Shown piece after piece: positions 1-64,000 of a stretch of 64,000 nucleotides of DNA. Numbering within the stretch: position 1 is the first letter of the stretch; every line of letters begins with the position of its first letter. Position numbers and translations under genes: made by a program. The notes beneath the pieces were generated by a model, which searched no databases, was not told the DNA's origin, and saw only the letters and a list, made by a program, of their open reading frames with translations. Source of the stretch: a virus (Duplodnaviria > Heunggongvirae > Uroviricota > Caudoviricetes); the IMG/VR virus record IMGVR_UViG_3300012347_000377, positions 160,001 to 224,000 of that record. The stretch is one strand, 5' to 3'.

Positions 1-1
1 T

Positions 2-901
2 AAGGGTAGAGGAATTGTTTCGGGTTCATCTCAAATTACTTACGCTTCAATCTCTTCAATTCCAGCAGGTATTGTTTCGGGTTCTGCACAAGTAACTCCT
101 TTATTACCATCGGGTGTTGTTAGTGGTTCATCGCAAGTAACTTACGCTTCAATCTCATCAATTCCTTCAGGTATTGTTTCAGGTTCAACTCAAGTAACTT
201 CGTTATTACCAGTAGGTGTTGTTAGTGGTTCATCTCAAATTAATTTAGCAAGTGTGAATGGTAATTCTACTTCAAACGTTACTGAAGGTTCAAACTTATA
301 TTACACAGATGCTAGAGTTAAAACTAAATTAAATGCTGATGCAGTAGTTAGTGGTTCATCTCAAATTTCACATGATTCAACAACTGGCTTTGTTGCAAAC
401 AAACATATTGACCACACCGCAGTTTCAATCACTGCAGGAAATGGTTTAACTGGTGGTGGTGATATATCATCAACAAGAACACTTAATGTGGTTGGTGGAA
501 ATGGTATTAGTGTAAATGCAGATAATATTGAATTAGCTGGAACATACACTGGAACATGGGCAGTAACAGGTGGAATTACCGCAACTGCTGACGTTGTTGC
601 TTACGCATCTTCAGATAGAAGATTAAAGGATAATATTAAGAATATCGAAAATCCAATCGAAAAAGTTCAACAATTAAATGGTGTAACTTGGGAATGGAAT
701 TCTAACGCTGATGAATTACAACAATCTTTACCAACGGTAGGGGTTATTGCACAAGAAGTTGAAGAAGTTCTACCACAATTGGTTCACGATAGAGAAAATG
801 GTTATAAAGGTGTTGATTACGCTAAATTAACTGGTCTTTTAATTGAAGCAATCAAAGAACAACAAAAACAAATTGACGAATTAAAGTCAAAATTGCAATA
901 A
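2..901 (+). CDS. Tail fibre C-terminal part with intramolecular chaperone (peptidase S74) domain; 5'-truncated by window edge
   Basis: Frame is open from base 2 (KGRGIVSGSSQ...), so the track start at 254 is internal. Contains (I/V)VSGSxQ repeats, TEGSNLYYTDARV, and a C-terminal SSDRRLKDNI...GVIAQEVEEVLP...VDYAKL...coiled coil typical of S74 chaperones. Confidence 0.85.
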   Translation, partial: KGRGIVSGSSQITYASISSIPAGIVSGSAQVTPLLPSGVVSGSSQVTYASISSIPSGIVSGSTQVTSLLPVGVVSGSSQINLASVNGNSTSNVTEGSNLYYTDARVKTKLNADAVVSGSSQISHDSTTGFVANKHIDHTAVSITAGNGLTGGGDISSTRTLNVVGGNGISVNADNIELAGTYTGTWAVTGGITATADVVAYASSDRRLKDNIKNIENPIEKVQQLNGVTWEWNSNADELQQSLPTVGVIAQEVEEVLPQLVHDRENGYKGVDYAKLTGLLIEAIKEQQKQIDELKSKLQ

Positions 902-924
902 AATAATAGAAAAATAAAGGTTAA

Positions 925-950
925 AGCCCCTTCTTATATAAGAAGGGGCT
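925..950. repeat. Perfect 26-bp palindrome between two fibre genes
   Basis: AGCCCCTTCTTAT|ATAAGAAGGGGCT, with no U-tract after it. Confidence 0.9.
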
Positions 951-996
951 ATTACATAACCGAGTAGTTAAATAATGAAAACGGTAAGTCATAAAT

Positions 997-1839
997 ATGG
1001 CACAAGTAGTAAAGCTAAAAAGAACAGCAGTAGAGGGTAAAATCCCAACAACCGCAACTCTAGAATTAGGGGAGTTGGCTATAAATACCTACGATGGTAG
1101 GATATATTTTGAAAAAGACAACGGAATTCCAACCGTTCAACAAATAGTAACAACCGATTCAGTTTCATCTGGTTCTATACAACTTACCGGAATCATATCC
1201 GCATCATACTTCTTAGGTAATGGTTCGGAATTATCATTTGGGGGAACAAACTTAGTTTCATCCTCAGCACAATTAACATCATCATTAGACGAGAGATACT
1301 TAAACACCATAGGTGAACTATTTTCAGGTTCATTTACAGGTGAATACTCTGGTTCATTCATAGGAGATGGGTCTCAATTAACAAATTTACCTGCAGTTGA
1401 AATATCACAAGTTACAACCGTAACTTCTTCGTTTGATAATTTAGAAACAATTGCAGTAAATCATAATTTCAATTCAAAAAATATCATAGTTTCAGTATAT
1501 GGAACGGATGATTCACAGATTATACCAAAATCGGTAAAACTTACCGATAATAATACAACAACAATAAAATTATCATCTCCACATAGTGGGTATATTGTAG
1601 TTGCAAAAGGTGGTCATATAATTTCAAATGAAGATTTAACAACTCACAAAGAAATTGTAAGTGGTAATTCAACTTATACAATTACACATAATTTAAATGA
1701 AGAATATCCATTAGTTCAAGCGTGGAATACTTCAACTAAAAGACAAGAACAACCTTCAATAGTAGAATCTTTAACCGAAAATTCATTATCGATTTCATTT
1801 GCAGGTAATTTTAGTGGTAAAATTATTATTAAAAAATAA
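997..1839 (+). CDS. Tail fibre-like protein (Mtd/hyaluronidase-type N-terminal anchor)
   Basis: N-terminal KLKRTAVEGKIPT...LGELAINTYDGRIY, SGS motifs, and two C-terminal HN(F/L)N beta-repeat domains. Confidence 0.7.
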   Translation: MAQVVKLKRTAVEGKIPTTATLELGELAINTYDGRIYFEKDNGIPTVQQIVTTDSVSSGSIQLTGIISASYFLGNGSELSFGGTNLVSSSAQLTSSLDERYLNTIGELFSGSFTGEYSGSFIGDGSQLTNLPAVEISQVTTVTSSFDNLETIAVNHNFNSKNIIVSVYGTDDSQIIPKSVKLTDNNTTTIKLSSPHSGYIVVAKGGHIISNEDLTTHKEIVSGNSTYTITHNLNEEYPLVQAWNTSTKRQEQPSIVESLTENSLSISFAGNFSGKIIIKK

Positions 1840-1841
1840 TT

Positions 1842-2852
1842 ATGGAATACGATGTATATTACACTACTGGCGGAGGACCGTGGGTAAATGCAGGTTCTGA
1901 TACTTGGGTAAATTTATGGATGGAATTGATTGCACCTAAATTGGATGTAAAACCAATACTTTTAATTCATAGAAACAAACCTAAAGGTAATGAAGATTAT
2001 CAATTTCCCATCGAAACTTATTGGCATGGTGATGATATTGAAAAATTTGAAGAATTATGTAAAGGTGCACGAAGAATAAACATCTTACATGGTCATTATA
2101 CTCCAATGAAATGTATAGTTGATAATAAAGATAAAATTCATTCAAACGTTTTACATAATTCAGTAGACCATATATTAAAATCACAAATCGGAACTGATGC
2201 ATCACTTGCATGGCATCCATATTTAAGTTCTGAATGGGAAAGAGAAGTAAACGAATGGTCATCTAATACAATTTGGGTAGGATTATTTGATATTTTATTT
2301 CCAAATACAAATATTACAAATTTTTACGAATTCAAAAATAATTTAACATTATCTAAATCCAATACGTTGGGTTTTGCTGCAAGATGTGAAGGTAGAAAAA
2401 ATCCACATTATTTAGATGGATTGAAATCTTACATTTTTACAAATTCAGTAGAGTTTAATACAATTTGGAGAGATGGTGTGAAGATTGATACTTCTAAATC
2501 AAAAGTATATCATTACAAGCCAGAATTCAAAAATATCTTTTATACTATGGATTGGGGAATATCACATTCATGTTTTACATCCGAACCATTTGGTTATAGT
2601 ATATTTGAAGCAGTTGATAATGGAAAATTACCAATAATTCATAAGGATTGGTGTAAAGATTTAGAATATCCATATCGAGCTTCGTCTAAAAAGGAATTTA
2701 ATGATATTTATAGTAAGTTAATAAATACCGAATATGATGAACGAAATCGTTGGTTCAATGAAATTAAATCATATATGGTAAATAAATTCACCAATAAAGA
2801 TAAATGGGTAGACCAATTACTTTATATTTATAATAATATAGGAAACAAATAA
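1842..2852 (+). CDS. GT-B fold glycosyltransferase-like protein
   Basis: GGG near N-terminus, ARCEGRKNP, and EPFGYSIFEAVDNGKLP resembling the GT4 ExFG...EA motif. Confidence 0.65.
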   Translation: MEYDVYYTTGGGPWVNAGSDTWVNLWMELIAPKLDVKPILLIHRNKPKGNEDYQFPIETYWHGDDIEKFEELCKGARRINILHGHYTPMKCIVDNKDKIHSNVLHNSVDHILKSQIGTDASLAWHPYLSSEWEREVNEWSSNTIWVGLFDILFPNTNITNFYEFKNNLTLSKSNTLGFAARCEGRKNPHYLDGLKSYIFTNSVEFNTIWRDGVKIDTSKSKVYHYKPEFKNIFYTMDWGISHSCFTSEPFGYSIFEAVDNGKLPIIHKDWCKDLEYPYRASSKKEFNDIYSKLINTEYDERNRWFNEIKSYMVNKFTNKDKWVDQLLYIYNNIGNK

Positions 2853-4112
2853 ATGGCAACATTAACATCAGGCAACACATTAAGTTTACTCGCATTGGCT
2901 TCTGCTACGGCACAAACTACTAAATCTTTATCAGCAGCAAAAGGAAATACAACTGGTCCAATTGCAATGTCATCATTCGCAATCGATTCGGTTGGTTCGA
3001 TAAGTGGATACACTTATGCAGTAGAAGGAACATCTGAAGTATATACATTAGGATTTAATGGAGCTGGTTCTAATTTTAGTAGAATTAGTAGTTTAGGTAA
3101 AAACTTTACTTGGAGTGTTCCCGTAGGTAGTTATATTTCATTAACTACTAATAGTGGTGCATCTGCAACATTCACAGTTTCAAATATGAATCCTCAAGGT
3201 GGTGGTAGTCAAACTTCATTGATGGGAATTCAAACCCATACAATTCGTGCAAAGTTTGCTGACCAATATAATGACCATGCAACTGGGTATGATTCTCTTA
3301 AAGATAAGACAGTTTATTCAGTAGATTCATACGATGGTAATTCAACAGCATTGTGTTTAACCATCGATTCTCCAGTTTTATTAGCAGATGGAACAATTGT
3401 AGAAGCAGGAGATTTGAACGAAGGAGATGTATTAAAAGGATTCTCTATCGGTGGTTTAGGAACTGATTCAGATGGAACATTCTTAGATTGGTCTGCATCT
3501 GAATTATCAAAAACTGAAAAAGATGTAACCATTGTTGGTTTAACATATTCATTTGCATCTCGTTACTACAATATTAATAATGGTGAAGTTACTGCAACTG
3601 CGGAACACCCTATGTTAGTAAAAGATTCAATTACAGGTGATTACTTATTCAAAGAAATGTTCAACTTAGTAGTTGGTGATAAATTAATCAAAGGTGATGG
3701 AACTGAAGTTAGTATCACATCAATTGATACTATTGAGAAAACAACTGAAATTGTTTCTATTGACGTTGAAACTGAAGATACATATATGGTAAATGGATAC
3801 ATTACTCACAATAAAGGTGGTAATACATTCACAGATTTAGCATCACCAGGTGCACCAACATCATTAGCATATGCATCTCCATTTGTAAGTTGGACAGCAC
3901 CAGCATCAGTAGGAACAACTGGTATTACTGCTTACGATATTGATATTGATAATAATTCTGATTTTAGTTCACCTGCACACTCATATACAGAGTGGAGTTC
4001 AACTTCAATTGAGGTAAATACTTTATTGAGTGCAGGAACGTGGTATATCAGAGTTAGAGCTATCGATCAAGGATTAAAAGGAACATACGCAACCTTAACG
4101 TTTACTAGATAA
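2853..4112 (+). CDS. Virion-associated protein with Hint (intein-like) domain and C-terminal FN3-like domain
   Basis: CLTIDSPVLLADG (block A), TATAEHPML (block B TxxH), TYMVNGYITHN (blocks F/G); C-terminal VSWTAP...Y...WYIRVRA FN3 pattern. Confidence 0.8.
   Translation: MATLTSGNTLSLLALASATAQTTKSLSAAKGNTTGPIAMSSFAIDSVGSISGYTYAVEGTSEVYTLGFNGAGSNFSRISSLGKNFTWSVPVGSYISLTTNSGASATFTVSNMNPQGGGSQTSLMGIQTHTIRAKFADQYNDHATGYDSLKDKTVYSVDSYDGNSTALCLTIDSPVLLADGTIVEAGDLNEGDVLKGFSIGGLGTDSDGTFLDWSASELSKTEKDVTIVGLTYSFASRYYNINNGEVTATAEHPMLVKDSITGDYLFKEMFNLVVGDKLIKGDGTEVSITSIDTIEKTTEIVSIDVETEDTYMVNGYITHNKGGNTFTDLASPGAPTSLAYASPFVSWTAPASVGTTGITAYDIDIDNNSDFSSPAHSYTEWSSTSIEVNTLLSAGTWYIRVRAIDQGLKGTYATLTFTR
3354..3812 (+). 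other. Hint domain (153 aa, Cys1...His-Asn, followed by Lys)
   Basis: TGT at 3354 and CAC AAT at 3807-3812; the +1 residue is Lys; no endonuclease insert. Confidence 0.8.
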
Positions 4113-4175
4113 TTTTACGTTTGGGAGAAATCCATATATTTATATATATAGAATACAAACTAACAAATATATAAA

Positions 4176-4454
4176 ATGGCAGAACAAATTAAGTTTACGG
4201 ATGGGGAAATCTCACAAATTAACAAATTAAGAGATGATGTTTCACAAGTTTTTTTAGAATTAGGACAACTACAAGTAGAAAGAAAGAAAAAATTAGATGA
4301 GATTGATGCAATCGAATCTGGATTACTTACTACACATTCCGAATTGGTAGAATTTGAAACAAATCTTTTTAAAACTCTGAATGAGAAGTATGGTGATGGC
4401 AATTACGACCCAAATACTGGTATCTTTACACCCATCTCATTAGAAACGGAATAA
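4176..4454 (+). CDS. Small coiled-coil hypothetical protein
   Basis: 92-aa ORF after an ATATTTATA motif, ending KYGDGNYDPNTGIF. Confidence 0.75.
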   Translation: MAEQIKFTDGEISQINKLRDDVSQVFLELGQLQVERKKKLDEIDAIESGLLTTHSELVEFETNLFKTLNEKYGDGNYDPNTGIFTPISLETE

Positions 4455-4536
4455 TAAAAAATAATCTTTACAAAAAGTAGCTAATACTTATATGTGTATC
4501 ATTACACAACAAAAAATTTAACAGGAGTAATATAAA

Positions 4537-6849
4537 ATGGCAGAAAAAATTGTATCACCTGGTGTATTTACGAGAGAAAATGATCTTTCTTACTTATCAC
4601 AAGGAATCGGAGAAATAGGAGCAGCAATCATCGGACCTTTCGCTAAAGGACCTGCATTCGTTCCAACGATTGTTAATACACAATCTCAATTTGAATCAAT
4701 TTTCGGTGTACCCAATGGTGATTACTATACAGGATATGCCGTTCAAAACTATTTACGTGAAGCAGGGACAGTAACAATTGTTCGTGTTGGTCACGTTGGT
4801 GGTTATACACAAGTAGAACCAAAAGGTATCGCTATTAGTGGTTCTGAAGGAACTACATTAGTAGGTGTGTTAAAATCTACTCATAACTGGACTACATCTG
4901 GTAATGGTGATGCAGTAACAGCATCAATTCAATCTTTACCATCTTCATCTGAATTTAATATTTCAGTAAGTGGTTCAGATTCAGCATATAACTTAACAAT
5001 TTCATCTTCAGTTTTACCTTCAGCAGGTAATGATTTATCTGATGTATTTGGTGAATCTGCAAGAGGAACTAAAGGTGTATATGTATCACAATATTTTGAA
5101 AACGCTGCAACATTACTATCTTCTTCAATTGACGAAGGTGCTAAAGTTGTATTGATTGATTTAGATGATCAAGATTTTACAGATCAAGATGTTTCTTATG
5201 CATCTACTCCTTGGATTCAATCACAAATCATTTCAGGTGAAAGAAGTAACTTATTCCGTTTACATACGTTGGGTGATGGTTCAAACTATAACAAAGAATA
5301 TAAAGTATCAGTATATAACGTAAAAGCAGCAGGTGAATCTAATGCAACTGATTACGCTACATTCTCATTATCAATTAGAGCATACTCTGATACAGATAAA
5401 AGAAAATCAGTATTAGAAACTTATAATAACGTTAATTTAGACCCTGCATCTCCAAACTATATCTTAAAGGTAATTGGTGATAGAAACGTAACTATTGATG
5501 CAAATGGTAAACAAACTGAAAATGGTGATTATGCAAATCGTTCTAAGATAGTTAGAGTAGAAGTTGCAGCAGAAGGTTCATTCCCAATCATCGCAGGACC
5601 ATTTGGACATGAAGCATACCAATCTCCAATCGCAGGTAATGATGCAGAAACTCCGGCAGTAGTATTTACAACTGGTTCTGATTCTAACACAGCATCATCA
5701 TCTACTAAATATAGTGGTATTGATTTAGAATCAACATTGGTTAAAATTGACAACTCTCATTTCTTAGCACCAATTCCAAACGGAGCAGGAAACGGAACAA
5801 ACACTGCATTCGCATTCGATACTGAATTATCTTATGAATTAACTGGTTCTGCAACAGCAGATGTTAATAAAAGACAATTCGTAGTTGGTTTTCAAGGTGG
5901 ATTTGATGGAGTAACTCCAACAATCTCTAATGATAAAGGAACTGATATTTCAGCAGGTAATTCTCAAGGATTCGATTTATCAACATCTACATCAAGTGGT
6001 TCAGTTGCATATTTGAAAGCAATCAATTCGGTTTCCAACCCAGATGATTTCGATATTAACTTAGTAGTTGCACCGGGTATCGTGCGTTACCACCACTCTT
6101 ATGTATTTGATAAGATTATTGATATGGTTGAATCTCGTGAAGATGCATTCTTCATCGGTGATGTAACTGGTCCTGCAGAAGGTCAAGATTTAGCAGTAGA
6201 GCAGGCACAGTCAATCGATTCTAACTACGTTGGAACATATTACCCGTGGATGAAAACAATCGATAGAAACACCAACAAATTAACTGCAGTTCCACCATCA
6301 GTATTGATGCCAGGAATCTATGCAGCGAACGATGCAGTTGCAGCAGAATGGTTTGCACCAGCAGGTTTGAATAGAGGTGGAATCATCGGAGCAGTTTCAG
6401 TATTAGATAGATTAACACATTCAGAAAGAGATTTCTTATATGAGAATAAAGTTAATCCAATCGCTTCTTTCCCTGGTGAGGGTATTGTGGCATTTGGACA
6501 GAAAACTTTACAAGATAAAGCATCTGCATTAGATAGAATCAACGTAAGAAGATTATTAATCAAAGTTAAGAAATATATCGCTTCTACATCTCGTTACTTA
6601 GTATTCGAACAAAATACTGCAACGACTAGAAACAAATTCTTAAATACGGTTAATCCTTATTTAGATGCAATTCAACAAAGACAAGGTTTATATGCGTTCA
6701 GAGTAGTTATGGATGAATCCAACAACACACCTGATGTAATTGATAGAAACATTTTAGCAGGACAAATTTATTTACAACCTACTAAAACTGCTGAATTCAT
6801 TGTGTTAGATTTCAACATCTTACCAACCGGAGCATCATTTACAGCATAA
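4537..6849 (+). CDS. Tail sheath protein
   Basis: SPGVFTREND, WFAPAGLNRG, GQKTL, LDRINVRRL and PTKTAEFI sheath signatures. Confidence 0.95.
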   Translation: MAEKIVSPGVFTRENDLSYLSQGIGEIGAAIIGPFAKGPAFVPTIVNTQSQFESIFGVPNGDYYTGYAVQNYLREAGTVTIVRVGHVGGYTQVEPKGIAISGSEGTTLVGVLKSTHNWTTSGNGDAVTASIQSLPSSSEFNISVSGSDSAYNLTISSSVLPSAGNDLSDVFGESARGTKGVYVSQYFENAATLLSSSIDEGAKVVLIDLDDQDFTDQDVSYASTPWIQSQIISGERSNLFRLHTLGDGSNYNKEYKVSVYNVKAAGESNATDYATFSLSIRAYSDTDKRKSVLETYNNVNLDPASPNYILKVIGDRNVTIDANGKQTENGDYANRSKIVRVEVAAEGSFPIIAGPFGHEAYQSPIAGNDAETPAVVFTTGSDSNTASSSTKYSGIDLESTLVKIDNSHFLAPIPNGAGNGTNTAFAFDTELSYELTGSATADVNKRQFVVGFQGGFDGVTPTISNDKGTDISAGNSQGFDLSTSTSSGSVAYLKAINSVSNPDDFDINLVVAPGIVRYHHSYVFDKIIDMVESREDAFFIGDVTGPAEGQDLAVEQAQSIDSNYVGTYYPWMKTIDRNTNKLTAVPPSVLMPGIYAANDAVAAEWFAPAGLNRGGIIGAVSVLDRLTHSERDFLYENKVNPIASFPGEGIVAFGQKTLQDKASALDRINVRRLLIKVKKYIASTSRYLVFEQNTATTRNKFLNTVNPYLDAIQQRQGLYAFRVVMDESNNTPDVIDRNILAGQIYLQPTKTAEFIVLDFNILPTGASFTA

Positions 6850-6904
6850 GAAATTAAAAAAAAAGAAATTATATATTTATTAGTATAATAGGAGAAAAAA
6901 TAAA

Positions 6905-7393
6905 ATGGCAGAAGTATTAGAATTCAATGATATGTTCTATACCAATTTCGAACCAAAAACGAAAAATCGTTTTATCATGGAAATCGATGGTATTCCTTCA
7001 TATCTTATCAAAACAGCTAACAGACCATCGATTCAGTTTGAAACGATTACGTTAGATCATATCAACGTTAATAGAAAGTTGAAAGGTAAAGGAACTTGGC
7101 AACCAATAGAGATTACTCTTTTTGATCCAATCGTTCCAAGTGGTGCACAGGCAGTAATGGAGTGGGTTCGTTTATCACATGAATCTTTAACAGGTAGAGA
7201 TGGATATGCAGATTTTTACAAAAAAGATATTCAGTGCTATCTATTAGGACCAGTGGGTGATAAAATTGAACAATGGACATTAAAAGGTGCATTCATTGCA
7301 TCGGCTACATTCAATGATTTGGATTGGGCATCAAATGATGTTGTTGAAATCTCACTTACATTAGAATACGATTACGCTATTCTAGAATTCTAA
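6905..7393 (+). CDS. Tail tube protein (T4 gp19-like)
   Basis: Follows the sheath; FEPKTKNRF, GKGTWQPIEIT, WTLKGAF, LTLEYDYA. Confidence 0.9.
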   Translation: MAEVLEFNDMFYTNFEPKTKNRFIMEIDGIPSYLIKTANRPSIQFETITLDHINVNRKLKGKGTWQPIEITLFDPIVPSGAQAVMEWVRLSHESLTGRDGYADFYKKDIQCYLLGPVGDKIEQWTLKGAFIASATFNDLDWASNDVVEISLTLEYDYAILEF

Positions 7394-7415
7394 TCTCACT
7401 ATATACAAAAAAACT

Positions 7416-7446
7416 AAGGTTCTCTTAACGGAGAACCTTTTTTTTT
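7416..7446 (+). terminator. Rho-independent terminator after tail tube
   Basis: AAGGTTCTC-TTAACG-GAGAACCTT followed by a T-run. Confidence 0.85.
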
Positions 7447-7495
7447 CAACTTTTTTATAAAAGTATATTTATATATAAACAAATAAAGGTTAATT

Positions 7496-8263
7496 ATGGC
7501 AAATTTTGAATTTCCAACGGAGGTAATCACACTCCCATCAAAAGGATTAATATATTCCGAAAATAATCCACTATCAAAAGGTTCAGTTGAAATAAAATAC
7601 ATGACCGCAAGAGAAGAAGATATTTTAGCATCACAAAATCTTATTAAAAAAGGCGTGGTGTTAGATAAATTGTTCGAATCAGTTGTAGTATCTGAAGGAG
7701 TTAGTGTAGGTGATATATCAGTAGGTGATAAAAACGCAATCCTTTTAGCAACTCGTATATTAGGATATGGTGCAGATTATAATGTAGAAGTGACTGACCC
7801 ATTTACAGGTGAATCACAAAAAGTAACGATTGATTTAGCAAAAATTCAAACTAAGGAAGTTGATGATTCTTTATTAAATAGAGAAAATCGTTATGAGTTC
7901 GAATTACCAATTTCTAAAAAGAAAATTAAGTTCAAATTACTTACTCACAAAGATGAAATTGATATTAACGCCGAAATCCAAGCATTAAATCGTTTGGTAA
8001 AAGGTGATAGTGTAGTTTCTCAAGATGTATCTACAAGATTGAGATATATGATTCAAGAGGTTGAAGGTAATACTGATAGAGGGTTTATTAACAACTTTGT
8101 TAAAAATAGTTTATTGGCAAGAGAAAGTAAAGCATTAAGAGAATATGTTAGAACCATATCTCCTGATTTGGATTTGAAATACCAATTCACATCAGATTTA
8201 ACAGGTGAATCGGAGGCACTTGATATACCCTTTGGGGTTGGGTTTTTTTACCCTACCGAGTGA
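7496..8263 (+). CDS. Tail/baseplate assembly chaperone (T4 gp26-like)
   Basis: LPSKGLIY...MTAREEDIL...GDKNAILLATRILGYG; lies between tube and tape measure. Confidence 0.75.
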   Translation: MANFEFPTEVITLPSKGLIYSENNPLSKGSVEIKYMTAREEDILASQNLIKKGVVLDKLFESVVVSEGVSVGDISVGDKNAILLATRILGYGADYNVEVTDPFTGESQKVTIDLAKIQTKEVDDSLLNRENRYEFELPISKKKIKFKLLTHKDEIDINAEIQALNRLVKGDSVVSQDVSTRLRYMIQEVEGNTDRGFINNFVKNSLLARESKALREYVRTISPDLDLKYQFTSDLTGESEALDIPFGVGFFYPTE

Positions 8264-8468
8264 TTATAGTGTTCAATTACATAATCAACTATGGGAAATG
8301 GTTAATTATGGAAATGGGTTTACTTGGTCAGAGGTTTATACCATGCCAATACACATTCGAAGATTCTATTTCAAAAAATTAGTGGATACTAAGAAAAAGG
8401 AAAAAGAGGAAATCGATAAAGTAAATAAAAAAGGTGGAACAGGACCTGGAGTGAGAGTGAGGAAATAA
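8241..8468 (+). CDS. Overlapping +1-frame ORF, probable frameshift extension of the chaperone (alternatively starts at ATG 8298 or GTG 8205)
   Basis: Shares the GGGTTTTTTT run with the upstream ORF end; GFTWSEVYTMPIHIRRFY resembles chaperone GT-extension / gp51-like tails. Confidence 0.6.
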   Translation, partial: GFFTLPSDYSVQLHNQLWEMVNYGNGFTWSEVYTMPIHIRRFYFKKLVDTKKKEKEEIDKVNKKGGTGPGVRVRK

Positions 8469-8484
8469 TCCTCACTCTTTTTTT
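8454..8484 (+). terminator. Terminator, copy 1 of a 23-bp direct repeat
   Basis: AGAGTGAGGA-AATAA-TCCTCACTCT followed by a T-run. Confidence 0.85.
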
Positions 8485-8513
8485 GTTAAATACTTATGTT
8501 AAAATAATATAGT

Positions 8514-9251
8514 ATGTTAAAGATATTTGGAGATTCTTTTTCCGCGTTTAGAACCTATCTAACCGATGATAATGTATTAAGTGAGAGTTTACATTGGACA
8601 ACTATTGTGTGTGATAAAATCAATACTAATGGAGTTATTAACTATGCAAGACCGGGTGCAACTAATCAATATATTCTGAATACATTAATCGAACAATTAC
8701 CTAATATTAAAAATGATGATATTGTAATAATAAACACATCGGGTCAGGGTAGAATGCCAGTTGGTGCAAATTATACAAAATCGTTTTTTAATAACAATCC
8801 TAATCTATTTTGTTTATTAACTAATACGGATGTTGGTATAAGTGAGTTTGAACACACCCAAATAAATTGGTATTATAATAATATTTTTTTACCCGATATT
8901 GTAGAATACGATGCAACTATTAACAATATTATCAACATTGCGAATTACATTAATTCAAACGGAAATATTGTAATATTATGGAATTTAACCGCGTTGGGAT
9001 TTGATTCGTTCTTAAATTCTACATTAAATGATAATATTGAAACTTCACCATCTATACAATTTTCAAATTTATGGACACCATCTTCAAATGAAGGTAAGAG
9101 AGGTTGGGTAGATATTATAAATGAAAACAATCTCCAAATGTCATCAGATGATTGTCACCCAAATATTGAAGGAAATCGATATATTGCAAATGAATTCATT
9201 GATGTAATTAAGAAAAATCAACTATCTTATATAAAACCAAATATCATCTAA
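8514..9251 (+). CDS. SGNH/GDSL-like hydrolase (accessory insertion)
   Basis: IFGDSF (block I), ARPGATN, DCHPNIEG (DxH). Confidence 0.7.
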   Translation: MLKIFGDSFSAFRTYLTDDNVLSESLHWTTIVCDKINTNGVINYARPGATNQYILNTLIEQLPNIKNDDIVIINTSGQGRMPVGANYTKSFFNNNPNLFCLLTNTDVGISEFEHTQINWYYNNIFLPDIVEYDATINNIINIANYINSNGNIVILWNLTALGFDSFLNSTLNDNIETSPSIQFSNLWTPSSNEGKRGWVDIINENNLQMSSDDCHPNIEGNRYIANEFIDVIKKNQLSYIKPNII

Positions 9252-9262
9252 TATAAATTGTA

Positions 9263-9293
9263 AGAGTGAGGAAATAATCCTCACTTTTTTTTT
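9263..9293 (+). terminator. Terminator, copy 2 of the 23-bp direct repeat
   Basis: AGAGTGAGGAAATAATCCTCACT, identical to 8454-8476, followed by a T-run. Confidence 0.85.
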
Positions 9294-9334
9294 ACCTTAT
9301 ATTTATATAAGACTTAAAATATATAGGAGAAACA

Positions 9335-9541
9335 ATGTCCAAATCTAAAGAAGTTAATGAAGGTATTATAATGGCAGCTAAGAAGTTTAGTGATGCATTT
9401 TTTGATGGGTTAAAACAAAACGCAGTAGATAGAATGCTTAAAAAAGCAGAAGATGCTAACGTTGATCCCGAAGTATTAAAAACAATGCAAAGAATCAAAA
9501 AAGATTCCGAAGAACTTAAAAAACTACTTAGTATCCGATAA
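9335..9541 (+). CDS. Small hypothetical protein upstream of tape measure
   Basis: 68-aa ORF with GGAG and ATATTTATA upstream; abuts the tape measure gene. Confidence 0.7.
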   Translation: MSKSKEVNEGIIMAAKKFSDAFFDGLKQNAVDRMLKKAEDANVDPEVLKTMQRIKKDSEELKKLLSIR

Positions 9542-9543
9542 TA

Positions 9544-11949
9544 ATGGCAAACGAAACTAACAAAGAACTCGTTGAGATATTAAAAAAACAGGCAGAGATA
9601 AAAAAACAACTTTTAGCTTATGCCGATAGTATTGATACGCGAACTGCTTCGGAATCCAAACATATAAAAGAATTACAAGCCGAATATAAAAAATTATATT
9701 CAGAAAAAGCAAAATTAACCGCTGAACAATTAAAGGGTTTTCAAGATCAAGTAGAAAGTGCATCATCTTTAACTGGTATTTACGCAAATTTGGGTAAATT
9801 AGATGAAGAAAGAATTAAGAAAAATCAAAGATATGTAAGTCTAAGTGATGAACAAAATGATGCAATTAAAAATATTGCATCTTTAAATAGAGAATTAGCA
9901 AACACAACTAGAGATGATAGTTTAGCAAAACAAGTCATCCTAAATCAAATTGATGCTGAAAAGGGTAAATTGGGTGGAATACATCATACTCAAAAATCAA
10001 TTGTAGATGATTTAGATACTCAAACAAGAGAAGCACAAAAATTAGGAAAACTTACTGAAACTCAAAAAGAATTCTTAAATGATCAATTAGCAGTATATGA
10101 TGGTATAAAGAAAACAATTGGTGGTATATTAGAAACTGCCGATATATTACTTTCTACTACTGGTGGTAAAATCGGTGCACTAATAGTTGGTGCAGGATAT
10201 GCAACTGAAGCATTAGGTAAGAATGTAAGGGAAATGGGTGGTTATTTAGGTGGAGCAACAATTTCATCTACCTTATTAGGAACTGCATTTGATTCCGCAA
10301 CCGATGTGACTAAAGGATTGGCTAAGGAAATGGGTGGATTAAATGACATCACTTTTCAGAATCAATTAAACACTAACTTAATGGCCATGAATATGGGTAT
10401 TAGTGGTGATGAAGCAGCAACTTTAACTGCAACTTTATCTCGATTAAATGGTGGTTCAATTGATACTGCACAAAACTTAGCAGAATCTACCAAAGAATTA
10501 GCAAAACAAAATGGATTAGTTCCTGCTCAAGTAATGGCCGATGTTGCAGCCTCTGCAGAAGATTTTGCATTATATGGTAAAGATGGTGGTAAGAATATGT
10601 TAGAAGCAGCAATTGCCGCTGGAAAGTTGGGGGTTAATTTAGCCTCAATGACTAAGGTCACCGAAGGTTTGTTAGATTTCGAATCATCAATTTCAAAAGA
10701 ATTAGAATTATCTGCGATGTTAGGAAAAAATATTAATCTTAACAAAGCAAGAGCATTAGCATATGATGGAAAAACAGGAGCAGCCGTTAAAGAAACCTTA
10801 TCACAAATGGGTGGTATTGAAGCATTTAACAAAATGGATGTATTCCAAAAGAAAGCAGCAGCAGAAGCAGCAGGATTGACCGTTGAGGAATTCCAAAAAA
10901 TGGCATCTAATCTTGATAAATTAAATGCAGATGGAACACTTCAATTATCTACGTTTGATAGTTGGTCACAATCACTTTCTGCATTTGCTTCCGGTCCATT
11001 GGGTTCATCATTAAAAGGTGTAGGTTCGATGGTAATCGCCGCAGGACAGTTTAACACTGGTTTAAGTGCAATGGGAATAAATTTAGGTGGGGTTATAAAG
11101 GGAACTGGTGATGTATTGAAAAATCTTTACAAAATGACCGCCGGAAAAGTGACTGATAAATTATCATCTGTATTTAGTTCAATTGGGGGTGGTAGTAGAA
11201 CTCCAACTCCAACACCTTCTGCAAATCCTGCAGGTGGGGGTGGAATGATGGATTCAATGAGTAAAGTAAATATGTCTGCAGTTTTGAAAGGTGCAGCCGC
11301 AATGGTTTTAGTAGCAGGAGCGGTTTATATTTTAGGTAAAGCATTACAAGAATATACAAAAGTAGGATTATCAGAAATAGGAATGGCAGCCGCAGGTATG
11401 TTATTATTAGGTGGTGCCGTAATGGGATTAGGATTGATAATGAGTAGTGGGGTAGGTGCAGTTGCAATTCTTGCAGGTGCAGCAGCAATGTTAGTTGTAG
11501 CAGCATCAGTTTATGTATTAGGTAAAGCATTACAAGAAATGGGTGCTGGATTTAGTGCATTAGGACAAATTCAACCCATCGTATCTGGTTTAGTTAGTAT
11601 GGTAGGTGGTATTGGATTACTTGCTGTAGCATTCACAGGTTTAGCAGGTTCTCTTGCTTTATTAGGAACTGCCGGATTACTTGCATTACCAACCTTAATG
11701 GGATTGGGAGTTGCTGGAGCAGGATTGGGAATGTTGGTAAATGCAGTTGGAGGAGAAGGTCAATCATCTGGAGTTGAAACTGAAAGTGTTTCAGAATATC
11801 AATCTACAATGTTGACCAAAATGGATGATTTGATTAATGCAGTAAAAACAAATAAAGATGTTTATTTAGATAAAGAAAAAGTTACGAACATCGTTATGAA
11901 TAAAAGTGAACGTAGAACAACCAATACATTTGGGATAGCAAACGCTTAA
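9544..11949 (+). CDS. Tape measure protein
   Basis: 801 aa, helical and Ala/Gly-rich with hydrophobic C-terminal repeats; canonical position after tube and chaperone. Confidence 0.85.
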   Translation: MANETNKELVEILKKQAEIKKQLLAYADSIDTRTASESKHIKELQAEYKKLYSEKAKLTAEQLKGFQDQVESASSLTGIYANLGKLDEERIKKNQRYVSLSDEQNDAIKNIASLNRELANTTRDDSLAKQVILNQIDAEKGKLGGIHHTQKSIVDDLDTQTREAQKLGKLTETQKEFLNDQLAVYDGIKKTIGGILETADILLSTTGGKIGALIVGAGYATEALGKNVREMGGYLGGATISSTLLGTAFDSATDVTKGLAKEMGGLNDITFQNQLNTNLMAMNMGISGDEAATLTATLSRLNGGSIDTAQNLAESTKELAKQNGLVPAQVMADVAASAEDFALYGKDGGKNMLEAAIAAGKLGVNLASMTKVTEGLLDFESSISKELELSAMLGKNINLNKARALAYDGKTGAAVKETLSQMGGIEAFNKMDVFQKKAAAEAAGLTVEEFQKMASNLDKLNADGTLQLSTFDSWSQSLSAFASGPLGSSLKGVGSMVIAAGQFNTGLSAMGINLGGVIKGTGDVLKNLYKMTAGKVTDKLSSVFSSIGGGSRTPTPTPSANPAGGGGMMDSMSKVNMSAVLKGAAAMVLVAGAVYILGKALQEYTKVGLSEIGMAAAGMLLLGGAVMGLGLIMSSGVGAVAILAGAAAMLVVAASVYVLGKALQEMGAGFSALGQIQPIVSGLVSMVGGIGLLAVAFTGLAGSLALLGTAGLLALPTLMGLGVAGAGLGMLVNAVGGEGQSSGVETESVSEYQSTMLTKMDDLINAVKTNKDVYLDKEKVTNIVMNKSERRTTNTFGIANA

Positions 11950-11954
11950 TAAGT

Positions 11955-14315
11955 ATGCCAACAATATTAGAATTATTTCAAGGGTCAACAAATAATATTA
12001 CTCCAACTCCATCGGAGTTTTTTCCCGTGCAAAAAAAATTCAAAGGTTCTACACAAGAGAAAAGTGTTAAATCTGATACTGAAACGTTAGTAGAAACTGA
12101 AACCAAAGGTATAAGAAAAAATACTGCAGTTGAATTAAACAATCCACGTTTATATGGTAATGAAGCAGTTCGTATTATGAATCGAACTACTAAATCAGTT
12201 GAAGATATGAAAGGTTCAACTGGTGGAACATCTGCAACAGGTGGATTAATTGGTAAAGGAATCGGTAAATTAACGGGTGGGAGAATTACATCTATATCAG
12301 GTGTTAGAGATTTTGTAAATTCTAAATTAGGTATTCCATCTAATGCTATTCCAACTTATGTAAATAAGACAGGTGAATTACAACAAGGTAAAGAACAAGA
12401 TACCATGATAACTCTTGCTAAAATTAAAAATGATGCAAAGGGAACATTGGTTGGAAGATTATTAAAACAAAGTGGTGGGGGAACTCCTGCTACGATTGGT
12501 AAACAAATATTAGGTAAAGGTATATCATTAGGTAAAGATAAACTTAGAGGTTTCTTATTTGGTCAACCTGCACAATTGGGAATTAATACATCTAAACCAG
12601 CAAATGGTGGTTGGGATTATAGTTCACAATCATCATATTCAACTCAAATTAGAGAAGCACGAGCACAAAACGAAGCACCTGCAGTTGAGGGAATTGATAA
12701 AGCTAAATCTGATGCTTTGAAAAAAGCAAATGATATAAAACAAAAAGGTAAAGAAAAATTAGGTAATTTTATTGGTTCTGCAAAAGATAAACTAAAAGGA
12801 ACATCTGCCGAAACAAAACCTGAAATCGATAAAGTAGTTGAATCACAGACACAAATTAAAACAACACCATCATCGGAACTCCCATATACTAAAACTTTAG
12901 ATGGGTATAAAACTGAAGGTGGTGATGAGAAATTAACTAGAATTGATTTATCATTAGTATCTCCTGTTTATGGAGTTGATAGAAAAAGTACGAGTGGTAA
13001 GTATGGAAAAGGTGATTACGCATTTCAAGATATAAAAAATAATACAGGAGTATATTCACCATATAATCCAGATAAATCATATTCCACAACTAAACCAAAT
13101 AATTTAGAAACATATCATGGAATAAAAAATGGAAGTGATTTAATAAATGCAAGTAGTAAATCTACAAAAGAAGCTAATGATTATTTAAATGATAGAGATT
13201 TGATTCCATTTTGGATAAGATCAAAATCTACGGGTGATACAATGCATTTTAGATCAATCATAACTGGTTTATCCGAAACGGTTTCACCATCGTGGAGCAC
13301 TAATAAATTTTTTGGTAATCCTTTTAATTTTTATACATTTGATAGTGTCGAACGTAGTGTTTCATTTACATTAACTACTTATTGTTTAAATCCATCTGAA
13401 TTATCTAAAATGTGGACTAAGATTGAATTCTTAACTGATATAGCATATCCATCTATCAGCCAAAATCCAACCTCCAATCCAAAAAATACTCCAAAAAATA
13501 ATTCAAAAGATAGTCCAAAAAATAAACAAAAAACCCAATTGAGTAATAGGTATATAACACCACCTATAATCGATTTTAGATTAGGTGATATGTATGATGG
13601 TAAAATTGGATTTATTGAATCATTGAGTTATAATATACCAGATAATTCTACATGGGAAACTGTAGCTGATGGTGCGTTATTACCAAAAATAGTTGAAATT
13701 AGTATTGGTATTAAATTTATTGAAACTGCGGATTCAGTGGCTGCTAAATATAGTATAGAACGTTCTAAAGATCAAATAAAACTTATAAATGATAGAAGGT
13801 CTAATCAAGGTGGTGCTTTCCAAACAGATTCAATTTCAACCAATGAAAATACTAAACCATTGCCAAAATTAAATGCAAAGGGTATTGAACAAACTGATGC
13901 ACCAAAAGAAGGTGGTATAAATAAACCACAAACTGATTTAAAAACTAATACACCAACCACAACACCTGCCGAACCTAATAGCCCAACGGTAGCACCAACA
14001 CAACCGGTAACTAAAATAGATGAAATTACATCTAAAAATCTTGAAAAAATAAAAGCAAAAGGATTACCTGAAGCACTTTGGTATATGGCTAATAACCCAC
14101 TAATTGATATAGATTCAATTAAGAAAGTAGCGGAAGGTGTTTATTCTTATTTTGTGGAATATGGATATGCGGGTAAGAAACAGCAAATGGCCGCACGAGT
14201 AAATGGTAATTCAACAAGTAGTTGTCAATATGATGTATGGGTATCATATAATAACAAAGGAGTAGATCCACTTAAATCCTCAAGTCCAAATTCAAATAGT
14301 AGTAATCCATTTTAA
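11955..14315 (+). CDS. Putative baseplate/tail-tube initiator-like structural protein
   Basis: Follows the tape measure; internal FRSIITGLSETVSPSW...ERSVSF...PPIIDFRLGD...LP segment resembles tube-fold baseplate proteins. Confidence 0.5.
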   Translation: MPTILELFQGSTNNITPTPSEFFPVQKKFKGSTQEKSVKSDTETLVETETKGIRKNTAVELNNPRLYGNEAVRIMNRTTKSVEDMKGSTGGTSATGGLIGKGIGKLTGGRITSISGVRDFVNSKLGIPSNAIPTYVNKTGELQQGKEQDTMITLAKIKNDAKGTLVGRLLKQSGGGTPATIGKQILGKGISLGKDKLRGFLFGQPAQLGINTSKPANGGWDYSSQSSYSTQIREARAQNEAPAVEGIDKAKSDALKKANDIKQKGKEKLGNFIGSAKDKLKGTSAETKPEIDKVVESQTQIKTTPSSELPYTKTLDGYKTEGGDEKLTRIDLSLVSPVYGVDRKSTSGKYGKGDYAFQDIKNNTGVYSPYNPDKSYSTTKPNNLETYHGIKNGSDLINASSKSTKEANDYLNDRDLIPFWIRSKSTGDTMHFRSIITGLSETVSPSWSTNKFFGNPFNFYTFDSVERSVSFTLTTYCLNPSELSKMWTKIEFLTDIAYPSISQNPTSNPKNTPKNNSKDSPKNKQKTQLSNRYITPPIIDFRLGDMYDGKIGFIESLSYNIPDNSTWETVADGALLPKIVEISIGIKFIETADSVAAKYSIERSKDQIKLINDRRSNQGGAFQTDSISTNENTKPLPKLNAKGIEQTDAPKEGGINKPQTDLKTNTPTTTPAEPNSPTVAPTQPVTKIDEITSKNLEKIKAKGLPEALWYMANNPLIDIDSIKKVAEGVYSYFVEYGYAGKKQQMAARVNGNSTSSCQYDVWVSYNNKGVDPLKSSSPNSNSSNPF

Positions 14316-14333
14316 TAAATACAATACATACTA

Positions 14334-14621
14334 ATGGCAAATAGATACGAAAATAATGAAATTCAAAAACTAAAAGATGGTAGAGAGGTATATCGAACAC
14401 GAATATATCCAGATATACCATTATCGGATTCTGATATGTATATTGTCACTCAAACTGGTGATAGATTGGATACTCTTGCTTATCAATACTATGATGATTC
14501 ATCTCTTTGGTGGATTATAGCAACTGCTAATAATCTTCACGATGCACCATTTGCGTTTGAAGATGGAACTATATTAAGAATACCCGAAAACTACATAGAA
14601 ATAATCAATAACTTCAGATAA
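14334..14621 (+). CDS. LysM-like baseplate protein (tail protein X / gp53-like)
   Basis: GDRLDTLAYQYYDDSSLWWIIATAN...GTILRIP. Confidence 0.85.
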   Translation: MANRYENNEIQKLKDGREVYRTRIYPDIPLSDSDMYIVTQTGDRLDTLAYQYYDDSSLWWIIATANNLHDAPFAFEDGTILRIPENYIEIINNFR

Positions 14622-14632
14622 AATATAATAAT

Positions 14633-16948
14633 ATGTTATTTCCAATGCTTTCCAATTTAGACCCGGCTTTATCTGCAACGATGAAATCTCGTGCGGGTAA
14701 AAACCAACAAGTATCCAAATTAGCTTGTTGGTTAAGAATTTCCGCATCAACCGGATTAGTATTAGAAAGTTTACCACCGAAAATGTCATTTGAAAATACC
14801 TATGGTAATACTACCAAATCGGGTAGAGTTGGGACTGATTTCGCAGGTAATTCTGTTTTTGCAGAAGGGGAGGATAGAGCATTTAGACCATCACCTGTAA
14901 TTGAATCAGTATCCGTAACCTTTGGTGCAGGAGGATTGACTAGAAAATGTAATTTTTCTATTAAATGTTTTACCCTACCTCAAGCAGAAAAATTAGCTCA
15001 ATATTTCTTAGAACCTGCATACACATGTTTGGTTGAATATGGATATAATACATCGGAATCCCTTGGTCAGAAAATAAAATTAAGTCCATGTGAGATTGCA
15101 AAATTCAATTCATACGAATATGTAAAAAACAAACAAAAAAACTCAAAATATACATATGATGGATTTATGGGTTATATCACTGGAGGTGGGTTAAAATCAG
15201 GTGATAGTGAAACTTTCATTATTGAATGTGAATTAACTACAATTGGTGAAATTCCCGCATATCTACAACAACATAGAGGAGGTGGTAGCACCGCAAATGC
15301 TCAAAATAATGGTGGTAAAACATATGATTTAGATGATATAGAAAATGTAGCAAAAAGAGATACTGGGTCAAGAAATGGTAAAGCGTTATTCATGCAAATG
15401 TATAATCGATTACCTCAAGCAAAACAAACAAATAAAGTAAAAGCATTAGCAGCAGGAGTTGATGATGAGGGTATTTCCTGGAGTGATGTTGGTAATTTCG
15501 TCAATATGGATGATGAAATTAGAAAAAAAATGATAGAAGATTTAACAAATACCAAAGTTGAAACTGAATCAGGTGATGCCCAAATACCAGAAGGTGCTCC
15601 ATTAATATCTACACATTCATATATTCGATTAGCATTAGCATTTGAAATATTAAATAGTTATGAAGTAAATTTAGAATCTAAAGATTCCGATTGCACAGGT
15701 GTATCAACATTCAGTTATGTTATTGATTATAAGAACACAATATGTAGAGCTTTCCCACTTATATTTTCTACCGATGGTAGTAAATTATTTATTCCAAATC
15801 CCAAATTACCGGATTTTGGTTTAAAGGAAGCACTTAAATCTGAAACTAAGGAAGATTTTAATATAATAAGAGCTAGTGGATATGTCAAAACCATAGATGC
15901 TAGTCAAAAATTTGAAGGAAAGGCTCATGAATTTCCACAATCAATCGATTTAAACTCAAGTAATTACAAATGGCCAAATGATTCCGTGCCATACAATATT
16001 GGTGCACGAAAATGGGGTTATTTAAAAGATTTATATATTAATTTTGAATTTTTTATTGAGGTATTAGGAAGAGCTAATTACGTTACAAAAGACGTTTATT
16101 ATGAAATATTAAATGGATTATCTACTGCAGCAAATTCAATTTGGCATTTTGAAATAACCCAATTACCAAATCCCGATAAAAAAGGTGCATATCATTTACA
16201 AATTGTTGATATGAATTTATGTGGAAACGATTCTAGTACATTTGAAAAATGTGTTAAATTTAGAGCATCAGGCGTAGATACTCCATTTTTAACATCAGAA
16301 TTATCGATGGATATACCTGGTGCTATGAAGAATATGATAGTTGGAAAGCGTAATTCTAATAATTTAGATACTGCTTCCGAAGGAAACCAACCTATAAAAT
16401 TTAATACATTATTTGCAAAAAAACAAGATCCTGTAATTAAAATATTAGATAGTTTCAAGGAAAAATCTGTTGAGACCCCATATGTGGATCCCGATGATAT
16501 AAATGGAGATAAGGCTGTTGATGCAGATGAAGCTAGAAAAGCTAATTATGAATTATTTATGTCTAAGGCAGTAGTTGTTACGAATTTAAAGGATAGAGAA
16601 GCAGATATGGATGCAGCCGAAGGTTCGTGGTATAATGTATTCAATAATGCAGATGCAAACATTGAAGATATAGCATTTGTTGCAGCATGGAATGATGTGG
16701 ATTTATTTAGAAAATTAGATTTAAATAGTAAAGGTGCAGGAGATGCTAATAATATTCTATTACCAATTCAATTTTCATTTACCACATTTGGAATTTCTGG
16801 TATAAAAACGGGTGATATGTTTAGAATCATTGATTTACCTAAACAATATACAACTTCGGTATTTCAAGTAGTAGAAGTATCACATGAATTATCAAATGGA
16901 TTATGGCAAACATCGGTAGTTGGTAAAATGAGAAATACAGGAGGATAA
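14633..16948 (+). CDS. Putative baseplate hub protein
   Basis: Follows the LysM gene; C-terminal GISGIKTGDMFRI...FQVVEVSHEL...WQTSV resembles hub (gp27/gpD-like) ends. Confidence 0.55.
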   Translation: MLFPMLSNLDPALSATMKSRAGKNQQVSKLACWLRISASTGLVLESLPPKMSFENTYGNTTKSGRVGTDFAGNSVFAEGEDRAFRPSPVIESVSVTFGAGGLTRKCNFSIKCFTLPQAEKLAQYFLEPAYTCLVEYGYNTSESLGQKIKLSPCEIAKFNSYEYVKNKQKNSKYTYDGFMGYITGGGLKSGDSETFIIECELTTIGEIPAYLQQHRGGGSTANAQNNGGKTYDLDDIENVAKRDTGSRNGKALFMQMYNRLPQAKQTNKVKALAAGVDDEGISWSDVGNFVNMDDEIRKKMIEDLTNTKVETESGDAQIPEGAPLISTHSYIRLALAFEILNSYEVNLESKDSDCTGVSTFSYVIDYKNTICRAFPLIFSTDGSKLFIPNPKLPDFGLKEALKSETKEDFNIIRASGYVKTIDASQKFEGKAHEFPQSIDLNSSNYKWPNDSVPYNIGARKWGYLKDLYINFEFFIEVLGRANYVTKDVYYEILNGLSTAANSIWHFEITQLPNPDKKGAYHLQIVDMNLCGNDSSTFEKCVKFRASGVDTPFLTSELSMDIPGAMKNMIVGKRNSNNLDTASEGNQPIKFNTLFAKKQDPVIKILDSFKEKSVETPYVDPDDINGDKAVDADEARKANYELFMSKAVVVTNLKDREADMDAAEGSWYNVFNNADANIEDIAFVAAWNDVDLFRKLDLNSKGAGDANNILLPIQFSFTTFGISGIKTGDMFRIIDLPKQYTTSVFQVVEVSHELSNGLWQTSVVGKMRNTGG

Positions 16949-17337
16949 TGAGTATATTAGATTCATATAAACAATTAACTCAAAATAAATTATTTAGATT
17001 GAGAACGAATATCGAAACACATATTCCAAACCCTTCTGCAGAAGAATATAAACGTGGTTGGATAACTAGATATTTTATACAAAAAACTAATGATAAAACT
17101 TCACCTATATTTGAAGTAAATTCCCATCAGTTTTCAAAATCATTATCAAATGATTTATACACAACGGTTTCAATTCGTTGGAGAATCAGTGGTCCTAAAG
17201 AAACCATCTATGATTCGGTTGGTAATGTAAAAGAAAAGAGTGTTTCTGATTCAAATAGAATTGCAATTCAATTAGTATATGATAGAATTCCAAATTTAAA
17301 ATTATATTTACCAAATCTTTTACAATTTTACAAATAA
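16948..17337 (+). CDS. Hypothetical tail-module protein
   Basis: Start overlaps the upstream stop; PSAEEYKRGWITRYF. Confidence 0.7.
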   Translation: MSILDSYKQLTQNKLFRLRTNIETHIPNPSAEEYKRGWITRYFIQKTNDKTSPIFEVNSHQFSKSLSNDLYTTVSIRWRISGPKETIYDSVGNVKEKSVSDSNRIAIQLVYDRIPNLKLYLPNLLQFYK

Positions 17338-17367
17338 TATATATTTATATAAAACAAAACAAGTTAT

Positions 17368-18150
17368 ATGAGCAGTTTCAAACATCTTACAAGAGAAGAA
17401 ATTCAACAAATGACGTTCGATTGGCGTTATAGAGGTTGGACAGTATTACAATTACTTACTGAAGAGGAATGTGATGAAATCAACGAAGAATTAGAAAAGT
17501 TGAGAGTAGAACGTTCTAAAACCACCAAAGAAGGTGGTGAAGAATGGGGAGAATGGGACCCATTTGCATATCCACATAAAATTTCACCAAAATTAGAAAA
17601 ATTATTTGCACACCCTAAAGTATTAGAGGCTTGTGAATTCCTTATGGAAGGTGATGTTGTTGGATTACAGACATGGTCTTACTTTAAACCACCGGGACAA
17701 TTGGGTAGAGATATGCATCAAAACGCATTCTACACCGGTTGTGGGCATAACGAAATTATCAACACTGCTCTTGCATTGGATAATCATGACAAACAAAATG
17801 GTGCGGTATGGAACTACGAAGGTTCACATCGTTTACCGGTATTACCTATCGAAGTGGATGAAGAACGAGCTCAAACTAATCCTAAGTTTTGGAGAAACGA
17901 AAGAGGTAAACCTTGTGTAATGCCAGAAGGACATGATTTCCGTAAAGTAGAAGGTTATTTACAAAAAGGACAAGTGGTATTATTACACTCACATTGTGTT
18001 CATGGTTCAGAACCAAATGATTCAAATCGTTTCCGTAGAAATTTCTTAGGTGGATATTTGAAAAAAGGTGCATACTTTAATCAAGGTGGTCATATGAAAA
18101 GAGAACCAATTGATATGTATGAATTAAGAAAACAACATTGGGGAGAATAG
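17368..18150 (+). CDS. Phytanoyl-CoA dioxygenase (PhyH)-family 2OG-Fe(II) oxygenase with HxN
   Basis: FKPPG...MHQNAFY, ALD...NGA...GSHR, GQVVLLHSHCVHGSEPNDSNRFR. Confidence 0.8.
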   Translation: MSSFKHLTREEIQQMTFDWRYRGWTVLQLLTEEECDEINEELEKLRVERSKTTKEGGEEWGEWDPFAYPHKISPKLEKLFAHPKVLEACEFLMEGDVVGLQTWSYFKPPGQLGRDMHQNAFYTGCGHNEIINTALALDNHDKQNGAVWNYEGSHRLPVLPIEVDEERAQTNPKFWRNERGKPCVMPEGHDFRKVEGYLQKGQVVLLHSHCVHGSEPNDSNRFRRNFLGGYLKKGAYFNQGGHMKREPIDMYELRKQHWGE

Positions 18151-18166
18151 CCCATTGATATTGAAT

Positions 18167-18204
18167 ATATTATAACCCATTGAAAATCAATGGGTTATTT
18201 TTTG
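18167..18204 (+). terminator. Terminator ending the tail module (near-identical copy at 26080)
   Basis: ATAACCCATTGA-AAA-TCAATGGGTTAT followed by a T-run. Confidence 0.85.
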
Positions 18205-18237
18205 CTATAAAAAAAGTAAAAAATAATTCACTTTTTA

Positions 18238-18269
18238 TTTGGATATATCGATTTTTCTTCGTATGTTAG
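18238..18269 (+). promoter_or_regulatory. Bacteroidetes-type -33/-7 promoter (TAnnTTAG variant)
   Basis: TTTG-N20-TATGTTAG. Confidence 0.7.
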
Positions 18270-18306
18270 CTTTGTAATAAGAGATAAACATTAAAAGATA
18301 AAAGAT

Positions 18307-18534
18307 ATGAAAATCAAAGAATTTTATTTAGAAGCCTTTCCAACTGATGAATTGGGTGTTGAAATTAATAAAGAAGCAAATTTTGGTATGTTGTGGGCTG
18401 CAATTAGAGGTGGGTGTGTTTATGAATACATCGGTGTGTTTGATAGTATAGTAAGAGAACGAGTATTTGAAAAGTTCGCTGAAATCACTGGTCATGATTA
18501 TGATTACATTTATCAAGAATGGTTAAACGCTTAA
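18307..18534 (+). CDS. Hypothetical early protein
   Basis: 75-aa ORF directly after a promoter. Confidence 0.75.
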   Translation: MKIKEFYLEAFPTDELGVEINKEANFGMLWAAIRGGCVYEYIGVFDSIVRERVFEKFAEITGHDYDYIYQEWLNA

Positions 18535-18543
18535 AATTCATAT

Positions 18544-18681
18544 ATGGAACGAATTAAATTAGAAAAAGTGGTATTGAGTATGAGTGAGATTAGAATGGCC
18601 ACTCGTCCAAACATATATAAAAACAAAAAGAAATATAGTAGAAAACCTAAACACACTAAAAATGAGTTATACAAAGTTTGA
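18544..18681 (+). CDS. 45-aa basic peptide, ArfA-like (not in ORF track)
   Basis: MERIKLEKVVLSMSEIRMATRPNIYKNKKKYSRKPKHTKNELYKV; fills the gap between ORFs. Confidence 0.6.
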   Translation: MERIKLEKVVLSMSEIRMATRPNIYKNKKKYSRKPKHTKNELYKV

Positions 18682-18910
18682 TAGACATGCTAATATGAGT
18701 TCCGAAACCCTAAGTGAACTAATGGATATTTTAAAAGATGTTCGTTGGGAAACTAGCTTTCAACTTAATAATATGATTTACGGATTATTCGATGGTTATT
18801 TATATGATGAAATACTTTCAACTGCAAAATTGGAGGCATCATCGGAGAGTTATAAACGAATAAAAAAAGTTGTAAATATTGTAAAAAAATATCCTAAAAT
18901 ATTTGGATAA
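18662..18910 (+). CDS. Hypothetical protein (start revised from 18584 to ATG 18662)
   Basis: In-frame ATG after an A-rich stretch; avoids a long overlap with the 18544 peptide. Confidence 0.65.
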   Translation: MSYTKFDRHANMSSETLSELMDILKDVRWETSFQLNNMIYGLFDGYLYDEILSTAKLEASSESYKRIKKVVNIVKKYPKIFG

Positions 18911-18933
18911 TACAGATAAAAGTTGTATATTAG
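18902..18933 (+). promoter_or_regulatory. Bacteroidetes-type -33/-7 promoter (TAnnTTAG variant)
   Basis: TTTG-N20-TATATTAG. Confidence 0.7.
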
Positions 18934-18976
18934 CTGTATAAGATTGAGAGATAATAAACCTTTAAAATATAAAATT

Positions 18977-19336
18977 ATGAGTTTACCATTTAATGTTAAT
19001 TCAGTTCTTGCTTCCGCTTCGTTAATCGAAGGTTACGATGTTATTAAAAACGCTTTTCCAGTTGAGGGTAAGTATGTAAAACGAGTTATTACATATATGG
19101 ATGCAGTTTACAATGCATTAGATGAGGTTGCTGAAGATTATTCAGATTGGCCAGAAGACCAAGGGTTTGGTTCATCCGATATGACTTACGTTCGTAAATC
19201 ATTTATAGATACTATGATTGATATTGCTAACCTTAGAGGTTATTATGAAACAAAGTTTGACCCTTATTTAAAAGTGGTTGAATATTCAGAGGCTGAGTAT
19301 CACGAAACAATGTTGAGAAGAGAACAAGGATTATAA
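18977..19336 (+). CDS. Hypothetical protein (start revised to ATG 18977)
   Basis: The track start at 18923 lies inside the promoter; ATG 18977 follows an A-rich leader. Confidence 0.7.
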   Translation: MSLPFNVNSVLASASLIEGYDVIKNAFPVEGKYVKRVITYMDAVYNALDEVAEDYSDWPEDQGFGSSDMTYVRKSFIDTMIDIANLRGYYETKFDPYLKVVEYSEAEYHETMLRREQGL

Positions 19337-19352
19337 TATTAAAACATAAATT

Positions 19353-19718
19353 ATGAAAATTAAAAAGATAAACAAAGAGCAATTAGTTTCATTAAATATT
19401 TCTGATGAAAAATTATTAGATGAATATAAATTTTATCCAGAAAAGATTGTTAAAATACCATTTACCAATATAGTTTTATCACATACTATTGCAGGTTGGT
19501 CTATACCAAATAAATGTGGGTTATACTTCATTAGTTCAGATGAGATGGAAGGATATTCGGTAAAGAATGATACACTATATCGTAAACCATTTATCCACTT
19601 AACGTTTTCAAGTGGATATAGAGATGATATTCGTTTATACTTTGATACATTTCAAGAGGCGAACCAATGGGTTGAAACAACGTTAGGTAATATTAAACTA
19701 ATTGAAATTAAGAAATAA
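19353..19718 (+). CDS. Hypothetical protein
   Basis: 121-aa ORF, co-oriented and tightly packed. Confidence 0.7.
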   Translation: MKIKKINKEQLVSLNISDEKLLDEYKFYPEKIVKIPFTNIVLSHTIAGWSIPNKCGLYFISSDEMEGYSVKNDTLYRKPFIHLTFSSGYRDDIRLYFDTFQEANQWVETTLGNIKLIEIKK

Positions 19719-20047
19719 TGAAAGGATGGTATTGTATTTATGAATGTGCAAAAAACCAATGGTTATATGATGGAATTATGTGGGTAAATGATAGAGATTT
19801 ACAACAGATGTCAATAGGAGCTAAACATGCAATCCAAGTTAGTCAATCGTATAATTACAACCCCAATTTACCACAGATAGAAATTATAGATACTCAAACT
19901 ACATCGGTATTATGTGAAGGTGGTAATACAATAGACCCACATCAAATAATGAAATTTGAAACAATGTTAGAAGCAGAAGAGTTTTTGATGAAAATGTTTA
20001 CATCTACTTATGGAAGTTTCTTTTCAATACGAAAAATATATTTTTAA
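19718..20047 (+). CDS. Hypothetical protein
   Basis: 109-aa ORF with stop/start overlap. Confidence 0.7.
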   Translation: MKGWYCIYECAKNQWLYDGIMWVNDRDLQQMSIGAKHAIQVSQSYNYNPNLPQIEIIDTQTTSVLCEGGNTIDPHQIMKFETMLEAEEFLMKMFTSTYGSFFSIRKIYF

Positions 20048-20053
20048 AATAAA

Positions 20054-20085
20054 TTAGGTAATCTCACAAATAATTCGTATCTTTG
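20054..20085 (+). promoter_or_regulatory. Bacteroidetes-type -33/-7 promoter
   Basis: TTAG-N20-TATCTTTG. Confidence 0.75.
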
Positions 20086-20089
20086 TAAA

Positions 20090-21367
20090 ATGATTATAGT
20101 AGAATCTCAAAAAGAGATAGGTGATTTTTTAAACCAATGGGAAACTAAATCCTCATTGGTTATTCCTATTTGGGCCGATTTGGAATGTCATCCTATGAAT
20201 ACTCATTTGGCGTTCTTATATGTGAGATTTACCGAAGGAACTTATATTATTCCATTTGATCACAACGATTGTGAAAAAATCCAAATTGATTTATCTAAAT
20301 CTACCCAACAAAAATGGGTATGGAATAAGAAAGGTATTTTACAAACTCCAATCAATTTACAAAACATCTACGATATACAAAGTCAATCGTTCTTCATTCA
20401 TAATAAACTAATCGATTTAAACACCCAATTAGAACCTATAACGAACTTCTATACTCGTTTGGGATTACGTGATGGATTAGGTAAATCAATCCCTATAATG
20501 AAGTGGATTGAGGTTTTAAATGGTATTACGAATGGATGGTCATTTTTACCATTAAATGAGAAAAGTGGTAAAATTGAGTGGATTGATGATACGATGATTC
20601 CTATCCTTTCAGAGATTGAGAAAATGGGCATCCACGTCGCCACCGAAAAATTTTTTGATAGATGGCCACATAATTCCAAACACTTACACAATGCTATCAT
20701 TTGGAGTGAATATAACCCCTATACCCTTACCTCACGTCCCTCTAACCGACACGGAGGTATAAACTTTGGTGCGTTGAATAAAAAGGATGGATCGAGAGAA
20801 GTATTCATTCCAAGAGAAGGAACAATATTCTTACAATTCGATTATGATGCATACCACGTCCGAATTATTGGTAAGTTGATTGGATACGATTTACCAACAA
20901 CCTCCGTTCACCAATGGTTAGCAGACCAATATGGATGTCCTTATGATGAATCCAAAGGAAGAACATTCCGAATCCTTTATGGGGGTGTAAGTGATGAAGA
21001 TAAACAAATTCCGTTTTTTAAGGAGGTTGATGATTTCATCCAACGGGTCTATTCCGAATCCCAACAAAGAGGATACATCCTAACCCCAAAGGGAAGGAAA
21101 ATACCTCTCCATTGGATTGAAGGAGAAAACCCCCAAAAGGTATTTAACTATTTATTACAAGCAACGGAAACGGAGTTTAATATGGAGGTCTTAAAAAGAT
21201 TAAAGGAAGGTAATCACCCACTACCTATATTATATACCTACGACTCCTTTTTATTTGAGTATGGATTAAGTTGGGACACTGAACCGGCTAAGAGGATTAA
21301 GTCCGTTCTCGAAAGTTTTGGATTTCCCATAAAAGCGAGTTGGGGAACGGATTACTCAAAAGTTTAA
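20090..21367 (+). CDS. Short divergent family A DNA polymerase-like protein
   Basis: TSRPSN, motif A FDYDAYHVR, motif B KGRTFRILYGG, NYLLQATE, motif C YTYDSFLFE. Confidence 0.8.
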   Translation: MIIVESQKEIGDFLNQWETKSSLVIPIWADLECHPMNTHLAFLYVRFTEGTYIIPFDHNDCEKIQIDLSKSTQQKWVWNKKGILQTPINLQNIYDIQSQSFFIHNKLIDLNTQLEPITNFYTRLGLRDGLGKSIPIMKWIEVLNGITNGWSFLPLNEKSGKIEWIDDTMIPILSEIEKMGIHVATEKFFDRWPHNSKHLHNAIIWSEYNPYTLTSRPSNRHGGINFGALNKKDGSREVFIPREGTIFLQFDYDAYHVRIIGKLIGYDLPTTSVHQWLADQYGCPYDESKGRTFRILYGGVSDEDKQIPFFKEVDDFIQRVYSESQQRGYILTPKGRKIPLHWIEGENPQKVFNYLLQATETEFNMEVLKRLKEGNHPLPILYTYDSFLFEYGLSWDTEPAKRIKSVLESFGFPIKASWGTDYSKV

Positions 21368-21397
21368 TATTTATATACTAAGACACTTTAGTATATT

Positions 21398-22027
21398 ATG
21401 AAAAAATTTTTTACATTAAATTTATTATTATTCTTTGCTCTAATTTCATTTGGGCAAGATGTTGTAATTTTAAAACACCAAAATTACACCTCACATTTCA
21501 GTAAATCAAAAAAATATCCGGTAATGGTTCAATGGGAAACAACTACTGCAATGGTAGGATGTCCGACTCCGTTAAAACGAAAAGATAATTTTAAACCCGA
21601 CCCACAATTACCAAACGAAACTAATATTGGAGCGGATTATGTGAAAAGTGGATATGATAGAGGACACGTAATGCCAGCCGCAGATAATTTATGTCAAACT
21701 CCAATCGTACAAGATGAATGTTTTTATTTTTCAAATATGATTCCACAAACCCATAGATTAAATGCAGGAGATTGGAAATCATTGGAAACAGCGACTCGTA
21801 ATTGGGCAATGATAAGTGCAAAGGTAAGAGTGTGGAGTGGTGCAGTAGGAGAACAAAAAAAGATAGGTTCAATATCAGTTCCGACACAATGTTGGAAAGT
21901 AGTAGAAATAGCAGGTAAGAAAACGGCATATCTATTCAATAATGATTTATCAAATCCAGATGGGTTTGCTAACAACGAAGTTCCATTAGCACAAATCGAA
22001 AAACTAACAGGGTTTAAGTTTAAATAA
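21398..22027 (+). CDS. Secreted DNA/RNA non-specific endonuclease (NucA/EndoG family)
   Basis: Signal peptide MKKFFTLNLLLFFALISFG|Q; YDRGH, NMIPQ..LN...W..LE active-site motifs. Confidence 0.9.
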   Translation: MKKFFTLNLLLFFALISFGQDVVILKHQNYTSHFSKSKKYPVMVQWETTTAMVGCPTPLKRKDNFKPDPQLPNETNIGADYVKSGYDRGHVMPAADNLCQTPIVQDECFYFSNMIPQTHRLNAGDWKSLETATRNWAMISAKVRVWSGAVGEQKKIGSISVPTQCWKVVEIAGKKTAYLFNNDLSNPDGFANNEVPLAQIEKLTGFKFK

Positions 22028-22031
22028 GATA

Positions 22032-22295
22032 ATGAAAGATTGGGGAGAATTTCTTAAAGATAATTATGATGGTAGAAAACCTCTAAGTGAAGTCACTAGA
22101 GATTATTACCTTTATATGCAACAAGAAGAAGTTCCTCAATTACCTGATTATGGGTTTCTTTTAAGTTTTTACAATTATGTAAAGAGTGGGGGTAGTTTAG
22201 AACAAACTACTCCCATTCAACCATTGGAAGGATTCTTATTGTTAGAAACTGGCGGAATGATATTACAAGAAAATGGGGATAAAATATATTTATAG
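22032..22295 (+). CDS. Hypothetical, probably structural
   Basis: C-terminal LLLETGGMILQENGDKIYL motif of the kind seen in phage structural proteins. Confidence 0.6.
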   Translation: MKDWGEFLKDNYDGRKPLSEVTRDYYLYMQQEEVPQLPDYGFLLSFYNYVKSGGSLEQTTPIQPLEGFLLLETGGMILQENGDKIYL

Positions 22296-22298
22296 ATT

Positions 22299-23327
22299 AT
22301 GGCAGATAAACGAATATCAGATTTAAATTTACATACATCACTTGAACTAAGTGATTCATTACCCATTATCAATAATAATGAAACCAAAAAAACTACATAT
22401 GGTTCGTTGTATTATGGTATTAGAGATGGCGTAGTAAGTGGCTCACAGCAAATATCTGATTTTGGGTTTGCAACCACTGGTTCTAATGTATTTATCGGAA
22501 ATGAAACCATAAGTGGTTCATTCTTAGTAAGTGGTTCAACTACTCAAATTGGAAATAATACATTGGAAGGTAATACTCTTTTAGTTGGAACAATTGGAAT
22601 TACAGGTAACTCTACTTTAACCGGTTCATTCTTAGTAAGTGGTTCAACTACTCAAATTGGAAATAATACCTTATTGGGTAATACTCAATTATATGGTAAT
22701 ATAGATGTAAGTGGTTCAACTAAATTTCATAATCACTTAATTGAAATGACTGGTTCTATGTTTACAAGTGGTTCGCAAGTAATCACCGGTTCATTGGATA
22801 TTAACGGAAACATAAATGTAGCAAGTGGTTCTGCGTTTTATCGTTGGGGGAATAAATTATTCAACTATGGTGCATTTTCCGATACAACAATACAAACTGC
22901 ATCGGTAGCACAAGAAGATACTGAATTACTTATGAGATTTAATACTACCGATATTGGTGGCCATGGTATTTATATTGCAAGTGGTAGTAGAGCATATGTT
23001 GAAAATACAGGAATATATAATATACAATTTTCAGCACAATTTGATAGATTTAGTTCAAGTGGTATAAAAGTATTATCAATCTGGTTGAAAAAAGATGGTA
23101 ATAATGTTCCAAATTCATGTACTGATATTGTAGTATCAGGTGGTGCAAGTGAAGGAGCAGTGGTAGCAGCATGGAATTTTGTATATCCAATTGAAGCAGG
23201 TCATTATGTTGAATTAGCTTGGAGCACACCAGATCATAATATAGGAATATCCTCACTTGGAACAAGAACTACACCAATAAGACCAGCAGTTCCATCTACT
23301 ATATTAACATTGACACAAATAGCATAA
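22299..23327 (+). CDS. Fibre-like structural protein, SGS-rich, with C-terminal beta-sandwich
   Basis: MADKRISDL...NETKKTT N-terminus, 12 (S/T)GS motifs, C1q/BclA-like C-terminus (GIYNIQFSAQ...YVELAW). Confidence 0.65.
   Translation: MADKRISDLNLHTSLELSDSLPIINNNETKKTTYGSLYYGIRDGVVSGSQQISDFGFATTGSNVFIGNETISGSFLVSGSTTQIGNNTLEGNTLLVGTIGITGNSTLTGSFLVSGSTTQIGNNTLLGNTQLYGNIDVSGSTKFHNHLIEMTGSMFTSGSQVITGSLDINGNINVASGSAFYRWGNKLFNYGAFSDTTIQTASVAQEDTELLMRFNTTDIGGHGIYIASGSRAYVENTGIYNIQFSAQFDRFSSSGIKVLSIWLKKDGNNVPNSCTDIVVSGGASEGAVVAAWNFVYPIEAGHYVELAWSTPDHNIGISSLGTRTTPIRPAVPSTILTLTQIA
22515..22669 (+). repeat. 47-bp perfect direct repeat (22515-22561 and 22623-22669)
   Basis: GGTTCATTCTTAGTAAGTGGTTCAACTACTCAAATTGGAAATAATAC occurs twice, 108 bp apart. 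Confidence 0.9.
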
Positions 23328-23331
23328 TAAA

Positions 23332-23363
23332 TTTGGATATGTCAAATATTATTCGTATATTTG
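23332..23363 (+). promoter_or_regulatory. Bacteroidetes-type -33/-7 promoter
   Basis: TTTG-N20-TATATTTG. Confidence 0.8.
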
Positions 23364-23386
23364 TAATATCATAAAAAAGTAAAAAA

Positions 23387-25597
23387 ATGCAACAAGAGAA
23401 TTTTATTTCACAACTATTAAACGAACTTTCATATAGATGTAATGAAGGCTATCCAATTTTGTCTAAATCGGAACACATTCAAATCATTTCAGAAATCTTA
23501 GTTGAATGGGGATTGGGTGATATTAAAGAAGAATTGATTCAAAATTTAACTGAAGGACCAAACGATACTGAAGGACCTGAAAGTAAATTTACTCATACTG
23601 GTGGTGGAACATATGTGAAGAAGGGTGATGAAAAGAAACAAAATGCTCAAAAATATACTAAAGATGATAATGGAACGATGAGACCAATATCTGCTGATGA
23701 ATATGAAAAAATAAAAGCAAAACAAGGTGAAGAAGGTGAAACTGCCGCTCAACCTAAAAACGCTCAAACTTCTGCACAAAGTAATAGTGGTGAAGATGGT
23801 GGTGCACCTCAAGCCCCACCTGTAAATATCTATACTGGTGCTGATAATAAATCTACCGAAGAACGATATAAGAAAGAGGCCGAAGCAGCAAAAGATACTC
23901 CAATTTCATTAAATTCGGATGAACCTAAATACGATAAACAATCTTCGGTTGTTTTGAAACGTGTAAAAGAACAAATCGAAAAAAATAAAACCACATTATC
24001 ATCAGATCAATACGATATTACAAACAAATGTTATGATTTAACTCAAAAGTTATTTGATGAATCAATTTCGGATGATGTAAAAATTGAATTAGCTGATAAA
24101 ATTAGAACTGAATATAAAATTACTACTAACGCAGGTGGTAGTAAATATTATATTAATGTATTGGGTGGGAAACGAAAAGTATTTGGTGATGGAACTAAAT
24201 CAACCGAAGTTTTAGTTAATCAACTATTAAAATATACACAATTAGATCAAGTAGATTTTTCAGGTATTAAGAAAAATTTAACGGCAGCCGCTAAACCCGA
24301 TTTAGGTAAAGAATTTGAAATCAAACCAAAAGATGATGATAGAGTAAAGGCTTTATTCCAATCATCACCAGTGTTGTCAAGAATTAGAGAAGGTCAACAT
24401 GGTATATTTGCACCAAAAGATGAAAATGGTAAAATATTATATCCATCTAAAACTTATACTAAGGAATATCTACAGCAATCATTTGATAATCCAGCGTTAA
24501 ATAAAACTATTGAATTAGCAAAAGAATATCTTTCTAAGGGTAATTTATCTGCAGAATACATTGATGCGTTAGAAAATCATAAAAAACGTTTAAGTGGAAT
24601 GTTGGAAAGTTATAAAGCTCCAAGTGAAGATTTGGCTAATTCAATAGCAGATTCATATAACGATTTAATGGTTGATTTGAACAACGCAGATTCTGAAGCA
24701 GCTTCGGCAGTAATGAAACAACTTGCAGAGAATCGTTTATATGAAGAATCACTTGCAAGAGGTGAAGAAGTTTATTTACCATCAAATGGTTCATTTCCCG
24801 GTGGTGATATTATTAGAGTAGGTGGTGATAATGATATTGAAACTGTCTCATTAGTAAGTTGTAAATTTGGTAAAGAAGGTAGAATCTACGGATGTCCTGC
24901 AAATATGAAAGCTATAACTCAATTACATCCCGATGAATCAAAAAGAGATACATTTGGACAATATGTAGGTGAAAAAGGTTATACCCTAATGGTTAAGGAT
25001 GAGTTGATTAAAGGTGAAACATCTGAAGAAACTCAAAGTAAAATAAAAGATGTTTTATCCAAATCATTAAACACTCAAGCATTATCAGATTTATTTACAG
25101 ATGAAGAAATGGATTCGGTGAGTAAGATATGTAGTGATTACTTTACTAAGTTAGAACAAACTCGTACTAAATTAGAAAGTGAATTGGGTAATGTAAACGC
25201 AGATGCATTCTGGGGAGAGTTCCAAAAAGAATTGGGTAAATTCAAAAAAGAATATCAATTATCAATACAAAAACTCGTAACTACTGATAAGTTGGAGAAA
25301 TTGATTGGAAAAAACAATGTTCCTAATTTTAAAACAAGATTAAGTCCTGATGTATTTTTATCATCAGTTTTATTAACTGAAAATATTCGTAGTTCGATGG
25401 GATATGGATTATCACATAATAAACAATATTATGATGAAAACGGACAACCTCACTCAAAAACCGATGTTGGAACAGATGATCCAGATGACTACTCATTAAC
25501 TATTCGCAACGAAAGAACGGCGGGTAGAAATGGTGGTGGTATTCAAATGTCATTTTCAGCCGATGGCAAACGTTCTACTGGAGAGATTTTACCTTAA
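23387..25597 (+). CDS. Large hypothetical protein with possible PD-(D/E)xK-like nuclease motif
   Basis: 736 aa; E...FPGGDII...VSCKFG; low-complexity linker near the N-terminus. Confidence 0.55.
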   Translation: MQQENFISQLLNELSYRCNEGYPILSKSEHIQIISEILVEWGLGDIKEELIQNLTEGPNDTEGPESKFTHTGGGTYVKKGDEKKQNAQKYTKDDNGTMRPISADEYEKIKAKQGEEGETAAQPKNAQTSAQSNSGEDGGAPQAPPVNIYTGADNKSTEERYKKEAEAAKDTPISLNSDEPKYDKQSSVVLKRVKEQIEKNKTTLSSDQYDITNKCYDLTQKLFDESISDDVKIELADKIRTEYKITTNAGGSKYYINVLGGKRKVFGDGTKSTEVLVNQLLKYTQLDQVDFSGIKKNLTAAAKPDLGKEFEIKPKDDDRVKALFQSSPVLSRIREGQHGIFAPKDENGKILYPSKTYTKEYLQQSFDNPALNKTIELAKEYLSKGNLSAEYIDALENHKKRLSGMLESYKAPSEDLANSIADSYNDLMVDLNNADSEAASAVMKQLAENRLYEESLARGEEVYLPSNGSFPGGDIIRVGGDNDIETVSLVSCKFGKEGRIYGCPANMKAITQLHPDESKRDTFGQYVGEKGYTLMVKDELIKGETSEETQSKIKDVLSKSLNTQALSDLFTDEEMDSVSKICSDYFTKLEQTRTKLESELGNVNADAFWGEFQKELGKFKKEYQLSIQKLVTTDKLEKLIGKNNVPNFKTRLSPDVFLSSVLLTENIRSSMGYGLSHNKQYYDENGQPHSKTDVGTDDPDDYSLTIRNERTAGRNGGGIQMSFSADGKRSTGEILP

Positions 25598-25661
25598 AAT
25601 CATACTTTCGTTTCAAAAAAACATACTTATAGTCAAACCAATATAATGGAGGAGAGACTAT

Positions 25662-26063
25662 ATGCAAACACAATTATTGTGTTCCTTTACAACAAAGGAT
25701 GAATTACAAAATGTATTACAGAATATTAAACAAACATATAAAATAGTTTATAACTATATCTACGTCTTACAAAATAAAAGTAATTTAGAAGAATTATTTA
25801 TTACCTATAATATTGATACTCAATTCAAACCATCACATCCACTAAAGGATACGATTTTGGTTCATAGAAAAAAACAATCAAATACTCTATATACAATTAA
25901 TGCACTTAACGAATTAGTTAAAGAATTAAATGGGGGAGTTGCTGATAAGAATTTTACTATTGATTGGGATAATTACAAAAATTGTATCATCGTAACGAAT
26001 ACCGAAGGAACTAAGAAAATCAGTACAAGGATATTTGAAGTTATTGAATTAACTCAAAACTAA
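25662..26063 (+). CDS. Hypothetical protein
   Basis: 133 aa with GGAG upstream; HRKKQSNTLYTINALN. Confidence 0.75.
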   Translation: MQTQLLCSFTTKDELQNVLQNIKQTYKIVYNYIYVLQNKSNLEELFITYNIDTQFKPSHPLKDTILVHRKKQSNTLYTINALNELVKELNGGVADKNFTIDWDNYKNCIIVTNTEGTKKISTRIFEVIELTQN

Positions 26064-26079
26064 TCAATTAAATACCAAC

Positions 26080-26118
26080 ATATTATAACCCATTGAATTT
26101 CAATGGGTTATTTTTTTG
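26080..26118 (+). terminator. Terminator (near-identical to 18167)
   Basis: ATAACCCATTGA-ATT-TCAATGGGTTAT followed by a T-run. Confidence 0.85.
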
Positions 26119-26140
26119 TCTAAAAATAATGGATAAAATA

Positions 26141-26172
26141 TTTGGAAAATTGAAAAAAAGGTTGTATATTAG
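26141..26172 (+). promoter_or_regulatory. Bacteroidetes-type -33/-7 promoter (TAnnTTAG variant)
   Basis: TTTG-N20-TATATTAG. Confidence 0.7.
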
Positions 26173-26210
26173 CTGTATAAAATAAGAGATAAACTTTAAA
26201 CCCCATAAAA

Positions 26211-26555
26211 ATGATAGATTTTAGTAGAGTTCCCGCTGGTCAAATAATGGATGTGACAGTTTCATTAGGTAAAGCAACTAAAACGAAACGATTAAAGTTG
26301 TGTAAATTAAATACACGTACCATTCTTTTTATTGAAGTAGATAAAACACTTCGAATAAATACCTTTTATAAATTCCCAGTCAAAGAAGCTAGTAGATTTT
26401 TAGATAAGTTAGACCCACCTGTCTTAGAATTCAAAAATGGTGTTATGCCAGAAAAGTGGGAATCTGCGTGGGATTCAATTGGAACACGTCCTTCAGTTGC
26501 TTGGACACCTAAACCAACTTACAATTATGGTGGTTCAGCCCATTTTAGAACTTAA
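26211..26555 (+). CDS. Hypothetical early protein
   Basis: 114 aa, directly after a promoter. Confidence 0.7.
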   Translation: MIDFSRVPAGQIMDVTVSLGKATKTKRLKLCKLNTRTILFIEVDKTLRINTFYKFPVKEASRFLDKLDPPVLEFKNGVMPEKWESAWDSIGTRPSVAWTPKPTYNYGGSAHFRT

Positions 26556-26572
26556 AAATAAGTGAAAAATAA

Positions 26573-26604
26573 TTTGGAATTGTAAAATATTTTTTGTATA
26601 TTTG
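26573..26604 (+). promoter_or_regulatory. Bacteroidetes-type -33/-7 promoter
   Basis: TTTG-N20-TATATTTG. Confidence 0.8.
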
Positions 26605-26622
26605 AATATAAGATTGAGAGAA

Positions 26623-26835
26623 ATGATAAAGACAAAACAAAACAGAGGTATTGAGATTGATTTAACCGGTTCACAAGGAAACGCTTTTTTCTTATTAGGA
26701 ACTGCAGTGAATTTGGCAAGACAATTGGGATTAAACGCTGAACAGATTTGTGAAGAAATGAAAGCCAAAGATTATGAACATTTGGTTAATACATTTGATA
26801 AACATTTTGGAAATATTGTAACCCTTTATAGATAA
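26623..26835 (+). CDS. Small phage hypothetical protein (start revised to ATG 26623)
   Basis: IDLTGSQGNAFFLLG...DYEHLV; the track start lies inside the promoter. Confidence 0.75.
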   Translation: MIKTKQNRGIEIDLTGSQGNAFFLLGTAVNLARQLGLNAEQICEEMKAKDYEHLVNTFDKHFGNIVTLYR

Positions 26836-26839
26836 GATT

Positions 26840-27034
26840 ATGAGCACATTTGATGGTAAGATTTTTTGGAGAGAAGATTTTGATGGTGAATCCGCACAAG
26901 GTGGTATTTTTACTCGTTCGGTAGATTTGAAAAAGTTTATGGAATTAGTTGAGGCTAATGAAAATCAGAATGGCGGTGAAGTTATTGGTTTACGCTTTGA
27001 TGAAAATAATTTAGAATTAATTGTTAAACGATAA
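26840..27034 (+). CDS. Hypothetical protein
   Basis: 64-aa tightly packed ORF. Confidence 0.65.
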   Translation: MSTFDGKIFWREDFDGESAQGGIFTRSVDLKKFMELVEANENQNGGEVIGLRFDENNLELIVKR

Positions 27035-27045
27035 AATATAAAAGT

Positions 27046-27303
27046 ATGAATTACGATGAATTGAGAAATCAATACAAACAAAAGGCAATTGAATTTGCTA
27101 AAGATTGGAATGTGGAAGTGTCAAATCACAATGTGGATATTATGATTTCCATTATGCAACAAAGGGATGGTATTATGACCGGTGGTGGATTTGTAGATGC
27201 GGTATGTAAGAACAACTTAGTTGAGGCGGTTTGTAGAGCAGATGGGGATAATCTTAGAGTTATTAAATTATTAGCATTAACTTATTCTAATTGTCACCTT
27301 TAA
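27046..27303 (+). CDS. Hypothetical protein
   Basis: 85 aa; GGGFVDAVCKNNLVEAVCRAD. Confidence 0.7.
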   Translation: MNYDELRNQYKQKAIEFAKDWNVEVSNHNVDIMISIMQQRDGIMTGGGFVDAVCKNNLVEAVCRADGDNLRVIKLLALTYSNCHL

Positions 27304-27307
27304 TAGT

Positions 27308-27565
27308 ATGAAAGAATCATTAAAATTATATATTGGAATTGTAGTAATATTTGCTGGAATGATAGGATTGATTCGATATGTTGTCAGTAAAGCAAATGAA
27401 AAATACGATAACGCAACGTTTCGAATTGAGAGTGGTAATGATAAAATTTATTACGCAAATACATTTAGAATGTATGGTAAAGGAATTACGTTTGATTCCG
27501 TTGATGGTAAGAAGGTCATCTTAACGGGTGATATAGATATTGAATATATTAACAAAGAAAAATAA
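27308..27565 (+). CDS. Hypothetical membrane-anchored protein
   Basis: N-terminal hydrophobic helix LYIGIVVIFAGMIGLI. Confidence 0.7.
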   Translation: MKESLKLYIGIVVIFAGMIGLIRYVVSKANEKYDNATFRIESGNDKIYYANTFRMYGKGITFDSVDGKKVILTGDIDIEYINKEK

Positions 27566-27576
27566 AACATAAAATT

Positions 27577-27813
27577 ATGGCAAGTATTGACATTGATATT
27601 GATGATATTCTATGGGGAATGTCTGATAGGGAAAAACAAGAATTAGTAGATGACCTTTATGAAGATGGGTTTATTGCTAAAAAAGATGATGATGCTAAAA
27701 GCACTGATGATGAATGGAATGAAGAAATTCATAAACTATTCAACAGCAAATGGAGATTATCCAAAGAAGATGAAGAAACAATTTTAAACATAACCAAAAA
27801 AATTATAGCATAA
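27577..27813 (+). CDS. Acidic hypothetical protein
   Basis: 78 aa, D/E-rich. Confidence 0.7.
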   Translation: MASIDIDIDDILWGMSDREKQELVDDLYEDGFIAKKDDDAKSTDDEWNEEIHKLFNSKWRLSKEDEETILNITKKIIA

Positions 27814-28271
27814 TGGGATTAGATAGTTATTTGTACAAGAAAACTTATATTAGAACCGAAGATTTTTACAACGAGGAATTTCGTAATGAGGTAATCGTTA
27901 AAACAGGTGGTGAGATTGATACTAAAATCAAACCAAACCGCATTAGATATATCGTTGAAGAAGTTGGATATTGGCGAAAGGCTAATCAAATCCATCGTTG
28001 GTTTGTGGAGAATGTTCAAAATGGAATCGATGAGTGTCAGAGTTCATATGTAAGTAGAGACAAATTAGAAGAATTGTTAGAACTTTGTAAAAAAGTTAAT
28101 GCAGATAATTCATTAGCAGAAGAATTATTACCAACAACAAGTGGATTCTTCTTTGGTGGAACTCAATATGATGAGTGGTATTATAACGATATTAATCATA
28201 CTATTGAAATCATCGAAGAATGTTTAGAAGATGATAGTGCGGATGAATTCGAATATAATGCAAGTTGGTAA
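27813..28271 (+). CDS. Phage hypothetical protein
   Basis: MGLDSYL...YWRKANQIHRWF...LPTTSGFFFG...YNASW, a pattern recurrent in phages. Confidence 0.8.
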   Translation: MGLDSYLYKKTYIRTEDFYNEEFRNEVIVKTGGEIDTKIKPNRIRYIVEEVGYWRKANQIHRWFVENVQNGIDECQSSYVSRDKLEELLELCKKVNADNSLAEELLPTTSGFFFGGTQYDEWYYNDINHTIEIIEECLEDDSADEFEYNASW

Positions 28272-28274
28272 TAT

Positions 28275-28415
28275 ATGAAAGTAATTTATCTAGCTCAGAC
28301 AATTGAATTGATTGGAAGTAAAAACCCACAATTTGCATCCCAATTAATTGAATCGGGTACCATCAAATATTTGGGTGAAACTCCCTACTTAGTAATTGAA
28401 GAGGATAGTGAATAA
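28275..28415 (+). CDS. 46-aa hypothetical (not in ORF track)
   Basis: MKVIYLAQTIELIGSKNPQFASQLIESGTIKYLGETPYLVIEEDSE; fills the gap exactly. Confidence 0.55.
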   Translation: MKVIYLAQTIELIGSKNPQFASQLIESGTIKYLGETPYLVIEEDSE

Positions 28416-28429
28416 TATTATCCTCTTTA

Positions 28430-28461
28430 TTTGGTAATATCAAAATAATTTCGTATCTTTG
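28430..28461 (+). promoter_or_regulatory. Bacteroidetes-type -33/-7 promoter
   Basis: TTTG-N20-TATCTTTG. Confidence 0.8.
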
Positions 28462-28489
28462 TAAAACAAAATAAATCAACTATAAACCA

Positions 28490-28786
28490 ATGAGTGCAAT
28501 TTTAAAAGAAACCCAAAATTTCAATGTAGTAAATTTCAATGATTTACAATTCAAACCACATCCGATGGGATTTGGTAAACAGGCAGTAGTTCAATTTTCA
28601 AATGGATATGGTGCTAGTGTAGTACAAGGACCTTATACCTATGGAGCTGATGCTGGGTTATACGAATTAGCTGTGTTTGGTAAAGATGGTCATATTACTT
28701 ATGATACTCCGATTACCGATGATGTAGTTGGTAGTATTAGTGAAGATGAAGTATCCGAAATCTTAGAAAAAATTCAAAATTTATAA
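28490..28786 (+). CDS. Phage hypothetical protein
   Basis: FSNGYGASVV...YG...GLYELAV pattern. Confidence 0.8.
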   Translation: MSAILKETQNFNVVNFNDLQFKPHPMGFGKQAVVQFSNGYGASVVQGPYTYGADAGLYELAVFGKDGHITYDTPITDDVVGSISEDEVSEILEKIQNL

Positions 28787-28789
28787 TAT

Positions 28790-29227
28790 ATGTCAAACGA
28801 AAGACGAGTAATTAAAGAAACTCCCAAAACAAACTTACAAATGAATATTCTCCCAAAGGAGGATGAAATTCGTGCAATCCAATACGATAATCCAGAAGTG
28901 GTAAAACAAATCGAAGAACAATATCCTGAAACAACGGATGAGTTTAAGAGAATTATGTTTACCCAATATGAGTTATTTTGTATGAAACAATCTAATTATG
29001 GACCGGGTAATATTTCGGTAGGAACTTCATTAGAAACCGAAGATGATGTTAAATTATCCCTAACCGGTCTATGGTTCAGAATTAACGATAAGGTTCAGAG
29101 ATTGAAACAATTGGTGGTTTTGGGTAATAAAGACAACGTAGGAGAACCGATTGATGACACCTTTATGGATTTATCAGTATATGGGATTATCGCCCAAATC
29201 GTAAAAAATGGAAAATGGGCTAAATAA
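28790..29227 (+). CDS. DUF1599 / nucleotide-modification-associated domain 1 (Nmad1)-like protein
   Basis: KQSNYG...RINDKVQRL...EPIDDTFMDLSVYGII. Confidence 0.75.
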   Translation: MSNERRVIKETPKTNLQMNILPKEDEIRAIQYDNPEVVKQIEEQYPETTDEFKRIMFTQYELFCMKQSNYGPGNISVGTSLETEDDVKLSLTGLWFRINDKVQRLKQLVVLGNKDNVGEPIDDTFMDLSVYGIIAQIVKNGKWAK

Positions 29228-29241
29228 AGTCCATTTTTTTA

Positions 29242-29273
29242 TTTGGTAATGTGGAATATATTTCGTATATTTG
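29242..29273 (+). promoter_or_regulatory. Bacteroidetes-type -33/-7 promoter
   Basis: TTTG-N20-TATATTTG. Confidence 0.8.
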
Positions 29274-29297
29274 TATTATAACGCTAACATATAAACT

Positions 29298-30788
29298 ATG
29301 ACTAAATTTGAATTAAAAAATAAAAATGTATTTAAACCAAATTATTTAAATACATTGAGACAAGAATTAAGTGAAAAATATTTAATCAATCCATTTAAGA
29401 ATACATTAAATAATCCAAGCGATATTAAAATTTTAACTGCTCCAACCGGATTTGGTAAAACTTATACAATATGGAATATAATGTCACCTTTATTTTTTGA
29501 AAAATATGGATCATTACATATTCACATTGCACCTCATAAAGAAACATTAGATGAGGCTGAAATTGAGCAATATTTAGCAACTTCGTTTGAAGGTCGGCCA
29601 TATCCATTAATTAAATATAGCAATGATAAAATTGATTGGACCGTTGTTACTAATGCACTGGCCAATGGTAGAAAGGTGATTTTGGTATTGACTGACAAAA
29701 AAATTGCTGAAATGTTTAAAGATTCTTCAAATCCAATAATATTACAAATTACTAAAGATTATGGTAATAAGGTTTTAATTACACGTGACGAGTTTAGTTA
29801 TGGTAGTACCACTACACCTGATAATTATAAAAATACAAAAGGTCATCCATCTGATAAGTATTTGGGTACATATTTTAAAAATTTATACACTTTATTTAAA
29901 GCGGGAGCACATTTATATGGATTTACAGCAACTCCTACACGAGAACAATTAGGTGAATTGCCACTTGAATTTGATGAAGAAATGAAAATCATAAACGAAT
30001 GGCCTTCAAAATCTGAAATGATTTTATTTCAAAAATGGTGGGAATTATTACAAATTACTGATTATACTACACGAGATTATTCTGATATTAATATCTTAAA
30101 AAATGAAATAAAATTTTTAAGTGATGAAGTAACATTGCGAGAACGCGAATTATCACTTCTTTTAGAAGATACACCATATAATGATGCACATCCTAAATTT
30201 ACTGCAATAATGTCAGTCCAAATTGATTCAGGTAATGATAATCGATTTACCTTAAAAAAGGTTATAGATGTTGTTAAATCCGATAATACACTTATAAATA
30301 AAGATTATACATTTATAGCAACAACTGCAGAAGGTTGGATTGAATACGATTATAACGGTAATGAAACTGGCAGTCATGGAACATCCGGTGAATGGTTATC
30401 TAAAATGAACTCTCAATCAGAATCAGCTAGAATATTAGTAGTCATATATAAGGGTAATTATGGTATTAATATCCCATCATTGTGTGCAGGAGTTTCATTG
30501 AGAAATCCACTCCCTAAAACCGATGATACAAAGGAAACTATTAGAGCAGGTGGAATACAATTCATCGGTCGTTTAAATAGAACATCTTTGACTAACCATA
30601 GTTGGAATCTTTTTAAAGAATTAACCAATGAATATGGTGATGAACGAGCATGGAAATATCTTCAAATAAAAAATACTTTTAAATTCAGAGCACCAGATGG
30701 TAAAAATAATTATTGGATTGATAGTATTTCCGATTTTAAAGATAAATATGGCACATCTTTCGCAGAATTAACTACTCATTTATATTAA
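29298..30788 (+). CDS. Divergent superfamily 2 helicase/ATPase (ResIII-like)
   Basis: APTGFGKT (I), RDEF (II), FTATP (III), YGINIPSL (V), QFIGRLNR (VI). Confidence 0.75.
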   Translation: MTKFELKNKNVFKPNYLNTLRQELSEKYLINPFKNTLNNPSDIKILTAPTGFGKTYTIWNIMSPLFFEKYGSLHIHIAPHKETLDEAEIEQYLATSFEGRPYPLIKYSNDKIDWTVVTNALANGRKVILVLTDKKIAEMFKDSSNPIILQITKDYGNKVLITRDEFSYGSTTTPDNYKNTKGHPSDKYLGTYFKNLYTLFKAGAHLYGFTATPTREQLGELPLEFDEEMKIINEWPSKSEMILFQKWWELLQITDYTTRDYSDINILKNEIKFLSDEVTLRERELSLLLEDTPYNDAHPKFTAIMSVQIDSGNDNRFTLKKVIDVVKSDNTLINKDYTFIATTAEGWIEYDYNGNETGSHGTSGEWLSKMNSQSESARILVVIYKGNYGINIPSLCAGVSLRNPLPKTDDTKETIRAGGIQFIGRLNRTSLTNHSWNLFKELTNEYGDERAWKYLQIKNTFKFRAPDGKNNYWIDSISDFKDKYGTSFAELTTHLY

Positions 30789-30792
30789 TAAA

Positions 30793-30824
30793 TTAGGTTA
30801 TATCAAAATTTATTCGTATCTTTG
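30793..30824 (+). promoter_or_regulatory. Bacteroidetes-type -33/-7 promoter
   Basis: TTAG-N20-TATCTTTG. Confidence 0.75.
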
Positions 30825-31006
30825 TATAGTAAAAAAAGTTGATAATTTATTAAAAAACTTTATACGAAAATCGGTAAATCGTATATTTATATTTACACAC
30901 CGCGAGTAGGAAAGACTCGTAAATAAAACCATAAAACAAATTAATTAATTAACCCGTAACTATCTGATTATCAATCAGTTAGCTACAACTTAAAACTTTA
31001 AACAAG

Positions 31007-31834
31007 ATGGCATTAGACATTAACGCAATCAGAGGTAGACTGAACAAACTACAAAACACACAGAAAAAATCGGATGCATTATGGAAACCAACTCCTGGCA
31101 AACATCAAGTCCGAATCGTTCCTTACAAGTTCAACAAAGATAATCCATTTATCGAACTTTATTTCCACTACAACGTAAATAACAAAACTTATCTTTCACC
31201 AATTTCATTTGGAAGACCAGACCCTATCGTAGAGTTTGCTGACAAATTGAAACGTATGGGTGATAAGGAAGATTGGAAAGCAGCTAAGGCAATGGAGCCT
31301 AAGTTGAGAACCTTTGTTCCTGTAATCGTAAGAGGTGAAGAAGGTGAAGGTATTCGTTTTTGGGGATTTGGTAAGACAGTTTATCAAGAAATCTTAGGAT
31401 ACATCGCAGATCCTGATTATGGTGATATTACTGACCCAATCGAAGGTAGAGATTTAACGGTTGAATATGTATCCGCAGAAGATGCAGGAACATCTTATCC
31501 AACAACTACATTAAGAGTTAAACCAAACCAAACACCAATTTCTGAAGATTCTACAAGAGCAACTGATTTTATTGAAAATCAAACTGCAATTACTGAATTG
31601 TATCAAGAATTATCTTATGATGAATTGAAAGGTGTATTGGAAAGTTGGTTAAATCCATCTGCAACAGGTGAAACTCAATCTGAATCAAAATCAGTTAGTC
31701 AAGAAGCAATTGCACCAAAACAATCTCAACCATCAGTTGATTTAGGTGGTTCAGTTGAAATTCCATCTGCTCCGGCAGTATCGCAAACTACATCTGATGT
31801 TGAAGCAGCATTTGATGATTTATTTAACTCATAA
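31007..31834 (+). CDS. Single-stranded DNA-binding protein (T4 gp32-like)
   Basis: WKP..G...VRIVP, FWGFGKTVY, DITDPIEGRD, acidic tail AFDDLFNS; heads the replication block. Confidence 0.85.
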   Translation: MALDINAIRGRLNKLQNTQKKSDALWKPTPGKHQVRIVPYKFNKDNPFIELYFHYNVNNKTYLSPISFGRPDPIVEFADKLKRMGDKEDWKAAKAMEPKLRTFVPVIVRGEEGEGIRFWGFGKTVYQEILGYIADPDYGDITDPIEGRDLTVEYVSAEDAGTSYPTTTLRVKPNQTPISEDSTRATDFIENQTAITELYQELSYDELKGVLESWLNPSATGETQSESKSVSQEAIAPKQSQPSVDLGGSVEIPSAPAVSQTTSDVEAAFDDLFNS

Positions 31835-31847
31835 TTAAAACCATTTT

Positions 31848-32972
31848 ATGGCAAAGAAAGAAGAATTGGATTTAGCCGATATCCTAGCGGGTGAGCTAAA
31901 TAAACAATCGAAAGACCAAAAGGTAGCATTCTTTTTGGATGATGATTCGACCCCTACAAACGTTGAGGGTTGGGTTTCAACCGGATGTGCAATGTTAGAT
32001 GTAGCGATTTCAAATCGTCCTTATGGTGGTTTGCCAGTAGGTAGAATTGTTGAAGTTACGGGATTAGAACAAAGTGGTAAATCATTACTATCAGCCCACT
32101 TACTTGCGGAAACGCAGAAACAAGGTGGAGTTGCAGTATTGATTGATACGGAAACTGCAGTAAGTAGAGAATTTTTAGAAGCAATCGGTGTGGATGTGAA
32201 AAAATTACTTTATGTATCAGCAGATTCAGTTGAACAAATCTTTGACTTTACCGAAACAATCATTGAGAAAGTTAGACAAACGGATAAGAATCGTTTGGTG
32301 ACAATCGTAACCGATTCAGTTGCAGCCGCATCAACAAAAACGGAGTTAGCAGCAGATTATGGTAAAGATGGTTATGCTACCGATAAAGCAATCATCATTT
32401 CGAAAGCGATGAGAAAAATTACTAATATGATTGGAAGACAGAAAATCTTATTAGTATATACCAACCAATTACGTCAAAAGATGAACGCAATGCCGTTCGG
32501 TGACCCATGGACAACATCTGGAGGTAAAGCCTTAGCATTCCACGCATCGGTAAGATTGCGTTTGAAAGGAATGGGACAGATTAAAGTTAAGACAGGTGGT
32601 CAAGACAGAATCGTTGGTATGAAAGTTAGAGCACAAGTTGTTAAAAACAGAATGGGTCCACCATTGAGAGCAGCAGATTTTGATATTTTCTTCGATAGAG
32701 GTATTGATAATTATGGTTCATGGTTGACAGTGATGAAAGACAATAAGATTGTAAAACAATCAGGTGCATGGTATGAATATACCGATACGGATACTGGTGA
32801 AGTTATTAAATTCCAATCGAAAGATTTTGTTGATTTAATGACAACTAGAGATGATGTTAGAGAACAAATTTACAAAAAGATTTGTGAAGAAACCATCTTA
32901 CAATACAAATCTGATACATACGATGTTGAAGATATGGAAATAGAAACATCAGGTCCTGGTATGGATGATTAA
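31848..32972 (+). CDS. recA: RecA/UvsX recombinase
   Basis: GLPVGRIVEVTGLEQSGKS, DTE, DSVAA, TNQLR, SGGKALAFHASVRL, VVKNRMGPP. Confidence 0.95.
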   Translation: MAKKEELDLADILAGELNKQSKDQKVAFFLDDDSTPTNVEGWVSTGCAMLDVAISNRPYGGLPVGRIVEVTGLEQSGKSLLSAHLLAETQKQGGVAVLIDTETAVSREFLEAIGVDVKKLLYVSADSVEQIFDFTETIIEKVRQTDKNRLVTIVTDSVAAASTKTELAADYGKDGYATDKAIIISKAMRKITNMIGRQKILLVYTNQLRQKMNAMPFGDPWTTSGGKALAFHASVRLRLKGMGQIKVKTGGQDRIVGMKVRAQVVKNRMGPPLRAADFDIFFDRGIDNYGSWLTVMKDNKIVKQSGAWYEYTDTDTGEVIKFQSKDFVDLMTTRDDVREQIYKKICEETILQYKSDTYDVEDMEIETSGPGMDD

Positions 32973-32982
32973 AACAAATTAA

Positions 32983-34038
32983 ATGAAAGAACTATATAAA
33001 AATATTTTGAATTCGGTTGAACAAGAACGCAACCAAAATATCGATAAACATAAGAACTCACGGGTTCTTATTATCGATGGATTGAACACATTTATCCGAT
33101 GCTGGTCATCCATTCCTACAATGAATGATGATGGTGACCACGTTGCCGGAGTAACTGGTGTTTTGAAATCAATTGGTTACGCAATCAGACAAACTCAACC
33201 GACAAGATGTATTATTGTGTTCGATGGTAAGGGTGGTTCGCAAGAACGAAAGAAAAAGTTTAGTGGATATAAGGCAGATAGAGATAAGAACAAACTCCGA
33301 ATCAATCGGCAGTATGCTGATTTTATGACAGAAGAAGATGAAAGAGAATCAATGAAACGCCAATTCGTTTGGTTGAATGAGATTCTTAATCATTTACCGG
33401 TTACAACTATGATTTATGACGGAGTTGAAGCTGATGATGTTATGGCTTATATCGCTACTCAACTTCTAAAAGAAGACGAACAGGCGGTAGTTATGTCAAC
33501 TGATAAGGATTTCCTACAATTAGTTGATGATAAAACTATCGTCTGGTCACCCACCAAAAAGAAAATTTACAATAGAAAAGCAATTAAGGAAGAATTTGGT
33601 ATTGAATCTAAAAACTTACTCCTATATCGTGTATTAGATGGTGATAAATCAGATAATATTCCCGGAGTATATGGATGTGGTATTAAAACCCTTGTAAAGA
33701 GGTTTCCCGAGATGACTGAGGATGTTAAATTATCAGTAGATGATTTGTTTAGACTATCCGAAGAAAAGAAGTTAGAATCGAAAGGTAAGATTAAATTGTA
33801 TAGTGATATACTTGAAGCAAAACCACAAATTCTAATGAATAGGGAATTAATGCAATTAGCAGACCCCGATATTAGTGGTAGTATTAAAATGAATATTTTA
33901 GATAGATTCGGAGAACCGATTAAACCCTTAAATAAAATTGATTTTCTTAAAATTCTTTTGAAATACAAAGTTGTCAATGCATTTGGTGATATAAATGATT
34001 GGTTAAAAATCACATTTGGAAATATCATCACAGATTAA
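32983..34038 (+). CDS. 5'-3' exonuclease / flap endonuclease (T4 RNase H-like)
   Basis: IIDGLN, VFDG, EADD, STDKDFLQL, GDKSDNIPGV. Confidence 0.92.
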   Translation: MKELYKNILNSVEQERNQNIDKHKNSRVLIIDGLNTFIRCWSSIPTMNDDGDHVAGVTGVLKSIGYAIRQTQPTRCIIVFDGKGGSQERKKKFSGYKADRDKNKLRINRQYADFMTEEDERESMKRQFVWLNEILNHLPVTTMIYDGVEADDVMAYIATQLLKEDEQAVVMSTDKDFLQLVDDKTIVWSPTKKKIYNRKAIKEEFGIESKNLLLYRVLDGDKSDNIPGVYGCGIKTLVKRFPEMTEDVKLSVDDLFRLSEEKKLESKGKIKLYSDILEAKPQILMNRELMQLADPDISGSIKMNILDRFGEPIKPLNKIDFLKILLKYKVVNAFGDINDWLKITFGNIITD

Positions 34039-34040
34039 AA

Positions 34041-34072
34041 TTTGGAATTACCAAATTAATTTCGTATCTTTG
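34041..34072 (+). promoter_or_regulatory. Bacteroidetes-type -33/-7 promoter
   Basis: TTTG-N20-TATCTTTG. Confidence 0.8.
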
Positions 34073-34100
34073 TACGAACAATAAAAAAGTTATAGAATAA

Positions 34101-35459
34101 ATGCAAGAAGTAGATACTTTATCGAAATACGGACAATCATTCCAAAGTAAAGTTTTATCTGCTCTGATTACAGATGCTAAATTTTTAGATACAGTCGCTG
34201 AAATCACTACTCAAAAATTCTTTGAAAGTGAAGCAAATAAGTGGATTGTATCTGAAATTTTAGATTATCATTCAGAGTATAGAAAAGCACCCACATTGGA
34301 TGTATTCAAAGTTCAATTATCAAAGGTTGATAATGATATTTTGAAGAAAACGGTTGTTGATCAATTAAAACATATATGGACACAAGTTGGTAATGCAGAT
34401 TTAGAATACATCAAAAGTGAATTCGCCGATTTCTGTATTAACCAAAACTTAAAAGGAGTAATCTTACAATCAGTTGATTTATTAAAGGCAGGTTCTTATG
34501 ATAAAATCAAAGATTTGGTAGATAAGGCTTTGAAAGTTGGGGTTGAAAACAATTTGGGTCACGATTATATTTTAGATTTTGATGAACGTTCAACTGATGT
34601 AAAGAGAGATACTGTCCCAACTGACTGGGCTCCGGTTACCGAACTTATGGATGGTGGATTAGGACCGGGTGAGTTAGGAGTTGTTGTTGCACCATCGGGT
34701 GTTGGTAAGACTTGGATTTTAACTGCATTAGGTGCATCCGCTGTAAAACGTGGATTGAGTGTAGTTCATTATACAATGGAATTATCAGAACATTATGTAG
34801 GTGCAAGATACGATACTGTCTTTACTCATATTCCATCTGCGGATTTGAAAGAACGAACTGAAGAAGTTAAACATAAAATCGGTTCATTGAAAGGACAATT
34901 ACTTATTAAATATTATCCACCAAAAGGTGTAACGGTAAAAAAATTACAAGCACACATTGAGAAGATGATTTCATTGGGTAATAAACCAGATTTGATTATT
35001 GTGGATTATGCAGATTTACTTCTTTCACATTCATCCAAAAATGATTCAACTTATGCAGAACAAGGTGGTGTGTATATTGATTTAAGAGGTATGGGTGGTG
35101 AATTAGGTATTCCGGTCTGGACTGCATCACAAACCAATCGTTCGGCAATCGATAGTGAGGTTATTGAAGCAGATAAGATTGCTGATTCATATGCAAAGGT
35201 AATGAACGCAGATTTTATTATGAGTTGGAGTAGAAAATCCAAAGATAAACTGAATAACACTGCACGTTGTCACATTATGAAAAACAGATTCGGACAAGAT
35301 GGTATTACATTCCCTTGTAAGATGGATACTAATACGGGATTCATTGAAGTTTACGAAGGAAATACTCCAGATGGAATTCTAGCACAAAAAGAATCCGCAT
35401 CAGGTCAATTAGTTCAAAAACAACTACTACATAAAAAATATGTAGAGAATATGGGGTAA
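34101..35459 (+). CDS. dnaB: DnaB/gp41-like replicative helicase
   Basis: APSGVGKT, TMEL, IVDYADLL, WTASQTNR, KNRFG. Confidence 0.93.
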   Translation: MQEVDTLSKYGQSFQSKVLSALITDAKFLDTVAEITTQKFFESEANKWIVSEILDYHSEYRKAPTLDVFKVQLSKVDNDILKKTVVDQLKHIWTQVGNADLEYIKSEFADFCINQNLKGVILQSVDLLKAGSYDKIKDLVDKALKVGVENNLGHDYILDFDERSTDVKRDTVPTDWAPVTELMDGGLGPGELGVVVAPSGVGKTWILTALGASAVKRGLSVVHYTMELSEHYVGARYDTVFTHIPSADLKERTEEVKHKIGSLKGQLLIKYYPPKGVTVKKLQAHIEKMISLGNKPDLIIVDYADLLLSHSSKNDSTYAEQGGVYIDLRGMGGELGIPVWTASQTNRSAIDSEVIEADKIADSYAKVMNADFIMSWSRKSKDKLNNTARCHIMKNRFGQDGITFPCKMDTNTGFIEVYEGNTPDGILAQKESASGQLVQKQLLHKKYVENMG

Positions 35460-36511
35460 TGATAAACTATAACTCTTTTAACAAATTCGTAGAATATGAC
35501 CAATTAGATTTGGATTATTTTAAGGTCACTCAAAATGTTTTCAGTATAACGGATGTGGATTCTGCTTTAGAAATTATATTCCAATATCACCGAAAGCATG
35601 GGTTTCCTCATTATAATATTCCAAAACATAAAAGATTGGATGTATTAAGTGGATTACGAAAATTTGATGAACAAACTTTACTGAAAGATGGAAAAATAGA
35701 TCAAACAATGCATGGATTATCTCTTGCATGGACTTATTTTCCTCATTGGGTAGAGGTTGAGTGTGGTAATAACAAAATGAAACCAATTGAATATTGGGAG
35801 GATGATTCTAAGTTAAAGGAAATTATCCGTAAAACGTGGGATTGGCAAATTAAACATGGTAATGGTTCATTCACTCTAAATCGGTTAAGACAAAACTTTA
35901 AGATTTATGGTGGTAATCAATCAGTATCTAATTTTAGACCATCAGCAGCAAAATATATTTACAATACCTACGGAAATGGTGGAGTAGTTTGGGATATGAG
36001 TTGTGGATGGGGTGGAAGGTTGATAGGATTCCTCTCCAGTAATTGTAAAAGGTATATTGGAACAGAACCCTCAACTAAAACATTTAATGGATTAGAGAGG
36101 TTGAATGCGGAGTTAAACGATGGTAAAGAAGTTCAACTGCATCAGTTGGGTTCTGAAATCTTCAAACCCGATGAAAATTCATTAGATTTATGTTTTACAT
36201 CACCTCCATATTTTGATACTGAAAAATATTCAGATGAGGAAACCCAATCTTATAAAAAATATCCATCCGAATCCGAATGGACTAATGGGTTTTTAAAAGA
36301 TACGGTTTCTAATTGTTTTGTAGGATTAAAATCGGGTGGTAAGATGTTGTTAAATATCGCAAATACTCCTAAATACAAGACAATAGAATCTGAAACTATA
36401 AGAGTTTCTACTGAAGTTGGGTTCAAGCATATCGATACAATTTATCTGATACTTTCATCAGTTTCGGGTAAAGGTGAGAAATTAGAACCAATCTTTGTAT
36501 TTCAAAAATAA
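35459..36511 (+). CDS. Amino (N4C/N6A) DNA methyltransferase-like, paralogue 1
   Basis: NFRP, DMSCGWGGRL (SAM-binding), FTSPPYFDTEKY, EPIFVFQK. Confidence 0.8.
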   Translation: MINYNSFNKFVEYDQLDLDYFKVTQNVFSITDVDSALEIIFQYHRKHGFPHYNIPKHKRLDVLSGLRKFDEQTLLKDGKIDQTMHGLSLAWTYFPHWVEVECGNNKMKPIEYWEDDSKLKEIIRKTWDWQIKHGNGSFTLNRLRQNFKIYGGNQSVSNFRPSAAKYIYNTYGNGGVVWDMSCGWGGRLIGFLSSNCKRYIGTEPSTKTFNGLERLNAELNDGKEVQLHQLGSEIFKPDENSLDLCFTSPPYFDTEKYSDEETQSYKKYPSESEWTNGFLKDTVSNCFVGLKSGGKMLLNIANTPKYKTIESETIRVSTEVGFKHIDTIYLILSSVSGKGEKLEPIFVFQK

Positions 36512-36688
36512 AACCACTATATCAAAAAATTATTACACCTAAAATAAAAATTGAGTATAATGTAGAACAATGAAAAAGTAGAAAAAAAGTTTAAAAATTT
36601 AATTCTGTTTTTCAATATATACCATAGTTATACTCACCAACACAACAAAGTGTTGTAAACAAATGTTTAACTTAATAAAATAAATTTT

Positions 36689-36859
36689 ATGGCAAATTCA
36701 AACGAATTATTCGAACAAATGAAAGAATTATTTTCACAATTCGAAACAGAACACAACGGAACAACAAAAGCAGCTAAATCAAGAGCAAGAAAAGCAATTG
36801 GTGAGTTGAAAAAATTAGTAACAGAATACAGAAAAGTATCAGTAGAAGAAGCAAAATAA
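36689..36859 (+). CDS. Histone H1-like (Hc1) nucleoid protein, 56 aa (not in ORF track)
   Basis: MANSNELFEQMKELFSQFETEHNGTTKAAKSRARKAIGELKKLVTEYRKVSVEEAK; KAA..RARK....L.K....RK.S pattern. Confidence 0.75.
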   Translation: MANSNELFEQMKELFSQFETEHNGTTKAAKSRARKAIGELKKLVTEYRKVSVEEAK

Positions 36860-36873
36860 ATCAAGAGAGTTAT

Positions 36874-37887
36874 ATGAGCATACTATTCACAGAAAGAATA
36901 CCTTTCAAACCATTCGAATTTCCAGTATATTACACAGAGGGTTGGTTAAAACAAGCCCAAGCGTTTTGGTTGCATACCGAAATATCTATGCAAGGAGATG
37001 TTAAAGATTGGAATGAACACTTAACTAAATCCGAAAAACATTTAGTAGGTAATATTCTTTTGGGTTTTGCTCAAACCGAATGTGCCGTTTCTGATTATTG
37101 GACTGGTATGGTGACCAAATGGTTTCCAAAACACGAAATTAAACAAATGGCAATGATGTTTGGTTCTCAAGAAACTATTCATGCTACTGCATATTCTTAT
37201 TTAAACGAAACTTTAGGATTGGATGATTTCTCTGCATTCTTGCACGAACCTGCAACTGCAGAGAAATTCAATCTCTTAACAAACACAACCGCAGATTGGA
37301 CACCAACTGATTTAAATACAAATCATCTTGCAAGAGTTGAGGTTGCTAGAAGTTTAGCAATATTCTCTGCATTCTCTGAAGGTGTATCACTATATTCATC
37401 ATTCGCAGTTCTTTACTCATTCCAAATGAGAAATCTTTTAAAAGGTATTGGACAACAAATGAAATGGTCTGTAAGAGATGAATCACTACATAGTAAGATG
37501 GGGTGTCAATTATTCAGACATATGTGTGAAGAATTTCCTGAATTATTAGAAGAGGCTAAAGATTCAATTTATAAAGCAGCAAAATTAATCATTGAACTGG
37601 AACATAATTTCATTGATAAAATGTTTGAATTGGGTGATTTGGAGAATCTTAAAAAAGATGATTTAAAACATTTCATTATACAACGAGTTAATGAAAAATT
37701 GGGTGAATTGGGGTATAATCCAATTCCCGGTGGCGATGATTATTTTGAATACGATAAGAAAAAAGCAGAAAATTTAGAGTGGTTTTATCACTTAACGGGT
37801 GGAACTACCCACACCGATTTCTTCGCAGTTAGACCTACTGATTATTCAAAAGCAGGTGAAGGTGAAGATTGGGGTGATATTTTTTAA
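36874..37887 (+). CDS. nrdB: Ribonucleotide reductase class I beta subunit
   Basis: FW...EI, QETIHATAY, EGVSLYSSF, RDESLH, TDFF...TDY. Confidence 0.93.
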   Translation: MSILFTERIPFKPFEFPVYYTEGWLKQAQAFWLHTEISMQGDVKDWNEHLTKSEKHLVGNILLGFAQTECAVSDYWTGMVTKWFPKHEIKQMAMMFGSQETIHATAYSYLNETLGLDDFSAFLHEPATAEKFNLLTNTTADWTPTDLNTNHLARVEVARSLAIFSAFSEGVSLYSSFAVLYSFQMRNLLKGIGQQMKWSVRDESLHSKMGCQLFRHMCEEFPELLEEAKDSIYKAAKLIIELEHNFIDKMFELGDLENLKKDDLKHFIIQRVNEKLGELGYNPIPGGDDYFEYDKKKAENLEWFYHLTGGTTHTDFFAVRPTDYSKAGEGEDWGDIF

Positions 37888-37905
37888 ACAATAAAACAGG
37901 TTACA

Positions 37906-38247
37906 ATGACGGAATTAGAATTTTCCACAGAACCATCAGTAAATTCATTTGATATTTTAATTGATAATGTTATTGGATGGGCAGATGATAAAAACATCTT
38001 AAAAAAAGAAAATGCACCAAAACAGATGTTGAAGGTAATTGAGGAGTTAGGGGAAACCGCAGGTGCGATTGCAAAATCAAAAGAATTAGAGATTAAAGAT
38101 GGTATTGGTGATACATTCGTAACACTAATCATTCTAGCCAAACAATTGGGTTTAGAACCAGTAGATTGTTTACAGGCCGCATGGGATGAAATTAAAGATA
38201 GAAAAGGAAAGACCGTTAATGGTGTTTTCGTAAAAGAAGAAAAATAA
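37906..38247 (+). CDS. MazG-like nucleotide pyrophosphohydrolase
   Basis: KVIEELGE...DGIGD..VTL...EIKDRKG...NGVFVK. Confidence 0.85.
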   Translation: MTELEFSTEPSVNSFDILIDNVIGWADDKNILKKENAPKQMLKVIEELGETAGAIAKSKELEIKDGIGDTFVTLIILAKQLGLEPVDCLQAAWDEIKDRKGKTVNGVFVKEEK

Positions 38248-38248
38248 A

Positions 38249-40033
38249 ATGGCAGTTAAAAACTACGGAGAAGAAATAGGTTGGGAATTAGATGTTGATT
38301 TTCCATCATGGGGTAATACGGAGATATATGTAAAAACCATATCAAAAGGATATTTACTACCCGGTGAAAAACCAAAAGATGCATATTGGAGAGTTGCTAC
38401 AAAAGTTGCTCAAAGATTGAACAAACCACAATTAGCTACAAAGTTTTTTGATTACATTTGGAAAGGATGGTTAAATCTTGCAACACCGGTATTATCAAAT
38501 ACAGGTACTGATAGAGGTTTACCCATTTCTTGTTTTGGTATAGATGTTGCAGATTCAATCTTTGATATTGGTTCAAAGAACTTAGAATTAATGCTACTTG
38601 CTAAACATGGTGGTGGAGTTGGTATTGGTATTAACCAAATCAGACCCGCTGGAGCACCTATTACTGGTAATGGAACATCCGATGGTGTAGTTCCTTTTGC
38701 TAAAATATACGATTCTACTATTCTTGCAACTAATCAAGGTTCAGTAAGAAGAGGAGCAGCATCAGTAAACTTAAACATTGAACATAAGGATTTTGAAGAA
38801 TGGTTGGAAATCAGAGAACCGAAAGGTGATGTGAATCGTCAATCACTTAATCTACATCAATGTGCAGTTATTGGTGATAAGTTTATGAGAAAACTACAAG
38901 ATGGTGATGAAACTGCACGAAGAAAATGGGGTAAATTACTTCAGAAACGTAAAGCAACAGGTGAACCATATATTTTCTTCAAAGGAAACGTAAACAAACA
39001 AAACCCAGATTCATATAAACAAAATGGATTAAAGGTGTTTATGACAAATATATGTTCAGAAATTACTTTACATACCGATGAATCACACTCATTTGTATGT
39101 TGTTTATCATCACTTAACCTTGCTAAATACGATGAGTGGAAAGATACTGATTTAGTATATACTGCAACATGGTTTTTAGATGGTGTTCTTTCTGAATTCA
39201 TTCAAAAGGCAAAAGGATTAAGAGGATTTGAAAATTCAGTTCGTTCTGCAGAAAAAGGTAGAGCATTAGGTTTAGGTGTATTAGGATGGCACACTTATTT
39301 ACAGAAAAATGGTATTCCGTTTGAAGGAATGAGTGCACAATTCGAAACTCGTAAGATTTTCTCTCAATTAAAGATTGAATCTGAAAGAGCAAGTAGAGAT
39401 ATGGCAACTGAATATGGCGAACCATTATGGTGTAAAGATACTGGTTTCCGTAATACTCACTTACGTGCAATTGCACCAACGGTTTCAAATTCGAAATTGA
39501 GCGGTGATGTATCTGCCGGTATTGAGCCATGGGCTGCAAACGTATTTACCGAACAAACATCAAAAGGAACTTTCATTCGTAGAAATGGCGAATTGGAAAA
39601 AGTATTGAAAAAAGTTGGATTGAACACAAAAGAAGTATGGGATAAAATCCTTGCAGATGGTGGGTCTATCCAAGATATCAGCGAATTAGACCAATGGTGT
39701 TTCTTAAATGGTAAAGTAGTTAAATGTGATGAAGTTTCAGTTGAAGATTCAGTTAAAACATTTAGAGTAAAGGATGTATTCAAAACATTCAAAGAAATTA
39801 ATCAATTAGATTTAGTAAGACAAGCAGGAATTAGACAACAATATATTGACCAATCAGTTTCTCTAAACTTAGCATTCCCTGCAACAGCAGAACCTAAGTG
39901 GATTAACCAAGTAACTATGGAAGCTTGGAAACAAGGTGTTAAAACCTTATACTATATGAGAACTGAATCAGTATTGAGAGGTGATATAGCAGCAAAAGCA
40001 ATGGATCCTGAATGTCTATCTTGTGATGGATAA
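38249..40033 (+). CDS. nrdA: Ribonucleotide reductase class I alpha subunit (no ATP cone)
   Basis: PISCF, GGGVG, RRGA, TNICSEI, VCCLSS, IAPT, KTLYY, C-terminal CLSC. Confidence 0.95.
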   Translation: MAVKNYGEEIGWELDVDFPSWGNTEIYVKTISKGYLLPGEKPKDAYWRVATKVAQRLNKPQLATKFFDYIWKGWLNLATPVLSNTGTDRGLPISCFGIDVADSIFDIGSKNLELMLLAKHGGGVGIGINQIRPAGAPITGNGTSDGVVPFAKIYDSTILATNQGSVRRGAASVNLNIEHKDFEEWLEIREPKGDVNRQSLNLHQCAVIGDKFMRKLQDGDETARRKWGKLLQKRKATGEPYIFFKGNVNKQNPDSYKQNGLKVFMTNICSEITLHTDESHSFVCCLSSLNLAKYDEWKDTDLVYTATWFLDGVLSEFIQKAKGLRGFENSVRSAEKGRALGLGVLGWHTYLQKNGIPFEGMSAQFETRKIFSQLKIESERASRDMATEYGEPLWCKDTGFRNTHLRAIAPTVSNSKLSGDVSAGIEPWAANVFTEQTSKGTFIRRNGELEKVLKKVGLNTKEVWDKILADGGSIQDISELDQWCFLNGKVVKCDEVSVEDSVKTFRVKDVFKTFKEINQLDLVRQAGIRQQYIDQSVSLNLAFPATAEPKWINQVTMEAWKQGVKTLYYMRTESVLRGDIAAKAMDPECLSCDG

Positions 40034-40059
40034 AATAAAAAAAATAAGGAGAACAGAAA

Positions 40060-40323
40060 ATGATTGAAGTAAAAAAATTCTCAGCAGCATGGTGTGGTCC
40101 ATGTAAAGTGTTGGCACCTATTATGGAAAATGTTAAATCAAAATTTGATAATATTAAATTTGAAAACATTGATGTAGATTCACAATTTGAAATCGCATCC
40201 AAATATTCAATCCGTTCCGTTCCAACCGTTATTGTTGAAAAAGATGGAAAAGAGATTGGCAGATTTACAGGAGTTCAATCTGAAATGGCATATGTAAACG
40301 CATTAAATGAGTATAGCAAATAG
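40060..40323 (+). CDS. trxA: Thioredoxin
   Basis: WCGPC and SVPT. Confidence 0.95.
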   Translation: MIEVKKFSAAWCGPCKVLAPIMENVKSKFDNIKFENIDVDSQFEIASKYSIRSVPTVIVEKDGKEIGRFTGVQSEMAYVNALNEYSK

Positions 40324-40489
40324 ACGTGGTGAAAATCATCCAAAAGCAAAACTTACAAACGAACAAGTTAGGATAATAAGAGAACTCTATTCAAAAGGGT
40401 TCTCTACTAACGTTATTGCCAGAAACTTCAAAGTTTCCGTATGGAATATTGAAGAAATAGTGAAACGAAGAACATGGGCACACATTTAA
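40307..40489 (+). CDS. Stand-alone HTH resembling the C-terminal DNA-binding domain of HNH homing endonucleases
   Basis: GENHPKAKLTNEQVRIIR...IARNFKVS...I..RRTW. Confidence 0.65.
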   Translation: MSIANRRGENHPKAKLTNEQVRIIRELYSKGFSTNVIARNFKVSVWNIEEIVKRRTWAHI

Positions 40490-40521
40490 TTTGGAAATGT
40501 GAATTATTTTTCGTATATTTG
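40490..40521 (+). promoter_or_regulatory. Bacteroidetes-type -33/-7 promoter
   Basis: TTTG-N20-TATATTTG. Confidence 0.8.
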
Positions 40522-40546
40522 TAAAATATAAAATAAATTAAAGGTT

Positions 40547-41779
40547 ATGTATTTAGAATATTTTGATAAATTCTATGATATGGCTCCGTATCTTCATATT
40601 AATAAAGAAGAATGGAGTTATATTAAAAAAACATTTGATAGAGAAGATGTAAAAGAATCTCTAGCAAGAGTAGCAGCAACATATGAAATTCCATATGCAG
40701 ATATATCCGAAGAGGATGCAAGAACTGAATACCTAAAACTCAAAGGGTTCAGATGGAATGAATTATTCACCGAAGGAGATTGGGTGCCAAGAAAGGCATC
40801 GGAATCTCGTTATCCAATTACATTTCAAGGAAAGAACCAATACGTCAGACGTATCAACACAGGTAATGCCGCATCTAATTATTTTCAACAAGCAAATCGT
40901 TGGAGTGTAGATGGCACAGTGTCACCTGGTCCTTATAGAACTTGGAATAATCCTGATTTTATGTTTTCACTTATGGGTGGAATGTACACTTTGAAATTCG
41001 ATGAAGTGACAAAAAATACCCTAAGAACTTGTTTAAGTTTACGAAAGTATATTTGCTCACAATTCAAACCCAACGTTGCAAAAGTATTATACGATTTTGT
41101 AGAAGCAAAAAATGTATTAGATATTTCTGCAGGATGGGGAGATAGATTGTGTGGATTTTATGCATCGGAACATGGAGAACATTTTGTAGGTATTGACCCT
41201 CGAACTGAAAATCATCCAATTTATAGAGAACAAGCAAACTTTTATGAAAAACATAATGGTTTCTTCGAAACTAAAAAGAAATCAACTTTTTATGAATCAC
41301 CTGCTGAAGATTTAGATTTGGGTGAATATAAAGAATACTTTGATATTGTATTCAGTTCGCCACCATATTTCAATGTAGAGAGATATTCGTATGATGATAC
41401 TCAAAGTTGGGTTCGTTATAAAACAATTGATGATTGGAACAAAAACTTCTTACATAAAACTATTGCAAATGTTTGGCCCACTATTAAAAAGGGTGGATAT
41501 TTGGCAGTGAATATTGCCGATGTCTATGCCGCATCTAAGGGTGATGGTAAAGGACAACAAGAAATCACTAACCCTATGAACGATTTTATATCCACATTAG
41601 AGGGTGCAGAGTATCAAGGATGTTTGGGTATGGAAATGGCCAAAAGACCGGGTTCTGCAGGGGCAGGAATGATTATAGAAGGTGATGAGGAAAGATATTC
41701 CGAAGAAGAATTAAAAAAGAACGAAGAAGCAAAAGATAAAACGTTTTGTGAACCTGTATGGGTTTGGCGTAAAATGTAA
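40547..41779 (+). CDS. Amino DNA methyltransferase-like, paralogue 2
   Basis: QFKP, LDISAGWGDRL, GIDP, FSSPPYFNVERY, EPVWVWRK. Confidence 0.8.
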   Translation: MYLEYFDKFYDMAPYLHINKEEWSYIKKTFDREDVKESLARVAATYEIPYADISEEDARTEYLKLKGFRWNELFTEGDWVPRKASESRYPITFQGKNQYVRRINTGNAASNYFQQANRWSVDGTVSPGPYRTWNNPDFMFSLMGGMYTLKFDEVTKNTLRTCLSLRKYICSQFKPNVAKVLYDFVEAKNVLDISAGWGDRLCGFYASEHGEHFVGIDPRTENHPIYREQANFYEKHNGFFETKKKSTFYESPAEDLDLGEYKEYFDIVFSSPPYFNVERYSYDDTQSWVRYKTIDDWNKNFLHKTIANVWPTIKKGGYLAVNIADVYAASKGDGKGQQEITNPMNDFISTLEGAEYQGCLGMEMAKRPGSAGAGMIIEGDEERYSEEELKKNEEAKDKTFCEPVWVWRKM

Positions 41780-41783
41780 TTAA

Positions 41784-42956
41784 ATGCAGATAGAATTATC
41801 ACATTCAATCAAAAATGATAAATACACACAATATGTGTATGATACATTTGATATTCAAAACACAGATGAAACTAGAGTAATTATCCCAATGGATATATCA
41901 TCTCTAAATTCATTTGATTGGAATATTGGTGTCATTTATGGTAGTAGTGGTAGTGGTAAATCTACTATATTAAAAGAATTGGGTGGTATTAATAAAGTTC
42001 AATTTGATACTGAAAAATCCCTAATTTCAAACTTTGATTGGTTAGAACCAAACGAAGCAGGAAAAGTTTTAACATCAATGGGATTATCATCTATACCAAC
42101 GTGGTTACGTCCTTTTCACTTATTAAGTAATGGAGAACAATACCGAGCTGAATTAGCATATTTAGTTTCTTCTGCAAAAGATGGTGATACGATTTTAATA
42201 GATGAATATACATCAGTAGTAGATAGAGATGTTGCAAAAGCAATGTCATTTGCATTACAAAAATATATTCGTAGAGAAAATAAAAAGATTATTCTAGCAT
42301 CGTGTCATAACGATATAATGGAGTGGTTGATGCCTGATTGGACACTTTCACCCCAAAAAGGAGGCACACTCGAAAGAGGTGAATGGCTTCGGCAAGGGAG
42401 ACCAAACATCGAACTTCAAATTAGTAGGGTTGAACCTAAAGCTTGGGATTTCTTCAAAAAACATCATTATTTAACAGAAAATGTAAACAACACTTATATT
42501 TTTTTATTGTTTGAATGGAATGGAAACCCAGTTGCAATAAATGTAATTGGAAGACATATTGGTAGAAATAGTGTAGAAAAATCATTTAGAGAAAGTAGGA
42601 TTGTAGTTAATCCAGATTATCAAGGAATGGGTATTGGCAGTAAAGTGTCAGAGTTTTGTGCAGGAATAATAAAAAATACGAATGCTAAATATTATACTAA
42701 GACAGTAAATCCTGCATTAGGAGAATATAGAGAAAATAATCCTAATTGGAAACCAACACCTTTTAATGGTAAAATCAGAACTGATAAAAACTTACAAAAA
42801 AACGCATATACGATGTTAAAACTACGGGCATCATATTGTCATGAATATGTTGGTAATCCGATTGATGGGTATGATGAATTATTACAACCAATATCGGAAA
42901 TGAGAAACAATAAAAATATAAATTCAGAAACGTTAAATAAGTTTTTTCAATTTTAG
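41784..42956 (+). CDS. ABC-type ATPase fused to GNAT-like domain
   Basis: GSSGSGKS, LSNGEQ signature, IDEYTS, ASCH; C-terminal FKKHHYL...SRIVVNPDYQGMGIG acetyl-CoA motif. Confidence 0.85.
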   Translation: MQIELSHSIKNDKYTQYVYDTFDIQNTDETRVIIPMDISSLNSFDWNIGVIYGSSGSGKSTILKELGGINKVQFDTEKSLISNFDWLEPNEAGKVLTSMGLSSIPTWLRPFHLLSNGEQYRAELAYLVSSAKDGDTILIDEYTSVVDRDVAKAMSFALQKYIRRENKKIILASCHNDIMEWLMPDWTLSPQKGGTLERGEWLRQGRPNIELQISRVEPKAWDFFKKHHYLTENVNNTYIFLLFEWNGNPVAINVIGRHIGRNSVEKSFRESRIVVNPDYQGMGIGSKVSEFCAGIIKNTNAKYYTKTVNPALGEYRENNPNWKPTPFNGKIRTDKNLQKNAYTMLKLRASYCHEYVGNPIDGYDELLQPISEMRNNKNINSETLNKFFQF

Positions 42957-42988
42957 TTTGGAAATATCAAAAAAATATAGTATCTTTG
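42957..42988 (+). promoter_or_regulatory. Bacteroidetes-type -33/-7 promoter
   Basis: TTTG-N20-TATCTTTG. Confidence 0.8.
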
Positions 42989-43018
42989 TTATGATACTAA
43001 AACTATAAAATAAATAAT

Positions 43019-43717
43019 ATGACAGTAATAGAAGCAACATCACCCGGCGATGCATGGGTAAAAGTATCCAAACATCTTATCCAAAACGGAGTAAAAGTAG
43101 GTGATTTGACTGAAGAATTGAATGTGATGACTGAAATCACCGAATTTCAATCTGATGATTGGTTTGATCCACATTTTAGAGAAATTATGGGTGATGATAG
43201 AATTGATTACGCAAAGACTGTAACATTCTTAGAACCACAGCCACACGTTTCAGATAGTCCATTCTTTGCAGCCGAAGAAGGATTGGAATATAAATTCATT
43301 AAAGATAAATGGAGTGATTCTTATTGGGGTAGAATGGTTGCATGGCAAGGAACATTCAATCAGGTGGAAAATGTAATCAAAATCTTAAAGACTGGTAAAG
43401 CAGTTAAGAGATGTGAATTGATTATCTTTGACCCGAGTAGAGATGCTAGAAATCCATACTCACAACCTTGTATGTTAGCAATCGATATTAAACCTCGTAA
43501 TGGTAAAATCTATCTAACATCAATCATTCGTTCAAACAGAGTATCTAAATCAGGTTATGCAGATTACACTGCATTGGTTGAGATGGGTAAATTCTTAGCG
43601 AAAGAAAGTGATATGGAATTAGGAAAAGTATCTGTTTTGGCTTGTTCTTGTCATATCGGTAAAATGAATGATGAAACCAAAAAGACTCATAGGTTATTAG
43701 AAGTATTAAATAGATAA
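43019..43717 (+). CDS. Thymidylate synthase / dCMP hydroxymethylase-fold enzyme (atypical)
   Basis: SYWGRM, NQVENVI..L, FDP..D, QPC (catalytic Cys), RSN...D, SCHI. Confidence 0.8.
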   Translation: MTVIEATSPGDAWVKVSKHLIQNGVKVGDLTEELNVMTEITEFQSDDWFDPHFREIMGDDRIDYAKTVTFLEPQPHVSDSPFFAAEEGLEYKFIKDKWSDSYWGRMVAWQGTFNQVENVIKILKTGKAVKRCELIIFDPSRDARNPYSQPCMLAIDIKPRNGKIYLTSIIRSNRVSKSGYADYTALVEMGKFLAKESDMELGKVSVLACSCHIGKMNDETKKTHRLLEVLNR

Positions 43718-43718
43718 T

Positions 43719-45224
43719 ATGTGTGGAATTGTAGCAACAATAGGTTATAGTAAAGAAGATGTAAATGATATGCTTGAAGCAATCGAACATCGTGGTAGAG
43801 ATAATCGCGGTATTAGAGAATTTAAGTATGGTGATAAACAAATAGTTTTAGGTCACAATCGTTTATCAATTAATGACACATCACCATTAGGTAATCAACC
43901 AATGGAATTTGATGGTGTTCAATTAGTTGTAAATGGTGAGATATGGAATTACCCACAACTGCGTAAAGAATATGAAGAAAGAGGATATGAATTCAAATCA
44001 AATTCAGATTCGGAAATTATTTTATTCTTATATAAAGAAGGTGAATTAAAAAGATTAGATGGTATGTTTTCATTTATCATCTATGATAATAATAAATTAA
44101 TTTTATCCAGAGATTGGGTTGGTAAATTACCATTATACATTTACAATACAAATAAGTATATTGTAGCAAGTGAGTTGAAATCAATTACTACACAACATAA
44201 AACATCTGATATAAAATTCGTTCCAAAAAATTCATTAGTTGAAATTGATTTGGATACTGATAAAATTAAAATAAACGAAAATTATTATTTCCAATTTTCA
44301 TCAGAAACTACGCAAGTTTCATCACATGAAGAAGTTGCAGAAACTACTTTCAAATTATTAGAAAGAGCAGTAGATAAAAGATTATTATCTGATGTTCCAA
44401 TTGCAACATCATTAAGTGGTGGAATTGATTCTGCAGTAATTACTTATCTATTAAAACAACGAATTCCTAACTTAAAAGCATATACCATTGCATTTGATGA
44501 AACTTCAAAGGATTTACAAAAGGCAAGAGTTTGTGCAAAATATTTAGGAGTGGAGTTGGTTGAGGTATTCGTTCCTAAAAATGATGAAATCATTAAACAA
44601 CGTTTTTTAGATTCAATTAAAGTTATTGAATATCCATCAACCGTTCAAATGGAAGTTGGTATTTTACAATCATTCATAGCAGAACAAATGGCTAGTGATG
44701 GGATTAAAGTAGCATTTAGTGGTGAAGGTAGTGATGAATCATATGGTTCATATGGAACTTTCCGTATGTTCAGTAAGAAACCTGATTGGAGTGATGTTCG
44801 TAAAAAATTATTTGAAAAACAATACTATGGAAACTTACTAAGAGGTAATACTATCTTTATGAATTATGGAACAATTGAATTAAGATGTCCATTCTTTGAT
44901 ACTGATTTCTTAAATTACACAACTAATCTAACTGATGAATTTTTATGTAAAGGTGGTCAATGGAAAAGACCTCTTGCAGATGGATTTAGAGGTAAATTAC
45001 CAGATGAAATATTAGACCAAGAAAAAAGAGCATTCCAAAAAGGAACTAACTTTAAACAATACATAGAAGATATTATCTTAAATGATCCTAACATCAATTT
45101 CAAAAATAGAAAAAAGATGATTAATGTTATTGGTGATAATTTTGAAAAAATACATGGATTCTCTCATAGAAAGATGAAAGGAGAATTAACATCAAACGCA
45201 GGAGGGATATACCAATGGATATAA
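43719..45224 (+). CDS. Asparagine synthetase B-like glutamine amidotransferase
   Basis: MCGI, HRG.D, HNRLSI, NGEIWN, SDSE, RD..G..PLY, LSGGIDS, SGEGSDE..G.Y, ELRCPF. Confidence 0.9.
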   Translation: MCGIVATIGYSKEDVNDMLEAIEHRGRDNRGIREFKYGDKQIVLGHNRLSINDTSPLGNQPMEFDGVQLVVNGEIWNYPQLRKEYEERGYEFKSNSDSEIILFLYKEGELKRLDGMFSFIIYDNNKLILSRDWVGKLPLYIYNTNKYIVASELKSITTQHKTSDIKFVPKNSLVEIDLDTDKIKINENYYFQFSSETTQVSSHEEVAETTFKLLERAVDKRLLSDVPIATSLSGGIDSAVITYLLKQRIPNLKAYTIAFDETSKDLQKARVCAKYLGVELVEVFVPKNDEIIKQRFLDSIKVIEYPSTVQMEVGILQSFIAEQMASDGIKVAFSGEGSDESYGSYGTFRMFSKKPDWSDVRKKLFEKQYYGNLLRGNTIFMNYGTIELRCPFFDTDFLNYTTNLTDEFLCKGGQWKRPLADGFRGKLPDEILDQEKRAFQKGTNFKQYIEDIILNDPNINFKNRKKMINVIGDNFEKIHGFSHRKMKGELTSNAGGIYQWI

Positions 45225-46054
45225 GATTGAAAGGATTGAACGAAGATACTCCATTAGAACTTTACCATATTAAAGGTAGAGAGGTGTGGGTAAAAAGAGA
45301 TGACCTAATGGGTGATGGAACACAATTACCGCCATGGGGTAAACTAGCAGCATTATATGAGTTGGTTAAAAAATATGTGGATAAATCAAAACCTCTAACC
45401 CATCTTTCAGTAGATGGTAGTTGGACAGGTTGGGCACTTGCAGCAATATGTGAAAGTTTGGATATAGAATTTTATGTATCATATCCAGATTCAAAAAAGA
45501 TTTCGCAAGAATATTTGGGAATGATTAAAGAAATGTTTCCAAAAGTTCATATGAATCCAATCAGACCTAATATGATGCAGATTATGTATAATTCACTTCG
45601 AGGTCAAGCTAAAGAAAACGGATGGCAAATGCTACCTTATGCTTTTGACCACGATTTTTATAAAGATTATCTTGCGGAAAGAATTCAACCATTTACTCAT
45701 TTTGATAATTTAGTTGTATCATCTGGCAGTGGAGTGACACTTGCAGGATTAGCAAGAGGTTATTATAGAGAAGAACTTAAAGAGTTTTTTCCAAAGGTAA
45801 CTAGAAAAATTTGGACAACATGTGTATCATCGGAAAGTTCAATTAATAAAACATTAAAGAAAAGTGGAATTCCAATTCCTCTTAAAGTGAGAAAATCGGA
45901 ATATCTTTTTGAAGACCGAATTGATGGATATTCAGCTCCATTTCCATGTAATCAATTTTGGGATATAAAGCAATGGAAATGGTTAGAAGAAAATATAGAC
46001 CAAATTGAAGGAACTATACTTTTTTGGAATGTTGGTGGAATTTATAAATTCTAA
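45215..46054 (+). CDS. PLP-dependent fold-type II enzyme (D-cysteine desulfhydrase/ACC deaminase-like)
   Basis: TPL...VWVKRDDL...WGK (candidate PLP Lys), VVSSGSGVTLAGL phosphate loop, LFWNVG. Confidence 0.75.
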   Translation: MDIRLKGLNEDTPLELYHIKGREVWVKRDDLMGDGTQLPPWGKLAALYELVKKYVDKSKPLTHLSVDGSWTGWALAAICESLDIEFYVSYPDSKKISQEYLGMIKEMFPKVHMNPIRPNMMQIMYNSLRGQAKENGWQMLPYAFDHDFYKDYLAERIQPFTHFDNLVVSSGSGVTLAGLARGYYREELKEFFPKVTRKIWTTCVSSESSINKTLKKSGIPIPLKVRKSEYLFEDRIDGYSAPFPCNQFWDIKQWKWLEENIDQIEGTILFWNVGGIYKF

Positions 46055-46062
46055 TCAAAACA

Positions 46063-46094
46063 TTTGGAAATACGGAAATAATTTCGTATCTTTG
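46063..46094 (+). promoter_or_regulatory. Bacteroidetes-type -33/-7 promoter
   Basis: TTTG-N20-TATCTTTG. Confidence 0.8.
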
Positions 46095-46117
46095 TAAAAC
46101 AATAAAAATAAATAATT

Positions 46118-48628
46118 TTGTATAAAAACGTCTACTTTCAACGAGAGAAAAATACTGTCCACTTATGGGATGACCATTTAGGATATAGAACTTTTCCATA
46201 TACTCGTTATGCATATGAACCTGCTGAGAATGGAACATTCCGTTCTATCTATGGTGATAAACTTTCTAAAATATACAAATTCAAAGGAGATGACCCTGGT
46301 TTATTCGAATCAGATGTACCCGAAACTACAAGAGTATTGGTAGATACATACACCGAATCAGATTTACCATCCGAAGGAATCGTAACGATGACATTCGATA
46401 TTGAGGTAGAAATGGAATCGGGTCTACCAAACGTAGAAGAAGCTAAGAATGAATTAACTGCAATCGGTCTAAATGATAATATCACTAATCAATATTGGGT
46501 ATTGATTATGGATAAGAAAGGTAAGATGGTAGAAAGAACTACCGATAAAGCAATTATCTTACCATTCAAAGATGAGAGAGATTTGTGTATGAAATTCCTA
46601 GAGTTGTATGAAGGAATACAACCGGATATTTTAACTGGTTGGAATATTGATAATTTCGATATTCCGTATCTATTTAATCGTATTAAACGTATCTTAGGTG
46701 AACAACACGCAAAGAGATTATCACCTATTGGTCAGGCATTCTATTCACCATACCGAAATCGTTGGTTCTTCGCAGGTGTAAGTTGTTTAGATTATTTAGA
46801 ATTATATAAGAAATTTAACTACAATGAATTACCTAACTATCGATTAGATACAATCGGAACGATTGAATTAGGTAAAGGTAAGATTGAGTATCAAGGTTCA
46901 TTGGATGATTTATTTAATGAAGATATTGAAAAGTTCATTGAGTATAACTTAGTCGATGTTGAAATTGTTGTAGAGTTAGATAAGAAATTACAATTCATTG
47001 ATTTATGTAGAGGTATTTGTCATGCAGGGCACGTTCCATATGAGGATTTCGTATATTCCTCAAAATATTTGGAGGGTGCATTGTTATGTTTCCTTAAACG
47101 TAAAGGATTGGTTGCACCAAATAAACCAGCAGATAGAAAAGAGAAATTACAGGCTCTTAAAGATGCAGGACAAGAAAAGTTTATTGGTGCATATGTGAAA
47201 GACCCGATTGTGGGTAAATATGATTGGGTATATGACTTGGACTTAACATCACTATATCCATCAATCATTATGACCTTAAACATTTCACCCGAAACAAAAG
47301 TGAATAAGGTTGAGAATTGGGATGTTCAAACTTTTATGAAAAAAGAAGTTGATTATTACCAAATGGGTGAAGATAGAATCTCCAGAGATAATTTGGATAA
47401 GTATATCAGAGAAGGTGATTTAACAATATCATCCAACGGCGTATTATATCGTAAAGACAAAATGGGATGTATTCCCGAGATATTAGATATTTGGTTTAAT
47501 GAAAGGGTTGAATTTAGAAAGCTTGAAAAGAAATACGGTCAAGAGGGTGATAAAGAAAAATATGCCTTTTACGGCAAAAGACAGTTGGTTCAAAAAATTC
47601 TACTTAACTCTCTTTATGGTGTTCTTGGTCTTCCTGCCTTTCGGTTTTACGATGTTGATAATGCGGAGGCAGTTACTACTACGGGTCAAACGGTTATTAA
47701 AAACACGGCCAATATGGGGAACATCAAATACAACAAAGAATTAGGAACGAAAGATGTGGATTCAAATATCTACATTGATACGGATTCTGTATTCTTCTCA
47801 GCAGTTCCATTACTAGACCATAGACATAAAGATTGGAAATCAATGCCTGATAGTGAAGTTGCGGTATTAGTGGATGGTATTGCGGGTGAAGTTCAAGATT
47901 ATCTAAATAAGTTTTATGATATTTTATGTGATAAGTTCTTTAATGTTCAGAATCACCGATTGGAAATTAAAAAAGAATACGTTGCACGAGCAGGTATTTG
48001 GATTGCAAAGAAGAGATACGCACAATGGATTATTTCCAACAATGGTATTGCAACTGATAAATTAGATGTTAAGGGATTAGACGTAAAACGTTCATCATTC
48101 CCTAAAGCATTTCAGGAGTGCATGGGAACTGTCTTAATTGATATTCTACGAAGTAAACCCGAAGAAGAAATCACAGCTTTTATTCTTGCTTTTAAGAAGA
48201 GTATGATGGAAAGACCAGTTTCGGAGATTGCAAAGAACTCTGCGGTAAAACACTTATCAAAGTATCTACCAAAGAAAAGACAATTGTTTCAATTAGAAAA
48301 GGGAGTTCCCGCACACGTTAAAGCAGCAATCCTATATAATGATTGTTTGAAACATTTCAACGCACCATTCAAATATTCACCGATGAAAGATGGTGATAAA
48401 GTAAAATGGGTATATCTTAAAAATAACCCATTGGGAATTGATGGATTGGCATTTACAGGTTATGAAGACCCGAAGGAGATTGTTGATTTTATTTCAACTT
48501 ATGTTGACCACAATCGAATCTTCGAGGCGGAATTAAAAGGTAAACTACAAGATTTTTATAATGCATTGAGTTGGGGTGAAGTTATGAGTGAACAGAAAAC
48601 TGCTGAGAAATTCTTTAGTTTCGGTTAG
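46118..48628 (+). CDS. Family B DNA polymerase (T4 gp43-like), TTG start
   Basis: FDIE, GWN...FD, YN..D exonuclease motifs; DLTSLYPS, K...NS.YG, YIDTDS, KKRY. Confidence 0.96.
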   Translation: MYKNVYFQREKNTVHLWDDHLGYRTFPYTRYAYEPAENGTFRSIYGDKLSKIYKFKGDDPGLFESDVPETTRVLVDTYTESDLPSEGIVTMTFDIEVEMESGLPNVEEAKNELTAIGLNDNITNQYWVLIMDKKGKMVERTTDKAIILPFKDERDLCMKFLELYEGIQPDILTGWNIDNFDIPYLFNRIKRILGEQHAKRLSPIGQAFYSPYRNRWFFAGVSCLDYLELYKKFNYNELPNYRLDTIGTIELGKGKIEYQGSLDDLFNEDIEKFIEYNLVDVEIVVELDKKLQFIDLCRGICHAGHVPYEDFVYSSKYLEGALLCFLKRKGLVAPNKPADRKEKLQALKDAGQEKFIGAYVKDPIVGKYDWVYDLDLTSLYPSIIMTLNISPETKVNKVENWDVQTFMKKEVDYYQMGEDRISRDNLDKYIREGDLTISSNGVLYRKDKMGCIPEILDIWFNERVEFRKLEKKYGQEGDKEKYAFYGKRQLVQKILLNSLYGVLGLPAFRFYDVDNAEAVTTTGQTVIKNTANMGNIKYNKELGTKDVDSNIYIDTDSVFFSAVPLLDHRHKDWKSMPDSEVAVLVDGIAGEVQDYLNKFYDILCDKFFNVQNHRLEIKKEYVARAGIWIAKKRYAQWIISNNGIATDKLDVKGLDVKRSSFPKAFQECMGTVLIDILRSKPEEEITAFILAFKKSMMERPVSEIAKNSAVKHLSKYLPKKRQLFQLEKGVPAHVKAAILYNDCLKHFNAPFKYSPMKDGDKVKWVYLKNNPLGIDGLAFTGYEDPKEIVDFISTYVDHNRIFEAELKGKLQDFYNALSWGEVMSEQKTAEKFFSFG

Positions 48629-48634
48629 AATGTA

Positions 48635-48676
48635 TGACAATGTGTCAGTATAATGAAAGATGGTATTAAAATTGAA
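48635..48676 (+). promoter_or_regulatory. Candidate sigma54-like promoter with upstream palindrome, ahead of groEL
   Basis: TGACA-ATG-TGTCA (48635-48647) and TGGTATTAAAATTGAA (48661-48676), compared with the consensus TGGCAC-N5-TTGCW. Confidence 0.45.
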
Positions 48677-48684
48677 TATAATAG

Positions 48685-50343
<1,659 letters not shown>

Positions 50344-50362
50344 AAAAATAAATGGGATTATG

Positions 50363-50394
50363 TTTGGTAAATCCAAAAAATATTCGTATATTTG
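50363..50394 (+). promoter_or_regulatory. Bacteroidetes-type -33/-7 promoter
   Basis: TTTG-N20-TATATTTG. Confidence 0.8.
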
Positions 50395-50423
50395 TATAAA
50401 TAAATTTAAAATCAATAAATAAA

Positions 50424-51137
50424 ATGGAAAAACAAAAATTAAATCGTTTCGTTAGTAAATACAACCTTGCGGGGTTAGTAGAGTCAGTAAAGTGGGAATC
50501 AAAGAATGGTTCATTAAACACATCATTCATTTCAGATGATAAATCTGTATTGGGTAGTGTATCTATGAAAGCATTTGATAATTCCGATTCATCATTTGGT
50601 GTATATGATACAACCAAATTAACAAAAATGTTGTCAGTATTGGGTGATGCAGTAGATTTTTCAATCTCCGATATTGAAGGTAAAGCAGTATCATTAAAAT
50701 TCAAAGATGGTTCAACGTCTGTAAATTATATGTTGGCTGATTTATCAGTTATTCCAAACGTACCGGATTTGAAACAATTACCAAACTTTGATGTTGAAAT
50801 CAAATTGGATTCTAATTTCATTTCAAAGTTCATCCGTGCAAAAGGTGCATTGGCAGATGAGAACAACTTTACATTCACATCTAAGAATGGTAAATCTCAA
50901 ATTATCTTAGGTCATTCTAATATCAACACAAACCGAATTACAATTGATGTTGATGCAACGGTTTCTGCAGATGTAAATGCAATTTCATTCTCTGCAACCT
51001 ACTTAAAAGAAATCTTAGTAGCAAACAAAGAGGCATCTGATGCAACTCTTAACATTTCAACACAAGGTTTAGCTCATATCCACTTTGAGGTAGACGAATA
51101 TACATCTGATTACTACTTAGTGGAGATTCAATCATAA
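50424..51137 (+). CDS. Sliding clamp (T4 gp45-like)
   Basis: 237 aa; FGVYD...L, Y..AD, IS.QGL....F......YYL; located near polB and the clamp loader. Confidence 0.8.
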   Translation: MEKQKLNRFVSKYNLAGLVESVKWESKNGSLNTSFISDDKSVLGSVSMKAFDNSDSSFGVYDTTKLTKMLSVLGDAVDFSISDIEGKAVSLKFKDGSTSVNYMLADLSVIPNVPDLKQLPNFDVEIKLDSNFISKFIRAKGALADENNFTFTSKNGKSQIILGHSNINTNRITIDVDATVSADVNAISFSATYLKEILVANKEASDATLNISTQGLAHIHFEVDEYTSDYYLVEIQS

Positions 51138-51138
51138 T

Positions 51139-52773
51139 ATGACTAAACACTTTTACGAACGAAGCAAGTTTTCCGAATTCAAATCTAATACAACTTATCA
51201 TCAGTTATTATCTATGACTGATGATGAGTTTACAGATTGGGCAAGATTATTACGCAAAGAAGTTACTGAACAATGGGATACTACTGGCACTCCACCTGTA
51301 ATTGGTAGAGATGAAGGTGGTATTATTGATTCATTTAAGAAACTGAAAGGTAATGATTGTAATTTTTGGGAAAAGGATTTAAGTGGTGATGATGAATCAT
51401 TAGGAATCATCCAAAACTTTAATAAAGATGCATCGGTTGTAAATCAGTTTTTTCCTACTATGTTGAAAACCAAAATATCAATTGGTAAATCAGCAGATGG
51501 TGGATTATCTATTTATGACCATTTTGCAGACCCTAATTTAGAAGAACAATTTGTTAAAATTATGAGAAGAGCAGTGAAGAGGGATTCAATGTATTCCTGG
51601 TCACGTTCTATTGTAAACAAAAAAGATGAAAATGAATTTTGGGATGGTGAAAATGGTGTAGAATTTATACAAAAAGTTTCAGAGGGTAAAGTATTTACCG
51701 GTAAGTGGTCTGATAATGATATTGTGATTGCTAAAGTTAAAGAAGATACTTTAGATAATTACGGAACGATTAACGATGAATATATTGGATTCGGTAATTT
51801 ATATCTAACTGCAGACCAATTAAGAGAATGTGTTGATAAAGGATACTTAACACCAACACAAATGTCAAACGTAAAATCTATTGATGATGATTACACAATG
51901 GCAGATGGTAAAGTTAAGAAGTTCTTTTATCTAATTCGTTGGTATGATAAGAGTGATGGTATTTTCCCAAAGATATTACAGGTATTCCGTTTAAGTTGTG
52001 GTCAACCCGCAGTAAACTTTCCTGCATTAACTGCTAAGTGGATTTACGAAACTTATACATCACACATCGAACAAGATGAACCTCTTCATATTTACGATTC
52101 ATCAAGTGGATGGGGTGGGAGAATATTAGGTGCAATGAGTTCTCGTAAGAAAACTCACTACATTGGGACAGACCCTAACCCTGATAATTTTATTCCAGAA
52201 TTGGGTATATCTCGTTATGAATATGTTGCTAAGTTTTACAATGATAAATGTGTGGATGATTTTTCAGATTCATTCGCTAAGTTTTTCGATGTGACAAAAC
52301 AAGGTAATACATATGAGTTGTTTCAAGATGGTTCAGAGTTAATCCAACACAATCCTAAATTCCAAAAGTATAAAGGTAAATTAGATTTATCTTTTACATC
52401 ACCTCCATATTTCAATAGAGAACAATATTCTCAAGATGAGAAACAATCATTCAAAGCATATGGTGAATATGAAGATTGGAGAGAAAACTTTTTACGTCCA
52501 ACATTAACAACTATTTTTGAATATACAAAGAATGATAGATATATCCTTTGGAATATTGCAGATATTAAAATTGGTGCAAATACCTACTATCCATTAGAAC
52601 AAGATTCAAGAGATATTTTGTTAGAATTAGGGTGTGAGTATAAGGGTAAGTTGAAGATGTTGATGACACGAATGGTGGGATTAGACCCAACCAAATCAGG
52701 TATTAAAAACGCAGTTAAACATAACGGAAAGGCATACAAATTCGAACCGATATTTGTATTCCATAAAAAATAA
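51139..52773 (+). CDS. Amino DNA methyltransferase-like, paralogue 3
   Basis: VNFP...AK, YDSSSGWGGRILG, GTDPN, FTSPPYFNREQY, EPIFVFHK. Confidence 0.8.
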   Translation: MTKHFYERSKFSEFKSNTTYHQLLSMTDDEFTDWARLLRKEVTEQWDTTGTPPVIGRDEGGIIDSFKKLKGNDCNFWEKDLSGDDESLGIIQNFNKDASVVNQFFPTMLKTKISIGKSADGGLSIYDHFADPNLEEQFVKIMRRAVKRDSMYSWSRSIVNKKDENEFWDGENGVEFIQKVSEGKVFTGKWSDNDIVIAKVKEDTLDNYGTINDEYIGFGNLYLTADQLRECVDKGYLTPTQMSNVKSIDDDYTMADGKVKKFFYLIRWYDKSDGIFPKILQVFRLSCGQPAVNFPALTAKWIYETYTSHIEQDEPLHIYDSSSGWGGRILGAMSSRKKTHYIGTDPNPDNFIPELGISRYEYVAKFYNDKCVDDFSDSFAKFFDVTKQGNTYELFQDGSELIQHNPKFQKYKGKLDLSFTSPPYFNREQYSQDEKQSFKAYGEYEDWRENFLRPTLTTIFEYTKNDRYILWNIADIKIGANTYYPLEQDSRDILLELGCEYKGKLKMLMTRMVGLDPTKSGIKNAVKHNGKAYKFEPIFVFHKK

Positions 52774-52778
52774 AACAA

Positions 52779-53726
52779 ATGGCATTTTTTGAAGATAAAA
52801 ATACGGAAGAGAAAGATAATAGTTTATGGGTAGAATCATATCGTCCATCGAAGTTGGAAGACTACGTTGGTAATGAACATCTAAAATCAAAAGTTCAAAC
52901 TTATATTGAAAGTGGTGATGTTCCCCATTTACTTTTGTATGGTAAAGCAGGAACTGGTAAAACTACTCTTGCTAAGTTGATTGTGAATTCAATCAATTGT
53001 GACCATATGATTATCAATGCATCAGATGAAAATAACGTTGATACTGTCCGAAACAAAGTAAAGAATTTTGCATCTACAATTGGATTTAAGAATATAAAAG
53101 TAATCATCTTAGATGAGTTCGATTATATGACACCGAATGCACAAGCAATTCTTCGTAACTTAATGGAAACTTTTTCTAAACATTGCCGTTTTATTTTAAC
53201 GTGTAATTATGTTGAAAAGGTAATCGAACCAATTCAATCTCGTTGTCAATCGTTTCAAATTGTTCCACCAACTAAGAAAGATGTTGCAATCCAAATTAGT
53301 AAGATTCTTAAATCAGAGGAAATTAGATTTGAACCAAAAGATTTAGTTCCAATTATTGATGCCGGATATCCTGATATTCGTAAAATCATCAATACTTGCC
53401 AATTAAACTCACATAAGGGTGCATTGCAGGTAGATACTAAAAACTTATTGGAAAACGATTATAAGATGAAAATTTTAGATTTACTAAAAACATCAGATGA
53501 TAAGAGAAATCGTTATATGAAATTAAGACAGGCTTTGATTGATAGTAGAGTAACTGATTTTACAGATTTATTTACTTTGTTATATGATAAGGTAGATGAG
53601 TATGCACCATCAAATACTGCAAATGTTGTTATTGCACTTTCACAAGGACAAACTACACATTTTCAATCAATCGATAAAGAGATTGCAATGGCTGCAACTT
53701 TAATTGAAATAAACAATTTATTATAA
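52779..53726 (+). CDS. Clamp loader large subunit (gp44/RFC-like)
   Basis: WVESYRP, GKAGTGKT, INASDE, LDEFD, LTCNY, SRC. Confidence 0.93.
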   Translation: MAFFEDKNTEEKDNSLWVESYRPSKLEDYVGNEHLKSKVQTYIESGDVPHLLLYGKAGTGKTTLAKLIVNSINCDHMIINASDENNVDTVRNKVKNFASTIGFKNIKVIILDEFDYMTPNAQAILRNLMETFSKHCRFILTCNYVEKVIEPIQSRCQSFQIVPPTKKDVAIQISKILKSEEIRFEPKDLVPIIDAGYPDIRKIINTCQLNSHKGALQVDTKNLLENDYKMKILDLLKTSDDKRNRYMKLRQALIDSRVTDFTDLFTLLYDKVDEYAPSNTANVVIALSQGQTTHFQSIDKEIAMAATLIEINNLL

Positions 53727-54178
53727 TGGCTGGAATAACATTATTCGACCACATAAAAGCAATCACACAAACTCAAGACAAAAAGTATTGGGATAAGTTA
53801 GATGATGCAGATAAAAAAACCTGGTCAAATTATATGGTATTCCGATTCTTGTCAATGAACCCTGATTGGGTGCCAATGGTTGCACAACTGCAACCTTACT
53901 TACAAGAAGTTCCACCTAAGGCGTGTTATTTAGCATTGATTGATTTAATACCAAAGACTAGAGCTTTTTTAAAATATATGAAAGCAAAAGGTGAGGATAC
54001 ATATGAGAAATGGTTAATTGAATTAGTCACTAAACATTATAATACATCTACATTGGAAAGTGAAGATTATTTAAAAATTTTATATTCAACAAAATCAGGT
54101 AGAGAACGTATAAAGGAGTTATGCACTATCTATGGAGTTGAACCAAAACAAATTACAAAATTAAAATTAAATTTATAA
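53726..54178 (+). CDS. Probable clamp loader small subunit (gp62-like)
   Basis: LFDHIKAI...YMVFRFLSM; coupled to the gp44-like gene. Confidence 0.65.
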   Translation: MAGITLFDHIKAITQTQDKKYWDKLDDADKKTWSNYMVFRFLSMNPDWVPMVAQLQPYLQEVPPKACYLALIDLIPKTRAFLKYMKAKGEDTYEKWLIELVTKHYNTSTLESEDYLKILYSTKSGRERIKELCTIYGVEPKQITKLKLNL

Positions 54179-54180
54179 CT

Positions 54181-54483
54181 ATGAAAATTAAATTCGAACC
54201 ATTGGGTGATAGAGTTGTGGTAAAACCACAATCAAAAGAAGAAAAATCAACTGGAGGTATTATCTTAACTGATAGTGTAAATAGAGGTGAGAAGGTTATT
54301 GGCGAAGTTGTAGCAATTGGAGGTGGTATTTTCTCACAAAATGGAGAACGTATTCCAATGACAGTTTCAGTTGGTAATTCTGTTTTATATAAAAAAGATA
54401 TGGCAGGTGAAACTTTGAAATTAGATGGTGAAGATTATCTATTATTTCACGAACACGAATTATTAGGCATTATTCCACAATAA
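54181..54483 (+). CDS. groES: Co-chaperonin GroES
   Basis: PLGDRVVVK, TGGIIL, GEVVAIG, V.VG..V. Confidence 0.93.
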   Translation: MKIKFEPLGDRVVVKPQSKEEKSTGGIILTDSVNRGEKVIGEVVAIGGGIFSQNGERIPMTVSVGNSVLYKKDMAGETLKLDGEDYLLFHEHELLGIIPQ

Positions 54484-54493
54484 ACATAAACAT

Positions 54494-55567
54494 ATGAATT
54501 ATAGTCTCACTTATGATGACATTCAATTAATCCCACAATATTCAGAAATTTCTACTAGAACTGGAATTAACTTAAAAACCTTAGTATCTCGTAGATATGG
54601 TCTTTTAAACCCATTAGTTGCATCTCCTATGGATACTGTCTGTGGTGAGGAAATGGCTTATAAAATGTTCCTTATGGGTGGAGTAGGGTGTATTCATCGT
54701 TTTATGAGTATCGAAGAACAAGTAGAGGTAATCAAAAATCTTCGATATAAAATTTACGGAGAAGGTTTCGGAGGACCATTTGAGGATTGGGGAATTATGT
54801 ATGATGATTGGCATTCGGAAATTAAACAAATTCCAATTATGGCTGCAATCGGAGTAATGACTTCTGATATGGAACGTGCAAAAAGAATAACCGAAGCAGG
54901 TGCAAATATCTTAGTTATAGATGTTGCACATGGCCACCACAAAAATGTTATAGATATGATTAAGTGGTGTAAGCAAAATCTTAATGAAAATGTTGATATT
55001 ATCGCAGGTAATATTGCAACTGCTCAAGCAGCATTAGATTTGGAAAAGGCTGGTGCAGATGGATTACGTGTCGGTATTGGTGGGGGTTCACTTTGTACTA
55101 CAAGAGTAAAGACTGGATTTGGTGTTCCAAATGTAAGTTGTTTGGAAGAAATCATTAAAGTTGCAAAAACTCCGGTAATGGCAGATGGTGGAATCAGAAC
55201 ATCGGGTGATATTGCAAAAGCACTTTCATTGGGTTCTAGCTCAGTTATGTTAGGTTCTATATTAGCAGGAACTGAAGAAGCACCCGGTCAAATCATTGAA
55301 ACTACCAAAGGACTTTATAAAAGATATAGAGGTTCTGCATCATTAGAAACTAAAGTTTCAAACGGACAAGTGGCTAGAAACATCGAAGGTGAATCAACTA
55401 CTATTCCATATAAGGGAGGAGTTAAATTTATTTTAAATGGATTGATTGATGGAGTTAAATCTGCACTTTCATACGCAGGTGTAGATAATTTAACAAATTT
55501 CAGACCACCATATGTAATTGTCACTACATCGGGTATTAATGAAGCAAAACCACACTTATTACACTAA
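54494..55567 (+). CDS. IMP dehydrogenase / GMP reductase family (probably GMP reductase)
   Basis: SPMDTV, IDVAHG, GNIAT, GIGGGSLCTT, ADGGI, YRGSAS; no CBS domains. Confidence 0.85.
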   Translation: MNYSLTYDDIQLIPQYSEISTRTGINLKTLVSRRYGLLNPLVASPMDTVCGEEMAYKMFLMGGVGCIHRFMSIEEQVEVIKNLRYKIYGEGFGGPFEDWGIMYDDWHSEIKQIPIMAAIGVMTSDMERAKRITEAGANILVIDVAHGHHKNVIDMIKWCKQNLNENVDIIAGNIATAQAALDLEKAGADGLRVGIGGGSLCTTRVKTGFGVPNVSCLEEIIKVAKTPVMADGGIRTSGDIAKALSLGSSSVMLGSILAGTEEAPGQIIETTKGLYKRYRGSASLETKVSNGQVARNIEGESTTIPYKGGVKFILNGLIDGVKSALSYAGVDNLTNFRPPYVIVTTSGINEAKPHLLH

Positions 55568-55573
55568 AAAATA

Positions 55574-56113
55574 ATGACAAAAATAATAAACCTATTTGGT
55601 GGGCCGGGCATTGGAAAATCATCCATTGCATCCGGCCTTACTTATAAACTCAAAAAGAAACACATAAATTGTGATAATCCCTACGAATTTCCAAAAGTTC
55701 TTGCATGGGATGAAAATCATTCAGCAATCAAAGACCAATTATATGTTCTTGCAAATCAACATAGGGGAATTGTAAAGAGTTTTGGAAAGGTAGATTTTAT
55801 CATCTTAGATTCACCCATAATTCTTTCTTTGGTGTATAAATCATTGTATAAAGGAACAGAGTATCCAGCAACCTTATATGGGGAGTATTTTGATAAAATG
55901 GTGTTAGATATACATAATCAATATGACAACCTTAATATCCTTTTAAAACGAACCGAAGGGGGGTATAATGAAAAGGAACGCTATCAATCTCTTGATGAAT
56001 CTAAGACTTTGGATAATGAAATTGAAAACACATTAATAAAAAATAACATATCTTATATTACTATTGAAGTTGGTGATAATACGGTCAATGATATAGTGAA
56101 ATTATTAGTGTAA
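55574..56113 (+). CDS. P-loop nucleotide kinase-like (NadR/AAA_28 type)
   Basis: INLFGGPGIGKS, ILDSP, R......RYQ. Confidence 0.7.
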   Translation: MTKIINLFGGPGIGKSSIASGLTYKLKKKHINCDNPYEFPKVLAWDENHSAIKDQLYVLANQHRGIVKSFGKVDFIILDSPIILSLVYKSLYKGTEYPATLYGEYFDKMVLDIHNQYDNLNILLKRTEGGYNEKERYQSLDESKTLDNEIENTLIKNNISYITIEVGDNTVNDIVKLLV

Positions 56114-56116
56114 TAA

Positions 56117-56148
56117 TTTGGTAAATCCAAATAAAGTTCGTATATTAG
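56117..56148 (+). promoter_or_regulatory. Bacteroidetes-type -33/-7 promoter (TAnnTTAG variant)
   Basis: TTTG-N20-TATATTAG. Confidence 0.7.
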
Positions 56149-56167
56149 CTTAATAAAAGATATAGAT

Positions 56168-56377
56168 ATGATAGTATATGACCCACAAAATCCACTAACT
56201 GATGATGATTTAAAACAATTATCCGAAACTGATTTCTTTTCATACTTAGACCAAATGTCTGCGTATAAACGTAAAGATAAAAAAATAGTAGGAGAGTGGA
56301 AAAAGAAAGGACACGAAATTCTTAAAAAGAATGGTGTGAAAAATGTAAAAACAAATAGAACCCAATGGTTCGATTAA
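56168..56377 (+). CDS. Hypothetical protein
   Basis: 69 aa, directly after a promoter. Confidence 0.65.
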   Translation: MIVYDPQNPLTDDDLKQLSETDFFSYLDQMSAYKRKDKKIVGEWKKKGHEILKKNGVKNVKTNRTQWFD

Positions 56378-56394
56378 TTCAATAAAAAATAAAT

Positions 56395-56646
56395 ATGGCA
56401 CAAATTTTAGGACAAGGTGGTAATCAACTACCACAAGAACCAATTGATTTAACAAAAACAGAACCTATTTCATGTAAGAAGTGTGGAGGTGAAGTTTTTG
56501 TGCAAGGGTTTGCTTTTAGAAAAATTTCAAAGATATTAACCAAAAAACCAAAAGATGAAGTAATTCCTGTTGAATTATTTTTATGTGGAGATTGTGGTGA
56601 AGTATTGGAAGATTTATTAGTCCCTGGCTTTAAAATCGAAGAATAA
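56395..56646 (+). CDS. Zinc-ribbon protein
   Basis: CKKCG...CGDCG. Confidence 0.75.
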   Translation: MAQILGQGGNQLPQEPIDLTKTEPISCKKCGGEVFVQGFAFRKISKILTKKPKDEVIPVELFLCGDCGEVLEDLLVPGFKIEE

Positions 56647-57905
56647 TGCCAAATCCTCAAACGGAAACATTTTGCATATTACCATTCATCCATTTGTATT
56701 CAGAACCAAAGGGAGAGATGAAACCATGCTGTATAGCAGGTGGATTTGATACTCCATTGGATTTGAAAACATTATCTATTGATGAAGCATTTAATTCACC
56801 ACAAATGAAAGAATTGCGTAAAGATATGATAGAGGGTAAACGTAATAAAGTATGCGATGTATGTTATAAGAAAGAGGATTTAAATGGAGTTTCACCTCGG
56901 TCTGATTTTAATAAAAACACACTATGGGAAATGCCGGTTGTAAACGATGATTATTCAGTTGAAACCCAATTCCAACACATTGATATTAGATTTTCAAATT
57001 TATGCAACTTTAAATGTAGAATGTGTAATCATGATTTTTCATCAAATTGGTTTGAAGATTATGAAAAAATAGCACATGGTTCTACAACTGGTAGAAAAAA
57101 GGTAATGAAAGTTTCTGATACAATTGTAGAAGATTTAATCCCACATCTTAATAATATTAAAAGTTTTTATTTCGCAGGTGGTGAACCCCTAATCATGCCG
57201 GAACATTATAAAGTATTAAAATATCTTTATGATACTATGCCGGTTTTGGAAAAACATTGGGGTAATAAAAGACCATTGAGTATTCATTACAACACTAATT
57301 TATCGGTAATCACCTATGATGAGCAAAGTTTAGTTGATTTGTGGGATGGATTTGATAGAGTGTTTTTATCAATATCATGTGATGGTATAGGTGAAGTTGG
57401 TGAATATCAACGAAACGGATTTCAACATGATAGATTTGTTGAAAACTTAAAAACAATCCAAAAGTATTTCAGACCCGAATCACCATTTATGGGAGGTATG
57501 GGATTACAATATAATTTCCAATACACTACTACTATTTGGAATGTTTATCATATCTTTGATTTTATTAAATTTATGACTGAGAATAAATTCATAGGTTCAT
57601 CCGAGCACATTGATTTTTATTACGCATGGGGTCCAAATCAAATTGCATTAAATAATATTAGTAAAACTGAAAAGGATAAGGTTGTTAAATTTTTAGAAGA
57701 TGGTATGGAGAATATTACATTTGAAAAGACTATTGGTGAATTAAAGAATTTAATATCATTTATAAAATCAGACCAAAATATAGATAATCCAATTGAAACT
57801 ATGATAGATTTTACTAAAAAAATGGATAAATTATTTCAAACTAATGCTAATAGTTTAAATGGAATTGATTTCGATAGTATGATTGTGGAAAATTTTCCAA
57901 AATAA
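56646..57905 (+). CDS. Radical SAM protein with N-terminal SPASM/twitch-like domain
   Basis: FCILPF...PCC...CDVC; CNFKCRMC (CxxxCxxC); GGEP. Confidence 0.88.
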   Translation: MPNPQTETFCILPFIHLYSEPKGEMKPCCIAGGFDTPLDLKTLSIDEAFNSPQMKELRKDMIEGKRNKVCDVCYKKEDLNGVSPRSDFNKNTLWEMPVVNDDYSVETQFQHIDIRFSNLCNFKCRMCNHDFSSNWFEDYEKIAHGSTTGRKKVMKVSDTIVEDLIPHLNNIKSFYFAGGEPLIMPEHYKVLKYLYDTMPVLEKHWGNKRPLSIHYNTNLSVITYDEQSLVDLWDGFDRVFLSISCDGIGEVGEYQRNGFQHDRFVENLKTIQKYFRPESPFMGGMGLQYNFQYTTTIWNVYHIFDFIKFMTENKFIGSSEHIDFYYAWGPNQIALNNISKTEKDKVVKFLEDGMENITFEKTIGELKNLISFIKSDQNIDNPIETMIDFTKKMDKLFQTNANSLNGIDFDSMIVENFPK

Positions 57906-57937
57906 TTAGGAATTTACAAATATTATTCGTATATTTG
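57906..57937 (+). promoter_or_regulatory. Bacteroidetes-type -33/-7 promoter
   Basis: TTAG-N20-TATATTTG. Confidence 0.75.
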
Positions 57938-57955
57938 TAGTATAAAAATAAAGTT

Positions 57956-58813
57956 ATGGCAAGAGTAAGTTATTCTCAATATGGTATGTGGTCTTCATGT
58001 CCTCAACAATTCAAACTAAACTATATTGATAAGTTAGGAGAAAGTTCGGCTAATATTCATACAATCTTTGGTTCTGCAATGCACGAAACCGTCCAACACT
58101 TTTTGAGTGTAATGTATGGTGTATCTAAAAAACAGGCATTAACATTGGATTTGGAAACAATGTTAAAGGACAAGTTAGTAGAACACTTTACTACTGAAAA
58201 AGCAAAGATGAGTGACGGAACTCCTTGTACTAAAGAAGAGTTAGAAGAATTTTTCGGTGATGGTAGACATATATTACATTACTTTAAAACTAAATTAGAT
58301 AAACTATATACAAAAAGTGGATTTGAATTAGTTGCAATTGAAATGGCTTTAAATGCTGAAGTAAAACCCGGTGTTCATTTTATTGGATTCATTGATATTG
58401 TCTTAAAAGATATGTCCTCCGGTGAAATTATTATCATCGATTTAAAAACATCCACATCCGGTTGGTCAAAGTATCAGAAAAACGATAAGGTAAAAACATC
58501 TCAAATGTTGTTATACAAAAAGTTTTATTCTGAAAAGTATAATGTTCCATTAGATAAAATCAAAGTAGAATATCAAATTCTTAAAAGAAAGATTTCAGAA
58601 AACTTTGAATATCCAATCCCACGTATTTCTAAATTTATTCCACCACATGGAAAACCATCAGTAAATAATGCTTGGAAAGGATTTATGGAGTTTGTAGATA
58701 CTGTCTATGATGATGGGGGATTAATTCGAACCGATGATTTTCCTACAAATAAAGGAAAAGCATGTGATTGGTGTGAATTTAAGGCTAGAAAACTTTGTCC
58801 ACTTTGGAAATAA
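57956..58813 (+). CDS. RecB/AddB/Cas4-like PD-(D/E)xK exonuclease
   Basis: SYS.....CP, G...H, GFID, IDLKT, Q...Y, CDWC.......C (four Cys). Confidence 0.88.
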   Translation: MARVSYSQYGMWSSCPQQFKLNYIDKLGESSANIHTIFGSAMHETVQHFLSVMYGVSKKQALTLDLETMLKDKLVEHFTTEKAKMSDGTPCTKEELEEFFGDGRHILHYFKTKLDKLYTKSGFELVAIEMALNAEVKPGVHFIGFIDIVLKDMSSGEIIIIDLKTSTSGWSKYQKNDKVKTSQMLLYKKFYSEKYNVPLDKIKVEYQILKRKISENFEYPIPRISKFIPPHGKPSVNNAWKGFMEFVDTVYDDGGLIRTDDFPTNKGKACDWCEFKARKLCPLWK

Positions 58814-58871
58814 AATCTCTTTTTTATATTTTTATATATTTATATATATACAAACATACAATAGGAGAGTT

Positions 58872-59078
58872 ATGACAAACCCAAACACAAACACAAAATT
58901 AACAACGGTAAAAATCATTCACGATGTTTACTCAAAATTTAAGAAAATTTCATTTGATTCCAACATTACCCTACAAAAGTTGGTAAATCGTTCTTTGGAA
59001 AAATATACCGAAGATGAGAAGTTTAGAAATGAAATAAACAATTACACAGAATTACAAGAAAGTGGTTCACAATTTTAA
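58872..59078 (+). CDS. Small ribbon-helix-helix-like protein (start revised to ATG 58872)
   Basis: LTTVKI...YSKFK......TLQKLVNRSL; GGAG upstream. Confidence 0.6.
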   Translation: MTNPNTNTKLTTVKIIHDVYSKFKKISFDSNITLQKLVNRSLEKYTEDEKFRNEINNYTELQESGSQF

Positions 59079-59087
59079 TTAAACTAA

Positions 59088-60479
59088 ATGACAGAAGTAA
59101 GAAAGAAAAAAAAGATTCTTTTACTATCGGATGACCTACGAATGTCATCTGGTATTGCAACCGTATCCAAAGAATTAGTTTTTGGAACATTTGATAAGTA
59201 TGATTGGGTTCAATTAGGAGCAGCAATCAACCATCCTGATAAAGGGAAGGAAATTGATTTAGGTGAGGATGCACGAAAAGTAAGTGGGATTGAAGATGCA
59301 TCTCTTAAAATTATCCCGTGGAGTGGTTATGGTGATGCCAACATTCTACGTGAATTAATTATGAGACATCAACCCGATGCAATTCTCCATTTTACAGACC
59401 CACGTTATTGGCGATGGTTATATGAGATGGAAGCAGAATTAAGGCAAAACATTCCAATTTTCTTTTATCATATTTGGGATGATTTACCAGACCCAAAATA
59501 CAATAGAGATTATTACGAAAGTTGTGATTGGTTAGGATGTATTTCTAAACAAACATATGGTATTGTAAAAAGAGTTGGTGCAATAAAAACTCCAACAACT
59601 AAACCATTGGAAGATTGGCAAGTATCTTATGTTCCTCATGGTATCAATTCCGAAACATTCAAACCGGTAGAAGTTCCAACTGAATTTAAGAAAGAATTAT
59701 TCGGTGATAAAGAATACGATTTTGTTTTATTTTGGATGAACCGAAATATCAGACGTAAACAACCATCGGATGTAATTTGGGCATACAAACGATTCGTAGA
59801 TGGTTTACCTGAAGAAAAACGTGATAAGGTATGTTTATTAATGCATACACAACCCGTTGATGATAATGGAACTGATTTATATGCAGTTAAAGAAACCATC
59901 TGTCCAGATTATGATGTAATTTTTTCAACTAACAGAGTTAATCAAGACCAACTAAACTTAATTCATAATCTTGCAGATTGTACAATCAACATTGCAGGTA
60001 ATGAAGGATTTGGATTAGTCACTGCCGAATCGGTAATGGCAGGAACACCTATCATTGTAAATGTGACCGGTGGATTACAAGACCAATGTGGATTTAAATT
60101 GAATGGTAAAGAATTTACCGCAGATGATTATATCGAACATGGTTCATTACATGATTGGAGAAAATGGGCATCTAAACTTACATATGGTGAGTGGGTTAAA
60201 CCAGTATTCCCAAAAGTTCAAACATTAGTTGGTTCAGTTCCAACACCATATATTATCGATGATAAAGTTGATATTTACGAAGTTGCAGATGCAATGAGAT
60301 ATTGGTATGAGAAAACTCCAGAACAACGAAAAACTGCAGGTTTGAAGGGTAGAGAATGGATGTTGAATGAAGGTGGATTATCAAATATCAATATGTGTAA
60401 AACATTGGTAGATGGTATGGAAGGTGCATTTCAACATTGGAAACCAAAAGATAGATACAATTTATACAAAATAAGATAA
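59088..60479 (+). CDS. Glycosyltransferase family 4-like
   Basis: SGIATV, VPHGI, NRNIRRK, EGFGL...ES...GTPII. Confidence 0.88.
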   Translation: MTEVRKKKKILLLSDDLRMSSGIATVSKELVFGTFDKYDWVQLGAAINHPDKGKEIDLGEDARKVSGIEDASLKIIPWSGYGDANILRELIMRHQPDAILHFTDPRYWRWLYEMEAELRQNIPIFFYHIWDDLPDPKYNRDYYESCDWLGCISKQTYGIVKRVGAIKTPTTKPLEDWQVSYVPHGINSETFKPVEVPTEFKKELFGDKEYDFVLFWMNRNIRRKQPSDVIWAYKRFVDGLPEEKRDKVCLLMHTQPVDDNGTDLYAVKETICPDYDVIFSTNRVNQDQLNLIHNLADCTINIAGNEGFGLVTAESVMAGTPIIVNVTGGLQDQCGFKLNGKEFTADDYIEHGSLHDWRKWASKLTYGEWVKPVFPKVQTLVGSVPTPYIIDDKVDIYEVADAMRYWYEKTPEQRKTAGLKGREWMLNEGGLSNINMCKTLVDGMEGAFQHWKPKDRYNLYKIR

Positions 60480-60754
60480 TGAGCAAACCAATATTCATCA
60501 TTAGAATGCCAGGAACTTGGTCACCATCTCAAATTGATTCATCTCGTGAGGCTATTTACAAAAACAGAGAACTATGTGATGATTATCATGTGATGGTTCT
60601 TGCAGATAGGGAAGTTGAATCGACCGTATTTGAGATGTATAATGCACCAAACGAGCCTGATAAATTAGAAAATATTACAAAGTTAATTGAATTATCCATC
60701 CAAAGATGTTTAAGACAAGAAGAAGAACAAAGAAAAAAAGAAGAAAATGAGTAA
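60479..60754 (+). CDS. Hypothetical protein
   Basis: 91 aa, coupled between two glycosyltransferases. Confidence 0.65.
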   Translation: MSKPIFIIRMPGTWSPSQIDSSREAIYKNRELCDDYHVMVLADREVESTVFEMYNAPNEPDKLENITKLIELSIQRCLRQEEEQRKKEENE

Positions 60755-62009
60755 ACCATTATTGTTATTTCAGGCACCAGTTGCAACCCGTAGTGGTTAT
60801 GGTGATCATTCTAGAGATTTATTAAAATCTATATTTGCAATGGATAAGTTTGAGGTGAAAATTGTTCCTACACGTTGGGGAACTACACCACAAAATCAAA
60901 TAGACCCATCAACTGAATTTGGACAACAAATATTACAAAATATTGCAGTTACGTTGGATAGACAACCAGATGTATTTGTTCAAGTATCAGTAGCAAATGA
61001 ATTTAAAAAAGTTGGTAAGTATAATATTGGAGTAACTGCCGGTGTTGAAACTACCATTGCACCTAAAGAGTTTATTGATGGGTGTAATTTAATGGATTTA
61101 GTGTTAGTTCCATCTGAATTTACTAAACAAGTATTGGAAACAACTACTTTTACTGAAGTAAATAATCAAACAAAACAAAAAATTAGAGATATTAAAGTTT
61201 CAACTCCAATTGAAGTTGTATTTGAGGGTGTTGATTTGGATACATTTTTAAATCCAACAACGGATACGGATGTTTTAAGTGATATTAAAACAGATTTTAA
61301 TTATCTATATGTAGGACATTGGTTGACAGGTGATTTAGGACAAGATAGAAAAGATGTAGGTATGATGATTAAAACATTCTGCACTGTCTTCAAAAACGTT
61401 TCTAAGGATAAACAACCTGGTCTTATTTTAAAAACCTCTATGGCTGGATTTTCGGTAGGTGATAGAGAAATAGTTGCTGATAAAATTAAAAAATTAACTG
61501 AAGAATTTGGTAGTAAGTGTCCTCCAATTTATTTGTTATTTGGTGATTTATCTGAATCAAATATGAGTGATTTATACCACCACCCAAAAGTGAAGGCTAT
61601 GATTTCATTCACAAAAGGAGAAGGATATGGTAGACCACTTGCAGAATTTGCAACAACGGGTAAACCAGTATTAGTTTCAAATTGGAGTGGATTAGTTGAT
61701 TTCTTACCAAAGGATAATACAATCTATTTGGAAGGTCAATTAACACCGGTTCACACATCTGCACAAAATCAATTCTTATTGAAAGAATCAAAATGGTTTA
61801 CGGTTGATTATTCAAAAGCAGCACAATCGATTTTAGATTTACATAAAAATTATAACAAACATTTGAAAAAATCTGCTGGATTGAAAACTAATATTGTTAA
61901 TAATTTTTCATTAAGTAAGATGCATGAGGTTATGGAGAAAGTATTTAATAAATACGTTCAAATAAAACAAAAAATAGAACTTAAATTACCAGAAATTAAG
62001 AAATTATAA
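60747..62009 (+). CDS. Glycosyltransferase family 4-like
   Basis: SGYG.HSR, VPS, RK, GEGYGRPLAEF...GKPV. Confidence 0.88.
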   Translation: MSKPLLLFQAPVATRSGYGDHSRDLLKSIFAMDKFEVKIVPTRWGTTPQNQIDPSTEFGQQILQNIAVTLDRQPDVFVQVSVANEFKKVGKYNIGVTAGVETTIAPKEFIDGCNLMDLVLVPSEFTKQVLETTTFTEVNNQTKQKIRDIKVSTPIEVVFEGVDLDTFLNPTTDTDVLSDIKTDFNYLYVGHWLTGDLGQDRKDVGMMIKTFCTVFKNVSKDKQPGLILKTSMAGFSVGDREIVADKIKKLTEEFGSKCPPIYLLFGDLSESNMSDLYHHPKVKAMISFTKGEGYGRPLAEFATTGKPVLVSNWSGLVDFLPKDNTIYLEGQLTPVHTSAQNQFLLKESKWFTVDYSKAAQSILDLHKNYNKHLKKSAGLKTNIVNNFSLSKMHEVMEKVFNKYVQIKQKIELKLPEIKKL

Positions 62010-62010
62010 T

Positions 62011-62535
62011 ATGGCATATACAAGTCAATACAAACAATTTTTAAGACCCGAAGTTAGGGTAAGTAAAAATCAGATTTTACCGAGAAATATTTATAGAATT
62101 TCTACTTATGCAGGAGGTAATCCTGCTACTAAAGTTGGTGATCAATCACGTTATGTATTTGTTATTGGTAGAATCGATGGAAAGATACATTGTATTAAAT
62201 TAAATGATATTAAACCCATTGATTTTACTAATCTTGTAAACAGATTAAGAGATAAACGAATTCCAATAAAATCAGACCAAGCATTAGAAGAACTATTGAA
62301 ATTATTTTCAAAAGATGGAAAGCAATTGTTTGAAACTTATATAAAAAATAATCCAAAAGTATATTCATCTAAGATGTCAAATTATAGAACTTATATTTTA
62401 GATAATATTCAAAATGTATGGGAAATCAGATTTGAAGAAGGATTCTTACGAACCTTATTTAAAGAAGGTGGAACAACCACAACCCAAAGAAACGAAATTC
62501 AAACTGAAGTTGCGGAAAAAGGAGTAAATGAGTAA
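62011..62535 (+). CDS. Hypothetical protein
   Basis: 174-aa basic ORF within the operon. Confidence 0.65.
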   Translation: MAYTSQYKQFLRPEVRVSKNQILPRNIYRISTYAGGNPATKVGDQSRYVFVIGRIDGKIHCIKLNDIKPIDFTNLVNRLRDKRIPIKSDQALEELLKLFSKDGKQLFETYIKNNPKVYSSKMSNYRTYILDNIQNVWEIRFEEGFLRTLFKEGGTTTTQRNEIQTEVAEKGVNE

Positions 62536-63289
62536 TATATTAGCATTAGGATGTTCATTCACTTGGGGTGAATCATTACAATTCTTTTCAGGTTTAGATA
62601 GTGTGTTGTGGGAAAAAGATAGACCTCAGTTTCCAGATACACTTAAAACATTAGATGAAAACCAATTAGAGTTTATCTATCAAAACAGATGGCCAGCAGT
62701 ATTGGCTAATAAACTTAATGTTGAATATATAACTAAATCACGTAATGGTGGTTCTAATATGGAATCTCTAAATATTGCTACTGATTTTTATAATACCCCA
62801 TCTAATTTAGAAAATTATAAAATATGTGTATTTCAATTAACTGAATTTTCACGTGACCCTTTTATATTTAAATTACCATCGGGTGAAATTTTAAAAGAAA
62901 AAGATTATTCGGTAGTAGAATATCAAAGACAAGTTTTAGGATTAGATAATGATACTATTCTTAGAGATTCATATAATTATTTTTACGATAAATTATATGA
63001 TTTCAAAACTTACTTAGAAGAAAACGGAGTTAGTGTTTATATAATAGCATATCCACAACAATCAGTTGAAGTCTTAAAGGAACATAAATTATATTCAAAT
63101 TTCGTAACTCTAAAATACGATGGAAACGAATATAGTTCAACTGATGATTTGAGTTTAGCACATCCAATGTTAGTAATTGAAAATTACTTTGCAGATAGAA
63201 ACTTAAATAAAGGTGATAATCATTTAGTATTAGAAGGTCATCATATAATAGCAAATAGTATTTACAACGAAATTAAAAAAAATGATTAG
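62528..63289 (+). CDS. SGNH-like hydrolase
   Basis: GCSFTWG, GGSN, DNHL..EGH. Confidence 0.65.
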   Translation: MSNILALGCSFTWGESLQFFSGLDSVLWEKDRPQFPDTLKTLDENQLEFIYQNRWPAVLANKLNVEYITKSRNGGSNMESLNIATDFYNTPSNLENYKICVFQLTEFSRDPFIFKLPSGEILKEKDYSVVEYQRQVLGLDNDTILRDSYNYFYDKLYDFKTYLEENGVSVYIIAYPQQSVEVLKEHKLYSNFVTLKYDGNEYSSTDDLSLAHPMLVIENYFADRNLNKGDNHLVLEGHHIIANSIYNEIKKND

Positions 63290-63914
63290 TATAAGTTACG
63301 CAATAACGGTTTGTAATGAGTTAGAAGAAATAATTAAATTACTAAACTTTTTACAATTACACATAAGACCAGAAGATGAAATTGTAATTCAATATGATTC
63401 ATCATCTGCTACTCAAGAAGTAAAGGAATATTTGAATGTAATGGATATGATGCGAGATGATCATAAAGTGATTTCGTTTCCACTTAATAATGATTTTGCA
63501 ACATTCAAAAATAATTTAAAATCATATTGCACAAAGGATTACATATTTCAAATTGATGCAGATGAAATTCCACACGAAGCCTTAATTGAATATTTACCAC
63601 AAGTTTTAGAAACGAATCCCGTAGATGTAGTTTTTGTTCCTCGTATCAATACCGTTGAAGGATTAACTCAATCTCATATTCAAAAATGGGGTTGGAATGT
63701 AAATGATAAAGGATGGGTAAACTTTCCTGATTATCAATTAAGAATCTATAAAAGAACCGATGATGTAGTGTGGATGAATAAAGTCCACGAAACAATTACA
63801 GGTTATACCACATTTTCAAATTTCCCAATGGAAGAACATTGGTGTTTATACCATCCTAAAGAAATTCAAAGACAAGAAAAACAAAACGATTATTACGAAA
63901 CAATTCAAAGATGA
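63282..63914 (+). CDS. Glycosyltransferase family 2-like
   Basis: ISYAITVCNE, F...KN, IFQIDADE (DxD), PDYQ.R, VHE. Confidence 0.88.
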   Translation: MISISYAITVCNELEEIIKLLNFLQLHIRPEDEIVIQYDSSSATQEVKEYLNVMDMMRDDHKVISFPLNNDFATFKNNLKSYCTKDYIFQIDADEIPHEALIEYLPQVLETNPVDVVFVPRINTVEGLTQSHIQKWGWNVNDKGWVNFPDYQLRIYKRTDDVVWMNKVHETITGYTTFSNFPMEEHWCLYHPKEIQRQEKQNDYYETIQR

Positions 63915-64000
63915 GTAAAAATATAATCTTTATACCGGCATATAATGGATTTAATACTCAATTACCAGAATGTATTGAATCATGGAAATGGTATTGTAAA
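63911..64000 (+). CDS. 5' fragment of the next gene, possibly another glycosyltransferase
   Basis: MSKNIIFIPAYNGFNTQLPECIESWKWYCK, running off the window end. Confidence 0.5.
   Translation, partial: MSKNIIFIPAYNGFNTQLPECIESWKWYCK

Follow-up and report, generated by a model that had tools for sequence, protein, structure and literature searches.

Genes and features at the locus

The window analyzed here (the whole stretch of 64,000 nucleotides) belongs to a 289-kb T4-like phage with a G+C content of 31%, in whose proteins F and K are common residues. Its replication genes lie among those of several other enzymes (MTase 1, MTase 2, MTase 3, a PLP enzyme, a TS-like enzyme, and an ABC-ATPase/GNAT fusion, hereafter ABC-GNAT). 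The features considered are the following.

35459-36511: MTase 1, with the start MINYNSFNKFVEY
41255-41266: internal motif NGFF of MTase 2
41784..42956, + strand: ABC-GNAT, 390 aa, predicted clamp-tethered enzyme (phrog_11143, E = 1.5e-126)
42855..42929, + strand: C-terminal extension or linker after the GNAT core, residues 358-382, NPIDGYDELLQPISEMRNNKNINSE, also present in LF-tailed relatives
42930..42953, + strand: predicted clamp-binding tail TLNKFFQF, residues 383-390 (ABC-GNAT end ..SETLNKFFQF)
43259-43267: internal motif PFF of the TS-like enzyme
45779-45790: internal motif KEFF of the PLP enzyme
46118..48628, + strand: PolB, gp43-type family-B DNA polymerase, 836 aa (Pfam DNA_pol_B, 3.9e-38; exonuclease domain, 3.2e-19)
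48602..48625, + strand: C-terminal tail AEKFFSFG of PolB, predicted clamp-binding peptide (PolB end ..QKTAEKFFSFG)
50424..51137, + strand: gp45-like sliding clamp, 237 aa, predicted docking platform (phrog_223, "DNA polymerase processivity factor", E = 6.1e-15)
52276-52290: internal motif AKFFD of MTase 3
52779-53726, + strand: gp44-like AAA+ subunit of the clamp loader (Pfam AAA and DNA_pol3_delta2 matches)
53726-54178, + strand: gp62-like subunit of the clamp loader (Phage_clamp_A, 1.3e-5)

All peptides quoted in the first-pass annotation were found in the sequence, including the PolB end TAEKFFSFG and the ABC-GNAT end TLNKFFQF. The internal motifs also exist where it had placed them, each interval spanning only part of its motif, and the peptide SFNKFV, with which MTase 1 was said to begin, is present at residues 6-11, off the terminus.

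The phage encodes its own gp45-type clamp together with gp44-like and gp62-like loader subunits in adjacent genes. By tblastn, PolB shows 51% identity to the PolB of Microcystis phage Mel-JY01 and 32-34% to cyanomyovirus gp43. FFxF persists at the extreme C terminus of 18 relatives, the most distant of which shows 54% identity (..ASQFFGF, ..ASQFFAF), and the linker diverges. In T4 and RB69, the gp43 tail is the clamp-binding element and inserts into a hydrophobic pocket of gp45 (PMC3012046, PDB 1b8h). The gp45-like clamp that the earlier reading had proposed at 50424 is borne out by the phrog_223 match and by the adjoining loader genes, and every relative compared keeps the clamp gene beside those of PolB and the loader. 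A profile search of the clamp against solved structures gave nothing significant (best E = 0.86), and its gp45-like identity is predicted from two sources, the PHROG profile and synteny.

ABC-GNAT consists of an N-terminal ABC ATPase and a C-terminal GNAT domain, and its phrog_11143 match spans residues 1-359. In Pfam, Acetyltransf_1 (21.8 bits; cut-off, 20.7) and Acetyltransf_7 were matched, and ABC_tran reached 23.4 bits, just under its cut-off of 25. The ABC-GNAT alignment (A2) shows no variation in the residues of the Walker A, signature, Walker B, and H-loop motifs or in those of the acetyl-CoA motif QGxGxG. The protein thus shares its family and domain order, with ABC and acetyl-CoA motifs intact, with the "GNAT coupled with an ABC ATPase," predicted to be a phage system for the acyl modification of DNA bases (Iyer et al. 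2013, cited in PMC7824862). That published prediction, as given in the PMC7824862 passages on the system, is the basis on which ABC-GNAT is predicted to be DNA modifying through base acylation. The tail, which is restricted to a subclade, sets the present enzyme apart, and those same passages make no mention of a clamp-binding tail. Since a complete close relative is without the ABC-GNAT gene, the enzyme is not an obligate part of the neighboring pathway.

The extension that carries the tail reads GYEELLLPINEMR.. in the LF-tailed relatives and is missing in distant tail-less members of the family. Because the AlphaFold models of MTase 3 and ABC-GNAT were both poor (mean pLDDT, 54.9 and 48.5), the pLDDT below 50 over residues 371-390 of the latter, in a model weak overall, is taken only to suggest that its tail is disordered or flexible.

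The C-terminal tail and its counterparts in other phages

A C-terminal F[FW]x[FLV], with at most one further residue, is present in only two of 419 ORFs, PolB (..AEKFFSFG) and ABC-GNAT (..TLNKFFQF). Within the clade of ABC-GNAT, the FF is invariant in all 58 members and the preceding linker varies; the consensus of the 52 members ending in FFx[FL] is hydrophobic-N-[QK]-F-F-[ST]-[FL]. The tail codons vary synonymously among clade members, and those of PolB and ABC-GNAT differ from each other, which points to selection on the peptide and not to a recent copy of the DNA. Taken together, the comparisons strongly support that the likeness between the two C-terminal tails is more than chance.

This likeness was followed into other phages using a pre-set BLOSUM tail score, with the tail of the cognate polymerase as the query. 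In Aeromonas phage PX29, gp43 ends in ..SLTDLFGDW and ABC-GNAT in ..GLDFMFGI, and in Vibrio phage vB_VmeM-32 the respective ends are ..NAVLDI and ..KDILDI. Cognate tail pairs scored 22, 14, and 17, and noncognate pairs at most 10. The ABC-GNAT tail ranked 1/418 in the phage of the window, at most 15/350 in PX29 (a modest rank taken alone), and 3/262 in VmeM-32 (Fisher p = 1.3e-4). The ABC-GNAT tail, as read in these sequences, changes in step with that of the cognate polymerase in three phage lineages. No other ORF of these two phages had the strict tail except a Mom-like DNA modification protein in PX29 (..GLTDLFGDF) and a DNA methylase in VmeM-32 (..SVLDI).

Tail type was further compared with the replication genes across the family. 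The 120 nearest homologues of ABC-GNAT include 58 with [KQ]FFx[FL] or FFG at the C terminus and 48 with (Q)xxLF there (29 QxxLF and 19 xxxLF), the latter being the bacterial beta-clamp motif QL(S/D)LF (PMC9690074). The ABC-GNAT of the window is without the QxxLF end and terminates in KFFQF. When the last 35 residues, and with them the tails, were left out of tree building, the FF clade (65 sequences; support, 0.986) was nested inside the LF clades. Neither PolB nor a gp45-like clamp was found in Nonlabens phage P12024S or in three complete 29-36 kb IMG/VR phages, all with LF tails, in a search whose positive control matched. These sequence comparisons support the view that, in phages relying on the host replisome, the ABC-GNAT tail is replaced by the bacterial beta-clamp motif. 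The group C homologues (..NFWDVE) are encoded directly upstream of PolB (..SQFFSF), the clamp, and the clamp loader. No tail was found in the ABC-GNAT of Tenacibaculum phage pT24 or in distant family members (Mu-like phages, Gordonia phage Jace, and Lactococcus phage P335), and from these distant members it follows that the family needs no clamp to function.

Folding the clamp trimer with each peptide had been proposed in the first-pass annotation, and the fold run for the ABC-GNAT tail gave weak support for its docking. Three clamp copies with ABC-GNAT residues 341-390 reached an ipSAE of 0.44 (0.46, 0.43, and 0.44 in separate runs) against 0.00 for the best control, with contacts agreeing by at least 45% between runs and a partner pLDDT of at least 42. 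For calibration, 58 of 80 solved complexes passed the mark, against 2 of 110 mismatched pairs; these counts apply only roughly here because the job used its own alignments and several copies. Scores of 0.60 or below comprised only 7 of the 80 solved complexes but both passing mismatches. The pass may also reflect memory, because a similar complex, the RB69 clamp with a peptide (1b8h), has been solved.

Candidate mechanism and alternative readings

Because the tail of ABC-GNAT resembles that of PolB and the tails of its relatives fit the clamp that replicates their phage, the enzyme is very probably borne by the sliding clamp through its polymerase-like tail and modifies newly copied DNA. Clamp binding, DNA as the substrate, and the modification chemistry are inferred, and the steps may be pictured as follows. 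An extension of about 30 residues past the GNAT core, presumably flexible, would end in a clamp-binding peptide (..hydrophobic-N-K-F-F-x-F) that copies the gp43-type polymerase tail (..A-E-K-F-F-S-F-G) of the same phage. The gp44/gp62-like loader would leave clamps on freshly replicated phage DNA, and ABC-GNAT would use its tail to dock on an unoccupied subunit of the clamp trimer. The ABC ATPase would then act on DNA, and the GNAT domain would modify the new duplex behind the fork.

A wider arrangement, a clamp-bound modification factory to which MTase 2, MTase 3, the PLP enzyme, and the TS-like enzyme would likewise be tethered by their internal FFs, had been envisaged in the first-pass annotation. 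Within the phage lineage, neither the FF of MTase 2 nor that of MTase 3 varies, every relative has the MTase 3 gene placed between those of the clamp and the clamp loader, and KFFDV of MTase 3 matches the looser motif [KQN]F[FW]x[FLV]. That motif, however, occurs 18 times in the proteome, and FF dipeptides are found at chance frequency (197 observed against 196.4 expected in about 90,600 residues), with at least one in 125 of 399 ORFs. Homologues of MTase 2 carry FF (65), MF (12), WF (8), or LF (7) at the site, and FF is missing from it in the paralogue MTase 1; such variation is typical of a hydrophobic position that is packed. In relatives whose clamp and polymerase tail are unchanged, the FF of the PLP enzyme gives way to FW and then to LL or IV, and that of the TS-like enzyme to FI. 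Moreover, every supported case is terminal, and the motifs of these four enzymes are all nonterminal. By such sequence patterns, the internal FFs are ordinary hydrophobic residues and not clamp-binding sites, and the factory is improbable. Docking through FF, proposed for all of these enzymes, thus holds up for the ABC-GNAT tail, with its invariance, co-variation, and beta-motif swap, and falls away for the four internal sites and the start of MTase 1. The earlier judgment that the C-terminal cases are stronger than the internal ones was sound.

The tail may instead bind the clamp while the enzyme acetylates a fork protein of the replisome or nucleoid, or competes with other clamp clients, so that no base is modified. 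This agrees with the fact that GNATs mostly acylate proteins or small molecules, and ABC-GNAT is an accessory cassette, missing from the complete close relative, and so works independently of the neighboring pathway. Nevertheless, the enzymes that share the tail in PX29 (a Mom-like protein) and in VmeM-32 (a DNA methylase) both have DNA as their substrate. Tail-less homologues are encoded beside a formyltransferase, or beside an aspartate decarboxylase and ParB, neighbors that the relevant passages of PMC7824862 read as an acyl-donor supply for base modification; we thus regard protein acetylation or competition as unlikely, if worth keeping in mind. Coincidence or AT-rich composition could also produce such a likeness, or the tail could be a signal for a role away from the clamp (turnover or another replisome partner), given that the motifs are short, that F and K are common at 31% G+C, and that the patterns were picked after the data had been seen. 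The ranks obtained with the pre-set score argue against this, as do the invariance of FF over 58 sequences despite synonymous codon changes, the fact that relatives from clamp-less phages carry exactly the canonical beta-clamp pentapeptide as their alternative tail, and the role of the gp43 tail as the clamp-binding element in T4 and RB69 (PMC3012046). Coincidence or a non-clamp signal is therefore highly improbable, and an ABC-GNAT working from the clamp on new DNA is the reading considered below.

Known clamp clients and implications

The closest parallels are the gp45-binding peptides of gp43, gp55, and gp33 in T4 and RB69, which are likewise short, hydrophobic, and placed at the extreme C terminus after a flexible linker. 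There too, several proteins of the same phage bear the peptide, and genes for a trimeric gp45-type clamp and a gp44/62-type loader lie nearby (PMC3012046, PMC9690074). The T4/RB69 peptide reads (S/T)LDFL(F/Y), whereas hydrophobic-x-[KQ]-F-F-x-F is found here, and those clients are a polymerase or transcription factors, whereas the present one is a predicted DNA-modifying ATPase-acetyltransferase known from sequence. Bacterial beta-clamp clients with QL(S/D)LF include Pol II, Pol IV, UmuC, MutS, and Hda, as well as IS transposases and MuC of phage Mu. The nearest ABC-GNAT outgroup clades likewise end in QxxLF, in host-replisome-dependent phages; the ABC-GNAT of the window differs, its clade having apparently swapped this motif for the phage-clamp type.

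In eukaryotes, Dnmt1 is likewise a DNA-modifying enzyme brought to new DNA, by PCNA, through a short peptide ending in two aromatics (PMC9690074). Each tail resembles the PIP box Qxx[I/L/M]xx[F/Y][F/Y] (Qxx[I/L]xxFF) in part: that of the enzyme (S-E-T-L-N-K-F-F) has the L and FF but no Q, and that of PolB (Q-K-T-A-E-K-F-F) combines the Q and FF with an A in place of the aliphatic residue at position 4. However, the enzymes and clamp lineages are unrelated, the motif here is extreme C-terminal, and the leading Q is not retained in relatives. An interaction of the T4 alpha-glucosyltransferase with gp45 was reportedly described in 2004. It embodies the same idea of a phage modification enzyme on the clamp, with no polymerase-like tail there, and was not reproduced in vitro or in vivo with C-terminally His-tagged enzymes (2025 preprint, bioRxiv 10.64898/2025.12.06.692756). 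We found no published report of clamp-type tails on phage DNA-modifying enzymes.

We lean slightly toward a more general rule, by which phage DNA-modifying enzymes as a class would be hooked to the clamp by interchangeable C-terminal tails, each retuned to the replicating clamp (QxxLF for the host beta clamp, or a copy of the polymerase tail for a gp45-type clamp). The ABC-GNAT family would record such a tail swap within one gene tree, and the PX29 Mom-like protein and VmeM-32 methylase would carry the rule beyond one family. Phage DNA modifications protect against restriction and CRISPR, and how phages modify each new genome copy before host nucleases act is poorly understood. The classical claim of clamp coupling, that for the T4 alpha-glucosyltransferase and gp45, has lately been contested, and a switch between host-type and phage-type tails within one family would provide sequence-level evidence for replication-coupled modification. 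It would also independently support the predicted action of ABC-GNAT enzymes on DNA. The cultured phages with such tails (PX29, vB_VmeM-32, and Nonlabens phage P12024S) make the proposal directly testable. If it is true, protective base modification would be written co-replicatively, directly behind the fork, and clamp-type tails would serve as a sequence-only marker for unknown DNA-modifying enzymes. By the rule that the tail copies the polymerase tail, uncultured phages may then be searched for clamp clients and for new modification enzymes.

Genomic setting of the tails

The window covers positions 160001-224000 of a single phage contig (288,673 bp, 31% G+C), and a T4-type replisome block in this region is interleaved with putative DNA-modification genes.

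Gene map of the replisome block (window coordinates)
40547-41779, MTase 2, SPPYF amino-methyltransferase type, phrog_12517
41784-42956, ABC-ATPase/GNAT fusion (ABC-GNAT), phrog_11143, E = 1.5e-126
43019-43717, thymidylate-synthase-like (TS-like) protein, weak
43719-45224, AsnB-type amidotransferase
45215-46054, PLP-fold enzyme
46118-48628, gp43-type polymerase (PolB)
48709-50343, GroEL
50424-51137, gp45-like clamp, phrog_223, E = 6e-15
51139-52773, MTase 3
52779-53726, gp44-like clamp-loader subunit
53726-54178, gp62-like clamp-loader subunit

PolB shares 51% identity with the PolB of Microcystis phage Mel-JY01 and 32-34% with cyanomyovirus gp43. In a profile search of solved structures, the sole match of the gp45-like clamp was a sliding clamp, at an insignificant E = 0.86. 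No gp55 or gp33 homologues were identified in this phage genome. In the window and two relatives (L058 and L059), GroEL (48709-50343) separates PolB from the clamp, and other relatives hold a copy of about 60% identity several kb farther downstream. The window carries three paralogous SPPYF-type methyltransferase-like genes (35459-36511, 40547-41779 and 51139-52773; phrog_12517, no assigned function). The position of MTase 3 between the clamp and clamp-loader genes is kept in all relatives, and a profile search of solved structures with this protein gave no match. In a single relative (L071, 5099-7270), one 723-aa frame encodes both the TS-like and the AsnB-like protein as a fusion, which argues for the two acting together. 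The AsnB-like amidotransferase (ORF 43719-45224) ends ..NAGGIYQWI (window 45195-45221) and the PLP enzyme, whose ORF overlaps it (45215-46054), ends ..NVGGIYKF (46025-46051); these GG[IL]Y[KQ][WF] tails, both kept in relatives, form a second C-terminal tag common to adjacent enzymes.

C-terminal and internal FF motifs

The first-pass annotation had proposed that an FF motif shared by PolB, ABC-GNAT and the putative modification enzymes docks them on the clamp. Every peptide that it quoted is present in the sequence, but each coordinate range for the internal motifs spans only part of the motif. The proposal probably holds for the C-terminal pair, PolB (836 aa, ..AEKFFSFG) and ABC-GNAT (390 aa, ..TLNKFFQF), but was wrong for the internal motifs, which occur at chance frequency. 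Endings of the form F[FW]x[FLV] are found in 2/419 ORFs, PolB and ABC-GNAT only, and by a BLOSUM62 tail score fixed beforehand the ABC-GNAT tail came first of 418 ORFs in likeness to the PolB tail. Since the two tails are written in different codons, their likeness is not a recent DNA copy. Other ORFs with FF near the C-terminus were not counted as clients, as they lack a PHROG match or are unrelated enzymes: a 358-aa protein (..EINNFFN), a 79-aa protein (..WNAFFY) and a 192-aa protein (..HFFGEY) that, at a guess by eye only, is nucleosidase-like.

The FFxF at the extreme C-terminus is kept in 18 IMG/VR relatives of PolB, down to 54% identity, as ..AEKFF[SNTA]F, ..ASQFFGF, ..ASQFFAF or ..ASQFFSF, with variable codons and a divergent linker before it. 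In T4 and RB69, gp43 attaches by its C-terminal tail to a hydrophobic pocket of gp45 (PDB 1b8h; PMC3012046), and gp55 and gp33 bind through a C-terminal LDFL motif (PMC9690074). From the homology to T4/RB69 gp43, we infer that the PolB tail is a clamp-binding peptide.

The internal motifs do not exceed chance, with 197 FF dipeptides in the proteome against 196.4 expected. FF is present at least once in 125/399 ORFs, and the proteome has 18 instances of the looser motif [KQN]F[FW]x[FLV]. Conservation across homologues was found for part of the set: the FF of MTase 2 and that of MTase 3 are invariant inside this phage lineage, but in relatives with the same clamp and polymerase tail the FF of the PLP enzyme becomes FW and then LL or IV, and that of the TS-like enzyme becomes FI. 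Among 120 MTase 2 homologues, all close relatives (65-93% identity), the site reads FF in 65, MF in 12, WF in 8 and LF in 7, and the corresponding site of the paralogue MTase 1 lacks FF; this spectrum and the lack of FF in MTase 1 point to a packed hydrophobic position. SFNKFV of MTase 1, also listed in the first-pass annotation, occupies residues 6-11 and contains no FF. The AlphaFold2 model of MTase 3 (mean pLDDT 48.5) is too poor to judge FF burial. Clamp binding at internal sites of MTases 1, 2 and 3, the PLP enzyme and the TS-like enzyme finds no support.

Tail types across the ABC-GNAT family

We sorted the nearest 120 of 2,506 ABC-GNAT homologues by their last residues.

C-terminal endings of the nearest 120 ABC-GNAT homologues
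[KQ]FFx[FL] or FFG (clade of the window), 58/120
Q-x-x-L-F, 29/120
x-x-x-L-F, 19/120
Related forms QLKLEI and QTTLDL, 3/120
..DLDLVxxFW[DE][VI]x (group C), 5/120
Motif absent or protein truncated, 6/120

FF is invariant throughout the clade of the window, whose consensus over 52 sequences ending FFx[FL] is V-[DN]-x-E-x-hydrophobic-N-[QK]-F-F-[ST]-[FL]. Bacterial proteins bind the beta clamp through a C-terminal motif with the consensus QL(S/D)LF (PMC9690074). The segment before the tail (GYEELLLPINEMR) is common to the LF-tailed proteins and the ABC-GNAT of the window, and the exchange between them is confined to the last 8-15 residues. The extension differs in a second LF subclade, that of Nonlabens phage P12024S (P12024S_24, ..QNQISLF), which ends QNQ[IT]xLF throughout. 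Distant members (Mu-like phiE255, Komp_PAO1_1, Porphyromonas phages, Gordonia phage Jace and Lactococcus phage P335) have no extension, so the tail was added within one part of the family. The homologue of Tenacibaculum phage pT24 (L001, 8995-10167) also lacks a clamp-type tail, ending ..KNREKLQK; it contains an in-frame stop at the ABC/GNAT joint and is annotated as two genes. Downstream of the tail-less homologues in phiE255, Komp_PAO1_1 and a Porphyromonas phage (among L077, L081, L083 and L079) lies a formyltransferase gene, and in Jace ParB lies upstream of the homologue and an aspartate decarboxylase downstream; such neighbours may supply an acyl donor.

Genome content was compared with tail type. 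The complete 35.7-kb genome of P12024S encodes a primase and a helicase, without a polymerase or clamp, and three IMG/VR genomes with LF-tailed homologues (29-36 kb, rated 100% complete) had no hit with either the clamp profile or Pfam DNA_pol_B, in a search whose positive control, a group C contig, matched. In group C contigs, ABC-GNAT (..NFWDVE) is immediately followed by PolB (..SQFFSF), the clamp, gp44 and gp62. A maximum-likelihood tree of 140 proteins, built with the last 35 residues removed and rooted on tail-less members, placed the FF clade deep inside the LF-tailed clades (65 sequences, among them the window and group C; support 0.986), and the homologues of Aeromonas phage PX29 and Vibrio phage vB_VmeM-32 (VmeM-32) branch separately near the base. 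The simplest reading of these sequences would be that a beta-clamp tail was exchanged once for a phage-clamp tail, on entry of the gene into this T4-like lineage, and that two further tail adaptations arose independently, in PX29 and VmeM-32.

The tails of these two phages vary with those of their polymerases. In PX29, gp43 ends ..KKTSLTDLFGDW and the ABC-GNAT homologue (CL89_gp085) ..KSGLDFMFGI; in VmeM-32, the endings are ..KRIKLNAVLDI and ..YQHIKDILDI. Cognate pairs scored 22, 14 and 17 and every non-cognate pair at most 10. With the polymerase tail as query, the ABC-GNAT tail ranked 1/418, at most 15/350 and 3/262 (Fisher p = 1.3e-4). Whole-genome tail scans of PX29 and VmeM-32 had an unplanned outcome. 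In PX29, L..[LMF]FG plus one or two residues ends only three ORFs: gp43, ABC-GNAT and an annotated 'Mom-like DNA modification protein' (CL89_gp046, NC_023688.1 36066-36950), which ends ..KGLTDLFGDF and, with a score of 37, is by far the best match to gp43. In VmeM-32, [LIVM]LDI likewise ends only gp43, ABC-GNAT and a 'modification methylase', the DNA methylase VmeM32_00256 (KU160494.1 190935-191666; ..YDSVLDI). Since both enzymes end in the gp43-type tail of their own phage, other DNA-modifying enzymes follow the same rule.

Further PX29 ORFs retrieved with a loose LDFL-like pattern were dropped, as they proved to be gp26 and an endonuclease. The PX29 gp30 DNA ligase (NC_023688.1 163133-164620) ends ..KTIKKFFG, which is hydrophobic but unlike the PX29 gp43 tail; T4 ligase is known to contact the clamp by other means (PMC6212786). 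In VmeM-32, gp43 is divided among at least three open frames that are separate from one another (230, 306 and 250 aa; KU160494.1 about 71100-75450; L005, L008); the gene is either split or contains an intron or intein.

Predicted clamp complex and role of ABC-GNAT

The docking was also examined by structure prediction, with the verdict of 'weak support'. Folded together with ABC-GNAT residues 341-390, the clamp trimer reached an ipSAE of 0.44 (runs 0.46, 0.43 and 0.44; best control 0.00), with a contact agreement between runs of at least 45% and a partner pLDDT of at least 42. The ipSAE mark was reached by 58/80 solved complexes and 2/110 mismatched pairs, and values up to 0.60 comprise only 7 of the 80 solved complexes plus both mismatches that passed, counts that apply only roughly to a fold using custom alignments and a multi-copy set-up. 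It is important to consider that this pass may reflect memory, since a similar complex is already solved (1b8h). The AlphaFold2 model of ABC-GNAT (mean pLDDT 54.9, residues 371-390 below 50) is too poor for firm statements.

Short-peptide clamp tethering is well known from T4 gp43, gp55 and gp33, bacterial clients with clamp-binding motifs and Dnmt1-PCNA (PMC9690074). In our literature searches, no published mention turned up of phage acetyltransferases, methyltransferases or Mom proteins with clamp-binding tails. To our knowledge, the sole published clamp claim for phage DNA modification concerns T4 alpha-glucosyltransferase with gp45. That interaction was not reproduced in a 2025 preprint (bioRxiv 10.64898/2025.12.06.692756).

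Only the window, L058 and L059 carry ABC-GNAT between MTase 2 and the TS-like gene. A 287-kb relative, rated 100% complete and 89% identical in PolB, lacks ABC-GNAT, and its MTase 2 abuts the TS-like gene. ABC-GNAT is therefore a one-gene accessory cassette that the neighbouring pathway does not strictly require. Its ABC motifs and GNAT acetyl-CoA motif are invariant in the alignment of homologues (A2). In the account of the family in PMC7824862, which names pT24 as a carrier and, where it treats this family, does not mention a clamp, Iyer and co-workers predicted that an acyl group is placed on a DNA base. Both the clamp binding and the chemistry of ABC-GNAT are predicted, and the clamp-type tails lend support, independent of the Iyer prediction, to the idea that this enzyme acts on DNA.

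What the first reader, a model, noticed from the sequence alone, without database searches (positions are those of the whole stretch)
42957..46094. Three-gene cassette (atypical TS-fold enzyme + AsnB-like amidotransferase + PLP fold-II enzyme) before polB: candidate new DNA base-modification pathway
Seen: three tightly coupled ORFs (1-nt gap, then a 10-nt overlap), bracketed by -33/-7 promoters at 42957 and 46063, directly upstream of the replicative polymerase. The TS-fold protein keeps the catalytic PC and RS, but reads RSNRVSKSGYAD, against E. coli ThyA RSCDVFLGLPFN and T4 dCMP hydroxymethylase RSNDVVFGFRND. Established: Asn at the ThyA-177 position selects dUMP and Asp selects dCMP; here it is Asp, and the normally invariant Asp169 is Arg. 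AsnB-family enzymes adenylate a carboxylate and amidate it with Gln-derived ammonia. PLP enzymes take part in phage thymidine hypermodification. Inference: the cassette makes a C5-substituted pyrimidine, probably cytosine, with an amino-acid-derived, amidated side chain. I do not recognise this combination as a characterised pathway.
Basis: partly seen in the sequence, partly recalled or inferred. Interest (0 to 1): 0.88.

Follow-up and report, generated by a model that had tools for sequence, protein, structure and literature searches.

The report
Uncharted phage cytosine hypermodification gene cassette
A 289-kb uncultured phage carries, just before its DNA polymerase gene, a conserved operon of three enzymes whose closest studied relatives each help decorate bases in phage DNA. 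This combination is not described in the papers I could search, so it probably makes an undescribed modified cytosine.

Summary
Three + strand genes (43019-43717, 43719-45224, 45215-46054) are separated by 1 nt and then overlap by 10 nt. They lie between two Bacteroidota-type -33/-7 promoter motifs, directly upstream of PolB.

- **Gene 1** is a 232-aa thymidylate-synthase (TS) fold protein. It keeps the catalytic Cys and the phosphate-binding Arg residues and has the cytosine-type Asp. The folate-contacting Asp169 position is Arg, or Ala in relatives. Its nearest solved relatives are the flavin-dependent dCMP 5-hydroxylase AfhB and the CMP hydroxymethylase MilA. The genome also has a fully canonical ThyA.
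- **Gene 2** is an intact Gln-dependent AsnB-type amidotransferase. It is homologous to CmoY, the phage ligase that amidates 5-carboxymethylcytosine in DNA.
- **Gene 3** is a fold-type-II PLP enzyme. It aligns end to end with M6 gp52, which decarboxylates amino acids tethered to DNA.

All 41 related contigs long enough to test carry the PLP gene next to the TS-like gene. The module also recurs in unrelated phage backbones, usually with an SPPY amino-methyltransferase-like gene. Every known starter enzyme I searched for is absent: 5-HMUDK, AADT, CmoA and C5-MTase.

The cassette is most likely a new cytosine hypermodification route. The product is unknown. Earlier follow-ups in this scan reached similar readings on other genomes.

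The parts
42957..42988 (+). Bacteroidota-type promoter motif (TTTG, 20 nt, TATCTTTG) in front of the trio
   Evidence: Sequence read. The motif family is enriched 19 versus 3.4 expected.
43019..43717 (+). TS-fold enzyme P0001 (232 aa). It is a cytosine-type protein with no Asp at the folate-contact position, and is probably a dCMP C5-modifying enzyme.
   Evidence: Pfam PF00303 scores 21.7 bits, below the 24.3 cut-off. AF2 pLDDT is 95.8. VIA-align gives AfhB 9iqu Z 20.8, MilA Z 20.6 and ThyA about 18.5. The family profile's best PDB match is AfhB, E 5e-17, over the full length. Kept residues are Cys151, Arg171/Ser172, Lys130/Arg131 and Tyr102. Arg174 sits at the D169 position, Asp182 at N177 and Ser148 at L143.
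43719..45224 (+). AsnB-type glutamine amidotransferase / PP-loop synthetase P0002 (501 aa), probably a carboxylate-to-carboxamide enzyme
   Evidence: for family assignment. It is 32.6% identical (E 4e-55) to Streptomyces phage TurkishDelight gp124, which lies among two methyltransferase genes and two ParB-like genes. The synthetase domain is homologous to SpCmoY (22% identity over 251 aa, E 1e-7). It is 53-60% identical to the AsnB genes beside distant TS-like genes.
45215..46054 (+). Fold-type-II PLP enzyme P0003 (279 aa), M6 gp52-like
   Evidence: It aligns end to end with M6 gp52 (25% identity, E 6e-24) and shares the C-terminal PFPCNxFWDxKxWxWL motif. PHROG 7093 scores 2e-24. Structural Z is 23.6 to D-Cys desulfhydrase / ACC-deaminase homologue. 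Lys43 is invariant.
46063..46094 (+). Second promoter motif, in front of PolB. It closes the transcription unit.
40547..41779 (+). SPPY N6/N4 amino-methyltransferase-like protein P0006 (410 aa), a probable fourth member of the system with its own promoter at 40490
   Evidence: A homologue lies next to the TS-like gene in unrelated backbones: L079 27% identity E 5e-24, L082 34% E 8e-28, L094 31% E 3e-65, and L083 by Pfam. A homologue is also near the trio in most related contigs. ESM Atlas neighbours are viral N6_N4_Mtase clusters.
46118..48628 (+). Family-B replicative DNA polymerase (context only)
   Evidence: PHROG 262 scores 8e-191 and Pfam DNA_pol_B is hit.

Best explanation
The cassette is a phage pathway that replaces or decorates cytosine in the viral DNA with a C5-substituted base carrying a carboxamide.

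**Step 1 (inferred from residues and structure).** The TS-fold enzyme binds dCMP. Its Cys151 adds to C6, and C5 receives a new substituent. The chemistry does not use methylene-tetrahydrofolate in the canonical way, because the folate-contacting Asp is Arg or Ala.

**Step 2 (inferred by analogy with T4 and RB69).** The modified dCMP is phosphorylated and incorporated by the adjacent PolB.

**Step 3 (inferred from homology to enzymes shown to act on DNA).** The gp52-like PLP enzyme makes or processes an alpha-amino-acid moiety on the side chain. The AsnB-type enzyme adenylates the side-chain carboxylate and converts it to a primary amide with glutamine-derived ammonia.

**Favoured concrete product (low confidence).** I favour 5-(2-amino-2-carbamoylethyl)cytosine. 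This is the amide of the cytosine analogue of the C-alpha-glycinyl-thymine intermediate of phage M6.

The SPPY methyltransferase-like partner probably acts on the same DNA. The likely purpose is protection from host nucleases.
For: **Gene 1**
- It has a confident TS fold (pLDDT 95.8). The nearest solved structures are the two cytosine-nucleotide C5 enzymes AfhB and MilA.
- Catalytic Cys, phosphate-binding Arg/Ser and Asp at the N177 position are kept across the family. The D169 position is R in 47 of 49 related loci and A in 2, and is never D or N in the close clade. More distant short TS-likes keep D.
- The genome has a separate ThyA with every canonical residue. Gene 1 is therefore not the dTMP synthase.

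**Gene 2**
- Glutaminase and PP-loop motifs are intact.
- Its closest cultured-phage relative is TurkishDelight gp124, flanked by two methyltransferase genes and two ParB-like genes. This is the gene order published for CmoA/CmoX/ParB clusters, but I did not type those two methyltransferases.
- In orthologous positions of related phages it is replaced by PP-loop-only CmoY homologues. One of these is 31% identical to SpCmoY, E 4e-33. CmoY is shown to ligate an amine to a DNA-borne carboxylate (PMC12783734).

**Gene 3**
- It is a full-length homologue of M6 gp52. gp52 is shown to decarboxylate a beta-(pyrimidin-5-yl)alanine moiety in DNA (PMC8989533).

**Linkage**
- The PLP gene is present in 41 of 41 TS-like loci with enough downstream sequence.
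- The module recurs with shuffled order in unrelated backbones (L082, L094, L096, L079, L083, L097).
- One protein fuses the TS-like domain to a radical SAM enzyme.

**Context**
- The genes share promoter type and strand with RNR, MazG, PolB, clamp and clamp loader.
Against: - No chemical data exist, so the product is a guess.
- The D169 position is R or A, not the N that is diagnostic of 5-hydroxy-dCMP synthases. The cofactor is therefore unknown.
- A PLP decarboxylase and a carboxylate amidotransferase cannot both act on a single alpha-carboxylate. The PLP enzyme must then do something other than its characterised homologues do, or the side chain must carry two carboxylates.
- A complete 202-kb relative (G001) has AsnB', a D-2-hydroxyacid dehydrogenase, the PLP enzyme (53% identity) and the methyltransferase-like gene, but no TS-fold gene at all. 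The PLP/AsnB pair therefore does not strictly need the TS-like enzyme.
- P0002 passes the NCBIfam cut-off for true asparagine synthase.
- Identity to the characterised homologues is low (17-25%).
Confidence: 0.55

Rival explanations
1. The route goes through 5-hydroxycytosine. P0001 would be a flavin-dependent dCMP 5-hydroxylase like AfhB / RB69 gp48. After incorporation, the SPPY methyltransferase-like enzyme would alkylate the 5-OH with a carboxyl-bearing group from a SAM derivative: carboxymethyl from carboxy-SAM, or 3-amino-3-carboxypropyl from SAM. AsnB would amidate that carboxylate and the PLP enzyme would trim an amino-acid end.
For: AfhB is the best sequence-profile match and a tied best structural match. 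Loss of Asp169 is the published hallmark of the hydroxylase branch (PMC13326640). An SPPY methyltransferase-like gene always travels with the module. CmoY-type ligases elsewhere sit beside carboxy-SAM synthase homologues, as in PaBG gp308 and Y3 gp017. An FMN-type PNPOx gene lies in the L082 cluster.
Against: The diagnostic D169N is not met, because the position is R or A. No CmoA is present in the genome. The window's GT4 glycosyltransferase is conserved in the TS-lacking relative too, so it does not track a hydroxyl handle. No O-alkylating amino-methyltransferase is known.
Confidence: 0.17
2. There are two separate functions. The AsnB/PLP pair, with the SPPY methyltransferase-like enzyme, would build a modification on another position or base. 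The TS-like enzyme would independently make a simple C5-modified dCMP. Their adjacency would reflect a shared 'DNA modification' neighbourhood and not one pathway.
For: Variant C loci, and the complete genome G001, keep AsnB', the PLP enzyme and the methyltransferase-like gene without any TS-fold gene. PLP subtypes are shuffled independently of ligase type.
Against: TS-like, ligase and PLP (or rSAM) genes are contiguous and translationally coupled in several unrelated backbones. A TS-like/radical-SAM fusion exists. The AsnB' of variant C is only 31-34% identical to P0002, so variant C may be a different system.
Confidence: 0.13
3. The genes are ordinary auxiliary metabolism: a second thymidylate synthase, an asparagine synthetase and a serine/threonine/cysteine-degrading PLP enzyme that boost host metabolism during infection.
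For: P0002 exceeds the NCBIfam asparagine-synthase cut-off. PHROG labels P0003 'threonine dehydratase'. Jumbo phages carry many metabolic genes.
Against: P0001 lacks the Asn177, Asp169 and Leu143 equivalents and falls below the Pfam cut-off, while a canonical ThyA exists elsewhere. In the phage collection P0003 matches only phages of the M6 / YuA / Bordetella hypermodification group. AsnB is interchangeable with CmoY-like DNA ligases at the same position. Linkage is strict across divergent phages.
Confidence: 0.08
4. The substrate is a ribonucleotide or a small molecule and not DNA. One option is a CMP-derived peptidyl-nucleoside-like metabolite, as in the MilA pathway. Another is a tRNA modification.
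For: MilA, a CMP enzyme, ties as nearest structure. The Tyr209 equivalent that contacts the deoxyribose 3'-OH is Gly214. Some clusters also contain an ATP-grasp ligase and radical SAM enzymes.
Against: The cassette is embedded among replication and dNTP-supply genes. It is always linked with DNA amino-methyltransferase-like genes. The characterised homologues of both tailoring enzymes act on DNA.
Confidence: 0.05

Closest known systems
Flavin-dependent 5-hydroxy-dCMP synthases (HY126 AfhB, PDB 9iqu/9iqc; RB69 gp48; DLP3 gp80), described in PMC13326640 and in its reference 49, which I could not read
   Same: A short TS fold of about 230 aa that aligns over its full length. It has a catalytic Cys, Asp at the ThyA-N177 position (dCMP) and no Asp at position 169. 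It acts before replication. It is the best profile hit (E 5e-17) and has Z 20.8.
   Different: The diagnostic residue is Asn in those enzymes. Here it is Arg, or Ala in relatives. Identity is about 18%. The neighbours here are an amidotransferase and a PLP enzyme, not arabinose or glycosyl-transfer genes.
CmoA/CmoX/CmoY system of Synechococcus phage S-B43 (5-carboxymethylcytosine, then an amide), described in PMC12783734
   Same: An asparagine-synthetase-family PP-loop enzyme converts a base-borne carboxylate in DNA to an amide. That paper predicts a GATase-bearing subgroup that would use Gln-derived ammonia. P0002 is 33% identical to such a protein in Streptomyces phage TurkishDelight. The PP-loop-only proteins of sister cassettes are up to 31% identical to SpCmoY.
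   Different: The genome has no carboxy-SAM synthase and no C5-methyltransferase-type CmoX. The carboxylate must arise another way. P0002 itself is only 22% identical to SpCmoY.
Thymidine hypermodification pathway of Pseudomonas phage M6 / Salmonella phage ViI (dUMP hydroxymethylase, 5-HMUDK, amino-acid:DNA transferase, radical SAM isomerase, PLP decarboxylase gp52/gp226), described in PMC8989533
   Same: P0003 is an end-to-end homologue of gp52, with the PLP lysine and the C-terminal motif. A TS homologue supplies the starting base. In sister cassettes a radical SAM enzyme stands where the PLP enzyme stands here.
   Different: The genome has no 5-hmdU DNA kinase and no AADT. The TS homologue is cytosine-type. 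The window's radical SAM gene is unrelated to gp53. An amidotransferase is present, which that paper only noted as an uncharacterised neighbour in metagenomic contigs.
T4 dCMP hydroxymethylase gp42 and CMP hydroxymethylase MilA
   Same: TS-fold enzymes that modify cytosine nucleotides at C5, with Asp at the N177 position and an RSN motif. MilA has Z 20.6.
   Different: Both keep Asp169 and use methylene-THF. They have Asp or Glu at the L143 position, where P0001 has Ser.

Membership tests
Thymidylate synthase ThyA (folate-dependent dUMP methylase) | Catalytic Cys146 and phosphate-binding Arg166/Ser167 and Arg126'/127' | tested here: met
   Cys151, Arg171/Ser172 and Lys130/Arg131 are present.
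Thymidylate synthase ThyA (folate-dependent dUMP methylase) | Asn177 (dUMP selection), Asp169 (pterin contact), hydrophobic Leu143, and a Pfam score above the gathering cut-off | tested here: not met
   The equivalents are Asp182, Arg174 and Ser148. PF00303 scores 21.7 bits, below 24.3. A canonical ThyA lies elsewhere in the genome.
5-hydroxy-dCMP synthase (AfhB / RB69 gp48) | N177D together with the diagnostic D169N (PMC13326640) | tested here: not met
   N177D is met. The D169 position is Arg in 47 of 49 loci and Ala in 2, and is Arg or Ala in the wider clade.
5-hydroxy-dCMP synthase (AfhB / RB69 gp48) | Short TS fold closest to AfhB | tested here: met
   Z 20.8, rmsd 2.7 over 197 residues. 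This is tied with MilA at Z 20.6. Profile E is 5e-17 over the full length.
5-hydroxy-dCMP synthase (AfhB / RB69 gp48) | Flavin cofactor and O2-dependent hydroxylation | not testable with these tools
   This needs a UV-visible spectrum of purified protein and 18O2 labelling.
dCMP/CMP hydroxymethylase (T4 gp42, MilA) | Asp169 retained for methylene-THF, and an acidic residue at the L143 position | tested here: not met
   The equivalents are Arg174 and Ser148.
Asparagine synthetase B / CmoY amide-ligase family | N-terminal nucleophile Cys, glutaminase residues and the SGGxDS PP-loop | tested here: met
   The protein has MCGI, the N-G-E and D motifs, and SGGIDS. TIGR01536 scores 287 against a cut-off of 267.
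Asparagine synthetase B / CmoY amide-ligase family | Homology to the characterised DNA ligase SpCmoY | tested here: met
   P0002 is 22% identical over 251 aa, E 1e-7. The proteins replacing it in sister cassettes score E 3e-12 to 4e-33.
CmoA/CmoX/CmoY system | Co-occurrence with carboxy-SAM synthase CmoA and an SPPC C5-methyltransferase CmoX | tested here: not met
   There is no TIGR00740 and no PF00145 match in the 288,673-bp genome.
M6 gp52-type DNA amino-acid decarboxylase | Fold-type-II PLP enzyme with the Schiff-base Lys, homologous over its full length to gp52 | tested here: met
   E 6e-24 end to end. Lys43 is invariant. Z is 23.6 to D-Cys desulfhydrase.
M6 gp52-type DNA amino-acid decarboxylase | Decarboxylase activity on a DNA-tethered amino acid | not testable with these tools
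   This needs an enzyme assay.
M6/ViI thymidine hypermodification pathway | 5-hmdU DNA kinase (PF18748) and amino-acid:DNA transferase (PF18724) | tested here: not met
   Neither family is found in the genome.

The most novel reading that the evidence does not exclude
The TS-fold enzyme has left both folate and flavin chemistry. It would use its Cys-activated C5 carbanion to form a C-C bond with an amino-acid-derived electrophile supplied by the fold-II PLP enzyme, or by a radical SAM partner in the fusion proteins. That would give a cytosine carrying an alanyl side chain, which the amidotransferase converts to an amino-amide. This would be a new reaction class for the TS superfamily and a new natural DNA base.
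Probability: 0.15. Interest if true: 0.9.

Novelty: new variant of a known kind. Interest (0 to 1): 0.72.

Why it matters
Phage DNA hypermodifications defeat restriction and some CRISPR defences. They also supply enzymes for DNA labelling and sequencing chemistry.

Three starter strategies are known for pyrimidines: the 5-hydroxymethyl, 5-hydroxy and 5-carboxymethyl handles. This cassette combines tailoring enzymes from two of those systems with a TS-fold enzyme that fits none of the characterised subclasses. It lacks all known starter enzymes.

It is common in uncultured jumbo phages (dozens of IMG/VR contigs) and comes in several modular variants. It therefore offers a tractable set of three or four genes for discovering a new base. 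It may also reveal a new cofactor use by the thymidylate synthase fold.

Tried and rejected
- **DNA-level search.** A search of the phage collection with the cassette found nothing.
- **Known starter enzymes in the 289-kb genome.** AADT, 5-HMUDK, CmoA and C5-methyltransferase are all absent.
- **Radical SAM genes.** The window's radical SAM/SPASM gene (56646-57905) is unrelated to M6 gp53 and to the radical SAM enzymes linked to TS-like genes elsewhere.
- **Hidden TS-like gene in variant C.** The 217-aa ORF upstream of AsnB' in L064 shows no similarity to P0001. The profile search found no TS-fold gene in the complete variant-C genome.
- **Complex prediction.** The P0001 with P0003 job returned no verdict, with a score of 0.00. 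It is not evidence either way.
- **Glycosyltransferase co-variation.** I asked whether the window's GT4 gene tracks the TS-like gene. It is present in 5 of 5 related genomes, including the one without a TS-like gene, so it is uninformative.
- **Unavailable resources.** He et al. 2026, the AfhB structure paper, is not held, so the flavin-contact residues could not be compared.
- **Literature.** Searches for the gene combination returned no paper that describes it.


Full report
**Anatomy**

The window is bases 160001-224000 of a 288,673-bp IMG/VR virus record with direct terminal repeats. All large ORFs are on the + strand. GC content is about 32%.

The finding lies in a T4-like replication and nucleotide-metabolism block. 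That block encodes SSB, UvsX, a DnaB-like helicase, RNR, MazG, glutaredoxin, PolB, clamp and clamp loader.

ORFs 43019-43717, 43719-45224 and 45215-46054 have a 1-nt gap and then a 10-nt overlap. They are bracketed by TTTG-N20-TATCTTTG motifs at 42957 and 46063. This motif class occurs 19 times in the window against 3.4 expected, mostly in + strand intergenic gaps.

**Gene 1 (P0001)**

- Pfam PF00303 scores 21.7 bits, below the gathering cut-off.
- The AF2 model is very confident, with pLDDT 95.8.
- Foldseek and VIA-align put the phage HY126 dCMP hydroxylase AfhB (Z 20.8) and the CMP hydroxymethylase MilA (Z 20.6) ahead of ordinary ThyA at about 18.5.
- A profile of the family hits AfhB best, and over its full length (E 5e-17).
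- Kept residues are Cys151, Arg171/Ser172, Lys130/Arg131 and Tyr102.
- The ThyA-N177 position is Asp182, the cytosine selector.
- The ThyA-D169 position is Arg174, the L143 position is Ser148 and the Y209 position is Gly214.
- In 49 related loci the D169 position is Arg 47 times and Ala twice. In the wider close clade it is Arg or Ala, never Asp or Asn. More distant short TS-likes keep Asp.

PMC13326640 shows that D169N plus N177D homologues are flavin-dependent 5-hydroxy-dCMP synthases. Loss of this Asp is thus a known sign of leaving folate chemistry, but the diagnostic Asn is not met here.

The genome also encodes a ThyA with every canonical residue. Thymine supply is therefore ordinary, and gene 1 has another task.

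**Gene 2 (P0002)**

- It is an intact AsnB-type enzyme, with Cys2, glutaminase motifs, an SGGIDS PP-loop and a GEGSDE motif.
- Its nearest cultured-phage relative is Streptomyces phage TurkishDelight gp124 (33% identity, E 4e-55). That gene lies between two methyltransferase genes and next to two ParB-like genes. This matches the gene order published for CmoA/CmoX/ParB clusters, but I did not type those two methyltransferases.
- PMC12783734 shows that CmoY of Synechococcus phage S-B43, an asparagine-synthetase homologue, ligates glycine to 5-carboxymethylcytosine in DNA. The paper predicts that a GATase-bearing subgroup uses glutamine-derived ammonia.
- The synthetase domain of P0002 is homologous to SpCmoY (E 1e-7).

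**Gene 3 (P0003)**

- It aligns end to end with M6 gp52 (E 6e-24). The alignment includes the PLP lysine and a distinctive C-terminal motif.
- In the phage collection it matches only the M6 / YuA / Bordetella group.
- It has a fold-type-II structure, Z 23.6 to D-cysteine desulfhydrase and an ACC-deaminase homologue.
- gp52 decarboxylates C-alpha-glycinyl-thymine in DNA (PMC8989533).

**Comparative genomics**

Forty-nine IMG/VR loci encode a P0001 relative. Of these, 41 have at least 2.5 kb downstream, and all 41 have the PLP gene. In 35 of them AsnB lies between the two genes. By the table the other six carry a gene of about 0.9 kb in its place. One of these (L042) was read as a 308-aa PP-loop-only protein, and one search matched that protein in four of the six at its identity threshold.

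PolB identity across this set falls to 54%.

The module also occurs in other phage backbones, in these gene orders:

| Locus | Gene order |
|---|---|
| L082 | methyltransferase-like, TS-like, PP-loop, PLP, PNPOx |
| L094 | methyltransferase-like, TS-like, PLP, CmoY-like |
| L096 | TS-like, AsnB |
| L083 | methyltransferase-like, TS-like, AsnB, radical SAM |
| L097 | TS-like, radical SAM |
| L079 | methyltransferase-like, PP-loop, ATP-grasp, TS-like fused to radical SAM |

A third variant (the L064 and L073 groups, and the complete genome G001) has a different AsnB (31-34% identity), a D-2-hydroxyacid dehydrogenase and the PLP enzyme (53-77% identity), but no TS-fold gene.

The P-loop/GNAT gene at 41784-42956 is found only in the closest relatives and is not core.

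**What is absent**

The genome has no 5-hmdU DNA kinase, no amino-acid:DNA transferase, no carboxy-SAM synthase and no C5-methyltransferase. It therefore cannot be filed under the M6/ViI pathway or under the CmoA/X/Y pathway.

**Interpretation**

The most economical reading is a cytosine C5 hypermodification route. A non-folate TS-fold enzyme acts on dCMP. The resulting side chain has an amino-acid character, as the gp52-like PLP enzyme implies, and carries a carboxylate that is amidated.

Which step comes first is not determined. Nor is it determined whether the tailoring happens on the nucleotide or on DNA, what the C5 substituent is, or how the 2-hydroxyacid dehydrogenase can stand in for the TS-like gene.

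I favour an alanyl-amide side chain, because that assigns a role to both tailoring enzymes in every PLP-containing variant. My confidence in this specific product is only about 0.2. A 5-hydroxycytosine route with O-alkylation by the SPPY enzyme is the main alternative.

Ordinary metabolism is unlikely, for three reasons: the canonical ThyA elsewhere in the genome, the phage-restricted relatives of the PLP enzyme, and the interchange of AsnB with CmoY-like ligases.

**Relation to earlier notes of this scan**

After forming this reading I found that follow-up agents had examined look-alike cassettes on other genomes (e1-5339648, e1-5362744, e1-5362762). They reached similar conclusions. Those are unchecked AI notes and not independent evidence. 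The points that overlap were tested here.

Noticed in passing
window 35459-36511, 40547-41779, 51139-52773: There are three paralogous SPPY N6/N4 amino-methyltransferase-like genes (PHROG 12517, with weak PF01555 hits) spread through the replication module. Only the middle one sits next to the cassette.
   Followed up: partly
window 41784-42956: A 390-aa protein combines an ABC/P-loop ATPase N-terminal part with a GNAT acetyltransferase C-terminal part (PHROG 11143, E 1e-126). It lies between the methyltransferase-like gene and the trio. It is present only in the closest relatives (L004, L005), so it looks like a recent insertion.
   Followed up: partly
L064:5583-8825 and L073:5619-8834 (also the complete genome G001): In a sister cassette the TS-like gene is missing. 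A different AsnB (31-34% identity), a D-2-hydroxyacid dehydrogenase and the same PLP enzyme family are translationally coupled. Its chemistry is unexplained.
   Followed up: partly
L079:7088-9118 (protein P0011), with neighbours L079:3274-7095: A 676-aa natural fusion joins the TS-like domain to a radical SAM enzyme. It sits beside a methyltransferase-like gene, a CmoY-like PP-loop ligase and an ATP-grasp-like ligase.
   Followed up: partly
L087 (Pseudomonas phage PaBG gp306-gp310) and L088 (Erwinia phage Y3 gp017-gp018): Genes annotated 'tRNA methyltransferase' are CmoA homologues (TIGR00740, E 8e-38 and 2e-41, both below the family cut-off). They lie next to CmoY-like 'asparagine synthase' genes. 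In PaBG a DNA cytosine methylase and a ParB-like gene are also adjacent. These cultured jumbo phages may therefore make 5-carboxymethylcytosine derivatives.
   Followed up: partly
window 54494-57905: A GMP-reductase/IMPDH-like gene (PF00478, E 1e-97), an AAA_28 / thymidylate-kinase-like gene (a possible dNMP kinase) and a radical SAM gene with an N-terminal SPASM-like region lie in a row downstream of the clamp loader.
   Followed up: no
window 59088-63914: Two GT4 glycosyltransferases are present, one just reaching the 'GT4-conflict' Pfam cut-off, together with a GT2. The first GT4 is conserved at 55-81% identity in five related genomes, including the one that lacks the TS-like gene.
   Followed up: partly
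window 48709-50343: A phage-encoded GroEL chaperonin (PHROG 5725, E 3e-171) lies directly after PolB.
   Followed up: no
L009, L010, L047, L048 (between the TS-like gene and AsnB); L083:6766-7944 and 8825-9361: Insertions of 0.25-1.15 kb split the TS-like/AsnB junction in some relatives. In L083 a TnpB/IS605 element and an HNH-like gene flank the TS-like gene. Mobile elements seem to target this locus.
   Followed up: no
G000:C1:62463-63575 (outside the window): The canonical ThyA lies in a 386-codon open frame (from an ATG it would be about 377 aa, against about 264 in E. coli). It carries long insertions but has all catalytic and folate-binding residues.
   Followed up: partly
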